NCBI GenBank assembly: GCA_041657425.1
Contig: JBBABY010000005.1
Coordinates: forward strand, 30,001-62,000
Source of the DNA: an archaeon
GTDB taxonomy: Archaea; Iainarchaeota; Iainarchaeia; Iainarchaeales; CSSED10-239
Direction: 5' to 3'
DNA: 32,000 nt
Shown here: one piece after another, positions 1 through 32,000 of the stretch
Layout of the letters: each line of letters begins with the position of its first letter
Numbering within the stretch: position 1 is the stretch's first letter
The notes under the pieces: model-generated
Told to the model about the DNA's origin: nothing
Database searches by the model: none
Seen by the model: the letters and a program-made list of their open reading frames with translations, nothing else
Made by a program: the position numbers and the translations under genes

Positions 1-920
1 AAACAAATATAGTGATATTCTGAATTTTTCAGTAATTTCTTTCCAACGACAAGAGTTCCTTTTTCTTTTTTTTGAGTTGTAATTTTACCAACTCTGTAAT
101 TAAGTGTCTGTAATAATAATCTTAATCTTAAGATTAATTCTTTACTTGCAGACACATATCTACAACTATCTTTTTTCTTTTTATGAATATACCCGTCAGA
201 TAACAACAACCCTTCAATAAATGCTTCTTTTTGCTCATCTGGAATCGTATAAACCCAAGAAGGAATTATTTTATTCTTTGCACCTTTGTTAAATCCAAGG
301 GATTCAATAAATTTAGTTATGTTAACTGAATTCATATAGATGTAAGTTTTATCAGTAGTAATTGTCTTAAATCCAAATACTTTTTTACAAGTAGTTATAC
401 ATTTTTCTCTACCCTCTGTTCCTTCAGGTAAGGCAAAACCTATTTCTCCTTTATCTCTAATCCAACCATCTCCAAGATAAAGTCCTAAGAATAACATTAA
501 ATCTGTTGTTGATTTTTCTGGTATTTTTACATCATTAATTACATTTACTTTATAATCGCCTTTCTTTGAAAGTTGTATTTTTTCAAAAGTAAACGGTTTA
601 TTTCCTTTTAATTTCTTTAATGTAATTATTTGATCTCCTTTTTTTAATTCTTCAAGTGTTTTCCAAATTAAAGTGTTTGGTTTTCCTCTTGGAAGTTTAT
701 TAACAACTAAGAATGGGTGATTTCCTGTTGCTTTGATGTTATGATGAAAAGTTTCAATTTCATAAACTTTCTTAACTCCATTATCAAACACACCACTGCA
801 TTTTTTCAGAACCAATTTGTGTGTTTTTTGATCAAATGCATAAACCATTTCTCCAACTTTAATTTCAGTTATTTTTTTAAGTCCGGTTTCTGTGTAAATT
901 AATGAGTCTTTACTTAAGCA
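1..920 (-). mobile_element. Intein (Hint domain plus LAGLIDADG homing endonuclease) inserted in PorB; partial, C-terminal splice junction off-window
   Basis: Right after ...NEGYMN the sequence reads CLSKDSLIYTETGLKKITEIKVGEMVYAFD (block A, Cys1 codon 920..918). It continues with IKATGNHPFLV (block B TxxH) and two LAGLIDADG motifs, LGLYLGDGWI and AFIEGLLLSDGYI. The canonical PorB continuation (T/S-G-x-Q) is missing, so the C-extein must lie beyond position 1. Confidence 0.85.
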
Positions 921-1343
921 ATTCATGTACCCTTCATTCGAATAACAAAGATAAACAAAATCATGTCCTCTTTCTAGTGCTCCAGATAAACTTTGAAGAC
1001 CAATATCAAAACTTCCACCATCTCCAGCAATTACTAAAAAATTAATGTCTTTTTTTATTTTTCCTTTTTTCTTTTGTGCTCTGTATGCACTTTCAACTCC
1101 AGAAATTGTTGCGGCAGAGTTTGCAAAAAGAGAATGTATCCAAGGAATATTCCATGCAGTCTGTGGATAAACTGTTGTTGTAACTTCTGCACAAGAAGTT
1201 GCGCTGCTTGCAACAACTGGTTTGTCGCTTGCCGCAATCACAGTCTTACAAATAATTGCAATGGGGCACCCTGCACAAGTTCTGTATCCTGGAACCATTG
1301 CTTTACTTTCAGCTAATTTAATAGCAAGTTCTTTTGAGTTCAT
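1..1343 (-). CDS. porB: Pyruvate/2-oxoacid:ferredoxin oxidoreductase beta subunit (PorB), 5' part; interrupted by an intein; ORF runs off the left window edge
   Basis: Hand translation from ATG 1343..1341 gives MNSKELAIKLAESKAMVPGYRTCAGCPIAI...NFLVIAGDGGSFDIGLQSLSGALERGHDFVYLCYSNEGYMN. This is the PorB TPP-binding GDG-x26-N..YMN region. The frame stays open to position 1. It is absent from the supplied ORF track because no stop lies in the window. It sits at the end of the porD-porA gene string. Confidence 0.9.
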   Translation of the reverse strand, partial: MNSKELAIKLAESKAMVPGYRTCAGCPIAIICKTVIAASDKPVVASSATSCAEVTTTVYPQTAWNIPWIHSLFANSAATISGVESAYRAQKKKGKIKKDINFLVIAGDGGSFDIGLQSLSGALERGHDFVYLCYSNEGYMNCLSKDSLIYTETGLKKITEIKVGEMVYAFDQKTHKLVLKKCSGVFDNGVKKVYEIETFHHNIKATGNHPFLVVNKLPRGKPNTLIWKTLEELKKGDQIITLKKLKGNKPFTFEKIQLSKKGDYKVNVINDVKIPEKSTTDLMLFLGLYLGDGWIRDKGEIGFALPEGTEGREKCITTCKKVFGFKTITTDKTYIYMNSVNITKFIESLGFNKGAKNKIIPSWVYTIPDEQKEAFIEGLLLSDGYIHKKKKDSCRYVSASKELILRLRLLLQTLNYRVGKITTQKKEKGTLVVGKKLLKNSEYHYIC

Positions 1344-1346
1344 GTT

Positions 1347-2507
1347 TTATTCCTTTTCTTTTTCAAATCTGTGTTTTTTATAATTATCAACCATCGCTAA
1401 AATTAAATCTCTAAATGCTGGATTTTTTATAACATCGTTATTATTAGGATATGCAGATTCTTTCTGTCTGCCTTTAGAGGGGTTAAATAAAATTGCATCA
1501 ATTTTATTTTCCCCGTCTAATTTTAATGTGCTAGGTAATTGCTTTGTTCCATCACGCATGCTCCAATCATAACCTATAAGTTTTGAATTTATGTTACTAT
1601 CAGATAATACTCGACGAATCGGATATTGCATATATGTCCAATCATCGGATCTTGCAGCTGAAGAATATCCAACAAATGATGCTGGCATTTTCTTACTATC
1701 ACTAGCATCTACAAATATAAAAACTGGATCTTTATATTCTTGTTTATAATTATTGATAAATTTCATAAACGTATTAACAATTATTCTTGTTTTTGTTCCA
1801 TCTCCAACTTCTCCATATCTTCGATCAGGATTACTTGAAGGATATTTAAATTTATCTACAATTACTTTTTTACCATCTGGTTTAATTGACCAAGTATAAG
1901 GCACACCAGTACTTGCAATACCTACCACAACTATTGGTCTTTTTGTAAGTTTTGAAATTCTATTTACAAAAAATTCAGTAATTAAAATCTCTTTTCTAAA
2001 GGAGTTCATAAATTCAAAATCAGAAAAGTGCAATTTATATTTGTAAAACACTTCTTCTATTTCTTTTTCTAGTTCGTAACCATCTTTAATTTTTCCTGCT
2101 CTCACTTTTTCAAATAAAATATTAAGATCTTTTAGTATTGGAGAATTCACTTGATTAATAGAATTTATATTTAAGTCTGAAATCTGGGATAATATTTCAT
2201 TAAAATATACTTTCTCTCTTAATAATTGTTCTATTCCTAACTTTTCTAAACTTGTAAATACTTTGTTTTCCATATCGCTATACTTGGACGACTGCCAATA
2301 GTACCGGCTATTTAATATACGTCTAACTTCTTCTCTAAGGCGATGTATGCCAATTTTGTTATTCCTTATTTTTTCAAACAATTCGTTTAAATCCTTTAAT
2401 ATTGGACGCCCTTTTAGTTCTGCAGGATTTATTTTTGAATGTGTAATAGATAGTAATAATTCATTAAATTTGTGAGGCCCATCAGGTTTACGATTTAATT
2501 TAGGCAT
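1347..2507 (-). CDS. Hypothetical protein (386 aa, Cys-free) located between porA and porB
   Basis: Long ORF, same strand, 21 nt downstream of the porA stop; its own stop is 3 nt before the porB ATG. It has an internal duplication (RPILKDLNELFEKIRNNKIG / SPILKDLNILFEKVRAGKIKDG). The C-terminal globular part has hydrophobic strands VVVGIASTG and VFIFVDASDS. No family recognised. Confidence 0.6.
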   Translation of the reverse strand: MPKLNRKPDGPHKFNELLLSITHSKINPAELKGRPILKDLNELFEKIRNNKIGIHRLREEVRRILNSRYYWQSSKYSDMENKVFTSLEKLGIEQLLREKVYFNEILSQISDLNINSINQVNSPILKDLNILFEKVRAGKIKDGYELEKEIEEVFYKYKLHFSDFEFMNSFRKEILITEFFVNRISKLTKRPIVVVGIASTGVPYTWSIKPDGKKVIVDKFKYPSSNPDRRYGEVGDGTKTRIIVNTFMKFINNYKQEYKDPVFIFVDASDSKKMPASFVGYSSAARSDDWTYMQYPIRRVLSDSNINSKLIGYDWSMRDGTKQLPSTLKLDGENKIDAILFNPSKGRQKESAYPNNNDVIKNPAFRDLILAMVDNYKKHRFEKEKE

Positions 2508-2528
2508 AAAATTTTCACTTTAATTATT

Positions 2529-3689
2529 TTATTCCTTAATTCCAATATATCTGCTTTTTAGTTTCTTTCCTGCAATTACAGAAACTAAAAGTTCTTCAAT
2601 ATCTTTTTGATAAATGTCTCTTCCACCAAGTCCAAAGACTAAGGACATTACTTCTGGTTTATTTGTTGTATTCATTACTGTTAAACAAATATCTTTGTAA
2701 AGAGGAGGATAACTTCCTGGCCCTTCAGTTCTTTCAAGAACAATTATTTTTTTTGCTTTCTTTAAAGCTTTTGAATATTCTTCATAAAGGAATGGTCTGA
2801 ATAATATTGGTCGCAAAAGACCAACAGATTTTCCTTCTTTTCTTAATTTATCAATAACATCTTTTGAGCTTTCTGCTGTTGAACTTAATACAATAAGAAC
2901 TGTTTCTGAAGAACTTGCAAAATAATCTTCATAAAAATTAATTTCTTTTCCAAAATTATTTTTAAATTCTTTAGAAATTTTTGAATAGTTGTCTTTAACT
3001 TCCAAAAAAGCATCAAACATTTGTTTTCTTATTTCCATGTAACTGTCAGGTAAAGCAAGAGCACCAATAGTTATTGGGTGATCAGTGTCAAGAAGATTAT
3101 ATTTAGGTTTAAATTCTCCTACAAATTTTTTAACAGTTAAATCATCATAAACATTAATAACTTCCATATTGTGGCTTGTGTAAAATCCATCAATACAAAC
3201 CATGATCGGAAGAGATACTGATTCTGCAAGTTTTAATCCAAATAATGTCATCTCATAAGCTTCCTCGGCATTCTCACAATACACTTGCATCCAACCTTGG
3301 TCAATAGCAGACATTGAGTCACTGTGATCACAATGAATGTTAATCGGCGCAGAGATTGCTCTATTAGCCACAGGCATAACTATTGGAAGTCTTAAACCAC
3401 TAGCGACACTAAGTGCTTCATACATGTAAAGTAAACCTTGAGAAGCAGTAGCTGTAACTGCTCTAACACCTGCAGCACTTGCACCAATGGTTGCTGAAAG
3501 AGCAGAGTGTTCAGATTCTGTTCTAATTAATTCAGTGTCAACAAGCCCATTAGCAGAATACTTAGCATAACTTTCAATGATTGGTGTTTGAGGAGTAATT
3601 GGATACATTGCAAATACTTCTGGGTTAATTTGCTTTAATGCATAAGCAATTGCTTCTCCACCACTTAAACCTAATTTTGTTGTTTTCAT
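2529..3689 (-). CDS. porA: Pyruvate:ferredoxin oxidoreductase alpha subunit (PorA)
   Basis: MKTTKLGLSGGEAIAYALKQINPEVFAMYPITPQTPIIE...SEHSALSATIGASAAGVRAVTATASQGLLYMYE is typical of the PorA N-terminal domain. The ATG at 3689 is preferred: it forms an ATGA overlap with the porD stop and has GGTGAAGG upstream. The track ORF extends to 3710. Confidence 0.9.
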   Translation of the reverse strand: MKTTKLGLSGGEAIAYALKQINPEVFAMYPITPQTPIIESYAKYSANGLVDTELIRTESEHSALSATIGASAAGVRAVTATASQGLLYMYEALSVASGLRLPIVMPVANRAISAPINIHCDHSDSMSAIDQGWMQVYCENAEEAYEMTLFGLKLAESVSLPIMVCIDGFYTSHNMEVINVYDDLTVKKFVGEFKPKYNLLDTDHPITIGALALPDSYMEIRKQMFDAFLEVKDNYSKISKEFKNNFGKEINFYEDYFASSSETVLIVLSSTAESSKDVIDKLRKEGKSVGLLRPILFRPFLYEEYSKALKKAKKIIVLERTEGPGSYPPLYKDICLTVMNTTNKPEVMSLVFGLGGRDIYQKDIEELLVSVIAGKKLKSRYIGIKE

Positions 3690-3964
3690 TCCTTCACCAT
3701 CTTTATACATTTAACTGGACAGATTTCAGCACAGATTCCACAGCCTTTACAATAATCCATATTTGTTTCTCCTCTTTTAATGCCAGTTTTATCTTTTTTG
3801 GTTAAGATACAATGTTCAGGGCAAGCATTAAAGCAAAGCATACAGTGTATGCATTTTTTTGAGTCCCACACTGGCTTAACACTTCTCCAAGATCCAGTTT
3901 TGTTAACAAGGGCAGTTCCTCCAGGAAGCACCCCACCAAGATTGTGTTTTTGTTTTTCTGTCAT
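3686..3964 (-). CDS. porD: Pyruvate:ferredoxin oxidoreductase delta subunit (PorD), 2x[4Fe-4S] ferredoxin-like
   Basis: Two CxxCxxCxxxCP motifs (CIHCMLCFNACP, CKGCGICAEICP), size about 90 aa, immediately upstream of porA. ATG at 3964 preferred over GTG at 3973. Confidence 0.9.
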   Translation of the reverse strand: MTEKQKHNLGGVLPGGTALVNKTGSWRSVKPVWDSKKCIHCMLCFNACPEHCILTKKDKTGIKRGETNMDYCKGCGICAEICPVKCIKMVKE

Positions 3965-4053
3965 AAATATCACTTATACCTAAATACTATATAGTATATA
4001 AAATACAAGTCTTTTTATAATTATTTAATTTAAAATATATAAGTGATTTAATA

Positions 4054-4881
4054 ATGCCAGAACTAAGAACCTATAAACGAGGAAAAACAGAAGTTGTTGT
4101 TAATGGGCATAAGCATGAATTACTAGATAAAAAAATATTTGAAGAAATTAAAAGACAAGCAAATTTTGTGAGATTACCAAATTCAACAGGCCAGTTTTCT
4201 CAAATTTTAGAAAAAGAGATCTTTATTAAAAAGGCAATTGATCCAGAAACAGACATAGATCAAATGAAGGATTACTTAAAACAATCACAAGTAGTAGATA
4301 ATATTCCAGAGATTTATGGTTATATTAAACTAAATGATAAGTTATATATTATTCAAAAACTAATTTTAGACTCGATGGTATTAAGTGATTATTTAAAAAA
4401 AGCAGATAAAAAAGAAATATTAAGAATAAAAGAGCAACTAAGAAAACAAGGAGAAATACTTTTACAAAATAACCTTTTACCTTGGGATTTTAAAATAAAG
4501 AATTTAATTTATTCTAAGAAAGATAATAAAGTTTATATTTGTGACAATGAGATATCCCACATACACCCCGAACTATTATATTCTTTAATTAAAAGAGCAA
4601 ATTTACAACCCTCTAGAAAATTAAAATTATTAAGAGATTTGTCAAAAATAAAAAGAAAAGTTGTTTTAATAAAACAAAAATTGCTTAATTTAAATAAAAA
4701 AACAAGCAATGCAGAAACTGTATTGCAATCTAATAAAGAAATGAAATCTTCTAAATTAAAAAGATTAATTCATTCAGAAACTAAAAAGATATATTCTAAT
4801 TTATCAAGTCAAGAAATTAAAAAAATACAACAAATTACTTTTGAAGAGTTTTTGGCAGATCTTGATTCTTATTTAAAATAA
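4054..4881 (+). CDS. Hypothetical protein, possibly an atypical protein-kinase-like fold; Lys-rich C-terminal tail
   Basis: 275-aa ORF. The segment LLPWDFKIKNLIYSKKDNKVYICDNE resembles a kinase catalytic loop (D-x-K-x-x-N) followed by a degenerate DFG (CDN). Judged by eye only. Its 3' end overlaps the porG 3' end by 13 nt (convergent). Confidence 0.4.
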   Translation: MPELRTYKRGKTEVVVNGHKHELLDKKIFEEIKRQANFVRLPNSTGQFSQILEKEIFIKKAIDPETDIDQMKDYLKQSQVVDNIPEIYGYIKLNDKLYIIQKLILDSMVLSDYLKKADKKEILRIKEQLRKQGEILLQNNLLPWDFKIKNLIYSKKDNKVYICDNEISHIHPELLYSLIKRANLQPSRKLKLLRDLSKIKRKVVLIKQKLLNLNKKTSNAETVLQSNKEMKSSKLKRLIHSETKKIYSNLSSQEIKKIQQITFEEFLADLDSYLK

Positions 4882-5426
4882 TCAAATCCTTTTTTAAGAC
4901 ATAAAAGATTTGGTTGAATAATATCTTTCTTTCCTTTCTTTTCAAATTCTGTAGTTATTGATGTTTCAACTGAAGAATATTTGATAACTCCAAATAATTT
5001 AACAAAGGCACCAATAAGAACTGCATTTGGATTATTTAATTTTAATAATTCCATAGAAATTGAACTTCCATCAATTACGTTTGTTTTTTCTTCTTCTTTT
5101 ATGTATTTTTTAAAGTCTGCTTTCTTTTTATTTGTATTAATTATATAATCACAAGTAAACTTTGAAAGATCAGGGATTGCTGTAAACAAAGTATCGTCAA
5201 TAACAATAACTAAATCTGGATTAGTTATTGGTTCATGCACTCTTATTTGTTTGTCAGAAAGTCTAACAAATGATCTTACTGGCGCTCCTCTTCTTTCAGG
5301 GCCATACTCAGGAAATGCTTGAACCACTTTTCCATCGATTAGCCCAGAATCTGCAATCAATTGTGCACAGGTTTTGGCACCAAGTCCTGCTCTACCATAA
5401 ATTATTATTTCAAAGTTTGTTTTCAT
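4869..5426 (-). CDS. porG: Pyruvate:ferredoxin oxidoreductase gamma subunit (PorG)
   Basis: MKTNFEIIIYGRAGLGAKTCAQLIADSGLIDGKVVQAFPEYGPERRGAPVRSFVRLSD matches the conserved PorG N-terminus (GxGGQG-like loop, YGPE.RG.P). Confidence 0.9.
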   Translation of the reverse strand: MKTNFEIIIYGRAGLGAKTCAQLIADSGLIDGKVVQAFPEYGPERRGAPVRSFVRLSDKQIRVHEPITNPDLVIVIDDTLFTAIPDLSKFTCDYIINTNKKKADFKKYIKEEEKTNVIDGSSISMELLKLNNPNAVLIGAFVKLFGVIKYSSVETSITTEFEKKGKKDIIQPNLLCLKKGFDYFK

Positions 5427-5438
5427 ATTTTCTCAAAT

Positions 5439-5741
5439 TTATTTTTTAGTTGCAATTCTGGTTATCCAAAAGAAGGTTTCATAATTCTGGTCTTTATCAA
5501 TTAATTCTGAAATAGTTAAATCTCCACAATTTTCAAAAAATTCTTTTAATCTGGGTTCTTTAGCAACACATCCATAAAACATCTTTACTTTTAAATGTCC
5601 AATCTTAGTTTTTATTAAGTCAGGTCTAGTATTTACATTAAAAAATTTTTTTAATTTCTCAGGAGTTGAACGAAAGGTAAAGTTATTTATTCTTTCTTTT
5701 ATTTTTGTTCTAATTTCTCTAATTTTTGCTTTCATTGCCAT
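5439..5741 (-). CDS. Hypothetical protein (100 aa), upstream of and co-oriented with porG
   Basis: ORF only, with a 12-nt gap to the porG start. No recognisable motifs. Confidence 0.45.
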   Translation of the reverse strand: MAMKAKIREIRTKIKERINNFTFRSTPEKLKKFFNVNTRPDLIKTKIGHLKVKMFYGCVAKEPRLKEFFENCGDLTISELIDKDQNYETFFWITRIATKK

Positions 5742-5839
5742 TTATAATCACCATAACTATCAATACATAAGAAAGAAATGATTATATATATATTTATAGT
5801 ATTTATAATATATCTATTTACAAACAAACGTGATAATTC

Positions 5840-7186
5840 TTGAAAACACTAGAAAAATACTTTAAACCACATACAATTGCAATAATTGGGGCCTCTGATA
5901 AGCAGGCAAGTATAGGTAATACCCTCGCTAAGAACGTAAGCAACTATAAAAGAAAAGTATTTTTTGTAAATCCTAGATTGTCAGGAAAGAAAATATTAAA
6001 TAAACAAGTTTTTGCAAGTATTCTAGAAATCAAAGAAACAATAGATTTAGCAGTTATTGCAGTTCCTGCAGTTGCTGTGATTTCTGTTATTGAAGAAATT
6101 GCAAAAACTAAATGTAAGAACATATTAATGGTGACTTCTGGTTTTTCAGAGATTGGAAGAATCGACATTACTGAGAATATAAAAAAATTAATAACAAAAC
6201 ACAAAATAAATCTAGTGGGTCCAAATTGTTTAGGTTTATTAAATCTAGAAAATAATTTAGATATTACATTTAATGACAGAAATAAATATGATTTGCCAAA
6301 AGTAGGAAGAACATCAATAATTTCTCAGTCAGGCGCTCTTGGTCTTGCACTTTTAGATCTCTCAAGTAAAGAGCAATTAGAAATTAATAAGTTTATTTCA
6401 TATGGTAATGCATTAGATGTTGATGAAAGTGATTTATTAGAGTATTTTTATACTGACAAAAGCACAGACCTAATTCTTTGTTACATTGAAGGAGTGCAAA
6501 ACGGGAAGAAGTTCTTTGAAACATTAAAGAAGGTTACAAAGAAAAAGAAAGTTATAATTTTAAAAGGCGGAATCTCAGAGAAAGGAACAACAGCAGTTAA
6601 GAGTCACACCGCAGCAATTGCCGGTTCTTCAAAAGTTTTTTCTACAGCAGTTAAGCAAGCAGGAGCAAAAGAAGTAGATAATATTAGAGATTTATTTAAT
6701 CTTGCAAAGTTTTATTCTTGGTACAAAACAAATAAGATGGAAAATATTCAGATAATAACTAATGGTGGGGGGTTTGGCGTAATTACAACAGACCAATTAG
6801 ATTTACAAAAAATAAAGTTGGCAGAAACTACAAAAGAAACAAAAGAAAAAATAAAAAAGATTGTTCCAATCTATGCGACAACCACAAACCCAATTGATTT
6901 AACAGGGGATGCCGATAATGCCAGATTCTGTAAAGTTATTGATATTTGTTTAAAAGACAAAAATGTTTCAGCAATTGCAGTATTAATGCTTTTGCAACTA
7001 CCGAGTATTTCTTCTTCAATTGTTAATGAGATTGCAAGCAGAAAATCAAAAACACACAAATCAATATTTTTAGTATCAGTTGGTGGAAGTAAAACCGATA
7101 AGCAATTAGCAGATTTTGAAAAACAAAAAGTACTATGTTTTAAAGACCCAAAAGATCTTTCAAGGATTTTAAAACAAATTATTTAA
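5840..7186 (+). CDS. Acetate--CoA ligase (ADP-forming) alpha-type subunit / CoA-binding succinyl-CoA-synthetase-like protein
   Basis: HTIAIIGASDKQASIGN (CoA-binding Rossmann), AVIAVPA, GPNCLGL, SQSGALG and TAAIAGS motifs are typical of ACD alpha. TTG start with a GTGA SD-like element 6 nt upstream; no in-frame ATG nearby. Confidence 0.8.
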   Translation: MKTLEKYFKPHTIAIIGASDKQASIGNTLAKNVSNYKRKVFFVNPRLSGKKILNKQVFASILEIKETIDLAVIAVPAVAVISVIEEIAKTKCKNILMVTSGFSEIGRIDITENIKKLITKHKINLVGPNCLGLLNLENNLDITFNDRNKYDLPKVGRTSIISQSGALGLALLDLSSKEQLEINKFISYGNALDVDESDLLEYFYTDKSTDLILCYIEGVQNGKKFFETLKKVTKKKKVIILKGGISEKGTTAVKSHTAAIAGSSKVFSTAVKQAGAKEVDNIRDLFNLAKFYSWYKTNKMENIQIITNGGGFGVITTDQLDLQKIKLAETTKETKEKIKKIVPIYATTTNPIDLTGDADNARFCKVIDICLKDKNVSAIAVLMLLQLPSISSSIVNEIASRKSKTHKSIFLVSVGGSKTDKQLADFEKQKVLCFKDPKDLSRILKQII

Positions 7187-7431
7187 ATTGCTTTTACTTT
7201 TCTTTTTGGACTTTCAGCTTTATCTTTGTGTTTTAATAGTTGGTTAATTTCCAGAAGCAGTTCTTTTTTCTTTAGTCCATACATTTCACAGACATCGCCA
7301 ATTTCTAAATTGTCAATTTCTATTTTTGCCATTGGACAACTTACGCAAGGGACTTTGTGTTTAACTAGTACTTTTTCCATTCCCTTAAGTTTCATTATCT
7401 TTTCTAATTTTGTATGTTCGTCTACTTTCAT
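7183..7431 (-). CDS. Small DUF1858-like (hybrid-cluster-protein-associated redox disulfide type) protein
   Basis: 82 aa with VPCVSCPMAKIEIDNLEIGDVCEMYGL, which resembles the DUF1858 CxxC.../G motif pattern. Last gene of the isc string. Its stop overlaps the ACD stop in a shared TTAA (convergent). Confidence 0.45.
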   Translation of the reverse strand: MKVDEHTKLEKIMKLKGMEKVLVKHKVPCVSCPMAKIEIDNLEIGDVCEMYGLKKKELLLEINQLLKHKDKAESPKRKVKAI

Positions 7432-7445
7432 ATTTTGCCTCCGAT

Positions 7446-9041
7446 TTATTTTTTACAATTTTTTTCTTTATGACAACAGGAGCAGTTATCATTATGTGTT
7501 ATTTCTAATATTTTTCTTCCTTGTTTGGAATAATAATCATTAATTGCTGCTTGAAGTGCATCTGCTGCTAAGTTAGAACAGTGCATTTTAATTGGTGGCA
7601 AGCCGTCAAGAGATTTTGCAACATCTCCTCTAGTTATTTTAAAAGCATCATCTAGAGTTTTACCTTTAGCAAGTTCAGTAACCATAGATGAGGTTGCAAT
7701 TGCTGCTGCACAGCCAAGTGTCTTAAACTTAATATCTTGAATAATTTCTTTTCCGTCTTTGTTTTTTGAAACAGTAATGTATAACCACATTATATCTCCA
7801 CAATTATGAACAGTAAAAGCATTTGTGTTGTAAGAATGCGAAGTATCTATTTCTAAATTATACACTTTGCCGGAATAGTTTTCTGTTTTTTTAAAAGTAA
7901 TGGGGGTATATAAAATGTTTTTATCTATCCAAGAGTTTATTGCTTCTGGTCTTAGATTATAAAAAGTAACTTCAATAATTTTAGCAAGTTTTGTTGTAGA
8001 TTCTTTATCGCCCACGTGTATTCTATAACATTCTTGATGTTTTTGCTCTTTTTTATCTGTTTTTTCTTTTTCTGTATATATTGATGGAATAATTCCTTGT
8101 CTTAATAATAATATTTTAAGTTTATGGACTAATTCCTTAGATATAGTAGAATATCCCCCCCTTGGTATTTTTGTATTAAAGAAACCATCCCCTTTCCAAA
8201 TACCATAAATTAAAGATTTTTGTTTTTCTGGAGGCAATGTCATAAACATATCTGGTATATCTTTATTTTTAGCACCAGATTTAAATAACTCTTTAAATAA
8301 TTTAACTATAAAAACGCTATTTATATAAACTACTTGAGAATGTTGAGTTTCATTTTTTTTAATAATTGGGGTTATTCCAAAAATTTTTTCTGAAATTCTA
8401 ACCACGTCTTGTGCAAGATTATTTTCTTTTAAATTAAAACAAAATGCTATATGCACATTATTTGTTTTATCAAAATAATATCCTTCTGAAAGATAATATC
8501 CTGCTAATCTTAAAAAATCTGAATCTAATTTTATTTTTGAAGGTATTGATTTACTATTGTGATCAAATTTCTTTTTTTTGGTATTTACTTCTAAGTAATC
8601 AACATCTTTTGTATCAGATAGTATTGCATATAAAATTAAGTCGCCTTTATCTAGTTGTTCTGCGTGATACCAGGCCGGAATTAATGTTTTTTTATTTTTC
8701 GTTCTTAAAAATTTATCTCCTTTAGGGATTTTTATTGCATAAACAAGATGTTCTTTAGTTAATTTTATTTCTCCTAGTCTGTTTTTTAGAACAATAATTG
8801 GTTCAGAAATAACTCTTTTGTAAGTTTCAGTAACTGAATGATACTTCCCATCATGACTTATAATAAAATCATTTTTTTTTATATCTTTAATTTTTTTTAG
8901 TTTTAAATTAGTGTGTATATTTGTATCTTTAAACAAGCATTTAGGATTTCCTACCTTTCCAACTCCGTCAGCATTTTCAATCTCTCCAAGGTTTTGTGGT
9001 TTTAAGAAATTTTCCATAACTTTTTTTGAATAGTTTTCCAT
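7446..9041 (-). CDS. iscU: Fe-S cluster assembly scaffold IscU/NifU-like, interrupted by an intein (exteins 34 + 118 aa)
   Basis: N-extein MENYSKKVMENFLKPQNLGEIENADGVGKVGNPK. C-extein CGDIMWLYITV...KFKTLGCAAAIATSSMVTELAKGKTL...LPPIKMHCSNLAADALQAAINDY. Together these contain all three IscU Cys ligand motifs, plus a C-terminal Cys/Lys-rich tail NCSCCHKEKNCKK. Confidence 0.9.
   Translation of the reverse strand: MENYSKKVMENFLKPQNLGEIENADGVGKVGNPKCLFKDTNIHTNLKLKKIKDIKKNDFIISHDGKYHSVTETYKRVISEPIIVLKNRLGEIKLTKEHLVYAIKIPKGDKFLRTKNKKTLIPAWYHAEQLDKGDLILYAILSDTKDVDYLEVNTKKKKFDHNSKSIPSKIKLDSDFLRLAGYYLSEGYYFDKTNNVHIAFCFNLKENNLAQDVVRISEKIFGITPIIKKNETQHSQVVYINSVFIVKLFKELFKSGAKNKDIPDMFMTLPPEKQKSLIYGIWKGDGFFNTKIPRGGYSTISKELVHKLKILLLRQGIIPSIYTEKEKTDKKEQKHQECYRIHVGDKESTTKLAKIIEVTFYNLRPEAINSWIDKNILYTPITFKKTENYSGKVYNLEIDTSHSYNTNAFTVHNCGDIMWLYITVSKNKDGKEIIQDIKFKTLGCAAAIATSSMVTELAKGKTLDDAFKITRGDVAKSLDGLPPIKMHCSNLAADALQAAINDYYSKQGRKILEITHNDNCSCCHKEKNCKK
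7803..8939 (-). mobile_element. Complete 379-aa intein with LAGLIDADG homing-endonuclease domain inside IscU
   Basis: Starts CLFKDTNIHT (Cys1 codon 8939..8937). Block B is LTKEHLVY. LAGLIDADG motifs are LAGYYLSEGYY and LIYGIWKGDGFF. Block F is VYNLEIDTSHSY and block G is AFTVHN, followed by the +1 Cys (codon 7802..7800) of the CGD motif. Confidence 0.9.
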
Positions 9042-9052
9042 AATCTTTTCAC

Positions 9053-10195
9053 CTAATATTTATAAGGACACATTTCTCTTAATTTTTTAATTGTGTCTTT
9101 AACAGTGTCAACAGTATATTTAATTTCTTCTTTAGTATTATCAATTCCTACAGAGAATCTAACAGTTCCATGAGTTTGTTCTTGTTTTAATCCTATTGCT
9201 CTTAAAACATGACTTGGTTCAAGAGTATTAGATGAACAAGCAGAACCAGTTGAAACTGAAATTCCTGCAGCATCAAGATACAAAAGTATTGCTTCTCCTT
9301 CTGCATACATGAAACTCAAATTAGCATTATTACATAGCCTTTTATCTTTTGAACCATTCAACCAAGACTCTTCAACATCTGATAATCCTTTAATCAATTG
9401 ATTTCTAAGATTAGTCATATGTTCAATTTCTTTTTCTCCAATGATGTCGGTTGCTTTAGAAAAACCAATTATTCCAGGAACATTAACAGTTCCGCTTCTT
9501 AAATTATATTCGTGTCCTCCACCATGAAGAAGCGGTTCTAATTTTATTCCTTCTTTAATAAATAATCCTCCAACACCTTTAGGTCCATAAATCTTATGAG
9601 CATTAATTGTTAAAAGATCAATATTGTCTTTCTCAAGGTTAATTGGAGCTTTTGTAAAACTTTGACAAGCATCTGAATGGAAAAGAGTTTCTTTTTCATG
9701 GCAAATTTTTCCAATCTCTCTTAAGTCTTGAATAGTTCCAATCTCGTTATTTCCATGAATTACAGAAACTACAAGTGTGTCTTTTTTAATTGCCTTTTCA
9801 AGTTGGGAAAGATTAACAAAACCTTCTTTATCAACATCAAGATATGTTACAGAATATCCTTTTCTTTCAAGAAACTTATAAACATTAAGAATACTATCGT
9901 GTTCAATCTTTGTTGTAATAATGTGTTTCTTATTTTTGTTATTTTCTGCTAGCCCCTTAATTGCAAAATTATTACTTTCTGTTCCTCCAGAAGTAAAGAT
10001 TAGTTTGTGATTTTTGCTATTGGCCTTCTTTGAAATGTGCTCTCTTGCTTTATCTAGTTCTGCTTTAGCTTCGCGACCAATTGTGTGAAGACTAGAGGAA
10101 TTTCCGAAGTATTTTTCTTCTGCGTCAGTTATTGCTTTCATAACAGATGAATGCATCTTTGTTGTTGCTGCATTATCTAAATAAATTGATTTCAT
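9053..10195 (-). CDS. iscS: Cysteine desulfurase (IscS/NifS class)
   Basis: YLDNAATT, SGGTESNN, the PLP-lysine motif INAHKIYGPKGVGGL, the active-site loop STGSACSS and RFSVG are all canonical. Confidence 0.92.
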   Translation of the reverse strand: MKSIYLDNAATTKMHSSVMKAITDAEEKYFGNSSSLHTIGREAKAELDKAREHISKKANSKNHKLIFTSGGTESNNFAIKGLAENNKNKKHIITTKIEHDSILNVYKFLERKGYSVTYLDVDKEGFVNLSQLEKAIKKDTLVVSVIHGNNEIGTIQDLREIGKICHEKETLFHSDACQSFTKAPINLEKDNIDLLTINAHKIYGPKGVGGLFIKEGIKLEPLLHGGGHEYNLRSGTVNVPGIIGFSKATDIIGEKEIEHMTNLRNQLIKGLSDVEESWLNGSKDKRLCNNANLSFMYAEGEAILLYLDAAGISVSTGSACSSNTLEPSHVLRAIGLKQEQTHGTVRFSVGIDNTKEEIKYTVDTVKDTIKKLREMCPYKY

Positions 10196-10500
10196 TTCTT
10201 TTCCTCTTTTTTACAGCATTTATTTTTACAAAAATCTTTTGTGTGTTGATTAACGATCTTAACAAGTGGTTTAATTGTTTTCTTGTTTAAGGAATAAATA
10301 ATGTTCTTTCCTTGTCTTTTAGAAAAAACAATATTGCAATTAAGAAGTTGTTTTAAACTATGGCTAACCTTTGATTGTTCTTCTCCAGTAATTGTACTTA
10401 TTTCAGAAACTGTTTTTTCAGACTTATAAAGTAGCTTAATTATTTTCCATCTCGTCTTGTTGGAAATAACTCCAAAGAAATTATATGATAAACATTTCAT
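10192..10500 (-). CDS. ArsR/SmtB-family winged-HTH transcriptional regulator with Cys-rich C-terminus
   Basis: ISNKTRWKIIKLLYKSEKTVSEISTITGEEQSKVSHSLKQLLNCNIVFSKRQGKNIIYSLN is a typical ArsR HTH. The tail is DFCKNKCCKKEEKK. A 4-nt overlap with the iscS start implies an operon. Confidence 0.8.
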   Translation of the reverse strand: MKCLSYNFFGVISNKTRWKIIKLLYKSEKTVSEISTITGEEQSKVSHSLKQLLNCNIVFSKRQGKNIIYSLNKKTIKPLVKIVNQHTKDFCKNKCCKKEEKK

Positions 10501-10540
10501 ATGTATATTATGTCAGAAGTAGTATATATATATTTTGTTT

Positions 10541-11722
10541 TTAATATTTTAGAATATCTTTAGCTTTTTCAACATCTCCGTTATTTAGAAGATCATAGAT
10601 TCTCTTATAATCAAAGTCTTTGGAGATTTTAGTTTGCTCAATTTGCTCAGAGAAGATTTCTTTTGCAAGTTCTTGTATGTTTTTATTTTCGGTTTGTAAT
10701 TTCTTAAGTTGATCAATGCTTTCTTTTAGTCTTTTTTCTTCAATATCGTTCTTGATTGAAATATAAAAATAATCAGAATATTCTTTTTTAATCTCATTTA
10801 AATTTAGATTCTTAAGAGATTCTCCGCTTTCAAGTTCCCCTTTAATTCTAATTCTTACAATTGCTTTTTTTTCAGGAGTCTTTGTAAGTTTTTCAAGTTC
10901 AGTTTTGATTTGTTGCAAGATTTCAAAAACGGTTTTTTTAGAAAACTTAATATCTATATAATGTGTTTGTCTAATGTTTTTTATTTCAAAGAAGTTTGTT
11001 TCTTTAGTTTCAGTATCAATAATAAAATAACCTTTTGGTTTTTCAGTTTCTTTTTTTTTAATCTGTGTTGTTACTGTGGAACCAGGAAGTAAGAACTTAA
11101 CTCCTGAAGGAAGATCAATAACGCTTGACCAATGAAGATGGCCATTAACAATAACATCAAATCCACTTGGAAGGTCACTTAAGGAAATTGTGGCGATCAT
11201 CTCGTCTTCAAAAGGCAGATATTCCAAAATTGACTGATGTATCATTAAAAGGTTGTATTCTCCCTTTACTGGTTGTGGAGAAAACTTTTCAAGAAGATAG
11301 TCCTTAGCATATTTTTCTGGAACTCCAGTCATTCCAAAGATATTTATTTTTTCATTTATAAACGAAAATTTGTCTGCTTTTAAAAGTTTAAGAAAACCCA
11401 TAGATTCTAAAAGTTCAACAGTAGTGATATAGTCTTTTCCACGATATTCGTGGTTACCAATAATTGCAATCATTGGTATTTTTGTTTTTAATTCTTCTAA
11501 TTTATTTGGAATATTAATGTCGCTTAAAAGATTAATTGTTTCAAACAAAACTTCTGGAGAGGGAATAGAAATATCAAAGAGGTCTCCAGGAACCAATACT
11601 AGATTAATATTTTGTTCTTCAAGTTGCTTGAAGGCAGTATAAAGATTATTAAAAGAGTCTTTTCCAAGTTCAGTGTCATAGCTAACTCCAAGGTGCCAAT
11701 CGCTAATAATTGCAATTTTCAT
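10541..11722 (-). CDS. mre11: Mre11-type DNA double-strand-break repair nuclease (calcineurin-like phosphoesterase)
   Basis: Motifs ISDWHLG, PGDLFD, IGNHE, MIHQ and NGHLH appear in the canonical order. ATG at 11722 (MKIAII) preferred over 11737. Confidence 0.8.
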   Translation of the reverse strand: MKIAIISDWHLGVSYDTELGKDSFNNLYTAFKQLEEQNINLVLVPGDLFDISIPSPEVLFETINLLSDINIPNKLEELKTKIPMIAIIGNHEYRGKDYITTVELLESMGFLKLLKADKFSFINEKINIFGMTGVPEKYAKDYLLEKFSPQPVKGEYNLLMIHQSILEYLPFEDEMIATISLSDLPSGFDVIVNGHLHWSSVIDLPSGVKFLLPGSTVTTQIKKKETEKPKGYFIIDTETKETNFFEIKNIRQTHYIDIKFSKKTVFEILQQIKTELEKLTKTPEKKAIVRIRIKGELESGESLKNLNLNEIKKEYSDYFYISIKNDIEEKRLKESIDQLKKLQTENKNIQELAKEIFSEQIEQTKISKDFDYKRIYDLLNNGDVEKAKDILKY

Positions 11723-11800
11723 AAATAAGATATACACATAACTTTTTTTAATACCTTTTAAAAATATATTTATTCATAAATATATATCTAGTTTTCTAGT

Positions 11801-11871
11801 GCCTTGGTAGCAAAACGGTCATGCGTTCGCCTGCAGAGCGAAATAACGGAGTTCGACTCTCTGCCAAGGCT
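11801..11871 (+). tRNA. tRNA-Cys (anticodon GCA)
   Basis: Hand fold: acceptor GCCTTGG/CCAAGGC, anticodon stem TTCGC/GCGAA with loop CTGCAGA, T-arm CGGAG-TTCGACT-CTCTG, discriminator T. No encoded CCA. Confidence 0.88.
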
Positions 11872-11875
11872 TAAT

Positions 11876-12289
11876 TTACATATTCTTTAAGATCTCTGCA
11901 ATGTATTTTTGTGCATCGTTTAATTCAGATATTTCTCTTGTTAATTTTGCAGAGTATTTTTTTGCTCCAAGTTCTTGAAATTCGTGAATGTCAAAGTCTT
12001 CAACTGTAGAAAATAAAACTTTTGGATCTGTCCCATTAATAATCTCATTTAATAATTTAGTTGTATTTTTTTGTTTTCTATAAAAAAAAGAATTAGAAAA
12101 TGCAAGTCTTTTTTTCTTTGCATCTTTTGTTTTGGTTAAAGAAAGAAATGTGTTAATGTGTTTTTTGTGAGAGTTAGTTGTGGTTGTATCTAATACCAGT
12201 TTTGGTTTTTTTAAATGATTTGGAAGGCCAACCTTTACTTGCTTTTTTGCAAGTTTTGCTTTTCCCATTTTTTTAAAATCACCAAACAC
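11876..12289 (-). CDS. Hypothetical basic protein (137 aa; GTG start at 12289 or ATG at 12268)
   Basis: ORF only. Its start overlaps or abuts the stop of the upstream PEP-synthase-like gene, suggesting co-transcription. No motif recognised. Confidence 0.45.
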   Translation of the reverse strand: MFGDFKKMGKAKLAKKQVKVGLPNHLKKPKLVLDTTTTNSHKKHINTFLSLTKTKDAKKKRLAFSNSFFYRKQKNTTKLLNEIINGTDPKVLFSTVEDFDIHEFQELGAKKYSAKLTREISELNDAQKYIAEILKNM

Positions 12290-14082
12290 TACATATCTTT
12301 TACTTCTTTTAAGATCTTTTTAATTTTCTCTTTAGCAATCATACAAACTGAACCAGGATATTCTGCTCTTAATCTTGAAATTTCAGAAGCAGTAAATATT
12401 TGTTCAATTGGTATAACTATTTGCTTAACCTTATCAACATCTATGTGATTTAGATCTTTAATATTTAAAGTTCCTTTTGCATCAACATATGTTTTTACGT
12501 TTTGATTAGCCGTTGGTTTTTCTTCAATTTCTTCTTCTCTTGGCTTATTAAAGATTATATGTTCTGGAGCAGTGTTTGTTTTTTTAATTTCTTTTTTATT
12601 AATTATAACAGCACCTTTTTCTCTAAGTTCTCTTTGTTCTTGCCATAATTGTTTTGTTCTTTGTTGTCTTTCATCCAAAAAATCATCTTCTTCTGGATGT
12701 ATATCAACAATATCAAGAGAAGCAATAGAATGAACTTCACCAGTCTGTCCGTTTATTTGAACTTTATCTCCATCAAGTAATTGTTCTGTTCCAAATCTAG
12801 TTCCAACAATACATGGTTTATCAAGATCTTTAGTTATTACTGCTGCATGACATAATGAACTCCCAGCATTAGTAATTACTCCTCTAGCAATTCTCATTGC
12901 TCCAACCATGTCTTGATCAGTCATTGCAGTAACAATAATTGATTCTGAATTAACTTTTTCAAGATCATTGTAATTCATAATGTTAACAACAATTCCATTA
13001 ACTGTTCCGTTAGTTACTCCAACACCTTTAATTAATAATTCACTTTTAAAAGTATTAATTTTTTGTTGTCCACACTTTTTTGTTTTCTCTGCAGTATTTG
13101 GATTAACTGCTTCTGAGCCGATAATATAAACATCAGCTTTATCAATAGCCCATTCAATTATCTGCGGTGTTCCAAAATATTCTTCTAGTTTTACTGCAGT
13201 GTTAGTTAAATCTTTAAGAACGTGAGTATTAATTTTAGGTTTTTCTCTTTCGGATTCTTGAACTGCTTCTTTAGCCGTTGCACCTTTCATTCTTTTAAGT
13301 TCCCAGTCTTGTCTTGAAACTGTTTTACCAAGAGTCAAGTATGGTTTCTTTTGTGTTTCGTAATGATCAGGAGTAATTTCTTTAATAACATGAGCTGCTC
13401 CAAAACCATAGACTGCTTCAATAACAACAGTGTTTGGGTCAGTTGCACTTTTACTTGAAATTATTATTCCTGAAGACTTTGCATTAATCATATTTTGAAT
13501 AATTATTCCAATTCCGAGTCTTTCAATATTAATTTCTTTCTTGTGAGCATATTCTAAAACATCAGGACTATAAAGAACACCCCATGTTTCTTTAACTGCT
13601 TTAATCATTTCTGGCTTTCCTTTAATGTTTAAAGATCCGCCTTCTTCTTCAATAAATTTAGTATCACAAACTTCTCCGTCGTCACAAACAACAGAACATC
13701 TTATTGCAATATAAGCATCAGCACTGCTTGGAAGCCAACCACCAGTTGCATCTCCAAGTTTGCCATAATATTTATATAATTCAATTTCTGTTTCTTGATT
13801 TAATTTTCCTTTAACAATTAATTGTTTGATTTCGCTTGATTTAGTTTCAATATCTTCTCTATCACTATAATTTATACTTCTTAAAATTTCAACAATCTTT
13901 GGTTTTAAATTATTCATTTGTACAAAATTGAAAAATTCAGTAGCAGTAACAACAAAACCTCTAGGAACCGTTATCCCTGTGATTGCAAGTTGAGCAAGTC
14001 TAGCTGCTTTTCTCCCAATTGTTCTAGAATCAGTTGAACCAAGTTCTTTAAGCCATCGTATGTTTTCGTAATCCATTCCCAT
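12289..14082 (-). CDS. PEP synthase / pyruvate phosphate dikinase-family protein: ATP-grasp N-domain plus phosphohistidine swivel domain, lacking the C-terminal PEP/pyruvate-binding domain
   Basis: The N-terminus IGRKAARLAQLAITGITVPRGFVVT resembles the PPDK_N motif GGKxxxLxxL...vP.GF. The swivel motif GVITNAGSSLCHAAVITKDLDKPCIVG (His412) compares with [21 protein letters not shown] of E. coli PpsA. Only about 150 non-homologous residues follow. Confidence 0.8.
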   Translation of the reverse strand: MGMDYENIRWLKELGSTDSRTIGRKAARLAQLAITGITVPRGFVVTATEFFNFVQMNNLKPKIVEILRSINYSDREDIETKSSEIKQLIVKGKLNQETEIELYKYYGKLGDATGGWLPSSADAYIAIRCSVVCDDGEVCDTKFIEEEGGSLNIKGKPEMIKAVKETWGVLYSPDVLEYAHKKEINIERLGIGIIIQNMINAKSSGIIISSKSATDPNTVVIEAVYGFGAAHVIKEITPDHYETQKKPYLTLGKTVSRQDWELKRMKGATAKEAVQESEREKPKINTHVLKDLTNTAVKLEEYFGTPQIIEWAIDKADVYIIGSEAVNPNTAEKTKKCGQQKINTFKSELLIKGVGVTNGTVNGIVVNIMNYNDLEKVNSESIIVTAMTDQDMVGAMRIARGVITNAGSSLCHAAVITKDLDKPCIVGTRFGTEQLLDGDKVQINGQTGEVHSIASLDIVDIHPEEDDFLDERQQRTKQLWQEQRELREKGAVIINKKEIKKTNTAPEHIIFNKPREEEIEEKPTANQNVKTYVDAKGTLNIKDLNHIDVDKVKQIVIPIEQIFTASEISRLRAEYPGSVCMIAKEKIKKILKEVKDM

Positions 14083-14180
14083 AATAATTCACATATTTTT
14101 AATTTAATCCCAATAATATAATATATATTCTTTTTAAATCCTTTTTGGTTAAGAAAATGAAATTCCGCACTGGACAGCTA

Positions 14181-14200
14181 CCCCCCCGAAAATACCCCCC
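14181..14200. repeat. Paired homopolymeric C tracts (C7, 7-nt spacer GAAAATA, C6) in the divergent pps-like/radA intergenic region
   Basis: Read directly: CCCCCCC at 14181-14187 and CCCCCC at 14195-14200, inside a locally GC-richer patch within AT-rich spacer DNA. Confidence 0.9.
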
Positions 14201-14269
14201 TTTTGAAAAACAATAGTATTATTACCCAAAATAAAAGGGTTTAAAAGAATAAAAGGAGAGTAGATATTT

Positions 14270-15289
14270 ATGAAGAAGGTAAAGAAGGAAGATAATATGG
14301 ATGAAGAATTTACTAATGAAGAAGTTTCTGAAAATACAGTTGTAGAACCAGGAAAGAATATGTCAATAACTGATTTGCCAGGTATTGGTCCAGCTTCTGC
14401 TGAAAAACTTTTAGCTGGGGGTTATGATTCTTTAGAAGCTATAGCTGTAGCTTCACCTAGTGAACTTGTTGCAGTTGCTGGTATTGGAGAAGGAACTGCA
14501 ATTAAAGCAATTAAGGCAGCAAGGGATTCATTAGAAATGGGTTACGAAACTGCAGAAAAGATACTTGACAGAAGAAAATTAATAGCAAGAGTTTCAACTG
14601 GTTCAAAGGAGCTTGATGAATTGTTAGGTGGAGGAATAGAAAGTCAATCAATCACAGAAGTCTATGGAATGTATGCTTCTGGAAAATCACAATGGTGTTT
14701 TCAATTATGTGTAATTGCGCAAATGCCTACAGAGAAGGGTGGGTTAAATGGAGGAGTTCTTTACATTGATACAGAAAACTCATTTAGACCTGAAAGAGTA
14801 GCGCAGATTGCAAAGTACAGAGGGCTTGATCCTGAAGAAGTTATGAAAAATATTTTTGTAGCAAGAGCGTTTAATAGTAATCATCAAATGCTTTTAGCAG
14901 ATAAGGCGCAAGAACTAATTAAAGAAAAAAATATTAAACTTGTAATTGTTGATTCCTTAACAAGTCAATTTCGTTCAGAATTTGTTGGTAGAGGTCAGTT
15001 ATCAGACAGACAACAAAAACTAAATACTCATATGAGATTACTTCAAAAGCTTGCAGAGCTTTATAATGTTGTTGTGTTTGTAACAAACCAAGTAATGTCA
15101 AGACCTGATGTTTTGTTTGGAGATCCAACAGATGCTATTGGTGGTAACATCGTTAAGCACGCTTCAAAAACAAGAATCTATTTAAGAAAGAGTTCAGGGT
15201 CTAAAAGAATTGCAAAGCTAGTAGATTCTCCAAGCTTACCAGATGGCGAAGCAGTATATCAAGTTACAGAAAATGGAATCACAGATTAG
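14270..15289 (+). CDS. radA: DNA repair and recombination protein RadA
   Basis: HhH region [27 protein letters not shown], Walker [22 protein letters not shown], Walker [11 protein letters not shown] and FVTNQV. AAGGAGAG SD upstream. Start could alternatively be the ATG at 14297. Confidence 0.95.
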
Positions 15290-15368
15290 ATTCCTTTTTC
15301 GTTTTCTATTTTTTATTTGACTTAATATGTATGCATTATAATTCGATATTGATTGGAATAAGTATTTT

Positions 15369-15590
15369 TTGGCATTACCTGAAGACATTAAAATTCGTGT
15401 CTTAAAAAAGATAGATAATATTCTCCAAGAACCTCATAAAAGACACCTAGAAGGTTCTACTAAATATTTTGTAGCAGAAGTTAGTCAATATAGATTAACA
15501 TATTTCGTATATGAAAATATTTTATTAGTTAAATTTTATTTTGTAGGAAAACATAAAGAATATGAAAAATGGTATAAATCATTTTTTTGA
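15369..15590 (+). CDS. RelE/ParE-superfamily toxin-like protein (non-ATG start)
   Basis: LPEDIKIRVLKKIDNILQEP...GSTKYFVAEVSQYRLTYFVYENILLVKFYFVGKHKEY follows the RelE/ParE pattern (L..lp..i...i...i..l...P......l.g.....R.G.YRiiY.i......v..ig.R.e.Y). The frame is open back to 15342 but holds no ATG; candidate starts are TTG 15369 or ATT 15348. Confidence 0.5.
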   Translation: MALPEDIKIRVLKKIDNILQEPHKRHLEGSTKYFVAEVSQYRLTYFVYENILLVKFYFVGKHKEYEKWYKSFF

Positions 15591-15854
15591 TTTTGTATTC
15601 CTGTAAGGATAAGTAATATATTTAGCATAATCTCCTAGTGCTTCTTCAGGAGTCAAAGTCTTTCTTTTCCCTAGTTTCACTTGCTCCTCTATATATGCAA
15701 TTTTTCTATTTACCATCTCAATTTCAATGTCTTGTTTGCTTTTACCAAAAGAGATTATTGCAAGTCTTATTGCTTCTGATTTAGTTGAGGCATAACCTTC
15801 TTCAATCATTTTATTTAAGATTTTTTCAGTAATTCCAGTTATTGTTACATTCAT
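15579..15854 (-). CDS. Ribbon-helix-helix (CopG/antitoxin-like) protein
   Basis: The N-terminus MNVTITGITEKILNKMIEEGYASTKSEAIRLAI fits a beta-strand, helix, helix RHH pattern. 91 aa. Convergent with the RelE-like ORF, with a 12-nt 3' overlap. Confidence 0.5.
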   Translation of the reverse strand: MNVTITGITEKILNKMIEEGYASTKSEAIRLAIISFGKSKQDIEIEMVNRKIAYIEEQVKLGKRKTLTPEEALGDYAKYITYPYRNTKSKK

Positions 15855-15917
15855 ATTATCACAATATAATATAGAATAAAAATATATTTAAATGATTCGT
15901 TTTGAATCAAAAATGAA

Positions 15918-16799
15918 TCACGGTGTTTTTCTTTTAATATCTAATCCAAATGCATGTACAAATTTACCGTAGTTATTTTCTGGTTCAAATTCTTTTGCTT
16001 TATCTTTGTATTCAAATATCTTTTCTTTTCTTTTTTCTAAATTATCATTGCAAATAATTCCTGGGCCACCAATACATCCGCCCTTACAAAAAAGAATATC
16101 TACAAATCTTATTTTTTTATTTTGTTTAAGATTAGTCATTGCTTTTGCTATGCAATCAGGGCCATCACAAACAATCACTTCGTCAAGATTAAGAATGTCT
16201 TTAGTAATCATGGAACTTGCAACTCCTCCGCCAAGAGGATAAATCTTAGTTACATCATTATAGAATTTATCAAACTCATTATTTTCTTTTGTATCAGATA
16301 TTTTTTTTAATTTCCCAAGTTCTTCAAGATAATCATAAATTTCAACAAGTTCTTTAAAAGTTAAAGCAAAATCTATGCAATCTGGGTTTTCTTTAGCTTC
16401 ATTTTTTTTTGCAAAACACGGGCCAACAAAGATTGTTTTATATTCTTCTCCAAATTCTCGCTTAACAAATCTAGCCATCACAACCATTGGTGAAGCAACA
16501 TCAAGCAATTTATCTTTGTGTTCTGGATATTGGTTTTCCACAAGTTTAATTATGGTTGGGCAGTTCCCACAAATGTATTGTTTTTCAGGATTATCATTAA
16601 TTACATCAATGTAACGATAATTAATAAGTTTAGCTGCATAAGTAAGTTCCATAATTTTTGAGAAACCCATAGTTCTTAAATCTGAGATGATATTTGGGAA
16701 TTCAAAATCCACAGGAAAGCTTGGCGCCAAAAGGCAAATTGTTTTCTGTGTGTTTAAGACTTCTGCAACTTCTTTTAATTCTTCGTTCATTTGTTTCAC
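15918..16799 (-). CDS. Very short [FeFe]-hydrogenase H-cluster-domain-like protein (293 aa, no accessory ferredoxin domains)
   Basis: Three H-cluster-like motifs appear in canonical order. ICGNCPT (residues 76-82) compares with TSCCP. FVGPCFAKKNEA (C128) compares with MPCxAKKxE. DILFCKGGCIGGPG (C238, C242) compares with ExMxCxxGCxxGGGQP. LLAPSFP, LRTMGFSKI and YPLGGGVASSM match other conserved stretches. GTG start at 16799 (overlapping the taw1 stop) or ATG at 16790. Confidence 0.65.
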   Translation of the reverse strand: MKQMNEELKEVAEVLNTQKTICLLAPSFPVDFEFPNIISDLRTMGFSKIMELTYAAKLINYRYIDVINDNPEKQYICGNCPTIIKLVENQYPEHKDKLLDVASPMVVMARFVKREFGEEYKTIFVGPCFAKKNEAKENPDCIDFALTFKELVEIYDYLEELGKLKKISDTKENNEFDKFYNDVTKIYPLGGGVASSMITKDILNLDEVIVCDGPDCIAKAMTNLKQNKKIRFVDILFCKGGCIGGPGIICNDNLEKRKEKIFEYKDKAKEFEPENNYGKFVHAFGLDIKRKTP

Positions 16800-17788
16800 T
16801 TCTTTTCAATTATAAAATTATCTACTTTTGAATTTTTGTTTTTTAAAAGAATGATTCTTGATGGTTTACAGCTATCAGAGATTTTAAAATCCTTTGAAAC
16901 TTTTTCTAATTCTTTTGCATAATTCATACATTCATCAAAGCTTGGCATGTTTTCAATGGCCATGGTTTTTCTAGAATATCCTAAAAACATGTAAGATTTA
17001 ATTTCAATAAAATCTGTTTTTGATTTTTCAAAAATTTTTATAAATTCTGGAAGGTATTTTAGGTCATCGTTAAGTCCCTTAATCAACGTAAATCTAATGA
17101 CTTTTCTACATTTTAGTTTTGGAAAAATATCAATTGTTTTCATTAATCTTTCCCAAGAGTCTTTGATTTTTGGTCTATTGATTTTTAAATGTAATTCTTT
17201 ATTAGGAGCTACAAAAGAAAGATATAGTTGAGTAGGAAGTGCTTTATTTTTATTAAGTTTTTCGAGATTTTCTGGTTCTAGTCCATTAGTCACAACAAAA
17301 ATAGTTTTAATTTCTTTTCGGGATTTCAGTTCAAGAATCATTTTGTCAAGATCCTTGTATATTGTTGGTTCTCCAGAAAGAGATATTGCAACATGACTTG
17401 GAATCTCTGCTTCTTTTAGTTTTTTTTTATCCACTTTTTTAAATCCACCAAAGCCAGACAATAATTTTTTTCTTTCTGCAAATAATCCATCAATAATTTC
17501 TTTAGGATCATCATAGTCGCTTTCTGAAAATTTATCTACAGTCATATATTCTGCAGGCCTCCAACAAAATATACAATTATTATGGCACCAAAGAACTGTT
17601 GGAGTAATTTGTGCACATCTGTGGCATTCAACATTATAGAAATGTTCTTTATAGCAAACCCCTTCTCCTCTAATTGCTTTTTTATTCCATTCACATATTT
17701 CAACTGCGGAGTGTTTGCCAAAAATCCCATAATGTTTATGTTTTAGATCATCAATAATTTCTTTTTTAATTAATTCTTTAGTTACCAT
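16796..17788 (-). CDS. taw1: tRNA 4-demethylwyosine synthase Taw1/TYW1 (radical SAM)
   Basis: HRCAQITPTVLWCHNNCIFCWRP has the auxiliary-cluster Cys plus the CxxxCxxC-type radical SAM motif, as in Taw1. AISLSGEPT also matches, and the size (330 aa) is appropriate. Confidence 0.8.
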   Translation of the reverse strand: MVTKELIKKEIIDDLKHKHYGIFGKHSAVEICEWNKKAIRGEGVCYKEHFYNVECHRCAQITPTVLWCHNNCIFCWRPAEYMTVDKFSESDYDDPKEIIDGLFAERKKLLSGFGGFKKVDKKKLKEAEIPSHVAISLSGEPTIYKDLDKMILELKSRKEIKTIFVVTNGLEPENLEKLNKNKALPTQLYLSFVAPNKELHLKINRPKIKDSWERLMKTIDIFPKLKCRKVIRFTLIKGLNDDLKYLPEFIKIFEKSKTDFIEIKSYMFLGYSRKTMAIENMPSFDECMNYAKELEKVSKDFKISDSCKPSRIILLKNKNSKVDNFIIEKK

Positions 17789-17887
17789 ATAAAAAACACT
17801 TATTTTTAATTGTTATTATTCTATATATAGTATAAATATACAATTTTTATAGTTAAGCTTATAGGCATAAAACAAAAAGGTGAAAGA

Positions 17888-18982
17888 ATGAAAAAGCATG
17901 AAGAGCATAAACCAGTTCATAAAGCAATAGTTCATAAAGAACTAGCACATAAAGAACACGCAGTGCATCACACACACGACAAAAAGAAAAAATTTCTAAT
18001 GGTGGGGATTGCAGTTTTAATAGTTTTAATTATTGGAATTATTGTTGCAACAATAGTGTTAACAAAAACTACAAAAGTAACAGATACACAAGATTTAGTT
18101 GTACCAGTTACTCCAGTAGTTGATACTACCACAATTGTAACCCCTCCAATAACAGGCGCAAATTTAACATTAGATGATTTTAAAGTAAGATATGAATCAT
18201 TAATGTTAAAAAATAATGAATTAAATGCAAAGATTCAACCCGAATTTTTAATTGAATTAGATATTGCTCAAAAACCAGTTTTTGATGCAATCACTACAAA
18301 ATTAAATTTAAATAAATCACAAATGGATAGTTGTCTTGCAAGCAATAATCAATTAAGTGAAATATTCAATCCAGAAACCGCAGATATATTAAAGAAAATA
18401 TATTTAGATACTCAATTTGGGCAATCAATTGGAGTAAGTGGAACACCAGCAATATTAGTTAACGGACAATTAGTTGGCGGATATGTCGCATATACAGATC
18501 TTAAGAAAGCAATTGATGATGCAATAGACGGTAACGTTGTTATAGACGAGCTATATGATGCAAACGATACTTACTTTGGTGTAAAAAACGCAAAAGTAGT
18601 TGTTTATTTATTCTCAGACTATTACTGTAGCTATTGTAAGAAACTTGCAGAAGAATCAATTACTCTTTTAAAAACAGAATATATTAATACAAACAAAATT
18701 AAGTTCGTACCAAAGGATTTTATTAGAGTAGAACCATCTGCAGCAATATATGCTAGATGTGCACAAGAACAAAATAAATACTTTGAAGCAGAAGCAGAAT
18801 TGTTTAGTAATTCTGAAACACTTTCAAGTAATTTAGACGCAGCACAAACAAAAATAACAGACAAATATTCTACAGAAATAAACGAATTTGAAGCAGAAGT
18901 TGCAATTCTTCAAAAATGGAGTGAAGAGAATCCAGAAGAATTTAAACTATTTCAAGAGTCATTAAACGCACAAGCACAATAA
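17888..18982 (+). CDS. Membrane-anchored DsbA/thioredoxin-like oxidoreductase with His-rich cytoplasmic N-terminus; fold elements in permuted order
   Basis: His-rich tail MKKHEEHKPVHKAIVHKELAHKEHAVHHTHDKKKK and TM helix FLMVGIAVLIVLIIGIIVATIVL. The cis-Pro loop motif IGVSGTPAILVNGQLVGGY (nt about 18440) precedes VVVYLFSDYYCSYCKKL (CxxC, nt 18626-18637). GGTGA SD upstream. Confidence 0.7.
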   Translation: MKKHEEHKPVHKAIVHKELAHKEHAVHHTHDKKKKFLMVGIAVLIVLIIGIIVATIVLTKTTKVTDTQDLVVPVTPVVDTTTIVTPPITGANLTLDDFKVRYESLMLKNNELNAKIQPEFLIELDIAQKPVFDAITTKLNLNKSQMDSCLASNNQLSEIFNPETADILKKIYLDTQFGQSIGVSGTPAILVNGQLVGGYVAYTDLKKAIDDAIDGNVVIDELYDANDTYFGVKNAKVVVYLFSDYYCSYCKKLAEESITLLKTEYINTNKIKFVPKDFIRVEPSAAIYARCAQEQNKYFEAEAELFSNSETLSSNLDAAQTKITDKYSTEINEFEAEVAILQKWSEENPEEFKLFQESLNAQAQ

Positions 18983-19053
18983 TTTGTGCTTTCTGTTCTC
19001 TTTTTATTTATTTTCTTTTCTAATTCTATTATATAACCACATAAATATATTGT

Positions 19054-19126
19054 GGGCCCGTGGCCTAGTGGATAGGGCAACAGCCTTCTAAGCTGTGGGT
19101 CGAGGGTTCAAATCCCTCCGGGCTCG
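19054..19126 (+). tRNA. tRNA-Arg (anticodon UCU)
   Basis: Hand fold: acceptor GGGCCCG/CGGGCTC (one G-U), D-arm GCCT-AGTGGATA-GGGC, anticodon stem ACAGC/GCTGT with loop CTTCTAA (U33, TCT, A37), T-arm GAGGG-TTCAAAT-CCCTC, discriminator G. Confidence 0.92.
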
Positions 19127-19144
19127 CTTTAAAGGTAATGAACT

Positions 19145-20848
19145 ATGATAAACTTTAAAGAGCAGTTTGCAATTAATATTTCAAAGATATTAAATAAAGA
19201 TAAAGACGAAATATTTAAATTTATAGAACAACCGCCTGATTTTTCTTTAGGAGACTTGTCTTTTCCGTGTTTTTCTTTATCAAAGGAGTTAAAGAAATCT
19301 CCACAAGACATTGCAAAAGAATTAACTGAGAAATTACAAAAAGAAAAGCAAGACACATTTGAATACTTCTCAGTCAATGGTTATATTAATCTTAGAATTT
19401 CTCATAACCAACTTTACAAAGAAACTATAACTGAAGTTTTAAAAGAAAAAGAAAATTATGGTAAACCTAAAATAATTACAAAAGAACAATATGTTATTGA
19501 TACATTTAATGCAAATCCATTTAAGACTCTTCACGTGGGTCACTTAAGAATGATTGTTGGTGGAGATTCTATTTCTCGTTTATTAGCATTTAGTGGTTAT
19601 GATCCTAAACCAGTTTATTATGGTGGAGATGTAGGAACTCATGTTGCTAAATGGTATTGGTATTATACAAAATATTTAACAGATAAACAAAGAGAAATTC
19701 CAAAAACAAATGTAGCAAAATGGTTTGGAGAAATTTATCTTAAAGCTGGAGAAAAAGCAAAATCAGAAAGTAATTCAACTGAAGAGATAGACGAACTTCA
19801 AAAAGAAATACTAACTAATAGAGATTTACAAATAACTATTGCAAAATTAAGAGATAGTTGTTTTCAAGCATATATGCAAGTCAAAGATGAATTAAAAGTA
19901 ACTCTTATAGATAAGATATTTGAAAGTGAAAGTGAAAAAAAGTTTTTAGAAATAAAAGATGATTTAATTAAAAAACACAAGGACGTAATTACAGAAAGTC
20001 AAGACGCAGTAATTGCTGATTTAAAAGACCAGAAATTAGATGTAATTGTTTTGATTAAAAAGAATGGAGCACCACTTTACGGTGCAAAAGATATCGCATT
20101 AGTTCAAGTAAAGCAACAAAAATTTCCAAAATGTAATCATTTTATTTACGTGGTTGGAGCAGAACAAGATTTTTACTTTAAGCAATTATTTGCTTTATTT
20201 TCAGACATCTATCCAAACACAACTCATGAACATATTTCTTTAGGCATGGTTAATCTTTCAACAGGGAAGATGGCTTCTCGTGCTGGTGGCATGATACTTT
20301 ATGAGGACTTAAGAGATATGTTAAAAGAAAAAGCAAAAGAAATATTAATTGAAAACAATTTAGAGATTGATAATGAGATAATAAACAAGATAGTATTTGG
20401 AACAATTAAGTTTGAAATGTTAAAGATTGGTTTTAATAAAACATTTGTGTTTGATATAAACTCAGCCCTTGATCTTCAAGGGGATTCTTCAGTGTATGTA
20501 CAATACAGTGGAGTAAGAGCAAAAAGCATTTTAAGAAAAGTTAGTGCAATTTCAGACACCACAGAAATAAAGCCTATACAGTTAGAAGACGACGAGCATA
20601 AATTACTAAACTTAATTTATCAATTTTCAAATAAAGTAGAATATGCAACCAAAGAAAGAAAACCAAACATCATCGCAAGTTATTGTTTAGATCTTTCTCA
20701 TACTTTTAATAAATTTTACACTAACTGTCAAGTAATTAATGAAGCCAAAAATATTAAAAATCAAAGGCTGTTATTGATTAAAGCATATTTGCAATGTTTA
20801 GAAAATGCTTTAGATTTATTAGGAATAGAAATTCCGGAGAAAATGTAG
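19145..20848 (+). CDS. argS: Arginine--tRNA ligase
   Basis: N-terminal Arg_tRNA_synt_N-like region, class I HIGH variant NPFKTLHVGHLR, KMSK-equivalent GKMASRAGG, and a DALR anticodon-binding region ending in the characteristic C-terminal Met. 567 aa. Confidence 0.9.
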   Translation: MINFKEQFAINISKILNKDKDEIFKFIEQPPDFSLGDLSFPCFSLSKELKKSPQDIAKELTEKLQKEKQDTFEYFSVNGYINLRISHNQLYKETITEVLKEKENYGKPKIITKEQYVIDTFNANPFKTLHVGHLRMIVGGDSISRLLAFSGYDPKPVYYGGDVGTHVAKWYWYYTKYLTDKQREIPKTNVAKWFGEIYLKAGEKAKSESNSTEEIDELQKEILTNRDLQITIAKLRDSCFQAYMQVKDELKVTLIDKIFESESEKKFLEIKDDLIKKHKDVITESQDAVIADLKDQKLDVIVLIKKNGAPLYGAKDIALVQVKQQKFPKCNHFIYVVGAEQDFYFKQLFALFSDIYPNTTHEHISLGMVNLSTGKMASRAGGMILYEDLRDMLKEKAKEILIENNLEIDNEIINKIVFGTIKFEMLKIGFNKTFVFDINSALDLQGDSSVYVQYSGVRAKSILRKVSAISDTTEIKPIQLEDDEHKLLNLIYQFSNKVEYATKERKPNIIASYCLDLSHTFNKFYTNCQVINEAKNIKNQRLLLIKAYLQCLENALDLLGIEIPEKM

Positions 20849-21442
20849 ATGAAAGATAAATATACAGATGTTGTTTCAATTGATTTGTTTAAGACAAGCG
20901 GCGTTCCAGAAATCCTTGCACAATTAGATCTAGAAACAATATATGTTTTAAAGAATGTAAAAAAAAAAGAAGACGTTGATTTCCCATTACCTTCCAGAAA
21001 GCAATTCAAAAAAGCACTTTTGTTTTCAGATCTTGCCTTACTTAATACATGTAAATCAATTATTCCAAAAAACACATTAATTCTTGGACAAGGTGGCTCG
21101 CTTCAATCCAATATAAATATATTATCAAACAAATCTCCAATCCATCTTTTCGACCCAATAGGTCAAGAGACCTGTATTGACGAAGGCCAATGTAGGATTG
21201 CACATCAAAACAAGAAAATTGTATTTTTCAATTTAGACCAGATAAGAAACAATCAATACAAGGCAATAAAGCAAATGTCTTTTGCCATAGGGTTATTAAA
21301 AAAGCACAATGTAGAAATGAGGTTTATGACTTTAGCGAAAAGACCAGAAGATCTAGTTGATCCAATAATTCTTCAAAACTTTCTAAAAAATTTTAATTTA
21401 GAAAAATCATTTACAAAAAGAATATTACAAGAAAAAATATGA
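20849..21442 (+). CDS. rnp3: RNase P protein component 3 (Rpp30 homologue)
   Basis: Position immediately before Pop5 and the proteasome/exosome superoperon. Segments IHLFDPI...IDEGQCRIAHQNKKIVFFNL and RFMTLAKRPEDLVDP resemble the Rpp30 TIM-barrel C-terminal strands. The call rests mostly on context. Confidence 0.55.
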   Translation: MKDKYTDVVSIDLFKTSGVPEILAQLDLETIYVLKNVKKKEDVDFPLPSRKQFKKALLFSDLALLNTCKSIIPKNTLILGQGGSLQSNINILSNKSPIHLFDPIGQETCIDEGQCRIAHQNKKIVFFNLDQIRNNQYKAIKQMSFAIGLLKKHNVEMRFMTLAKRPEDLVDPIILQNFLKNFNLEKSFTKRILQEKI

Positions 21443-21768
21443 AAAAAACAAAACTTGCAGTAATTAGGCCAAATTTGAGGCATAAGAAGAGATATGTGCA
21501 ATTACAATTACTAACTTATAATCAATCAATCGATCAAAAGATAATTCATACAACTCTTTGTAGAGCTCTTCAAAAGCAAAGTGGAATTTTTGCACAAATC
21601 GAAAGCAACATTACAATTTTAGAAACAAATCCAAAAACCAAAGAATTAATAATAAGAATTAATAAAGAATATTTAGATGAGTTCATTGGCTCATTATTTT
21701 TCGCACAAAGTGATTTAGGTTTAATTAAAATAAAAGATATAAAAAGTACAATAAAAAAGGTGAAATAA
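21439..21768 (+). CDS. rnp2: RNase P protein component 2 (Pop5 homologue)
   Basis: RPNLRHKKRYVQLQL matches the Pop5 N-terminal lR.k.RYi motif. Size 109 aa, with a 4-nt overlap with rnp3. Confidence 0.6.
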   Translation: MKKTKLAVIRPNLRHKKRYVQLQLLTYNQSIDQKIIHTTLCRALQKQSGIFAQIESNITILETNPKTKELIIRINKEYLDEFIGSLFFAQSDLGLIKIKDIKSTIKKVK

Positions 21769-21772
21769 AAAA

Positions 21773-22276
21773 ATGGTGGCTAAAAAGAAAGTTGTAAAAA
21801 AAATAAAAACTTTGCCAAAAGCAAAGCCGAAAATAGTTAAAAAAGAAGAACCAAAGAAGGAAAGGCCATTAGGCATTAAAATAATTTCAACATATTACAT
21901 AATTGTCTCGGTTCTAAGTTTTATTGTTGGAATACTTGTAACTTTATTTCCAGAAAAGATTTCAGAGTATACAATTAATTCCATACAAGCAACACAATCA
22001 AGTTATTCTGCAGCAATGTTTACTCCCACAGTAATTTTGATAATGGGGTCAATAATGGTTGTAGTTGGAATAATTGGATTCGTTTTGGGTCTAGGGCTAT
22101 GGAATATGAAAAAATGGGCAAGAATGCTATTAATAGTTTTTGCAGTATTTGGTTTTTTCATGGCATTAATGGGACTAACAACAGGAGAATTTTCAAATAT
22201 AGTAGGGTTGTTAATCAACGGATTTATCGCAGGATATTTGATATTTTGTAAAGACGTAAAGGCAGTATTTAAATAA
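21773..22276 (+). CDS. Hypothetical multi-pass membrane protein with Lys-rich N-terminus
   Basis: KKKVVKKIKTLPKAKPKIVKKEEPKKE is followed by about 4 hydrophobic helices. The motif GLGLWNMKKWARMLLIVF and the C-terminal FCKDVKAVFK are shared with the next ORF. GGTGA SD upstream. Confidence 0.6.
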   Translation: MVAKKKVVKKIKTLPKAKPKIVKKEEPKKERPLGIKIISTYYIIVSVLSFIVGILVTLFPEKISEYTINSIQATQSSYSAAMFTPTVILIMGSIMVVVGIIGFVLGLGLWNMKKWARMLLIVFAVFGFFMALMGLTTGEFSNIVGLLINGFIAGYLIFCKDVKAVFK

Positions 22277-22291
22277 AAGAGTTTATTGGTT

Positions 22292-22711
22292 ATGAAAATA
22301 AACACAAAAATCCTTTTAATTTCTATTTTTTATTTTTTATTTGCATTATATAATTTAGCAATGTTTGTGCGTTTATTATTACCAGATTCTGGAATGGGTG
22401 CGCTTTTGGCACCTGCGTTTTTCTTTTTATTTGTAATTTTTTTATTGATTGGGGTAGGTATTTTAATAAAATCCAATTTTGCAAGATGGTGTGCAATAGT
22501 TATTTCTATAATTAGTATATTGACTTTTAGTAATATTAATTTTGATGCATTTAATTCTTATTCCCAAATAATTTTACTTTCAAACACATTAAAAAGTTTA
22601 AATTTTGGTTTAAATCTTTTAATCGCTATAATTAATGTATTAATTGTAATTTTTTGGTTTTCTAAAGATTCTAAAAATTATTTTAAAAAAGATAAAAAAC
22701 AAGCAAAATAG
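22292..22711 (+). CDS. Hypothetical multi-pass membrane protein, distant paralogue of the preceding ORF
   Basis: About 4 hydrophobic helices. GVGILIKSNFARWCAIVI and the C-terminal FSKDSKNYFKK parallel motifs of 21773..22276. ATG at 22292 preferred over TTG at 22286. Confidence 0.55.
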   Translation: MKINTKILLISIFYFLFALYNLAMFVRLLLPDSGMGALLAPAFFFLFVIFLLIGVGILIKSNFARWCAIVISIISILTFSNINFDAFNSYSQIILLSNTLKSLNFGLNLLIAIINVLIVIFWFSKDSKNYFKKDKKQAK

Positions 22712-22764
22712 TATATTTAAAGCAAATAGTGTTTTTCTGTCTAAAATAAGCTTTTTAAATGCTT

Positions 22765-22785
22765 CTTATATATAATATATATAAG
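22765..22785. promoter_or_regulatory. AT-rich near-palindrome (CTTATATATAATATATATAAG), candidate TATA-box region for the psmA transcription unit
   Basis: Read directly. It lies about 65-85 nt upstream of the psmA ATG in a 139-nt gap that interrupts the otherwise tightly packed + strand gene string. Confidence 0.25.
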
Positions 22786-22850
22786 ATATATTTCTGTTTT
22801 ATACATTTATCTTTATAGTAAAAAAATAATAAAAACGGTGAAAAATTTTG

Positions 22851-23573
22851 ATGCCAAATTCTCTAGGTGCTGCAGCAGCAGGTTATGATAGATCAACAAC
22901 AATGTTTAGTCCTGAAGGACATTTATACCAAGTAGATTATACTTCAAAGATAATCGAAAAAGGAAGTCCAGCAGTAGCAATCATATACAAGCAAGGAATA
23001 GTAATTATTGCAGACAAGAAGATTCATTCAAGTCTTGTAATCCCTGACTCCGTAGAAAAGGTATTCAAGATTGACGGCCACATCTGGACAGCTTGTGCAG
23101 GATTAATTGGAGACGGAAGAAGATTAGTGGATTTTGCAAGACAAATGTCTCAGGAAAACAGAACATATTACGATCAAGCAATAGAAGTAGAAACTTTAGT
23201 TAAGAAGATTGCTTCAGTAATCCAATACTACACTCAATACGGCGGCGGAAGACCATTTGGAGTATCATTAATTATCGCAGGCTATGATTCTTTAGGAAAG
23301 CACATTTTCGAAGCAGAACCAAGTGGAGCAATAACTGCTTATAAGGCAGTTGCAATTGGTCAAAATAGAGCAAAGTTAATGGAATACTTAGAAAAGAATT
23401 ACAAAGAAAATCTTTCTTTTGAAGATGCAATGGAAATAGGAATAAAAGCAATAGCATTAAACTTAGAACCAAAACACAAATTAAATCCACAGAGTATAGA
23501 GGTAATAAATATTTCCGAGAATGGAAATAACGGAACAGTGGTTCCATTAGAGAAATATTCTAAATTATTATAA
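22851..23573 (+). CDS. psmA: Proteasome subunit alpha
   Basis: GYDRSTTMFSPEGHLYQVDYTSK is the hallmark alpha-subunit N-terminus, followed by a proteasome fold of typical length. GGTGA SD upstream of the ATG at 22851. Confidence 0.95.
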   Translation: MPNSLGAAAAGYDRSTTMFSPEGHLYQVDYTSKIIEKGSPAVAIIYKQGIVIIADKKIHSSLVIPDSVEKVFKIDGHIWTACAGLIGDGRRLVDFARQMSQENRTYYDQAIEVETLVKKIASVIQYYTQYGGGRPFGVSLIIAGYDSLGKHIFEAEPSGAITAYKAVAIGQNRAKLMEYLEKNYKENLSFEDAMEIGIKAIALNLEPKHKLNPQSIEVINISENGNNGTVVPLEKYSKLL

Positions 23574-23589
23574 AAGGTGAAACAAAAAT

Positions 23590-24288
23590 ATGGTAAAATT
23601 AGAAGACGCAGTAATTGCAAGGTATAGTAGAAACACACATCATTTTGAAATATTGGTTGAACCATACTTAGCTTGGGATTATAAACACGGAAAAACCGAA
23701 ATAAGTTTTGATAATCTGTTTGCAATGGAAGAAATCTATTCTGATTCTGCAAAAGGAAAATTAGCTTCTGAGGATGTAATTAAAGAAGTATTTCAAACCA
23801 CAGACTTCCAAACAATTGCAAAGAAAATAATTATTGATGGAGAAGTTCAATTAACAACAAATCAAAGAAATGAAATGTTAAAGAAAAGAGAAAATGAAAT
23901 AATTGATTTCATAGCAAAGAATGCGCACGATCCAAAGGAAATGACTCCAATCCCTCCACAAAGAATAATCAATGCATTAGAATCAGGCAAATTTAAATTT
24001 AATCTTTCAAGAAAGAAAGAAGATGAAATAAATGAAGTAATGTTAATTCTAAAAAGAGCAATGCCAATTTCTTTAGAGAAAATAACTGTGACAATTGAAG
24101 TAACTGCACAGTTCTCAGGAAAGATTACTCCAATACTTCACAAGTACGATATAGTTGAAGAAAAATGGTTACCAAGTGGCGGGTTATTTGCAAAGTTAAC
24201 TTTACCAGTTGGTCTTAAAACAAAATTAATAAACGATTTAAATAACGTAACACACGGTTCAGTAATCGTTAATGTTGAAAAACAATAA
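23590..24288 (+). CDS. sdo1: SBDS-family ribosome maturation protein (Sdo1)
   Basis: The N-terminus VIARYSRNTHHFEILVEPYLAWDYKHGK is a typical FYSH domain. 232 aa, in the conserved position between psmA and rrp4. Confidence 0.85.
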   Translation: MVKLEDAVIARYSRNTHHFEILVEPYLAWDYKHGKTEISFDNLFAMEEIYSDSAKGKLASEDVIKEVFQTTDFQTIAKKIIIDGEVQLTTNQRNEMLKKRENEIIDFIAKNAHDPKEMTPIPPQRIINALESGKFKFNLSRKKEDEINEVMLILKRAMPISLEKITVTIEVTAQFSGKITPILHKYDIVEEKWLPSGGLFAKLTLPVGLKTKLINDLNNVTHGSVIVNVEKQ

Positions 24289-24304
24289 AAGAGAAGTGAA
24301 AATT

Positions 24305-24913
24305 ATGAAAAGAATAGTTGTTCCAGGAGAACTAATAACAGATAAGAAAAAGAAGTTAGGGGAAAATATTTTTATCAAAGATGATAAAATATATAGTTCA
24401 GTTCTTGGTATATTAAACGAAACTGATGATTTCGTTTCTATAGTTCCATTAAATGGTCCATACATTCCTCAAGAAAATGACCCAGTAGTTTGCGTAGTAA
24501 GAAACATAACTGCAAATGGATATATAATTGATGTTAATTCTCATAGCGATTGTTTCTTTCCAAAATCACAAATCACAAGAGAATTAAAGATTGGCCAAAC
24601 TCTTTTTGCAAGAGTGAAAGGAGTAGATGGTGTAGAGATTTCAGAATTAGATAATATAAATATTCTTCCAGAAGGGCAAGTTATTTCAATATCTTCAGTA
24701 AAGGTTCCAAGAATAATAGGAAAGAATGATTCTATGGTAAATTTACTTAAGAAATATACGCAAGCAAATATCTTGGTTGGAAGAAATGGGTGGATTTGGT
24801 ATGTTTCTAAAAATTCATACTTATTAGAAAAAACAATAAAATTAATTTCTAAAAATTCACAAAAATCAAACTTAACAAATACAATAGAAGAATACTTAAA
24901 AAATAATCAATAA
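24305..24913 (+). CDS. rrp4: Exosome complex RNA-binding protein Rrp4 (S1 + KH)
   Basis: VVPGELI N-terminal domain, S1-like ENDPVVCVVRNITANGYIIDV, KH-like IGKNDSMVNLLKKYTQANILVGRNGWIW. Lies upstream of rrp41. ATG at 24305 preferred (downstream of the SBDS stop, with an SD). Confidence 0.85.
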   Translation: MKRIVVPGELITDKKKKLGENIFIKDDKIYSSVLGILNETDDFVSIVPLNGPYIPQENDPVVCVVRNITANGYIIDVNSHSDCFFPKSQITRELKIGQTLFARVKGVDGVEISELDNINILPEGQVISISSVKVPRIIGKNDSMVNLLKKYTQANILVGRNGWIWYVSKNSYLLEKTIKLISKNSQKSNLTNTIEEYLKNNQ

Positions 24914-24926
24914 AGGAGAGAAATAT

Positions 24927-25634
24927 ATGACGACAGCAAAAAGGCAAGATGGAAGAGCCTTAGATGAATTGCGACCAATAAAAATTCAACTTGGTTTAGC
25001 AAAGAACGCAGATGGTTCATGTTATTTAGAATGGGGTAAAAATATAGTTATAGCAACAGTTAATGGCCCTAAGCCAGTTTTACCAAAACATTTAGCAGAT
25101 CCAACAAAAGCATTAATCAATTATAAATACAGAATGGCTTGCTTTTCAGTGACTGAAAGAAAATCACCAGTACCAGGAAAAAGAGATAAAGAAATTTCTT
25201 TAGTTTCAGGCCAGGCTTTAGAAGCAGCAGTAATGGTTGATCAATTTCCAAACACAATGATTGATGTTAATGTTTTAATATTATCAGCAGATGCAGGAAC
25301 AAGAGCAGCAGCATTAACAGCAGCTAGTCTTGCAGCAGCAGATGCGGGTCTTCCAATGAGAGGCATGATAAGTGCAGTAGCTGCAGGCAGAGCAAATAAA
25401 CAATTAGTTCTTGATCTTGATAAAGAGGATGAAGACACAGAAGATGCAGTTGATATGGCTTGTGCATTTTTAATGCCACAACAAGAATTAGCTCTTCTTC
25501 AAATGGATGGTTTTGTAGACAAGAAAGATTGTACAAAGATCTTAGAAGTTGCTTTAAAAGGTGCAGAGAAGATTTATGAAATCCAAAAGAAAGCACTTGT
25601 TGAAAAATATCCAATGGAAGGTGACGTACAATGA
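24927..25634 (+). CDS. rrp41: Exosome complex exonuclease Rrp41 (RNase PH-like, catalytic)
   Basis: RQDGRALDELRPIKIQLG, DGSCYLEWGKN and ADAGTRAAALTAASLAAADAGLPM are RNase PH domain signatures. Confidence 0.92.
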   Translation: MTTAKRQDGRALDELRPIKIQLGLAKNADGSCYLEWGKNIVIATVNGPKPVLPKHLADPTKALINYKYRMACFSVTERKSPVPGKRDKEISLVSGQALEAAVMVDQFPNTMIDVNVLILSADAGTRAAALTAASLAAADAGLPMRGMISAVAAGRANKQLVLDLDKEDEDTEDAVDMACAFLMPQQELALLQMDGFVDKKDCTKILEVALKGAEKIYEIQKKALVEKYPMEGDVQ

Positions 25635-26440
25635 GTGATATAGATATTTTAAAAGTAATCAAGTCTGATAAAGCAAAAAAATTATTAGTTGAAGATAAAA
25701 GATTTGATAATAGAGAAATGTTAGAATACAGACAAATCGAAATCAAAAGAGGAGTAATGAAATCCGCTGATGGTTCAGCATGGGTAAAACTAGGAGATAC
25801 AGAAATAATTGCAGGAGTTAAGTTTGCAGTTGGTACTCCTTATGTTGATTCTCCTGATGAAGGATCAATGGTTCTTAATCTTGAGATGTCAGGAATTGCT
25901 TCAGCAGACATAGACACAGGTCCACCAAGCATTGATGCAATGGAATATGGAAGAGTAGTGGACAGAGTTATAAGATCTTCAGAATGTGTAAATTTCAAAG
26001 ATTTAAGTATTGTAAGTGGAGAAAAATCATTTATTGTTTATGTTGATTGTTATGCAATTAATGCAGATGGTAACTTGATAGATGCAGCACAGTATGCAGC
26101 AATGGCAGCATTACTTGATTGTAAAATCCCTAAGTTAAATGAGAAGAACGCAATAATCCTTAAGGAATACACAGACAAAGGATTAACTATAGATAAAAAC
26201 AAAATTGCAATCTCTTTTACTTTCTCAAAATCTAAAAACAAATTAATTGCAGACGCAACAGAAGTTGAAGATTTAGCAAGTGATTGTAGATTCTCTCTTG
26301 GAGTTTGTGGAAACAACGTTGTTTCTTATCATAAAGGAGGAGGCAATGGAACTTTTAAGACTGAGGAAATAAATACAATGATGGATATAGCATCTAAGAA
26401 ATATTTAGAAATAAAAACAAAAATATGTGATGAACAATGA
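25631..26440 (+). CDS. rrp42: Exosome complex component Rrp42 (RNase PH-like, non-catalytic)
   Basis: RFDNREMLEYRQIEIKRGVMKSADGSAWVKLGDTEIIAGVK and DGNLIDAAQYAAMAAL. ATGA overlap with rrp41. Confidence 0.9.
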   Translation: MSDIDILKVIKSDKAKKLLVEDKRFDNREMLEYRQIEIKRGVMKSADGSAWVKLGDTEIIAGVKFAVGTPYVDSPDEGSMVLNLEMSGIASADIDTGPPSIDAMEYGRVVDRVIRSSECVNFKDLSIVSGEKSFIVYVDCYAINADGNLIDAAQYAAMAALLDCKIPKLNEKNAIILKEYTDKGLTIDKNKIAISFTFSKSKNKLIADATEVEDLASDCRFSLGVCGNNVVSYHKGGGNGTFKTEEINTMMDIASKKYLEIKTKICDEQ

Positions 26441-26661
26441 GTACAAAAAAAGTAGGCGTAACCGGTAAACATGGAGTAAGAGGCGGAGTCGGTATTAGAA
26501 AGAAATATCTTTTAGCAGTAACCGACAAAAACAAAAAAGTTTGTCCAAAATGCGGGACAGCAGATAAAATAAAAAGAATAGCTACAGGAATTTTCCAATG
26601 TCAAAAATGTATGACTAAGATTTCTGGCGCAGCTTATAAATTTAAGAGCACAGGAAAATAA
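26437..26661 (+). CDS. rpl37ae: 50S ribosomal protein L37Ae (eL43)
   Basis: TKKVGVTGKHGVRGGVGIRKK plus the zinc ribbon CPKCG...CQKC and SGAAYKF. Confidence 0.9.
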   Translation: MSTKKVGVTGKHGVRGGVGIRKKYLLAVTDKNKKVCPKCGTADKIKRIATGIFQCQKCMTKISGAAYKFKSTGK

Positions 26662-26673
26662 AGGTGAATATAA

Positions 26674-26802
26674 ATGTACTACTGTGGAAAATGTAATGAA
26701 GTGTATAACGATTTACCAGAAAGTAAAAAATGTAAAAACTGTTCAGGAAGAGTATTTTACAAGAAGAGAATGCCAATAGTAAAGAAGGTTAAAGCTGACT
26801 AG
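26674..26802 (+). CDS. rpoP: DNA-directed RNA polymerase subunit P (Rpo12/RpoP), 42 aa
   Basis: Not in the ORF track (<60 aa). Hand translation gives MYYCGKCNEVYNDLPESKKCKNCSGRVFYKKRMPIVKKVKAD, a CxxC...CxxC zinc ribbon. AAGGTGA SD upstream. Canonical position after L37Ae. Confidence 0.75.
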   Translation: MYYCGKCNEVYNDLPESKKCKNCSGRVFYKKRMPIVKKVKAD

Positions 26803-26803
26803 G

Positions 26804-27253
26804 ATGATAATAACAACGTCAAGAAATACAACTGCTTTAGCAAAAAAGTTTTGTAAGTATTTGGCAATATTTCTTTATGGAGTTAAGCACATCCCAAGAG
26901 GGCAGACTAATCTTTCTAAGATTTTTGAGAAATCCAGTTATCTTGGTTATAACCATTTGCTATTGGTTTCAAAAGTTAAAGAAGGACTTTCATTAACAGT
27001 TTATCTGCGAACAGATAAGGAATATCTTCCAGTTTCTGAGCACATAATTACAAACATTAACTTTCAAACAACTGTTCCTTTATCTCAAATAAAGAAAATC
27101 AAACAACAGGAAGTAAATACAGATGTGTTTTTCTTAGATAAAGAATATTTAAAAGAAACAAAAGATTCAGAAATAACATTAAAACAAAAAGACAATCACT
27201 TTTCTTTTTTTCTTGAAAAAAAAGAACTTGGTTTTTCTTTTGATTTAAAGTGA
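26804..27253 (+). CDS. Brix/Imp4-domain ribosome biogenesis protein
   Basis: The N-terminus MIITTSRNTTALAKKFCKYL matches the archaeal Brix signature (iTTSRkPs...r.f.k.L). Superoperon position. Confidence 0.65.
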   Translation: MIITTSRNTTALAKKFCKYLAIFLYGVKHIPRGQTNLSKIFEKSSYLGYNHLLLVSKVKEGLSLTVYLRTDKEYLPVSEHIITNINFQTTVPLSQIKKIKQQEVNTDVFFLDKEYLKETKDSEITLKQKDNHFSFFLEKKELGFSFDLK

Positions 27254-27260
27254 GATAAAA

Positions 27261-27506
27261 ATGATAGGAACAATAATTTCAAGTAATCTAGTAATCAAGA
27301 CAAAAGACGCAAAGAAATTAAAGCAATTACTAGAGTTAGAGATAAACAGAAAATCCTATGATCGTTCAGAATCAAAGATGACAATCAAGGGAAAAGACTT
27401 AATTATTGATATCTATTGTAAAGACGTAACAGCTTACAAAGCAACAATTAATCATTATATTAATCTATTAGAATTGATTAAAAAAACTTATGAGGTGGAA
27501 TTATGA
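27261..27506 (+). CDS. pcc1: KEOPS complex subunit Pcc1-like
   Basis: 81 aa. LIIDIYCKDVTAYKATINHYINLLELIKKT resembles the Pcc1 pattern (L.v.i.A.D...LRa.lNs.lr.l). Conserved position before pfdB. Confidence 0.55.
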   Translation: MIGTIISSNLVIKTKDAKKLKQLLELEINRKSYDRSESKMTIKGKDLIIDIYCKDVTAYKATINHYINLLELIKKTYEVEL

Positions 27507-27841
27507 GTGAAAATGTAAATATGTATAGACAACAATTAATGTTTTTAACACAACAAAAACAACAAATTCAATTTCAGTTAAATGTTTTAGACAACACAAT
27601 CAAAGAACTAGAGAAAACAAAAGAAAAGAAAGTCTACAAAGGCATTGGTAATGTTTTTATTTATGCAGATAAAGACGAAGTTATCAAGGAAACAAAAGAC
27701 TTAAAGGACACGCTTGACTTAAGACAAAAGACCGTTCAAAAGCAAGAAGACGCAATCCTAAAGAAGATTAACAGCGCAACAAGACCAGAAGACAAGGGCA
27801 AGTCCGATCAAGACATGGACGACATAGAAGGAATAGAATAA
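27503..27841 (+). CDS. pfdB: Prefoldin beta subunit
   Basis: Coiled-coil, beta-hairpin, coiled-coil layout: QQLMFLTQQKQQIQFQLNVLDNTIKELEKT...KVYKGIGNVFIYADKDEVIKE...LRQKTVQKQEDAILKKI. ATGA overlap with pcc1. Confidence 0.8.
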   Translation: MSENVNMYRQQLMFLTQQKQQIQFQLNVLDNTIKELEKTKEKKVYKGIGNVFIYADKDEVIKETKDLKDTLDLRQKTVQKQEDAILKKINSATRPEDKGKSDQDMDDIEGIE

Positions 27842-27862
27842 AGTTCTATTCTCTTTTCTTTT
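27831..27862 (+). terminator. Hairpin (GAATAGAA-TAAAG-TTCTATTC) plus T-rich tract at the end of the superoperon
   Basis: Read directly. The stem spans the pfdB stop codon and is followed by TCTTTTCTTTTC. Archaeal termination mainly needs oligo-T, so the hairpin role is uncertain. Confidence 0.4.
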
Positions 27863-27962
27863 CTATAAAGGCCTTTTCCTAAGTAAATAGATAGACATAT
27901 ACGCTTTTATTCTAATTAATTATATTATACCATTAAACAACTAATTTTTGGAGGAACAATAA

Positions 27963-28922
27963 ATGAAAAATAATAATTACAAATTAATTACTTTTGCAAT
28001 AGCGGCATTAGTAATTGGAGCAATACTTAGTACATTACTGATTAGTACAGTAAGTGCAGAAAAGACAGACCTTACAAATATAGATGCTCTTGAAATCACA
28101 GATCCAGAATCAAGAACAAATTTAATATTAAATTTATTAAAAGTAAATAGAATACAAAATAGAAATAATAATCCATTATTTATTGATTCTAGTAATCAAT
28201 TATCTATCAATGGAGATACTTATGTAAGTATTTCATCTCCAAACACTGCAAAATTAGGATCAGGAAATGCAGTAGTTAAAGCATTTGCTAATGGTCAAGA
28301 ACAACAAGCCGGTTCAAAAGTAGAAATTAATGCAAATAATTTCTTTGTAGGACATGGTGGACAATCAGTATTTAAAATAATAGGCGGAGCTAACGAATAC
28401 GGTGCACAATATTCTCAAGTAATAATAGAAACAGGAGTTCAAATGAACCATTATTTACAAGTTAATAATGGGCTTTATGCAGATGGCGCAAACATAGGCG
28501 AACATCATAATCAACCAGCATTACAAATTGTAAGAAATGGTCAATCCGGCAATTACACTTCAGAAATTACAATTAATGCTCCTACCAGATTTCCTAATCT
28601 TTCAGAAGGCGCCACCAATACTGGCGCAATATATCATTTAGGAGATACTTTTCTTATAGAAAATTATACTGTAGAAGTTATGAATATTTGGGACGCAAAT
28701 AACGCAGTTGAAATGCAATTAAGAAATGACGTTAATGGCATAATTGCAGAAGAAGTCTATAGTGAAGGAGATGCAATCTTTGAAGATTATCTTACCACAA
28801 CTCTTATAGTAGATGGGATAGACTCAGATAGTGTAAGTATAGTTATACCATCAGGAAATACATACTATGCCTGTTTAACAGAAGACGGAACACTATTTAG
28901 AAGCAATGATCCTTGTAACTAA
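27963..28922 (+). CDS. Secreted or N-terminally anchored protein, paralogue family member 1 (conserved N- and C-modules, variable Gly/Asn/Gln-rich centre)
   Basis: GGAGG SD upstream. Hydrophobic N-terminus LITFAIAALVIGAILSTLLISTVSA, motif ESRTNLILNLLKVNRIQNR, and a C-terminal module ending YYACLTEDGTLFRSNDPCN. Clear paralogue of 30625..31461. Confidence 0.7.
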   Translation: MKNNNYKLITFAIAALVIGAILSTLLISTVSAEKTDLTNIDALEITDPESRTNLILNLLKVNRIQNRNNNPLFIDSSNQLSINGDTYVSISSPNTAKLGSGNAVVKAFANGQEQQAGSKVEINANNFFVGHGGQSVFKIIGGANEYGAQYSQVIIETGVQMNHYLQVNNGLYADGANIGEHHNQPALQIVRNGQSGNYTSEITINAPTRFPNLSEGATNTGAIYHLGDTFLIENYTVEVMNIWDANNAVEMQLRNDVNGIIAEEVYSEGDAIFEDYLTTTLIVDGIDSDSVSIVIPSGNTYYACLTEDGTLFRSNDPCN

Positions 28923-28933
28923 GCAAATTAACC

Positions 28934-28975
28934 AATAAGATTATTCTAGAAAAATAATCTTATTTTTTCTTTTTA
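28934..28975 (+). terminator. 12-bp perfect hairpin (AATAAGATTATT / AATAATCTTATT, 7-nt loop) followed by T tracts
   Basis: Read directly, 12 nt after the stop of 27963..28922. Confidence 0.5.
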
Positions 28976-28992
28976 TTCTATTTTTAAAAATC

Positions 28993-29056
28993 AGACAATT
29001 TGCAGAAAAAACTTGGCAGAAAGTTAGACAATTTGATTAAAAAAGTAAGCAATTTA
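28993..29056 (+). repeat. Three imperfect direct repeats (AGACAATTTG at 28993 and 29026; AAGCAATTTA at 29047) upstream of the ATPase gene
   Basis: Read directly. The first two copies each sit 3 nt upstream of an A6 run, and GCAGAAA is also duplicated between them. Confidence 0.5.
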
Positions 29057-29111
29057 TCTAAAATTAGAGATATATTTAAAAACCTTTCGTTATATTATAT
29101 ATTTGATAAAT

Positions 29112-30371
29112 ATGTTTGAAATATACAAAATTCAAAATCAACATTGGGAAAACAAATTATACGATTTACCAATAAAAAGAAAAATTTTAGAAACTTTAAA
29201 AAAAGAACTATTAAATCACAAATTAATTATTTCTATAGAGGGGCCAAGAAGAGTAGGGAAATCTGTTTTAATGAAACAATTGATTAATTATCTTATAGAA
29301 AATAAAGTGCCTTCAAAAAACCTATTTTATTTTTCTTTTGATAAACTTGATAAAAAGATATTAGATACATTAAAGGACTATGAGGAATTGTCCGGAATAT
29401 CATTAAGAGAAGAAAAAACTTATTTATTTTTTGACGAAATTCAAAAGATTAAAGATTGGCAATCAGATATTAAGATAATTTATGATAATTATCCAAATTT
29501 AAAAATAATAGTAAGTGGATCTACATTAAGAGTTAGTAAAAAAGAAAGCCTTGCAGGAAGGATTGTTGATTTTTTTATTAATCCTTTATCTTTCGAAGAA
29601 TATCTTATATTTTCAGGTAAAGAAAAATTATTAGATTCAGAAATAGATTATATTTTTGAAAAAGAGTATAATAATTATTTATTTAGGCAATATCCAGATA
29701 TTGTTTTAAATAAAGAAATAGATTCCACGCAATATATTTCATTAATTCTACAAAAAGTGATTTTTGAAGATTCGGAAAAGTATATTAGAAATGTGGATAA
29801 AGATATTTTATACAAAATTTGTATGATTATACTTAGAGATCCTGGGCAGATTATTAATTATTCTGACTTATCGAAAGATTTAGGTGTGAAAAGAGAAGTT
29901 GTTTCAAAATATATTGATTTTTTAGTTAATTCTGGAGTTGTAAAAAAAGTTTATAATTTTTCAAATAATTCTCGAAAATTAGAGATTAAATCTAAAAAGT
30001 TTTATCCGTATTGTACATCACTAACAAGAGCAGTAACTGATAATCCAGATATGGGTAAGATTATAGAGACTGATGTTTGTTTTCAATTAGATGCAAAATA
30101 CTTTTTAAATAACAAAGGTAAAGAAGAAATAGATTTTCTACTTATAGACCCGATAACTTCTAAAAAGATAGGGGTAGAAGTAAAATATAGAAATTTAATA
30201 ACAAATAAAGACGTAAGTGCATTTAGATCAGCGATAGTTAAAAAGTTAAATTTGGATAAAAGAATAATAATTGTAAAAGCAGAATCAAAATTAGATTTTA
30301 ATACAAAAGAAATAGTTCCTGTCATGTATTTTACAATCTTTAAACACCAATCAGAATTCAAATTTAAATAA
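29112..30371 (+). CDS. AAA+ superfamily ATPase of the COG1373 type (AAA_14 N-domain plus DUF4143-like, PD-(D/E)xK-like C-terminus)
   Basis: Walker A EGPRRVGKSV, Walker B YLFFDEIQ, and C-terminal EEIDFLLIDP...IGVEVKY. ATG at 29112 preferred over TTG at 29103. Confidence 0.8.
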   Translation: MFEIYKIQNQHWENKLYDLPIKRKILETLKKELLNHKLIISIEGPRRVGKSVLMKQLINYLIENKVPSKNLFYFSFDKLDKKILDTLKDYEELSGISLREEKTYLFFDEIQKIKDWQSDIKIIYDNYPNLKIIVSGSTLRVSKKESLAGRIVDFFINPLSFEEYLIFSGKEKLLDSEIDYIFEKEYNNYLFRQYPDIVLNKEIDSTQYISLILQKVIFEDSEKYIRNVDKDILYKICMIILRDPGQIINYSDLSKDLGVKREVVSKYIDFLVNSGVVKKVYNFSNNSRKLEIKSKKFYPYCTSLTRAVTDNPDMGKIIETDVCFQLDAKYFLNNKGKEEIDFLLIDPITSKKIGVEVKYRNLITNKDVSAFRSAIVKKLNLDKRIIIVKAESKLDFNTKEIVPVMYFTIFKHQSEFKFK

Positions 30372-30555
30372 ATAATTCTGGGAAAATATGAACTCGCAAA
30401 AAAAGAAAAAAACAAAGAAGTTCTTTGCAGAATTAAATAAAAGAAGCATAGAAGCAAAAGATAAATCTAATTTTATTTCTTTAAGGTATTTATAAACACA
30501 GTAAAGGCACTCTAATTCTTCCAAACACTTGGAAAAAACCATATATTTATAAATT

Positions 30556-30569
30556 CCCCCCCCCCCCCC
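30556..30569. repeat. C14 homopolymeric tract immediately upstream of an AT-rich TATA-like element of the second surface-protein paralogue
   Basis: Counted directly: 14 consecutive C at 30556-30569, followed by ATAGATAATATAGTATTAAAAAA. The ATG at 30625 lies 56 nt downstream. Confidence 0.95.
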
Positions 30570-30624
30570 ATAGATAATATAGTATTAAAAAATTAATTAA
30601 AACAAAATTACGGAGGAAATTAAA

Positions 30625-31461
30625 ATGGCAAAAGAAAATAATAAAAAGCTAATCATTTGGGCGTTAGTCGCTTTAGTGGTTGGTGTAGTAATAGGTCTAC
30701 TATTAACAAGTATAGTAACAACAGGAAATGCAGCAACCGCATTAGGTGAAAAATCAGCAACACTTGATACGAAAACCACAGAAGATAATGTAGTTGAATC
30801 AAGAACAAACTTAGTATTAAACTTATTAAAAGTAAATAGAATTGAAAATAGAGACGAAGATTTATTAATTCATGCAAATAGTGGAACTGAACGTCTTATG
30901 TTATGGGGAGACACAATGACAAATATTTGGGCTCCAAGCATAGATATTTCTGGATCTACAGCGGTCGCAATTTCTACACCTGTAAATTTTATAGGATTAG
31001 GAACAGATGGTATAAATATTTTTGCTCATAATTTTATGATTGCTAATTCAGAACAAACTCAAACAAATCCAATAATTTCACTTGATTTAGAAAATTCTGA
31101 ATTAGTCATAAATGCATCCACTACAAAATTTATAAATGTCGTATCTGTAAGTCCAATCATTTCAGAATATAGTGTAGGAGACACATTTACTATAGAAAAT
31201 AATACTATAGAAGTTGCTGCCATTTGGGATGCAAATGGAGTAGTTGAAATGCATTTGTTCGATGCAAATATGATAAATCCAATTGTTGAATTTTACGGAG
31301 AAGGAGATATAATCTTTAATCAATATTTAACTGCAAGTTTAAAAGTAGAAAATATTTCTCAAAATGTAGTAGGCATTGTGGTTTTACCAACAGGCAACTC
31401 ATATTATGCATGTATAGGATCTGATGGAACTTTGTTTAAAAGTAATTATCCATGTAACTAA
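30625..31461 (+). CDS. Secreted or N-terminally anchored protein, paralogue family member 2
   Basis: GGAGG SD upstream. Hydrophobic N-terminus LIIWALVALVVGVVIGLLLTSIV, motif ESRTNLVLNLLKVNRIENR, and a C-terminal module GDTFTIENNTIEVAAIWDANGVVEMHL...YYACIGSDGTLFKSNYPCN. Confidence 0.7.
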   Translation: MAKENNKKLIIWALVALVVGVVIGLLLTSIVTTGNAATALGEKSATLDTKTTEDNVVESRTNLVLNLLKVNRIENRDEDLLIHANSGTERLMLWGDTMTNIWAPSIDISGSTAVAISTPVNFIGLGTDGINIFAHNFMIANSEQTQTNPIISLDLENSELVINASTTKFINVVSVSPIISEYSVGDTFTIENNTIEVAAIWDANGVVEMHLFDANMINPIVEFYGEGDIIFNQYLTASLKVENISQNVVGIVVLPTGNSYYACIGSDGTLFKSNYPCN

Positions 31462-31472
31462 ATAGAAATAAA

Positions 31473-31509
31473 AAATAAAATCATTTATTTAAGATAGATG
31501 ATTTTATTT
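31473..31509. terminator. 12-bp perfect inverted repeat (AAATAAAATCAT ... ATGATTTTATTT, 13-nt loop) between convergent genes
   Basis: Read directly. The right arm lies inside the last codons of the minus-strand ORF 31485..31904. Possible bidirectional terminator. Confidence 0.4.
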
Positions 31510-31904
31510 CCATCTTTTATTTTTCTCCTTTTTGAATACTTGATTAAATAGTGTATCTTGCTTTTTGGAATGCCTAGTTTCTTTTCAAGGTCTCTGTAAC
31601 TGTAGTCTTTGTATGTTTGTAAGATTTTTTGTAGTTTTTCTATCTTAATGTCAATTGGTCTTCCTTGTTCTTTTCTTATTGCAATTGTAATTTCTTTCTT
31701 TTTTATAAATTCCTTAATTGCTTTACTCAGTCTTTCATTAGTTGAATTAGAGATAGTTATCATCTTTAGTCTTTTACATCGGCTGAGTATTTTGTTAAGA
31801 ACTGCTTTAGAGAAAGCCCTAGTGATATGTAGCTCTTCGCAGTTAGTATTAACTTGTCCTGCTTTTGTAAAGTCTGAAAGTGTATCTTTTACAGTGTAGT
31901 TCAT
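31485..31904 (-). CDS. Hypothetical protein with C-terminal helix-turn-helix (resolvase/HTH_7-like)
   Basis: EQGRPIDIKIEKLQKILQTYKDYSYRDLEKKLGIPKSKIHYLIKY resembles the GRP...HTH tail of small recombinase or regulator families. No serine-recombinase catalytic N-domain recognised. Confidence 0.5.
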   Translation of the reverse strand: MNYTVKDTLSDFTKAGQVNTNCEELHITRAFSKAVLNKILSRCKRLKMITISNSTNERLSKAIKEFIKKKEITIAIRKEQGRPIDIKIEKLQKILQTYKDYSYRDLEKKLGIPKSKIHYLIKYSKRRKIKDGNKIIYLK

Positions 31905-31947
31905 ATTTGTCCAAGATTTAATAATTCAATATTTATATCTGGTAGAT

Positions 31948-31967
31948 TAGATTTATAAATAAATCTA
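31948..31967. promoter_or_regulatory. 20-nt palindrome TAGATTTAT-AA-ATAAATCTA upstream of the HTH gene (candidate operator)
   Basis: Read directly, with 9-bp arms, located 44-63 nt upstream of the ATG at 31904 (minus strand). A partial extra half-site TAGAT lies adjacent. Confidence 0.3.
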
Positions 31968-32000
31968 TGTGTTTAGAAATTCAAAGGTACTGGTTGTTCC

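Follow-up and report, generated by a model that had tools for sequence, protein, structure and literature searches.

A class-1 LAGLIDADG intein in the active-site loop of the PorB subunit of a predicted archaeal pyruvate:ferredoxin oxidoreductase

In a low-GC DPANN-type archaeon that possesses a four-subunit pyruvate (2-oxoacid):ferredoxin oxidoreductase (PFOR), an intein interrupts porB, which encodes the beta subunit of the enzyme. Under the reading that we favor, with a probability of roughly 0.88, porB holds a canonical 370-aa class-1 intein, which consists of a HINT domain with a nested LAGLIDADG endonuclease, is inserted in frame, splices out to produce PorB, and has spread by homing. 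In these reduced-genome archaea, the supply of acetyl-CoA, and through it of ATP, runs by way of pyruvate:ferredoxin oxidoreductase. The features of the locus, which lies at the left end of the analyzed window (32,000 nucleotides of contig JBBABY010000005.1), are listed in Table 1.

On the minus strand, the frame that starts at position 1343 stays open for 447 codons, with zero stops, up to the window edge, as against 32 and 50 stops in the two alternative frames over positions 1-1343. This frame encodes PorB residues 1-141 (921-1343) followed by 306 in-frame residues of a class-1 LAGLIDADG intein (1-920); the intein is truncated at the window edge, with 306 of its 370 residues inside. The original prediction had described this passage from PorB into an intein that remains open to the edge, and all the motif strings that it quoted are indeed present. 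Two parts fall outside the window, on its left: the final 64 residues of the intein and the C-extein of 171 aa. They are taken from a database protein (P0397, 682 aa, NCBI MFA5745897.1, on record in both NCBI and JGI/IMG) that is identical to the window ORF over the shared part (447/447 residues) and whose junction came from the member list of the P0001 protein cluster. P0397 is assigned to the window's contig by length: its contig measures 92,632 bp, as does the one recorded for the unique neighboring ORF of the window. In this protein, the intein is 370 aa long and ends in ...VVHN/TGNQRSS (here and below, the slash marks the junction), followed by the full 171-aa C-extein. Around the junction, the sequence reads ...EHNFIADGVVVHN/TGNQRSSATP..., without a stop or frameshift and with the C-terminal part of PorB complete. 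The original prediction had anticipated an HN followed by T/S/C-G-x-Q, which is what VVHN/TGNQ provides; because P0397 ends its intein in this manner and continues into a complete C-extein, the signs of disruption named beforehand (a stop or frameshift, a missing C-extein or a missing HN junction) are not found. At the DNA level, window bases 3-58 and 12-53 have no exact match in genome_contigs or metagenome_contigs, and a look-up with P0397 itself gave no contig; those with a neighboring 386-aa ORF and with PorA gave nothing beyond L005, an ENA record of this contig that ends at window position 136 and is 99.99% identical to the window in nucleotide sequence over positions 136-12507.

The host protein is recognizable on both sides of the insertion. 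The window ORF matches Pfam TPP_enzyme_C (35.9 bits, cut-off 21.9) and the NCBIfam PorB family NF008819, in the latter case covering only the N-extein half of the profile (positions 7-135 of 300), under the cut-off, with the match ending exactly at the junction. When the intein is removed, the resulting 312-aa product aligns without gaps across the junction to the PFOR beta subunit of Methanosarcina acetivorans (9bt4_C, 2.6e-78), its closest solved relative, and to an OOR beta subunit (5c4i_C, 1.7e-61). NF008819 is the best family for the spliced product, 60 bits ahead of VorB, with 335.6 bits over profile positions 7-296 of 300; since this score is under the equivalog cut-off of 405 bits, specificity for pyruvate is our best guess. 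Four cysteines are assigned, by alignment only, as ligands of the proximal [4Fe-4S] cluster, in the motifs RTCAGCP and ATSC of the N-extein and FAACPTN of the C-extein (from P0397), so that the insertion leaves the fourth cysteine on the other side from the first three and from the GDG...N motif. PorB is encoded together with porG/C, porD and porA in an operon that is interrupted by two extra ORFs. One of these, the 386-aa ORF between porA and porB, has only five homologs among those found and no match in Pfam, NCBIfam or PHROG, and its medium-quality AlphaFold model (pLDDT 71.8) has no significant match in the PDB (best E = 0.19).

The intein sits between window bases 920 and 921, that is, between Asn141 and the Thr of the conserved Y-M-N/T-G-x-Q loop of the TPP/substrate pocket. 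Asn141 corresponds to Asn996 of Desulfovibrio africanus PFOR (gapless alignment to 1b0p, chain index 995), a residue that lines the substrate pocket, whereas TPP and Mg are bound by the GDG motif and an Asn (PMC5020499). The original prediction was thus right in placing the insertion at YMNTG.Q, but this is not the end of the GDG-x26-N motif, which falls at N136; the junction lies five residues further on, after N141. Loss of activity in the unspliced enzyme, as put forward in the original prediction, is a reasonable expectation. The empty counterpart of the site is available from another sample: an intein-free allele (L008) aligns to window positions 2209..921 at 92% nucleotide identity, with the alignment ending exactly at the junction, and reads GAAGGGTACATGAAT/ACTGGTAATCAACGT around the insertion point (rendered at another length, ...AATGAAGGGTACATGAAT/ACTGGTAATCAACGTTCA...).

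Table 1. Features of the porB locus and of the interrupting intein (window coordinates; aa, residues of the window ORF)
Feature	Coordinates	Strand	Evidence or remark
PorB N-extein, aa 1-141	921..1343	-	NF008819 over aa 9-143 (E = 6.7e-48); alignment with 9bt4_C, PFOR beta of M. acetivorans
Cluster Cys motif RTCAGCP	1263-1283	-	Proximal [4Fe-4S] site, N-extein
Cluster Cys motif ATSCAE	1185-1202	-	Proximal [4Fe-4S] site, N-extein
GDGG, start of TPP/Mg2+ motif, aa 107-110	1014..1025	-	Role of GDG and Asn from PMC5020499; Mg-binding Asn is N136
YSNEGYMN, aa 134-141, final eight N-extein residues	921..944	-	-1 residue is N141
Intein residues 1-306: N-terminal HINT half and most of the LAGLIDADG endonuclease domain	1..920	-	Translation, profiles, predicted structure
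CLSKDSL, intein start, aa 142-148	900-920	-	Translation
Intein Cys1 codon (ORF Cys142), block A nucleophile of the first acyl shift	918..920	-	Cys in 173/173 family members
Block B ATGNHPFLV, aa 205-213; T-x-x-H is intein T65 and H68	705..731	-	T65 and H68 in 173/173
First LAGLIDADG motif LGLYLGDGW, aa 286-294; predicted catalytic Asp is intein D151	462..488	-	Asp in 169/173
GAKNKIIPSW, conserved Lys-rich segment of the endonuclease (intein K215, K217); role presumed from other LAGLIDADG inteins	255..284	-	K217 in 173/173; K215 Lys in 147/173
Second LAGLIDADG motif IEGLLLSDGY, aa 376-385; predicted catalytic Asp is intein D242	189..218	-	Asp in 171/173
porA, alpha subunit	2529..3710	-	Pfam POR_N 9.6e-72, PFOR_II; NCBIfam PorA_Arch 2e-129
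porD, delta (2x[4Fe-4S]) subunit	3686..3973	-	NCBIfam PorD_Arch 1.9e-27; TIGR02179 90.8 bits, over cut-off
porG/porC, gamma subunit	4869..5426	-	Pfam POR 2.3e-27; TIGR02175 157.7 bits, over cut-off

The sequence and fold features of a class-1 intein are in place, namely Cys1, the block B TxxH, the C-terminal HN (in P0397), Thr+1, an in-frame removable insertion, and the HINT fold. Both halves of the element exceed curated cut-offs in the profile searches proposed originally: Pfam Intein_splicing scores 38.6 bits (cut-off 35.8), TIGR01445 (intein_Nterm) 33 bits over aa 142-213 (cut-off 24.5), and Pfam LAGLIDADG_3 34.8 bits over aa 370-427, the region of the second motif (cut-off 22.5). Among 173 distinct family members, C1, T65, H68, D352, H369 and N370 of the intein are invariant, and so is Cys41, a non-catalytic residue of the splicing domain; Cys306 is retained in 163. 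For the P0001 intein, which is 92% identical to that in the window, an AlphaFold model built from alignment A1 (pLDDT 87.9, pTM 0.86) finds as its best PDB matches the TliVMA and PhoVMA inteins (E = 2.4e-22, TM 0.73), PI-PkoII and PI-SceI; Foldseek places this model, with a probability of 1.00, among the VMA, PI-SceI, DnaB, GyrA and RecA inteins and the hedgehog Hint domains.

The PorB intein is widespread. It occurs at this one PorB site in DPANN, Asgard and other archaea and in several bacterial phyla, altogether in at least 239 species-representative genomes, and in 77 of 80 genome loci drawn from these 239, the frame runs from Y-x-N/C to HN/T-G-x-Q without stops. More than 170 distinct intact homologs have these same junctions, and the automatic label that IMG attaches to such proteins is "beta subunit/intein/homing endonuclease". 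Intein presence is polymorphic at short evolutionary distances: the closest known relative of the window gene is intein-free (P0121/L008, 94.8% identical to the spliced product), and the spliced form of the intein-bearing P0001 is more distant (91.6%). Degenerate-endonuclease (P0256) and mini-intein (P0260) derivatives occupy the same PorB site and, judged by their sequences, complete the picture of the homing cycle beside the intact and empty alleles.

The intein is under purifying selection, with dN/dS of 0.09-0.15 for the entire intein and 0.11-0.19 for its endonuclease part, similar to the 0.10-0.18 of the extein. The divergences of the intein and its host are incongruent. In 87% of 14,878 pairs, the intein is conserved more than the host protein, and for pairs of bacteria-labeled and archaea-labeled genomes, where the labels are MAG taxonomy and thus open to binning errors, this fraction rises to 97% (in one example, 79% vs 47% identity). 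Such an excess of conservation over the host indicates horizontal spread by homing, even if strong constraint, as opposed to recent transfer, could account for some of it. A search of viral contigs turned up no close copy of the intein; the best matches there are 20-36% identical and none is in PorB, so that a viral carrier was dropped as a candidate.

The proposed sequence of events follows that of class-1 inteins. Translation would yield a 682-aa precursor in which intein Cys1 would form a thioester, to be attacked by Thr+1 of the extein; the terminal Asn370 would then cyclize with the help of His369, and an O-N shift would release the 312-aa PorB, free to assemble with PorA, PorD and PorG, along with a 43-kDa intein. 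With Thr at +1 in place of the stronger nucleophile Cys, splicing could turn out to be slow or to depend on conditions. The released intein is most likely a site-specific endonuclease that would cut intein-free porB at the coding sequence of the insertion site, and repair of the cut allele would copy the intein in. Homing of this kind would account for the spread of the intein over archaeal and bacterial lineages.

A second intein is present in the same window, in NifU/IscU, 6 kb from the PorB intein. It directly precedes a cluster-ligand Cys, with the first Fe-S ligand Cys as its +1 residue. The two window inteins are only 29% identical, which rules them out as near-identical repeats that break contigs.

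The main alternative, which we consider doubtful, is that the intein still splices whereas homing has been lost, the element being a vertically inherited passenger that is kept only since its imprecise loss would destroy an essential active-site loop. Comparison of the window with its close relative L001 fits such co-inheritance within a clade, with similar dS for intein (0.58) and extein (0.49); degenerate and mini-intein forms are known elsewhere, and the search of viral contigs produced no carrier. A mere passenger, however, is hard to reconcile with the retention of the two LAGLIDADG aspartates in about 97-99% of the 173 members, with the low dN/dS of the endonuclease domain (0.11-0.19), or with an intein-free nearest relative of the window gene. 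Furthermore, vertical descent cannot be the source of the excess of intein conservation seen in 97% of the cross-domain pairs.

Co-option of the intein as a post-translational redox switch, in which oxidation, for example a disulfide on Cys1, holds splicing until reducing conditions return, is rather improbable. The conservation of Cys41 (173/173) and Cys306 (163/173) and the identity of the host as an O2-labile Fe-S/TPP enzyme are compatible with such a role, as are the related inteins in SufB and the NifU/IscU intein described above, and redox-controlled splicing is documented elsewhere, for example for the Mycobacterium tuberculosis SufB intein and in redox traps (cited in PMC7765530). Nevertheless, near-identical hosts are polymorphic for intein presence, which implies that the intein is dispensable, and selfish homing fully accounts for the observed pattern. 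Even less probable, in our estimate, is an extended version in which the PorB and NifU/IscU inteins jointly act, beyond being selfish elements, as a redox- or oxygen-sensing maturation switch. Here, an oxidized Cys1, possibly disulfide-bound to the invariant Cys41, would block splicing, and assembly of both the oxygen-labile PFOR and the Fe-S scaffold protein would wait for reducing conditions; the benefit, if real, would help explain the strong conservation and wide spread of the element in anaerobic, small-genome lineages.

Finally, a disrupted pseudogene or assembly chimera that makes no functional PorB is largely refuted and very improbable: the window does stop within the intein, and the end of the independent ENA assembly at position 136, along with two Logan contigs that contain only the neighboring 386-aa ORF, shows that assemblies fragment around the porB locus, but the frame is free of stops with all catalytic residues intact, dN/dS is about 0.1, the full-length 682-aa P0397 is on record in two databases, the ENA copy is virtually identical to the window over positions 136-12507, and more than 170 distinct intact homologs have the same junctions.

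With the spliced and mobile PorB intein that we favor, the known hosts of inteins, mostly replication and repair proteins, would come to include an enzyme at the center of anaerobic energy metabolism. Inteins of archaeal metabolic enzymes are cataloged in InBase, for instance in the PEP synthase, GF6P aminotransferase and UDP-glucose dehydrogenase of Methanocaldococcus jannaschii, where they reside at conserved active-site motifs; to our knowledge, no 2-oxoacid:ferredoxin oxidoreductase is among these hosts. According to a census of prokaryotic inteins, 62-67% of the hosts are replication and repair proteins (PMC4760082), and by this standard PorB is an unusual host, as originally claimed; the element itself is not rare, given that no fewer than 239 species-representative genomes carry it at this position. 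In the literature searched, including the main text of that census and the review PMC7765530, no mention of an intein in PorB/PFOR was found, so within these sources PorB appears to be undescribed as an intein host, the element being common in uncultured microbes. With one family at one PorB site, which can be intact, degenerate, reduced to a mini-intein or empty, and with an intein more conserved than its host, this system makes a clean natural dataset for studying, in uncultured anaerobes, how inteins cross between domains and how the homing cycle proceeds. For MAG annotation and metabolic reconstruction, it means that a protein of about 680 aa labeled "TPP-dependent enzyme" or "hypothetical protein" would be a normal PorB once spliced. 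Protein and genome engineering could also gain from the PorB intein, both a new intein with Thr at +1 and a new specificity of the LAGLIDADG type.

Among the known systems, the closest in architecture are the TliVMA and PhoVMA inteins (PDB 7qsu/7qss/7qst) and PI-SceI (Sce VMA1, 1vde/1lws), which share with the PorB intein a HINT domain split by a two-motif LAGLIDADG endonuclease, as well as Cys1, the block B TxxH and the terminal HN, and which are likewise inserted in a cofactor/substrate loop of an enzyme of energy metabolism. The best structural match, 7qsu (E = 2.4e-22, TM 0.73), is also matched in sequence over residues 15-365. However, sequence identity to this group is only 14-21%, the host of the PorB intein is a TPP/Fe-S oxidoreductase rather than an ATPase, and its +1 residue is Thr, not Cys.

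By sequence, the closest solved splicing domains are those of the DnaB mini-inteins (Npu, 4o1r, E = 2.6e-10; Ssp, 1mi8, E = 8.7e-10), in which both halves match, including ...EHNFIA-x-x-I-VVHN. The solved DnaB constructs, of 142 and 158 residues, differ in being without an endonuclease domain, and their host is a replicative helicase. Redox-sensitive splicing has its precedent in the SufB inteins, such as that of M. tuberculosis (cited in PMC7765530), whose host likewise belongs to Fe-S metabolism, although the protein and the insertion site are different; the metagenomic SufB inteins (P0250, P0261) are about 32% identical to the PorB intein.

Translation of window positions 1-1343 on the minus strand yields a single open frame of 447 codons that exits the left edge, and the other two frames contain 32 and 50 stops; in DNA of ~29% G+C, an open frame of this length is far from chance. 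The intein part matches three profiles above their curated cut-offs, namely Pfam Intein_splicing (38.6 bits), TIGR01445 (intein N-terminal region; 33 bits) and LAGLIDADG_3 (34.8 bits). Translation and profile searches thus confirm the original prediction of a PorB frame that begins at 1343, switches to a LAGLIDADG intein and remains open to the window edge, and all the sequence strings quoted in it were found where they had been placed. The evidence supports the interpretation of this ORF as an intein in PorB, with a minor correction of its position. The features are summarized in the table.

Features of the porB region and of the rest of the window
Feature	Window positions	Strand	Remarks
PorB N-extein, residues 1-141	921-1343	-	PorB equivalog model, first 135 positions, E = 6.7e-48; match ends at junction
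Intein start, residue 142 onward	920 downward	-	three models above curated cut-offs
386-aa ORF between porA and porB	1347-2507	-	no Pfam, NCBIfam or PHROG match
275-aa ORF between porG and porD	4054-4881	+	no Pfam family; weak PHROG 'kinase' match, E = 0.0013
porG	4869-5426	-	
NifU/IscU with second LAGLIDADG intein, 531 aa	7446-9041	-	intein ~7803-8939, 379 aa
RadA	14270-15289	+	without intein in the window
[FeFe]-hydrogenase large-subunit C-terminal domain protein, 293 aa	15918-16799	-	Fe_hyd_lg_C, 3.7e-39

Exact-match DNA searches returned no contig reaching further left of the window, and the ENA copy of the contig (L005) stops earlier still, within the intein at window position 136. The C-terminal junction was recovered at the protein level, in P0397, a 682-aa database protein (NCBI MFA5745897.1 and MFA7708845.1) that clusters with the best homologue, P0001, at 90% identity and is labelled 'pyruvate/2-oxoacid:ferredoxin oxidoreductase beta subunit/intein/homing endonuclease' in IMG. 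The longest contig listed for P0397 measures 92,632 bp, a length also given for the contig of the nearly unique 386-aa ORF of the window. P0397 is identical to the window ORF across all 447 residues and continues beyond the window edge as ...EHNFIADGVVVHN/TGNQRSSATP..., followed by the complete C-terminal part, so that the intein comprises residues 142-511 (370 aa), the C-extein 171 aa and the spliced product 312 aa. The expected HN followed by T-G-x-Q and the rest of PorB is accordingly in place, and P0397 contains neither of the features named beforehand as speaking against an intein, a stop or frameshift or a missing HN/nucleophile junction.

The spliced sequence aligns without gaps through the junction to the solved beta subunits of Methanosarcina acetivorans PFOR (9bt4_C, E = 2.6e-78; ...vdneaymn-tgiqrs...) and oxalate oxidoreductase (5c4i_C, E = 1.7e-61), and its match to the PorB model runs from end to end with 335.6 bits, the top score among all families although under the 405-bit equivalog cut-off. 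Aligned with no gaps to D. africanus PFOR, the spliced sequence places its -1 Asn at chain index 995 (...EVYSN/TGGQ), corresponding to Asn996, which lines the substrate pocket and rotates on pyruvate binding (PMC5020499); the Mg-binding Asn of the S. tokodaii enzyme lies five residues earlier (Asn118b vs Leu123b; PMC5020499). The insertion had been assigned to the end of the GDG-x-N Mg site, a placement that is therefore five residues off, but it does fall in the heart of the TPP/substrate pocket. Because the N-extein carries three putative cluster cysteines and the GDG...N motif, the C-extein carries the fourth cysteine, and the site is within the pocket, the unspliced precursor is, judging from its sequence, very unlikely to be active.

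The PorB intein bears LAGLIDADG motifs, has Thr at +1 and is a textbook example of class 1. Across 173 distinct aligned family members, numbered with ORF Cys142 as intein residue 1, the invariant residues include Cys1, Thr65 and His68 (block B), Asp352 and His359 (block F region), His369 and Asn370 (block G), as well as Lys217, and the two LAGLIDADG aspartates are conserved in 169 and 171 members. Two non-catalytic cysteines are as well conserved as the catalytic residues: Cys41 (window 798-800), present in 173 of 173 members, and Cys306 (window 3-5), present in 163. The AlphaFold model of the P0001 intein (92% identical to that of the window), for which ten diverse members were used, has high confidence (pLDDT 87.9, pTM 0.86), and the PDB structures that match it best are VMA inteins from Thermococcus and Pyrococcus that carry a homing endonuclease (7qsu, E = 2.4e-22, TM 0.73), followed by PI-PkoII and PI-SceI. 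The splicing half is matched by mini-inteins and hedgehog Hint domains; by sequence, DnaB mini-inteins are nearest to the splicing domain.

We infer the following route for splicing and homing. Once translated, the 682-aa precursor would undergo an N-S acyl shift at Cys1, transesterification by Thr+1 and cyclisation of Asn370 with His369 assisting; an O-N shift would then produce PorB with the native ...YMN-TGNQ... loop, ready to assemble with PorA, PorD and PorG. The released intein is predicted to cleave intein-free porB alleles within the conserved coding stretch that surrounds the insertion point; repair would then copy the intein in.

PorB-plus-intein proteins of ~675 aa form at least 120 clusters in a protein search, and a scan in which each GTDB species was represented by a single genome detected relatives of the intein in at least 239 genomes; the Y-x-N/C...HN/T-G-x-Q junctions and an open intein frame are found in 77 of the 80 loci kept. 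As labelled, the archaeal hosts include Iainarchaeota (including the complete genome of Ca. Forterrea multitransposorum), Woese-, Nano-, Aenigmat- and Micrarchaeota, Heimdallarchaeota and Bathyarchaeia, and the bacterial hosts include Omnitrophota, Aerophobetes, Planctomycetia, Clostridia, Parcubacteria and Cloacimonadota. No close copy was detected in the viral contigs searched. A close relative is an empty allele, P0121 (308 aa, locus L008), which is 94.8% identical to the spliced product, vs 91.6% for spliced, intein-bearing P0001, and the DNA of which aligns to the window up to base 921, exactly the insertion point. Against three relatives, dN/dS is 0.09-0.15 for the intein and 0.11-0.19 for its endonuclease part, as low as for the extein (0.10-0.18). 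Intein identity exceeds host identity in 87% of 14,878 pairs (mean 63% vs 55%), levelling off near 60% while extein identity drops to 32-50%; where one genome of a pair is labelled bacterial and the other archaeal, the intein is the better conserved part in 97%, with one pair at 79% vs 47%. By sequence, intact members of the family at this site occur alongside degenerate and mini forms: both catalytic aspartates are gone from P0256, and P0260 carries a ~150-aa mini-intein at the YMN/TG site. Some PorB-like metagenome proteins retrieved with the intein as query (P0260 and P0253) contain two inteins, the second an unrelated LAGLIDADG intein inside the GDG motif (...GGDGA/CYSND...LNGN/SYDIG...), so that PorB has at least two insertion sites. 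Taken together, distribution, empty alleles, selection, divergence and decay forms are what a homing cycle accompanied by repeated horizontal transfer is expected to leave behind.

The por operon is ordered porG, 275-aa ORF (on the opposite strand), porD, porA, 386-aa ORF, porB; in relatives, porG-D-A-B are contiguous and followed by acetate kinase. The 275-aa ORF, which overlaps the porG end by 13 bases, is not in the por operons of two relatives (L001 and L002), and in L001 porD and porA are separated by another extra gene, for an HD-domain protein. In this clade, the por operon appears to gather insertions. A search of 5.8 billion proteins gives just five homologues of the 386-aa ORF. At least one of them, P0245, is also directly upstream of porB, as is a further copy in L008, and P0244 lies among pyrimidine-biosynthesis genes, between those for a phosphoribosyltransferase and OMP decarboxylase. 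The N-terminal part of the 386-aa protein is internally duplicated (aa ~14-52 and ~115-153), its alpha/beta core is conserved (RPIVVVG..TG.PYT, YPSS, PLFVFVDSS, ILFNPSK), and no PDB entry significantly matches its AlphaFold model (pLDDT 71.8). Independent assemblies fragment at window positions 1-136 and 1314-2603 (L005 and the Logan contigs L006 and L007, of 1,241 and 1,278 bp, which contain just the 386-aa ORF), suggesting population heterogeneity, with coexisting presence/absence alleles of intein and ORF.

The intein-bearing NifU/IscU lies six kb from the PorB intein, with junctions ...VGNPK/CLFKD...FTVHN/CGDIMW; at the latter, the conserved CGD Fe-S-ligand motif supplies its first Cys as the +1 nucleophile. 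Identity between the PorB and NifU inteins is 29%; among close relatives, NifU contains an intein in L001 and is intein-free (212 aa) in L002 and L003. The PorB and NifU inteins might act as redox-sensitive maturation switches, as hinted at by the invariant Cys41 and the Fe-S context, but we regard this as quite improbable; a redox trap of Cys41/Cys306 with Cys1 is possible. Elsewhere, the window contains ordinary housekeeping genes of archaea, among them those for RadA (a frequent intein host elsewhere), exosome, proteasome and ArgRS.

The kind of element is fully known, and PorB appears to be undescribed as its host: literature searches on inteins with PorB, ferredoxin oxidoreductase, thiamine pyrophosphate, DPANN or Forterrea found no relevant paper. 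In a prokaryotic intein census, 62-67% of hosts function in replication/repair and 8-22% in nucleotide metabolism, and the main text mentions neither pyruvate nor ferredoxin (PMC4760082). Since the automated annotation of IMG already flags PorB-intein proteins as intein-containing, the PorB intein, although unreported, comes as no surprise within its known class.

Follow-up and report, generated by a model that had tools for sequence, protein, structure and literature searches.

Surveys of inteins in cultured organisms have emphasized replication and repair proteins. In Pyrococcus abyssi, the MoaA and PolII inteins are redox trapped by a disulfide between the first Cys of the intein (Cys1) and the first Cys of the C-extein (Cys+1). 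Fe-S cluster assembly is also among the functions hosting inteins, and splicing of the intein in Mycobacterium tuberculosis SufB has been reported as sensitive to oxidative and nitrosative stress (PMC8891592; PMC4547236). The locus analyzed here belongs to a second type of Fe-S assembly protein, the IscU/NifU scaffold. We assign a probability of about 0.9 to the reading that the nifU/iscU gene of this low-GC DPANN-type archaeon carries a canonical class-1 homing intein, situated between Lys34 and the first cluster-ligand Cys.

The precursor gene lies at positions 7446..9041 on the minus strand of the window (the whole stretch of DNA that was analyzed, 32,000 nucleotides), stop codon included, and all features of the gene given below are on this strand. 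The ORF list and Pfam matches define an uninterrupted reading frame of 531 aa (60.8 kDa), in which an insert of 379 aa is preceded by 34 aa and followed by 118 aa of NifU/IscU. The N-extein (aa 1 to 34; 8940..9041) corresponds to positions 1-30 of the IscU profile, aligns with PDB 7c8m, and ends in GKVGNPK. The intein (aa 35 to 413; 7803..8939; 1137 nt, 44.1 kDa), recognized by family and PDB sequence matches, starts with CLFKD and comprises a Hint splicing domain that is interrupted by a LAGLIDADG endonuclease domain, the approximate boundaries of which (~aa 170 to 360; 7962..8534) were drawn from LAGLIDADG_3, Hom_end, and Foldseek matches. Block A contributes Cys1 (C35; 8937..8939), the first splicing nucleophile, and block B, IKLTKEHLVYA (8736..8768), holds the TxxH residues T95 and H98. 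The first LAGLIDADG motif, LRLAGYYLSEGY (8478..8513), includes the predicted catalytic residue E186, and the second, LIYGIWKGDGF (8181..8213), includes the predicted catalytic residue D285. Block F, VYNLEIDTSHSY (7830..7865), is followed by block G, TVHN (7803..7814), with the penultimate His412 and terminal Asn413. The C-extein (aa 414 to 531; 7449..7802), identified by profile, PDB sequence, and structure matches, resumes at the CGD motif with Cys+1 (C414; 7800..7802), the second splicing nucleophile and first Fe-S ligand, and contains the ligand Cys444 (7710..7712) and the His487-Cys488 pair (7578..7583). The coordinates, blocks, and motifs given for this ORF in the original prediction were all re-derived, and every structural claim in it holds. 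The observed architecture is far outside chance expectation.

Profile searches detected both domains of the insert. The Pfam LAGLIDADG_3 profile matched in two stretches with 51.8 bits (E=1e-13) against a cut-off of 22.5, and Hom_end passed narrowly (21.6 versus 21.1). The C-terminal splicing profile TIGR01443 (intein_Cterm), matching at block G, also passed narrowly (16.4 bits versus 15.6), and Pfam Intein_splicing reached 32.2 bits, under its gathering score of 35.8. These marginal scores are offset by the structural match and by conservation among homologues. The conservation set consisted of 121 sequences with an average identity of 51%, including 120 database homologues, all of which (120/120) have the HN/CGD junction. 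The splicing residues Cys1, T95, H98, H412, N413, and Cys+1 are invariant in this set, as are G415 and D416 after the junction, L177 and G181 in the first LAGLIDADG motif, and W282, G284, and G286 in the second. E186 and D285 are each kept in at least 90% of the sequences, as are V393, N395, L396, E397, and S403 of block F, and the intein is 377 to 382 aa long in 121/121 homologues. The AlphaFold2 model (pLDDT 90.1) found its best Foldseek match in the TliVMA intein (7qsu; E=5e-24, TM 0.76), and the other leading matches were the PhoVMA intein, PI-SceI, PI-PfuI, and PI-PkoII, with those to TliVMA, PI-SceI, and PI-PfuI spanning E=5e-24 to 4e-16. The endonuclease domain matched I-DmoI with TM values of 0.71 to 0.75, along with the corresponding domains of PI-SceI and PI-PfuI, and its modeled fold is the pseudo-dimeric alpha-beta-beta-alpha-beta-beta-alpha arrangement of LAGLIDADG enzymes. 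The earlier assignment of the insert to the Hint plus LAGLIDADG inteins is thus borne out by profile and fold matches, and the insert is predicted to be a canonical class-1 intein with a two-motif, monomeric LAGLIDADG homing endonuclease. The HN plus Cys+1 junction, the presence of a nested LAGLIDADG endonuclease, and the contiguity of the exteins led to rejection of a bacterial intein-like or Hedgehog-type Hint domain.

The two exteins together form one scaffold protein. Pfam NifU_N matched the precursor in two stretches (E=2e-39), and the 152-aa product lacking the insert matched positions 1-120/121 of TIGR03419 in a single stretch (E=3e-55). The spliced sequence also aligned to 7c8m without a gap at the junction (E=1.5e-51). 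In this alignment, the spliced protein places its C35, D37, and H108 opposite chain residues 38, 40, and 106, a register consistent with the depositors' "D40A/H106A" variant names. Cys+1 (C414 of the precursor) is therefore placed on Cys38 of 7c8m, two residues ahead of D40. The C-extein of the model matched IscU structures in Foldseek and superposed on Archaeoglobus fulgidus IscU (4eb5_C) at 1.3 A. The cluster-site residues C414, D416, C444, H487, and C488 are invariant in the 121 sequences and align with the ligands of 7c8m and 4eb5. Two further proposals, that the exteins join as a contiguous IscU/NifU protein and that the +1 nucleophile is itself an Fe-S ligand, agree with these alignments, by which Cys+1 is the predicted first cluster ligand of the GNPxCGD motif. 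The spliced protein scored 185.8 bits against TIGR03419 (NifU_clost; cut-off 187.9) and 132.5 bits against TIGR01999 (iscU; cut-off 192.4), and because neither curated subfamily cut-off was reached, the host is called an IscU/NifU-type scaffold.

The neighboring genes, also on the minus strand, form a conserved cluster. A cysteine desulfurase gene of the NifS/IscS type (9053..10195; Aminotran_5, 2e-83; TIGR03402 FeS_nifS, 8.6e-142) lies directly upstream of nifU in the same operon, and this gene order is kept in related contigs. The first gene of the cluster encodes an ArsR-family HTH regulator (10192..10500; HTH_5, 6.3e-13), which is conserved upstream of nifS at four related loci (L083, L084, L085, and L088). 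Downstream of nifU, an 82-aa CxxC protein (7183..7431) weakly matches TIGR03980, the hybrid-cluster-protein-associated redox disulfide domain (3.8e-6; 26.8 bits, under the cut-off of 44.95), and an ORF of 82 to 84 aa occupies the equivalent position in L081, L083, L084, L085, L087, and L088. A single scaffold gene is present in the window, and the window contains a second intein, in PorB.

At least 869 protein clusters carry an IscU/NifU intein, and those with names are mostly from DPANN-type archaea. The same architecture recurs in independent assemblies from JGI, ENA, NCBI, and Logan, and an identical protein is encoded on an independent 16.7-kb ENA contig. The taxonomy of the carriers comes from only a few source names, and the host range is uncertain because the names Parcubacteria, Methanosarcinales, and Thermoplasmata may reflect binning errors. 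The source names omit the intein ("NifU-like," "nifU-like protein," "iron-sulfur cluster assembly scaffold protein," or "hypothetical"), and some are wrong ("2-oxoglutarate ferredoxin oxidoreductase subunit beta" and "SufB"). A scan of genome contigs with extein peptides yielded 80 loci, mostly with intein-free NifU, and the intein was found in five (L001-L005). Loci L042 and L014 have long match spans and were considered as carriers, yet both are intein free. In Omnitrophica, NifU contains a further intein at the second ligand Cys, sometimes alongside a mini-intein at the first-ligand site that is homologous to the Hint halves and has no endonuclease. No intein was seen at the third ligand Cys (MHC/S) among the 240 intein-containing sequences inspected. 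No description of an IscU/NifU intein was found in the full-text literature searched or in the NCBIfam curated models (InBase was outside the scope of the search), and the main text of Novikova et al. 2016 (PMC4760082) does not mention NifU or IscU. The suggestion that the insertion is new needs qualification: no paper or curated model found describes it, yet public metagenome and MAG data contain it in abundance, so the allele is unrecognized rather than rare. The element itself is an ordinary one in an apparently uncatalogued host gene and site, and it occurs commonly among uncultured archaea.

Intein-free alleles with an intact NPxCGD, which the original prediction had proposed looking for in related genomes, were found in close relatives. 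They encode proteins of 152 to 156 aa and occur at 94% (P0121), 97%, and 98% extein identity within the same ArsR-nifS-nifU-82aa operon. The presence or absence of the intein is thus polymorphic at the population level: across ~8.5 kb, locus L084 matches loci L085/L086 at 98.3 to 98.7% identity, and a clean 1137-bp indel separates them. The joint MAFFT alignment of intein-plus and intein-minus proteins put the N-exteins of empty alleles in the wrong place, and the junction was verified by DNA alignment of the spliced gene. Eight of the 11 mismatches within the gene between L084 and L085/L086 fall at nt 89-111, no more than 13 bp from the junction (nt 102). These clustered substitutions could be a co-conversion tract and could equally mark an empty allele resistant to the endonuclease, or a relaxation or other change of constraint at residues -1 and +4. 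The dN/dS ratios of the endonuclease domain (0.13 to 0.20) are similar to those of the exteins (0.09 to 0.17). Pairwise identities of inteins and exteins correlated poorly (r=0.21), with discordant pairs in both directions, including pairs whose inteins are 74 to 80% identical and whose exteins share merely 48 to 59%; this discordance is noisy because the exteins are short (~130 to 150 aa). From these sequence comparisons, the intein looks mobile or recently mobile.

The following course of events is proposed for the homing intein. Translation would produce the 60.8-kDa precursor, which should be unable to build the three-Cys cluster site because the first ligand Cys lies 379 residues beyond the N-extein. 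By the standard pathway of four steps, splicing would begin with an N-S acyl shift at Cys35, aided by T95 and H98, and continue by trans-thioesterification onto Cys414, cyclization of Asn413 with the aid of His412, and an S-N shift that would leave a peptide bond. The predicted products are the free 44.1-kDa intein and a scaffold of 16.7 kDa in which GNPKCGD is intact. As a homing endonuclease, the free intein would cut intein-free nifU at the DNA encoding GNPxCGD, and repair of the break would copy in the intein together with a few flanking bases. Placement at the codon of an invariant ligand fits the usual logic of inteins, since DNA at such a target is not free to drift and its imprecise deletion would be lethal.

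Three other explanations were weighed against the homing intein. That the insert is nonfunctional, either an assembly chimera, a pseudogene, or a nonsplicing domain in a dead gene, with Fe-S assembly left to another system, is highly improbable. The presence of just one scaffold gene in the window speaks for it, and it was rejected in view of the independent recurrence in at least 869 clusters and on the separate ENA contig, the unbroken reading frame, the invariant splicing residues, and the strong purifying selection on the exteins. It is unlikely, though less remotely so, that the element is an immobile relic in which splicing is retained of necessity, the endonuclease is dead, inheritance is only vertical, and the empty alleles are old precise losses. 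Many natural inteins do have degenerate endonucleases, and the mini-inteins at the same site in Omnitrophica show that endonuclease loss does occur in this intein lineage. However, both predicted catalytic acidic residues are conserved, the endonuclease dN/dS is low, and the uniform intein length gives no sign of decay. Also against it are the presence/absence difference between contigs whose flanks are ~98.5% identical, the grouping of substitutions around the site, and inteins that in some pairs are far more similar than their exteins.

A conditional, regulatory role is likewise rather unlikely. According to this explanation, the junction Cys pair, one member of which is an Fe-S ligand, forms a disulfide or binds metal, so that splicing and the supply of active scaffold follow redox state or iron/zinc, and this benefit, beyond homing, sustains the intein. 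Both Cys1 and Cys+1 are invariant, the host is an Fe-S scaffold, with an ArsR-type regulator and a protein of the CxxC redox-disulfide-like kind encoded alongside it, and the allele persists over hundreds of lineages. Inteins also occur at the second ligand Cys, with double-intein alleles, and the M. tuberculosis SufB intein, reported to sense oxidative and nitrosative stress (PMC4547236), offers a precedent. By extension, IscU/NifU inteins at the first, second, or both ligand Cys residues might act as posttranslational gates on scaffold maturation, a rather doubtful proposition: because the splicing nucleophile is a cluster ligand, oxidation of or metal binding to Cys1/Cys+1 would stall splicing. 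If true, the supply of new scaffold would be tied to redox or metal status in organisms whose regulatory repertoires are minimal. However, Cys1/Cys+1 is the commonest junction pair among inteins generally, and the intein appears dispensable because intein-free alleles are common in near-identical genomes. Moreover, purifying selection on the endonuclease and the discordant intein and extein histories mean that selfish homing would account for persistence without any benefit.

As a homing intein, the element extends the host range of inteins to a core metabolic cofactor-assembly scaffold, and the inteins of NifU, PorB, UDP-glucose dehydrogenase, methyltransferases, and flavoprotein reductases suggest a wider range of hosts in uncultured DPANN archaea and Omnitrophica. 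A small protein whose splicing nucleophile is a metal ligand may offer a compact system for studying redox or metal gating of splicing, with the intein-plus and intein-minus alleles of near-identical genomes as natural controls. The endonuclease is a possible reagent, as its LAGLIDADG specificity, for a very conserved target of the 20-bp class, may be new.

Compared with known systems, the SufB intein is similar in being full length, in using Cys nucleophiles, and in residing inside an essential Fe-S assembly protein, and by analogy splicing would be a prerequisite for activity of the assembly machinery in both cases. SufB is a component of the SUF complex, not an IscU/NifU scaffold, and its intein is found in actinobacteria rather than in DPANN-type archaea or Omnitrophica. 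In addition, the +1 nucleophile of the intein described here doubles as a cluster ligand. The P. abyssi MoaA and PolII inteins also have Cys at both junctions and, by analogy, a metalloenzyme-related host in an anaerobe; their disulfide is a plausible route to conditional splicing here, as a lead only. Both by sequence (E=6.9e-7) and by fold, the nearest solved structures are the TliVMA and PhoVMA inteins (PDB 7qss, 7qsu, and 7qst) and PI-SceI. In the VMA inteins, too, a two-motif LAGLIDADG endonuclease interrupts the Hint domain, and Cys1, the terminal HN, and Cys+1 are present, but these inteins are only ~20% identical to the present intein and are inserted in the P-loop region of an ATPase. 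The additional DNA-recognition region that PI-SceI (454 aa) possesses is absent from the present intein (379 aa). Outside NifU, the closest sequence relatives, which have 30 to 38% identity over the full 379 aa and include the PorB intein of this window, reside in beta subunits of 2-oxoacid:ferredoxin oxidoreductase, in UDP-glucose dehydrogenase, and in further metabolic enzymes of uncultured archaea and bacteria; having other host genes and insertion sites, they are nonallelic to the NifU intein.

The nifU/iscU precursor gene (7446 to 9041, minus strand) encodes 531 amino acids (aa), in which a 379-aa intein (aa 35 to 413, CLFKD...TVHN; 7803 to 8939) separates an N-extein ending in GKVGNPK (aa 1 to 34; 8940 to 9041) from a C-extein beginning with CGDIMWLYI (aa 414 to 531; 7449 to 7802). 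When the coordinates were recomputed from the sequence, all of the intein motifs quoted in the original prediction were found in place on the minus strand, including block B (LTKEH, with T95 and H98), a first LAGLIDADG motif, LRLAGYYLSEGY (8478 to 8513; acidic residue E186), a second one, LIYGIWKGDGF (8181 to 8213; acidic residue D285), block F, VYNLEIDTSHSY (7830 to 7865), and block G, TVHN (7803 to 7814). Pfam searches of the precursor gave LAGLIDADG_3 in two stretches (E = 1e-13), Hom_end (E = 2.5e-4), and Intein_splicing (E = 1.2e-7), the last at 32.2 bits and under its gathering score of 35.8. The match to TIGR01443 (intein_Cterm) marginally exceeded its cut-off, and partial matches were obtained to the NCBI intein-containing models Tes, PolII, RpoA'', IF2, GyrA, and RecA. 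In sequence, the insert is closest among solved proteins to the VMA inteins 7qss/7qsu (E = 6.9e-7) and to PI-PkoII.

The whole precursor was modelled with AlphaFold2 from 121 sequences (pLDDT 90.1, pTM 0.81), and the model retrieved the TliVMA intein as the first Foldseek match (E = 5e-24, target TM 0.76), followed by PI-SceI, PhoVMA, PI-PfuI, and PI-PkoII. In this model the endonuclease domain resembles I-DmoI (TM 0.71 to 0.75), and the C-extein superposes on the IscU proteins of A. fulgidus and Methanothrix at 1.3 to 1.8 Å. In an alignment of the window protein and 120 database homologues (mean identity, 51%), C35, T95, H98, H412, N413, C414, G415, and D416 are invariant, E186 and D285 are kept in at least 90% of the 121 sequences, the HN|CGD junction is present in 120/120 homologues, and the intein length ranges from 377 to 382 aa. 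In sequence and modelled fold, the insert has all the characteristics of a class-1 intein with a two-motif LAGLIDADG endonuclease, and on these the 531-aa precursor is predicted to be self-splicing.

The host protein was recognized by Pfam as NifU_N in two stretches of the unspliced precursor (E = 2e-39). When the exteins were joined in silico, the resulting 152-aa protein aligned across the junction in one stretch with positions 1 to 120 of 121 of TIGR03419 (NifU_clost; E = 3e-55; 185.8 bits, slightly below the equivalog cut-off of 187.9), with positions 1 to 123 of 124 of TIGR01999 (iscU), and with 7c8m, the closest solved structure in a sequence search (E = 1.5e-51), which is an archaeal IscU deposited under the name "Nitrogen-fixing NifU domain protein." The junction is ungapped against 7c8m (gkvgnpkCGDimw over gkvgnpvCGDlme), and C35, D37, and H108 of the spliced protein correspond to chain residues 38, 40, and 106, a register that fits the "D40A/H106A" variant names of the 7c8m protein. 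By this register, the +1 cysteine of the intein is the first cluster-ligand cysteine of IscU/NifU, and the claim that the splicing nucleophile is itself an Fe-S ligand is borne out. We take this residue to be the equivalent of E. coli Cys37 through the G-x-P-x-C-G-D motif.

The nifU gene lies in a minus-strand cluster of an ArsR-type regulator (10192 to 10500), a NifS/IscS-type cysteine desulfurase (9053 to 10195), nifU, and, directly downstream, an 82-aa CxxC protein (7183 to 7431), and the same gene order was found in related contigs. An ORF of 82 to 84 aa follows nifU in related contigs whether the intein is present or absent. The sole match of the 82-aa protein is a weak one to TIGR03980, a hybrid-cluster-protein-associated redox disulfide domain (26.8 bits, below the cut-off).

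With the full-length precursor as the query, at least 869 clusters were matched at E ≤ 1e-5 among the candidates scored, and all of the best 120 share the intein/NifU architecture of the window. Source names of carriers include "archaeon BMS3Abin17," "Candidatus Pacearchaeota archaeon," and Woesearchaeota (L003). Other carrier bins are labelled Parcubacteria, Methanosarcinales, and Thermoplasmata, all at 30 to 38% GC, and these labels may reflect mis-binning. Of the named intein-free proteins matched by the spliced extein, the nearest comes from "Candidatus Diapherotrites archaeon" (P0132). GC content in the window is 29%, and among its genes are those for RadA, POR subunits, and an ADP-forming acyl-CoA synthetase-like protein; we infer that its host is a DPANN-type archaeon.

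Intein-free relatives with a clean junction exist. The search with the spliced extein retrieved NifU proteins of 152 to 161 aa at 94%, 90%, and 86% identity (P0121 to P0123), and the P0122 gene is located in an ArsR-nifS-nifU-82aa operon like that of the window. The empty allele L082 shares 89% DNA identity with the spliced window gene and lacks exactly 1,137 bp. In the whole data set, extein identities of intein-plus/intein-minus pairs reach 98%, 97%, 95%, and 94%. Loci L084 (intein-plus, 4001 to 5605) and L085/L086 (intein-minus, 4001 to 4468) represent two populations that are fully syntenic and 98.3 to 98.7% identical in the flanking DNA (about 4.1 kb on the upstream side and 4.4 kb on the downstream side), and the sole large difference is a clean 1,137-bp indel. 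The 468-nucleotide (nt) gene has 11 mismatches, 8 of which lie at nt 89 to 111, no more than 13 nt from the junction at nt 102, which encodes GNPK|CGDV in L084 and GSPL-CGDI in L085/L086. A co-conversion tract could leave such clustered substitutions at the presumed endonuclease target, and the pattern expected of a cleavage-resistant empty allele is identical. Nei-Gojobori dN/dS between the window and four relatives was 0.13 to 0.20 for the endonuclease domain, 0.14 to 0.24 for the Hint domain, and 0.09 to 0.17 for the exteins, and the low value for the endonuclease therefore indicates purifying selection. Pairwise intein and extein identities are only weakly correlated (r = 0.21, 7,260 pairs), with some pairs having inteins 74 to 80% identical and exteins 48 to 59% identical and opposite pairs having exteins 97 to 98% identical and inteins 52 to 55% identical. 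Taken together, the empty alleles, purifying selection, and intein/extein discordance point to an intein that is homing now or has ceased to do so only very recently.

When the intein alone was searched exhaustively with phmmer against 1.84 billion representatives, 5,659 matches were obtained at E ≤ 1e-3, of which about the best 10 are NifU first-site alleles, inserted before the first ligand cysteine. Pfam identified host domains in 7 of the 10 next-ranked matches. The inteins of these 7, with full-length identities of 33 to 36%, lie in another NifU, 2-oxoacid:ferredoxin oxidoreductase beta subunits, UDP-glucose dehydrogenase, a methyltransferase, a pyridine-nucleotide disulfide oxidoreductase, and an MptE-like protein. 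For the NifU carrier P0105, the source gives the name "2-oxoglutarate ferredoxin oxidoreductase subunit beta," which is probably explained by the related inteins in oxidoreductase beta subunits; the source names of P0105, P0304, and P0349 were probably transferred via the intein rather than via the host domain. Very long proteins (1,500 to 4,900 aa; P0373, P0382, P0386, P0398, P0406, P0465, and others) match the NifU intein in 3 to 8 stretches and may be multi-intein proteins.

The window also holds a second LAGLIDADG intein, inside PorB, the pyruvate/2-oxoacid:ferredoxin oxidoreductase beta subunit (3 to 1346, minus strand). The TPP-binding region is interrupted directly behind ...YLCYSNEGYMN: the intein starts at 920 and continues past the left edge of the window, where its C-terminal junction would lie. 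This intein matches an HMM of the NifU inteins (E = 3e-23), and the gene matches Intein_splicing (38.6 bits, above the gathering score), TPP_enzyme_C, and LAGLIDADG_3 in Pfam and PorB (6.7e-48) and intein_Nterm (33 bits) in NCBIfam. Between porA (2529 to 3710) and porB (start at 1343) lies a 386-aa ORF (1347 to 2507, minus strand), an unusual occupant of a por operon, with no Pfam or NCBIfam match.

A second insertion site was found in NifU. In L005 (889 to 2364; Omnitrophica bacterium CG02, PEUD01000100.1), the first site is intact (NSICGD) and a different, full-length LAGLIDADG intein lies directly before the second ligand cysteine (...KTFG|CLPPQ...VHN|CGAAIATSS). This second-site allele, too, is widespread: among the best 120 matches to this protein, 116 have the second-site intein and 13 lack a contiguous first-site motif. 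The five long ones of these 13 that were read (624 to 649 aa; P0287, P0308, P0313, P0320, and P0321) have, at the first site, an extra mini-intein some 155 aa long. It aligns with both Hint halves of the window intein, N-terminal (E = 8e-11) and C-terminal (E = 6e-7), lacks the endonuclease domain, and is therefore an endonuclease-less occupant of that site. There are therefore at least two points in IscU/NifU at which inteins insert, and at both the +1 nucleophile is a cluster-ligand cysteine. Splicing at a ligand cysteine could play a regulatory part, but this idea is unsupported; all of the observations are accounted for by selfish homing into an invariant codon.

The original prediction of an intein in IscU is correct, and the finding is real; its suggestion that the site is new holds in part. 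No description of an IscU/NifU intein was found in the full-text literature, taken without InBase and the supplement of the 2016 survey, which means "not found" rather than "never reported"; a term search of the text of Novikova et al. (2016) likewise returned none. Among the NCBIfam matches there is no intein-aware "exception" model for IscU/NifU, though several other proteins have such models. The carrier sequences, in at least 869 clusters, are already public, and the source names noted for them never mention an intein. The sole Fe-S assembly intein found in that literature is that of mycobacterial SufB, the case already named in the prediction. As a class-1 LAGLIDADG intein, the element is of an ordinary kind; the novelty lies in its host protein and insertion site, in how abundant it is in uncultured lineages, in the second site, and in the alleles with two inteins.

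Follow-up and report, generated by a model that had tools for sequence, protein, structure and literature searches.

An H-domain-only [FeFe] hydrogenase of the group E family in an Iainarchaeota-type DPANN archaeon

Judged from its sequence, the 293-residue protein encoded by hydA in the 32-kb stretch of archaeal DNA analysed here (the window) is one more member of a known family, the group E 'ultraminimal' [FeFe] hydrogenases, which were described by Greening et al. (Cell 2024) with a mean length of 286 aa in DPANN archaea of the Iainarchaeota, Micrarchaeota, and Nanoarchaeota and were biochemically validated in the same year (PMC11216029). HydA belongs to this family, conserves its cluster ligands and active-site pocket, and has the hydrogenase fold. 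The reading we favor, with a probability of roughly 0.8, is that HydA is a monomeric group E hydrogenase of an Iainarchaeota-type DPANN archaeon, which evolves H2 and re-oxidizes ferredoxin reduced by pyruvate/2-oxoacid:ferredoxin oxidoreductase (POR).

The hydA ORF begins with a GTG codon; an ATG at position 16790, three codons in, would give a protein of 290 aa and agrees with the start used in several relatives. The product, with a calculated mass of about 33.6 kDa, matches the Pfam profile PF02906 (Fe_hyd_lg_C) with an E-value of 3.7e-39 and 135 bits (cutoff 22.1), and residues 19-246 cover positions 2-245 of the 245 profile positions, i.e. the profile from end to end. A Pfam search finds no other domain in the 293 residues and a sequence check finds no ferredoxin-type CxxCxxCxxxC motif, the ten Cys residues being located at positions 22, 77, 80, 128, 141, 211, 216, 238, 242, and 250. 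The initial annotation, made from the sequence, had described the ORF as an H-domain-only [FeFe] hydrogenase-like protein lacking an N-terminal ferredoxin-like domain; both points hold, and the PF02906 search that it had proposed, like the other profile searches, yields hydrogenases only. Among the NCBIfam models, the group B1 H-domain is the best match (122.9 bits), and the group A model TIGR02512 reaches 64.8 bits. On these scores, and given the missing relay Cys, we rejected an assignment to the group A1 minimal archaeal hydrogenases (about 363 aa). The features discussed below are collected in Table 1.

Table 1. Features of hydA and its surroundings, numbered from the first nucleotide of the window.
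Feature	Position	Strand	Basis
hydA, 293-aa H-domain-only (group E type) [FeFe] hydrogenase	15918..16799	-	ORF, PF02906, identity to Forterrea HydA, AF2/Foldseek
A25-P26-S27, counterpart of CpI A230-P231-S232, [2Fe]-pocket lining	16719..16727	-	translation, conservation in 78 sequences
Motif 1, C77-G-N79-C80-P81	16557..16571	-	phmmer alignment to CpI, family conservation
S103-P104-M105, counterpart of CpI S323-P324-Q325 (Gln to Met)	16485..16493	-	alignment to CpI
Motif 2, G126-P-C128-F-A-K131-K-N-E134 (GPCFAKKNE)	16398..16424	-	alignment to CpI, family conservation, translation
Motif 3, F-C238-K-G-G-C242-I-G-G-P-G (FCKGGCIGGPG)	16059..16091	-	alignment to CpI, conservation, translation
GATTC...GAATC inverted repeat and T-runs, immediately downstream of the hydA stop	15870..15917	-	sequence read
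taw1/TYW1, radical SAM 4-demethylwyosine synthase	16796..17788	-	TIGR03972, PF04055, PF08608
Divergent AT-rich intergenic region with TATA-like boxes	17789..17887	.	sequence read
POR genes	3..5426	-	Pfam POR_N, PFOR_II, POR
PorB, running past the window edge	3-1346	-	GDGG TPP motif in translation; intein inside
PorA	2529-3710	-	PorA_Arch as best NCBIfam match
PorD, 2x[4Fe4S]	3686-3973	-	two CxxCxxCxxxCP motifs
PorG	4869-5426	-	Pfam
ADP-forming acetyl-CoA synthetase (ACD), alpha-type subunit	5840..7186	+	TIGR02717, Succ_CoA_lig, CoA_binding
Fe-S cluster assembly genes	7446..10195	-	profile searches
IscU/NifU scaffold, interrupted by an intein with LAGLIDADG endonuclease	7446-9041	-	
IscS-type cysteine desulfurase	9053-10195	-	

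The group E enzyme of Ca. Forterrea multitransposorum, called Fm, binds the H-cluster and evolves H2 after artificial maturation; it contains 4.2 Fe per protein, shows the FTIR bands of the H-cluster, and is bidirectional in voltammetry with a bias to proton reduction (PMC11216029). HydA shares 52% identity over 289 aligned residues (E 1e-109) with the HydA of this organism (P0042, CP045477.1). We take the latter to be Fm because it is the sole HydA-type match in the Forterrea locus, because one hydrogenase per genome is stated for these organisms, and because its calculated mass of 33.5 kDa agrees with the 33 kDa reported for Fm (PMC11216029). Both proteins consist of the H-domain only (286 aa in Fm, 293 aa in HydA) and have in common the motifs CGNCP, GPCFxKKxE, and FCxGGCxGGPG, whereas 48% of the residues differ. 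H-cluster binding and bidirectional catalysis biased to H2 production, established for Fm after artificial maturation, are predicted for HydA by analogy with this orthologue.

The two loci are also similar. Both come from the same phylum-level lineage (Iainarchaeota type) and contain the same TYW1-hydA pair within the same wider order of genes for ArgRS, a DsbA-like protein, TYW1, HydA, RadA, and a PEP-synthase-like protein. They differ downstream of hydA, where Forterrea has IscU-SufBCD directly, whereas the window has a pair of small toxin-antitoxin-like ORFs, with IscU/IscS about 6 kb beyond it. The loci closest to that of the window are labelled Iainarchaeum, Diapherotrites, or Forterrea, and the window itself carries archaeal RadA, exosome, proteasome, SBDS, and TYW1 genes.

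In a neighbor-joining tree rooted with group C H-domains, all of the short sequences form one clade against the group C outgroups in 100 of 100 bootstraps, and HydA is found in the Fm/Forterrea clade; the published group E tree, whose named members are Fm and the Nanoarchaeota enzyme Na, was obtained by maximum likelihood. Among longer proteins, the nearest relatives of HydA have group C sensory architectures, in agreement with the published position of group E, whose nearest other group is group C (PMC11216029). The length of about 290 aa is kept across 320 homologues and about 35 clusters at 50% identity, and 96 relatives were found by a contig search with the family alignment. The recent report of 'ultraminimal' hydrogenases in DPANN archaea mentioned in the initial annotation is PMC11216029, and HydA does fall in the group that it describes.

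A phmmer alignment with CpI from Clostridium pasteurianum recovers the three H-cluster motifs and the four Cys ligands first recognized by eye. C80, C128, C238, and C242 of HydA correspond to C300 (a ligand of [4Fe4S]), C355, C499, and C503 (the Cys bridging [4Fe4S] and [2Fe]), respectively, while K131 corresponds to K358, which contacts a CN ligand, and E134 to E361. All 78 of the family sequences retain the four Cys, and the four Cys, K131, and E134 are together invariant in the 44 and in the 78 family members of two alignments. In the region lining the [2Fe] pocket, the A-P-S motif is kept across all four family clades with the exception of one Ala at the Ser position (78 sequences); its equivalence to the CpI motif is based on the motif itself and on the start of the Pfam profile, not on a printed pairwise alignment. 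The S-P-M motif is kept in 77 of the 78 sequences. Three pocket residues of CpI, Q325, M353, and M497, are replaced in HydA by Met, by Gly (G126), and by Leu (L236, directly before motif 3), respectively.

A further substitution concerns the proton-relay Cys, C299 in CpI, which is replaced by N79; this replacement within TSCCP and that of the Met of MPC by Gly had both been proposed in the initial annotation, and the alignment places them at the same residues. C77 is an extra Cys that distinguishes two subclades, those of the Iainarchaeota and of the code-25 CPR bacteria. In these clades, position 79 is Asn in 53 of 53 sequences and position 77 is Cys in 52 of 53; the other clades of the family have Val, Ala, Thr, or Pro at the former position and Ser, Ala, or Thr at the latter. 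The complete CpI proton pathway, C299, E279, S319, E282, and R286, corresponds to N79, a gap, L99, R62, and V66 in HydA, and no canonical proton-transfer pathway is found in the alignment to CpI. This pathway defines groups A and B and not the superfamily, and the active enzyme Fm carries CGNCP as HydA does. Since the canonical relay is missing, protons must come by another route in HydA, probably a short solvent path involving N79.

In the mechanism that we propose, HydA would function as an H-domain alone, with shortened loops. C80, C128, C238, and C242 would bind the [4Fe4S] subcluster, with C242 bridging to a [2Fe] subcluster located in a pocket lined by A25-P26-S27, S103-P104-M105, and K131. 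As the accessory Fe-S domains are missing, the [4Fe4S] subcluster would be exposed at the surface, and would most likely take electrons directly from ferredoxin reduced by POR, whose genes lie 10-15 kb away. HydA would presumably work in vivo in the direction of proton reduction to H2, which would let the cell re-oxidize ferredoxin while ACD turns acetyl-CoA into acetate and ATP. Greening et al. also inferred ferredoxin re-oxidation by the group E enzyme (PMC11216029).

Pfam, NCBIfam, and motif checks locate POR and ACD 9-15 kb from hydA, in line with their earlier identification near this gene. The POR genes, likely the source of low-potential electrons, are not contiguous: a 386-aa ORF that belongs to no known family (1347-2507) and a plus-strand ORF (4054-4881) interrupt them. 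ACD is the acetate-forming, ATP-yielding step; its alpha-type ORF matches TIGR02717 with an E-value of 3e-124, yet scores below the model cutoff. The [4Fe4S] part of the H-cluster requires the products of the IscU/IscS-type genes. Two observations on the surroundings count against the favored reading: the 32-kb window contains no free ferredoxin gene, and hydA is not adjacent to POR, its partner in the presumed transcript being the tRNA-modification gene taw1. The latter assignment had already been made for this upstream radical SAM gene and is now supported by TIGR03972 (359 bits, cutoff 318). The taw1 stop overlaps the hydA GTG by 4 nt, which makes a bicistronic arrangement probable. The AT-rich region upstream of taw1 is likely the promoter region of TYW1-hydA and of the divergent DsbA-like gene, and the inverted repeat after hydA is a plausible transcript end, beyond which lies a TATA-like box that would serve the next small ORF. 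The two small ORFs downstream, 15579-15854 (-) and 15369-15590 (+), have no family match and occur in only one related locus (L001); we did not retain them as part of the unit.

Profile searches of the window ORFs confirm that HydE, HydF, and HydG are absent from the 32 kb: the only radical SAM gene is TYW1, and no GTPase of the HydF type is found. The three maturases are also missing from the closed Forterrea genome, and Fm was active only with a synthetic [2Fe] mimic ([2Fe]adt), never through maturation by its own cell (PMC11216029). These missing maturases and the purely artificial maturation of Fm count against the reading that we favor. HydA might instead contain only [4Fe4S] in vivo and serve as a small low-potential electron carrier or Fe-S protein, perhaps for the co-transcribed TYW1, hydrogenase activity arising only on artificial maturation. 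The tight TYW1-hydA junction, between -4 and +15 nt in 15 of 18 related loci, and the RimO-like and HemW-like radical SAM genes that flank hydA in the sister CPR clade would both fit such a role. Nevertheless, we consider it unlikely, since the contacts that only a [2Fe] subcluster requires (K131, equivalent to K358; the bridging C242, equivalent to C503; A-P-S; and S-P-M) are kept in all four clades, and a permanently empty pocket would hardly account for their retention over such deep divergence. Moreover, Fm takes up the cofactor and shows well-defined H-cluster states (PMC11216029), and active enzyme has been reported from other organisms devoid of HydEFG.

The closest non-minimal relatives of HydA are group C enzymes such as HydS of Thermotoga maritima (27-40% identity, E 1e-24 to 1e-37), which do not conserve the canonical proton-relay Cys either and carry PAS, histidine kinase, MCP, or sigma-54 modules. 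The pocket substitutions of sensory hydrogenases resemble those of HydA (relay Cys, M353, and M497), and the replacement of the relay Cys and of both pocket Met, as in low-activity sensory hydrogenases, is a further point against the favored reading. It might suggest that HydA is an H2 sensor or regulatory hydrogenase and not a metabolic enzyme, which we regard as very improbable. Indeed, HydA is devoid of the N-terminal 2x[4Fe4S], the C-terminal PF04060 Fe-S motif, and the PAS, kinase, MCP, and sigma-54 domains of group C, none of these signalling or Fe-S domains being found by Pfam beside PF02906 in its 293 residues, and no regulator is conserved next to hydA in any clade. Furthermore, Fm is biased to H2 production, unlike the T. 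maritima group C enzyme (PMC11216029).

The AF2 model of HydA (pLDDT 93.4, pTM 0.91) is compact and has the H-domain fold, and the best 50 Foldseek matches are all [FeFe] hydrogenases (TMq 0.70-0.76). PF02906 extends to Nar1-type proteins as well, and HydA is much smaller than the classical enzymes; it might accordingly be a Nar1/NARF-like Fe-S assembly factor, or else a pseudogene left by truncation of a larger hydrogenase. Both readings are hardly credible. Nar1-type proteins occur in eukaryotes and carry a Cys-rich domain at the N-terminus, which HydA lacks; the genes for RadA, the exosome, the proteasome, and TYW1 mark the window as archaeal; the length is conserved among the homologues; and the fold of this well-predicted model matches hydrogenases only. 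The placement with Nar1/NARF or unrelated proteins that the initial annotation had named as a refutation is not observed, neither in the profile searches nor in the fold searches.

Compared with CpI (group A1, M3), HydA has the same H-domain fold (Foldseek TMq about 0.72) and keeps the four Cys ligands together with the equivalents of K358, E361, and P301, at about 19% identity. CpI differs by its four accessory Fe-S clusters, held in about 210 N-terminal residues, and by its full proton pathway. HydA1 of Chlamydomonas reinhardtii (M1, group A1), formerly the smallest characterized [FeFe] hydrogenase, is closer in architecture: it too consists of the H-domain only, without accessory clusters, and receives electrons directly from ferredoxin. 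Nevertheless, HydA1 is 457 residues long, and both its TSCCP/MPC/M497 pocket and its proton relay are complete; the relay is missing in HydA, and condensed loops make HydA about 160 residues shorter. The phmmer match between the two has an E-value of about 6e-06.

The group E family is not confined to archaea. It is common in CPR bacteria that read UGA as Gly, where the radical SAM neighbors mentioned above are found, and the CPR copies cluster with those of the Iainarchaeota in 100 of 100 bootstraps of the neighbor-joining tree. This sharing between DPANN archaea and CPR bacteria points to inter-domain transfer among ultra-small symbionts. A limited literature search, which is no proof of novelty, found nothing specific on [FeFe] hydrogenases in Absconditabacteria/Gracilibacteria. 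The TYW1-hydA pairing, present in 18 of 18 Iainarchaeota-type loci, the CPR family members with their radical SAM neighbors, and the grouping of CPR with Iainarchaeota go beyond the published main text of PMC11216029.

A functional tie between group E HydA and radical SAM enzymes, either through electron supply to these enzymes or through their help in HydEFG-independent maturation, is an unlikely idea, suggested by the pairing with TYW1 in every Iainarchaeota-type locus and by the RimO-like and HemW-like neighbors in the sister CPR clade. In the first version, the exposed [4Fe4S]/H-cluster would pass low-potential electrons, derived in the end from H2 or ferredoxin, to the radical SAM clusters and so activate them; eukaryotic TYW1 has a fused flavodoxin domain, which would be a parallel to such a supply. 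In the second version, TYW1, RimO-like, or HemW-like enzymes might contribute to the maturation of the H-cluster.

Taken alone, the ORF of the window leaves existing knowledge of group E unchanged. HydA is nonetheless a clean and complete representative of the smallest type of H2-producing catalyst known (one [4Fe4S] and one [2Fe]), which is of biotechnological interest, and, being like Fm devoid of a canonical relay and having no maturase genes in the window, it bears both on proton delivery to the H-cluster and on how the cofactor is built without HydEFG. The translationally coupled TYW1-hydA pair, the radical SAM neighbors in CPR bacteria, and the sharing of group E between DPANN and CPR are comparative leads that can be tested. 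Among the adjacent genes, no partner common to all clades (ferredoxin, flavodoxin, or maturase) is found: in Nanoarchaeota, hydA follows RNase Z, and the remaining CPR copies adjoin membrane-protein genes, a rubrerythrin-like gene, and similar neighbors.

The hydA ORF lies where the initial annotation had placed it, starts with GTG, and contains on translation the three H-cluster motifs claimed for it (see table). Between the TYW1 stop and this GTG there is a 4-nt overlap (AAGAAGTGAAACAAATG). An alternative ATG at 16790, three codons in, would give a protein of 290 residues, and the equivalent start is used by several close relatives. The 293-residue product, referred to here as the window protein, has 10 Cys and no ferredoxin-type CxxCxxCxxxC motif; G+C is ~29% across the whole window. 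The profile search proposed in the initial annotation gave a single Pfam domain, Fe_hyd_lg_C (PF02906, E 3.7e-39), matched end to end (residues 19-246, profile positions 2-245 of 245). Among NCBIfam models, the monomeric group B1 model scores 122.9 bits, on its C-terminal H-domain part only, and group A models are much weaker (64.8 bits); for lack of the N-terminal modules, no score reaches its full-length cutoff. Matches to PDB sequences by phmmer are [FeFe] hydrogenases only. The AlphaFold2 model (44-sequence alignment; mean pLDDT 93.4, pTM 0.91) predicts a confident H-domain fold, and its top 50 Foldseek matches in the PDB are all [FeFe] hydrogenase H-domains (query-normalised TM-scores 0.70-0.76, probability 1.00).

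The 'ultraminimal' DPANN hydrogenases mentioned in the initial annotation are those of Greening et al. (Cell 2024, PMC11216029), who defined group E as monomeric, H-domain-only [FeFe] hydrogenases averaging 286 residues, occurring once per genome, placed sister to group C, and described in the main text as a monophyletic archaeal clade. [quoted passage not shown] In a genome scan taking one genome per species, 96 loci encode relatives, including the Forterrea chromosome CP045477.1 (L011), whose product P0042 has 286 residues and a calculated mass of 33.5 kDa. We take P0042 to be Fm, an indirect identification, because the paper gives one [FeFe] hydrogenase per genome. The two proteins share 52% identity over 289 aligned residues (E 1e-109) and an identical CGNCP motif. 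Searching 1.84 billion representatives exhaustively, we found ~35 clusters of ~260-310 residues, beyond which come longer proteins with 27-40% identity and an H-domain starting near residue 55-75. Ten of these, when scanned, carry 2x[4Fe4S] modules at the N terminus; in most, the Fe-S motif PF04060 is also present, along with PAS, histidine kinase, MCP or sigma-54 domains. This is a group C sensory architecture, in agreement with the published sister placement. In a neighbour-joining tree of 78 HydA sequences rooted with 7 group C H-domains, the short sequences form one clade (100/100 bootstraps) and the window protein groups with Forterrea. Clade support and position together indicate that hydA encodes a group E ultraminimal [FeFe] hydrogenase, as had been suggested. 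This kind is already known, an identical protein is present in public assemblies (P0001), and the gene itself would not surprise a specialist.

We transferred the numbering of the Clostridium pasteurianum enzyme (CpI) through phmmer alignments, which agree with the earlier by-eye alignment. The four H-cluster ligands are present (C80, C128, C238 and C242 for CpI C300, C355, C499 and C503), as are K131 (K358), E134 (E361) and S103-P104-M105 (S323-P324-Q325). The pocket carries three substitutions: N79 for C299, G126 for M353 and L236 for M497. The canonical proton relay is wholly missing, R62, V66 and L99 standing for E282, R286 and S319, and E279 falling in a gap. In 78 sequences of the family, drawn from four clades, A-P-S, C80, P81, S-P-M, P127, C128, K131, E134, D234, C238 and C242 are invariant or nearly so. 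The relay-Cys position depends on the clade: it is Asn in 53/53 Iainarchaeota-type and code-25 CPR sequences (code 25 reads UGA as Gly), whereas the Nanoarchaeota-type clade has Val, Ala, Thr or Pro and the other CPR sequences have Pro. An Asn here can coexist with catalysis, since Fm is active with CGNCP. A further Cys, C77, lies three residues upstream; it occurs in 52 of the same 53 sequences and is absent from the other clades. Protons may pass by way of N79, C77 or bulk water.

Most likely, the window protein evolves H2 as a ferredoxin-dependent hydrogenase and would thereby re-oxidise ferredoxin reduced by pyruvate/2-oxoacid:ferredoxin oxidoreductase (POR) while ADP-forming acetyl-CoA synthetase (ACD) makes ATP. 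A ferredoxin re-oxidation role was likewise inferred for group E (PMC11216029). Our analysis establishes that the protein belongs to the family, keeps its ligands and pocket residues, and has the H-domain fold. We infer what donates the electrons, which way the reaction runs in vivo, how protons travel and that maturation occurs at all; cofactor binding and catalysis were demonstrated for the orthologue Fm after artificial maturation (PMC11216029). The main alternative is that the [2Fe] subcluster is never received in vivo and the protein serves as an Fe-S electron carrier. We consider this unlikely because residues contacting only that subcluster (K358, the bridging C503 and A-P-S in CpI terms) are kept throughout the family, which argues for a pocket occupied in vivo. 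A sensor, a Nar1-like protein or a pseudogene is also unlikely, given the missing output domain, a length kept in 320 homologues, the compact and confident predicted model, and the archaeal host.

The window is archaeal, with genes for RadA, TYW1, ArgRS, RNase P Pop5, proteasome alpha, SBDS, exosome Rrp4/Rrp41/Rrp42 and prefoldin. As the initial annotation stated, POR and ACD are encoded near hydA, here as PorG, PorD, PorA and PorB and an ACD alpha-type ligase. HydE, HydG and a HydF-type GTPase are absent from the window, again as stated there, and its sole radical SAM gene is TYW1. In Forterrea (L011/L081 8865-12383), hydA is followed directly, on the opposite strand, by IscU, SufD, SufB and SufC, and L009, L013 and L014 likewise have Fe-S assembly genes downstream, whereas in the window the IscU/IscS pair lies ~6 kb from hydA. 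Two small ORFs just downstream of hydA, common only to the window and the closest locus (L001), gave no family match; on visual inspection they look like a ribbon-helix-helix antitoxin with a RelE/ParE-like toxin and are probably a mobile insertion. By eye, from translation only, PorB appears split by a second intein (...SNEGYMN/CLSKDSLIYTETG...) with LAGLIDADG-like blocks LGLYLGDGW and IEGLLLSDGY.

Features of the window discussed in the text
Feature	Position (nt)	Strand	Remarks
PorB	3-1346	(-)	continues past window start; TPP-binding subunit, GDGG motif
386-aa Cys-free ORF	1347-2507	(-)	between porA and porB, strand shared; no Pfam or NCBIfam family match
PorA	2529-3710
PorD	3686-3973		two CxxCxxCxxxCP motifs
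PorG	4869-5426
ACD alpha-type ligase	5840-7186
IscU/IscS Fe-S assembly pair	7446-10195
IscU/NifU scaffold gene with intein and LAGLIDADG homing endonuclease	7446-9041	(-)	NifU_N, Intein_splicing, LAGLIDADG_3
IscS-type desulfurase	9053-10195		adjoins IscU
ArsR-type regulator	10192-10500		by IscU/IscS
Small ORF, 73 aa	15369-15590	(+)	convergent, slight overlap with next
Small ORF, 91 aa	15579-15854	(-)	just downstream of hydA
hydA	15918-16799	(-)	293 aa
FCKGGCIGGPG motif	16059-16091		hydA translation
GPCFAKKNE motif	16398-16424		hydA translation
CGNCP motif	16557-16571		hydA translation
TYW1	16796-17788	(-)	radical SAM

TYW1, already named as the upstream radical SAM gene, scores over its equivalog cutoff and is therefore a bona fide 4-demethylwyosine synthase. 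The junction leaves no promoter room, TATA-like boxes are found only upstream of TYW1, and an inverted repeat with T-runs follows the hydA stop; judged from sequence, a bicistronic TYW1-hydA transcript is therefore likely. TYW1 is immediately upstream of hydA on the same strand in all 18 Iainarchaeota-type loci, Forterrea among them (L001-L014, L025, L026, L040, L050), with -4 to +15 nt between stop and start in 15 of them. The wider order (ArgRS, DsbA-like, TYW1, hydA, RadA, PEP-synthase-like) is also kept, so inherited synteny accounts for part of the pairing. The gene downstream of hydA is variable, and the pair survives where both flanks change (L040, L001, L006). This pairing goes unmentioned in the main text of the group E paper (PMC11216029).

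In-frame TGA codons occur in hydA of 37/80 species-level loci, opposite Gly in 184 of 234 cases; we read these loci as using code 25, as in SR1/Absconditabacteria and Gracilibacteria. Further copies bear other CPR labels, and the ultraminimal family is widespread in CPR bacteria. Comparing loci L015-L062 with L001-L014, the rooted tree unites Iainarchaeota-type and code-25 CPR sequences in 100/100 bootstraps and recovers an exclusively archaeal Iainarchaeota and Nanoarchaeota grouping in 0/100. Group E as sampled is thus not purely archaeal, which implies that the gene has crossed domains between DPANN archaea and CPR bacteria. Patescibacteria, radical SAM and wyosine are not mentioned in the main text of the group E paper (PMC11216029). 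Some public entries (P0078, P0085, P0089) have CEWWC in place of CxGGC (family alignment A1, columns ~262-266) because UGA was translated as Trp instead of Gly, and are mis-translated. Some taxon labels on loci ('Peribacteria', 'Saccharibacteria') look unreliable.

In the code-25 CPR clade (L015-L053, L061), hydA is flanked on its own strand by two radical SAM genes, usually ~30-150 nt away: a MiaB/RimO-family methylthiotransferase nearest RimO (292 bits, cutoff 251; e.g. L029 4512-5876) and a HemW-like gene whose best match, HemW, scores under cutoff (e.g. L047 1336-2586). The order is RimO-hydA-HemW or hydA-RimO-HemW, embedded in a UvrB...NusA housekeeping block. No radical SAM neighbour was found in the Nanoarchaeota-type clade, where RNase Z is upstream, or in other CPR copies. 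Two sister lineages thus each have hydA beside radical SAM genes specific to their domain. Coincidence in both lineages may explain this, as may shared regulation of Fe-S proteins; a functional link, in which HydA feeds electrons to radical SAM clusters or the radical SAM enzymes stand in as H-cluster maturases, is rather improbable. The TYW1 coupling, the CPR neighbours and the shared DPANN/CPR distribution offer handles on maturation and physiological role. The longest RimO-like and HemW-like proteins (L027 4143-5921, L034 7293-8981) carry a common ~130-residue insertion (…NNLKFRRQH.IG.YIADFYCPEKKLVIELDG…) resembling a DUF559/Vsr-like endonuclease domain, which suggests a mobile element entering both radical SAM genes.
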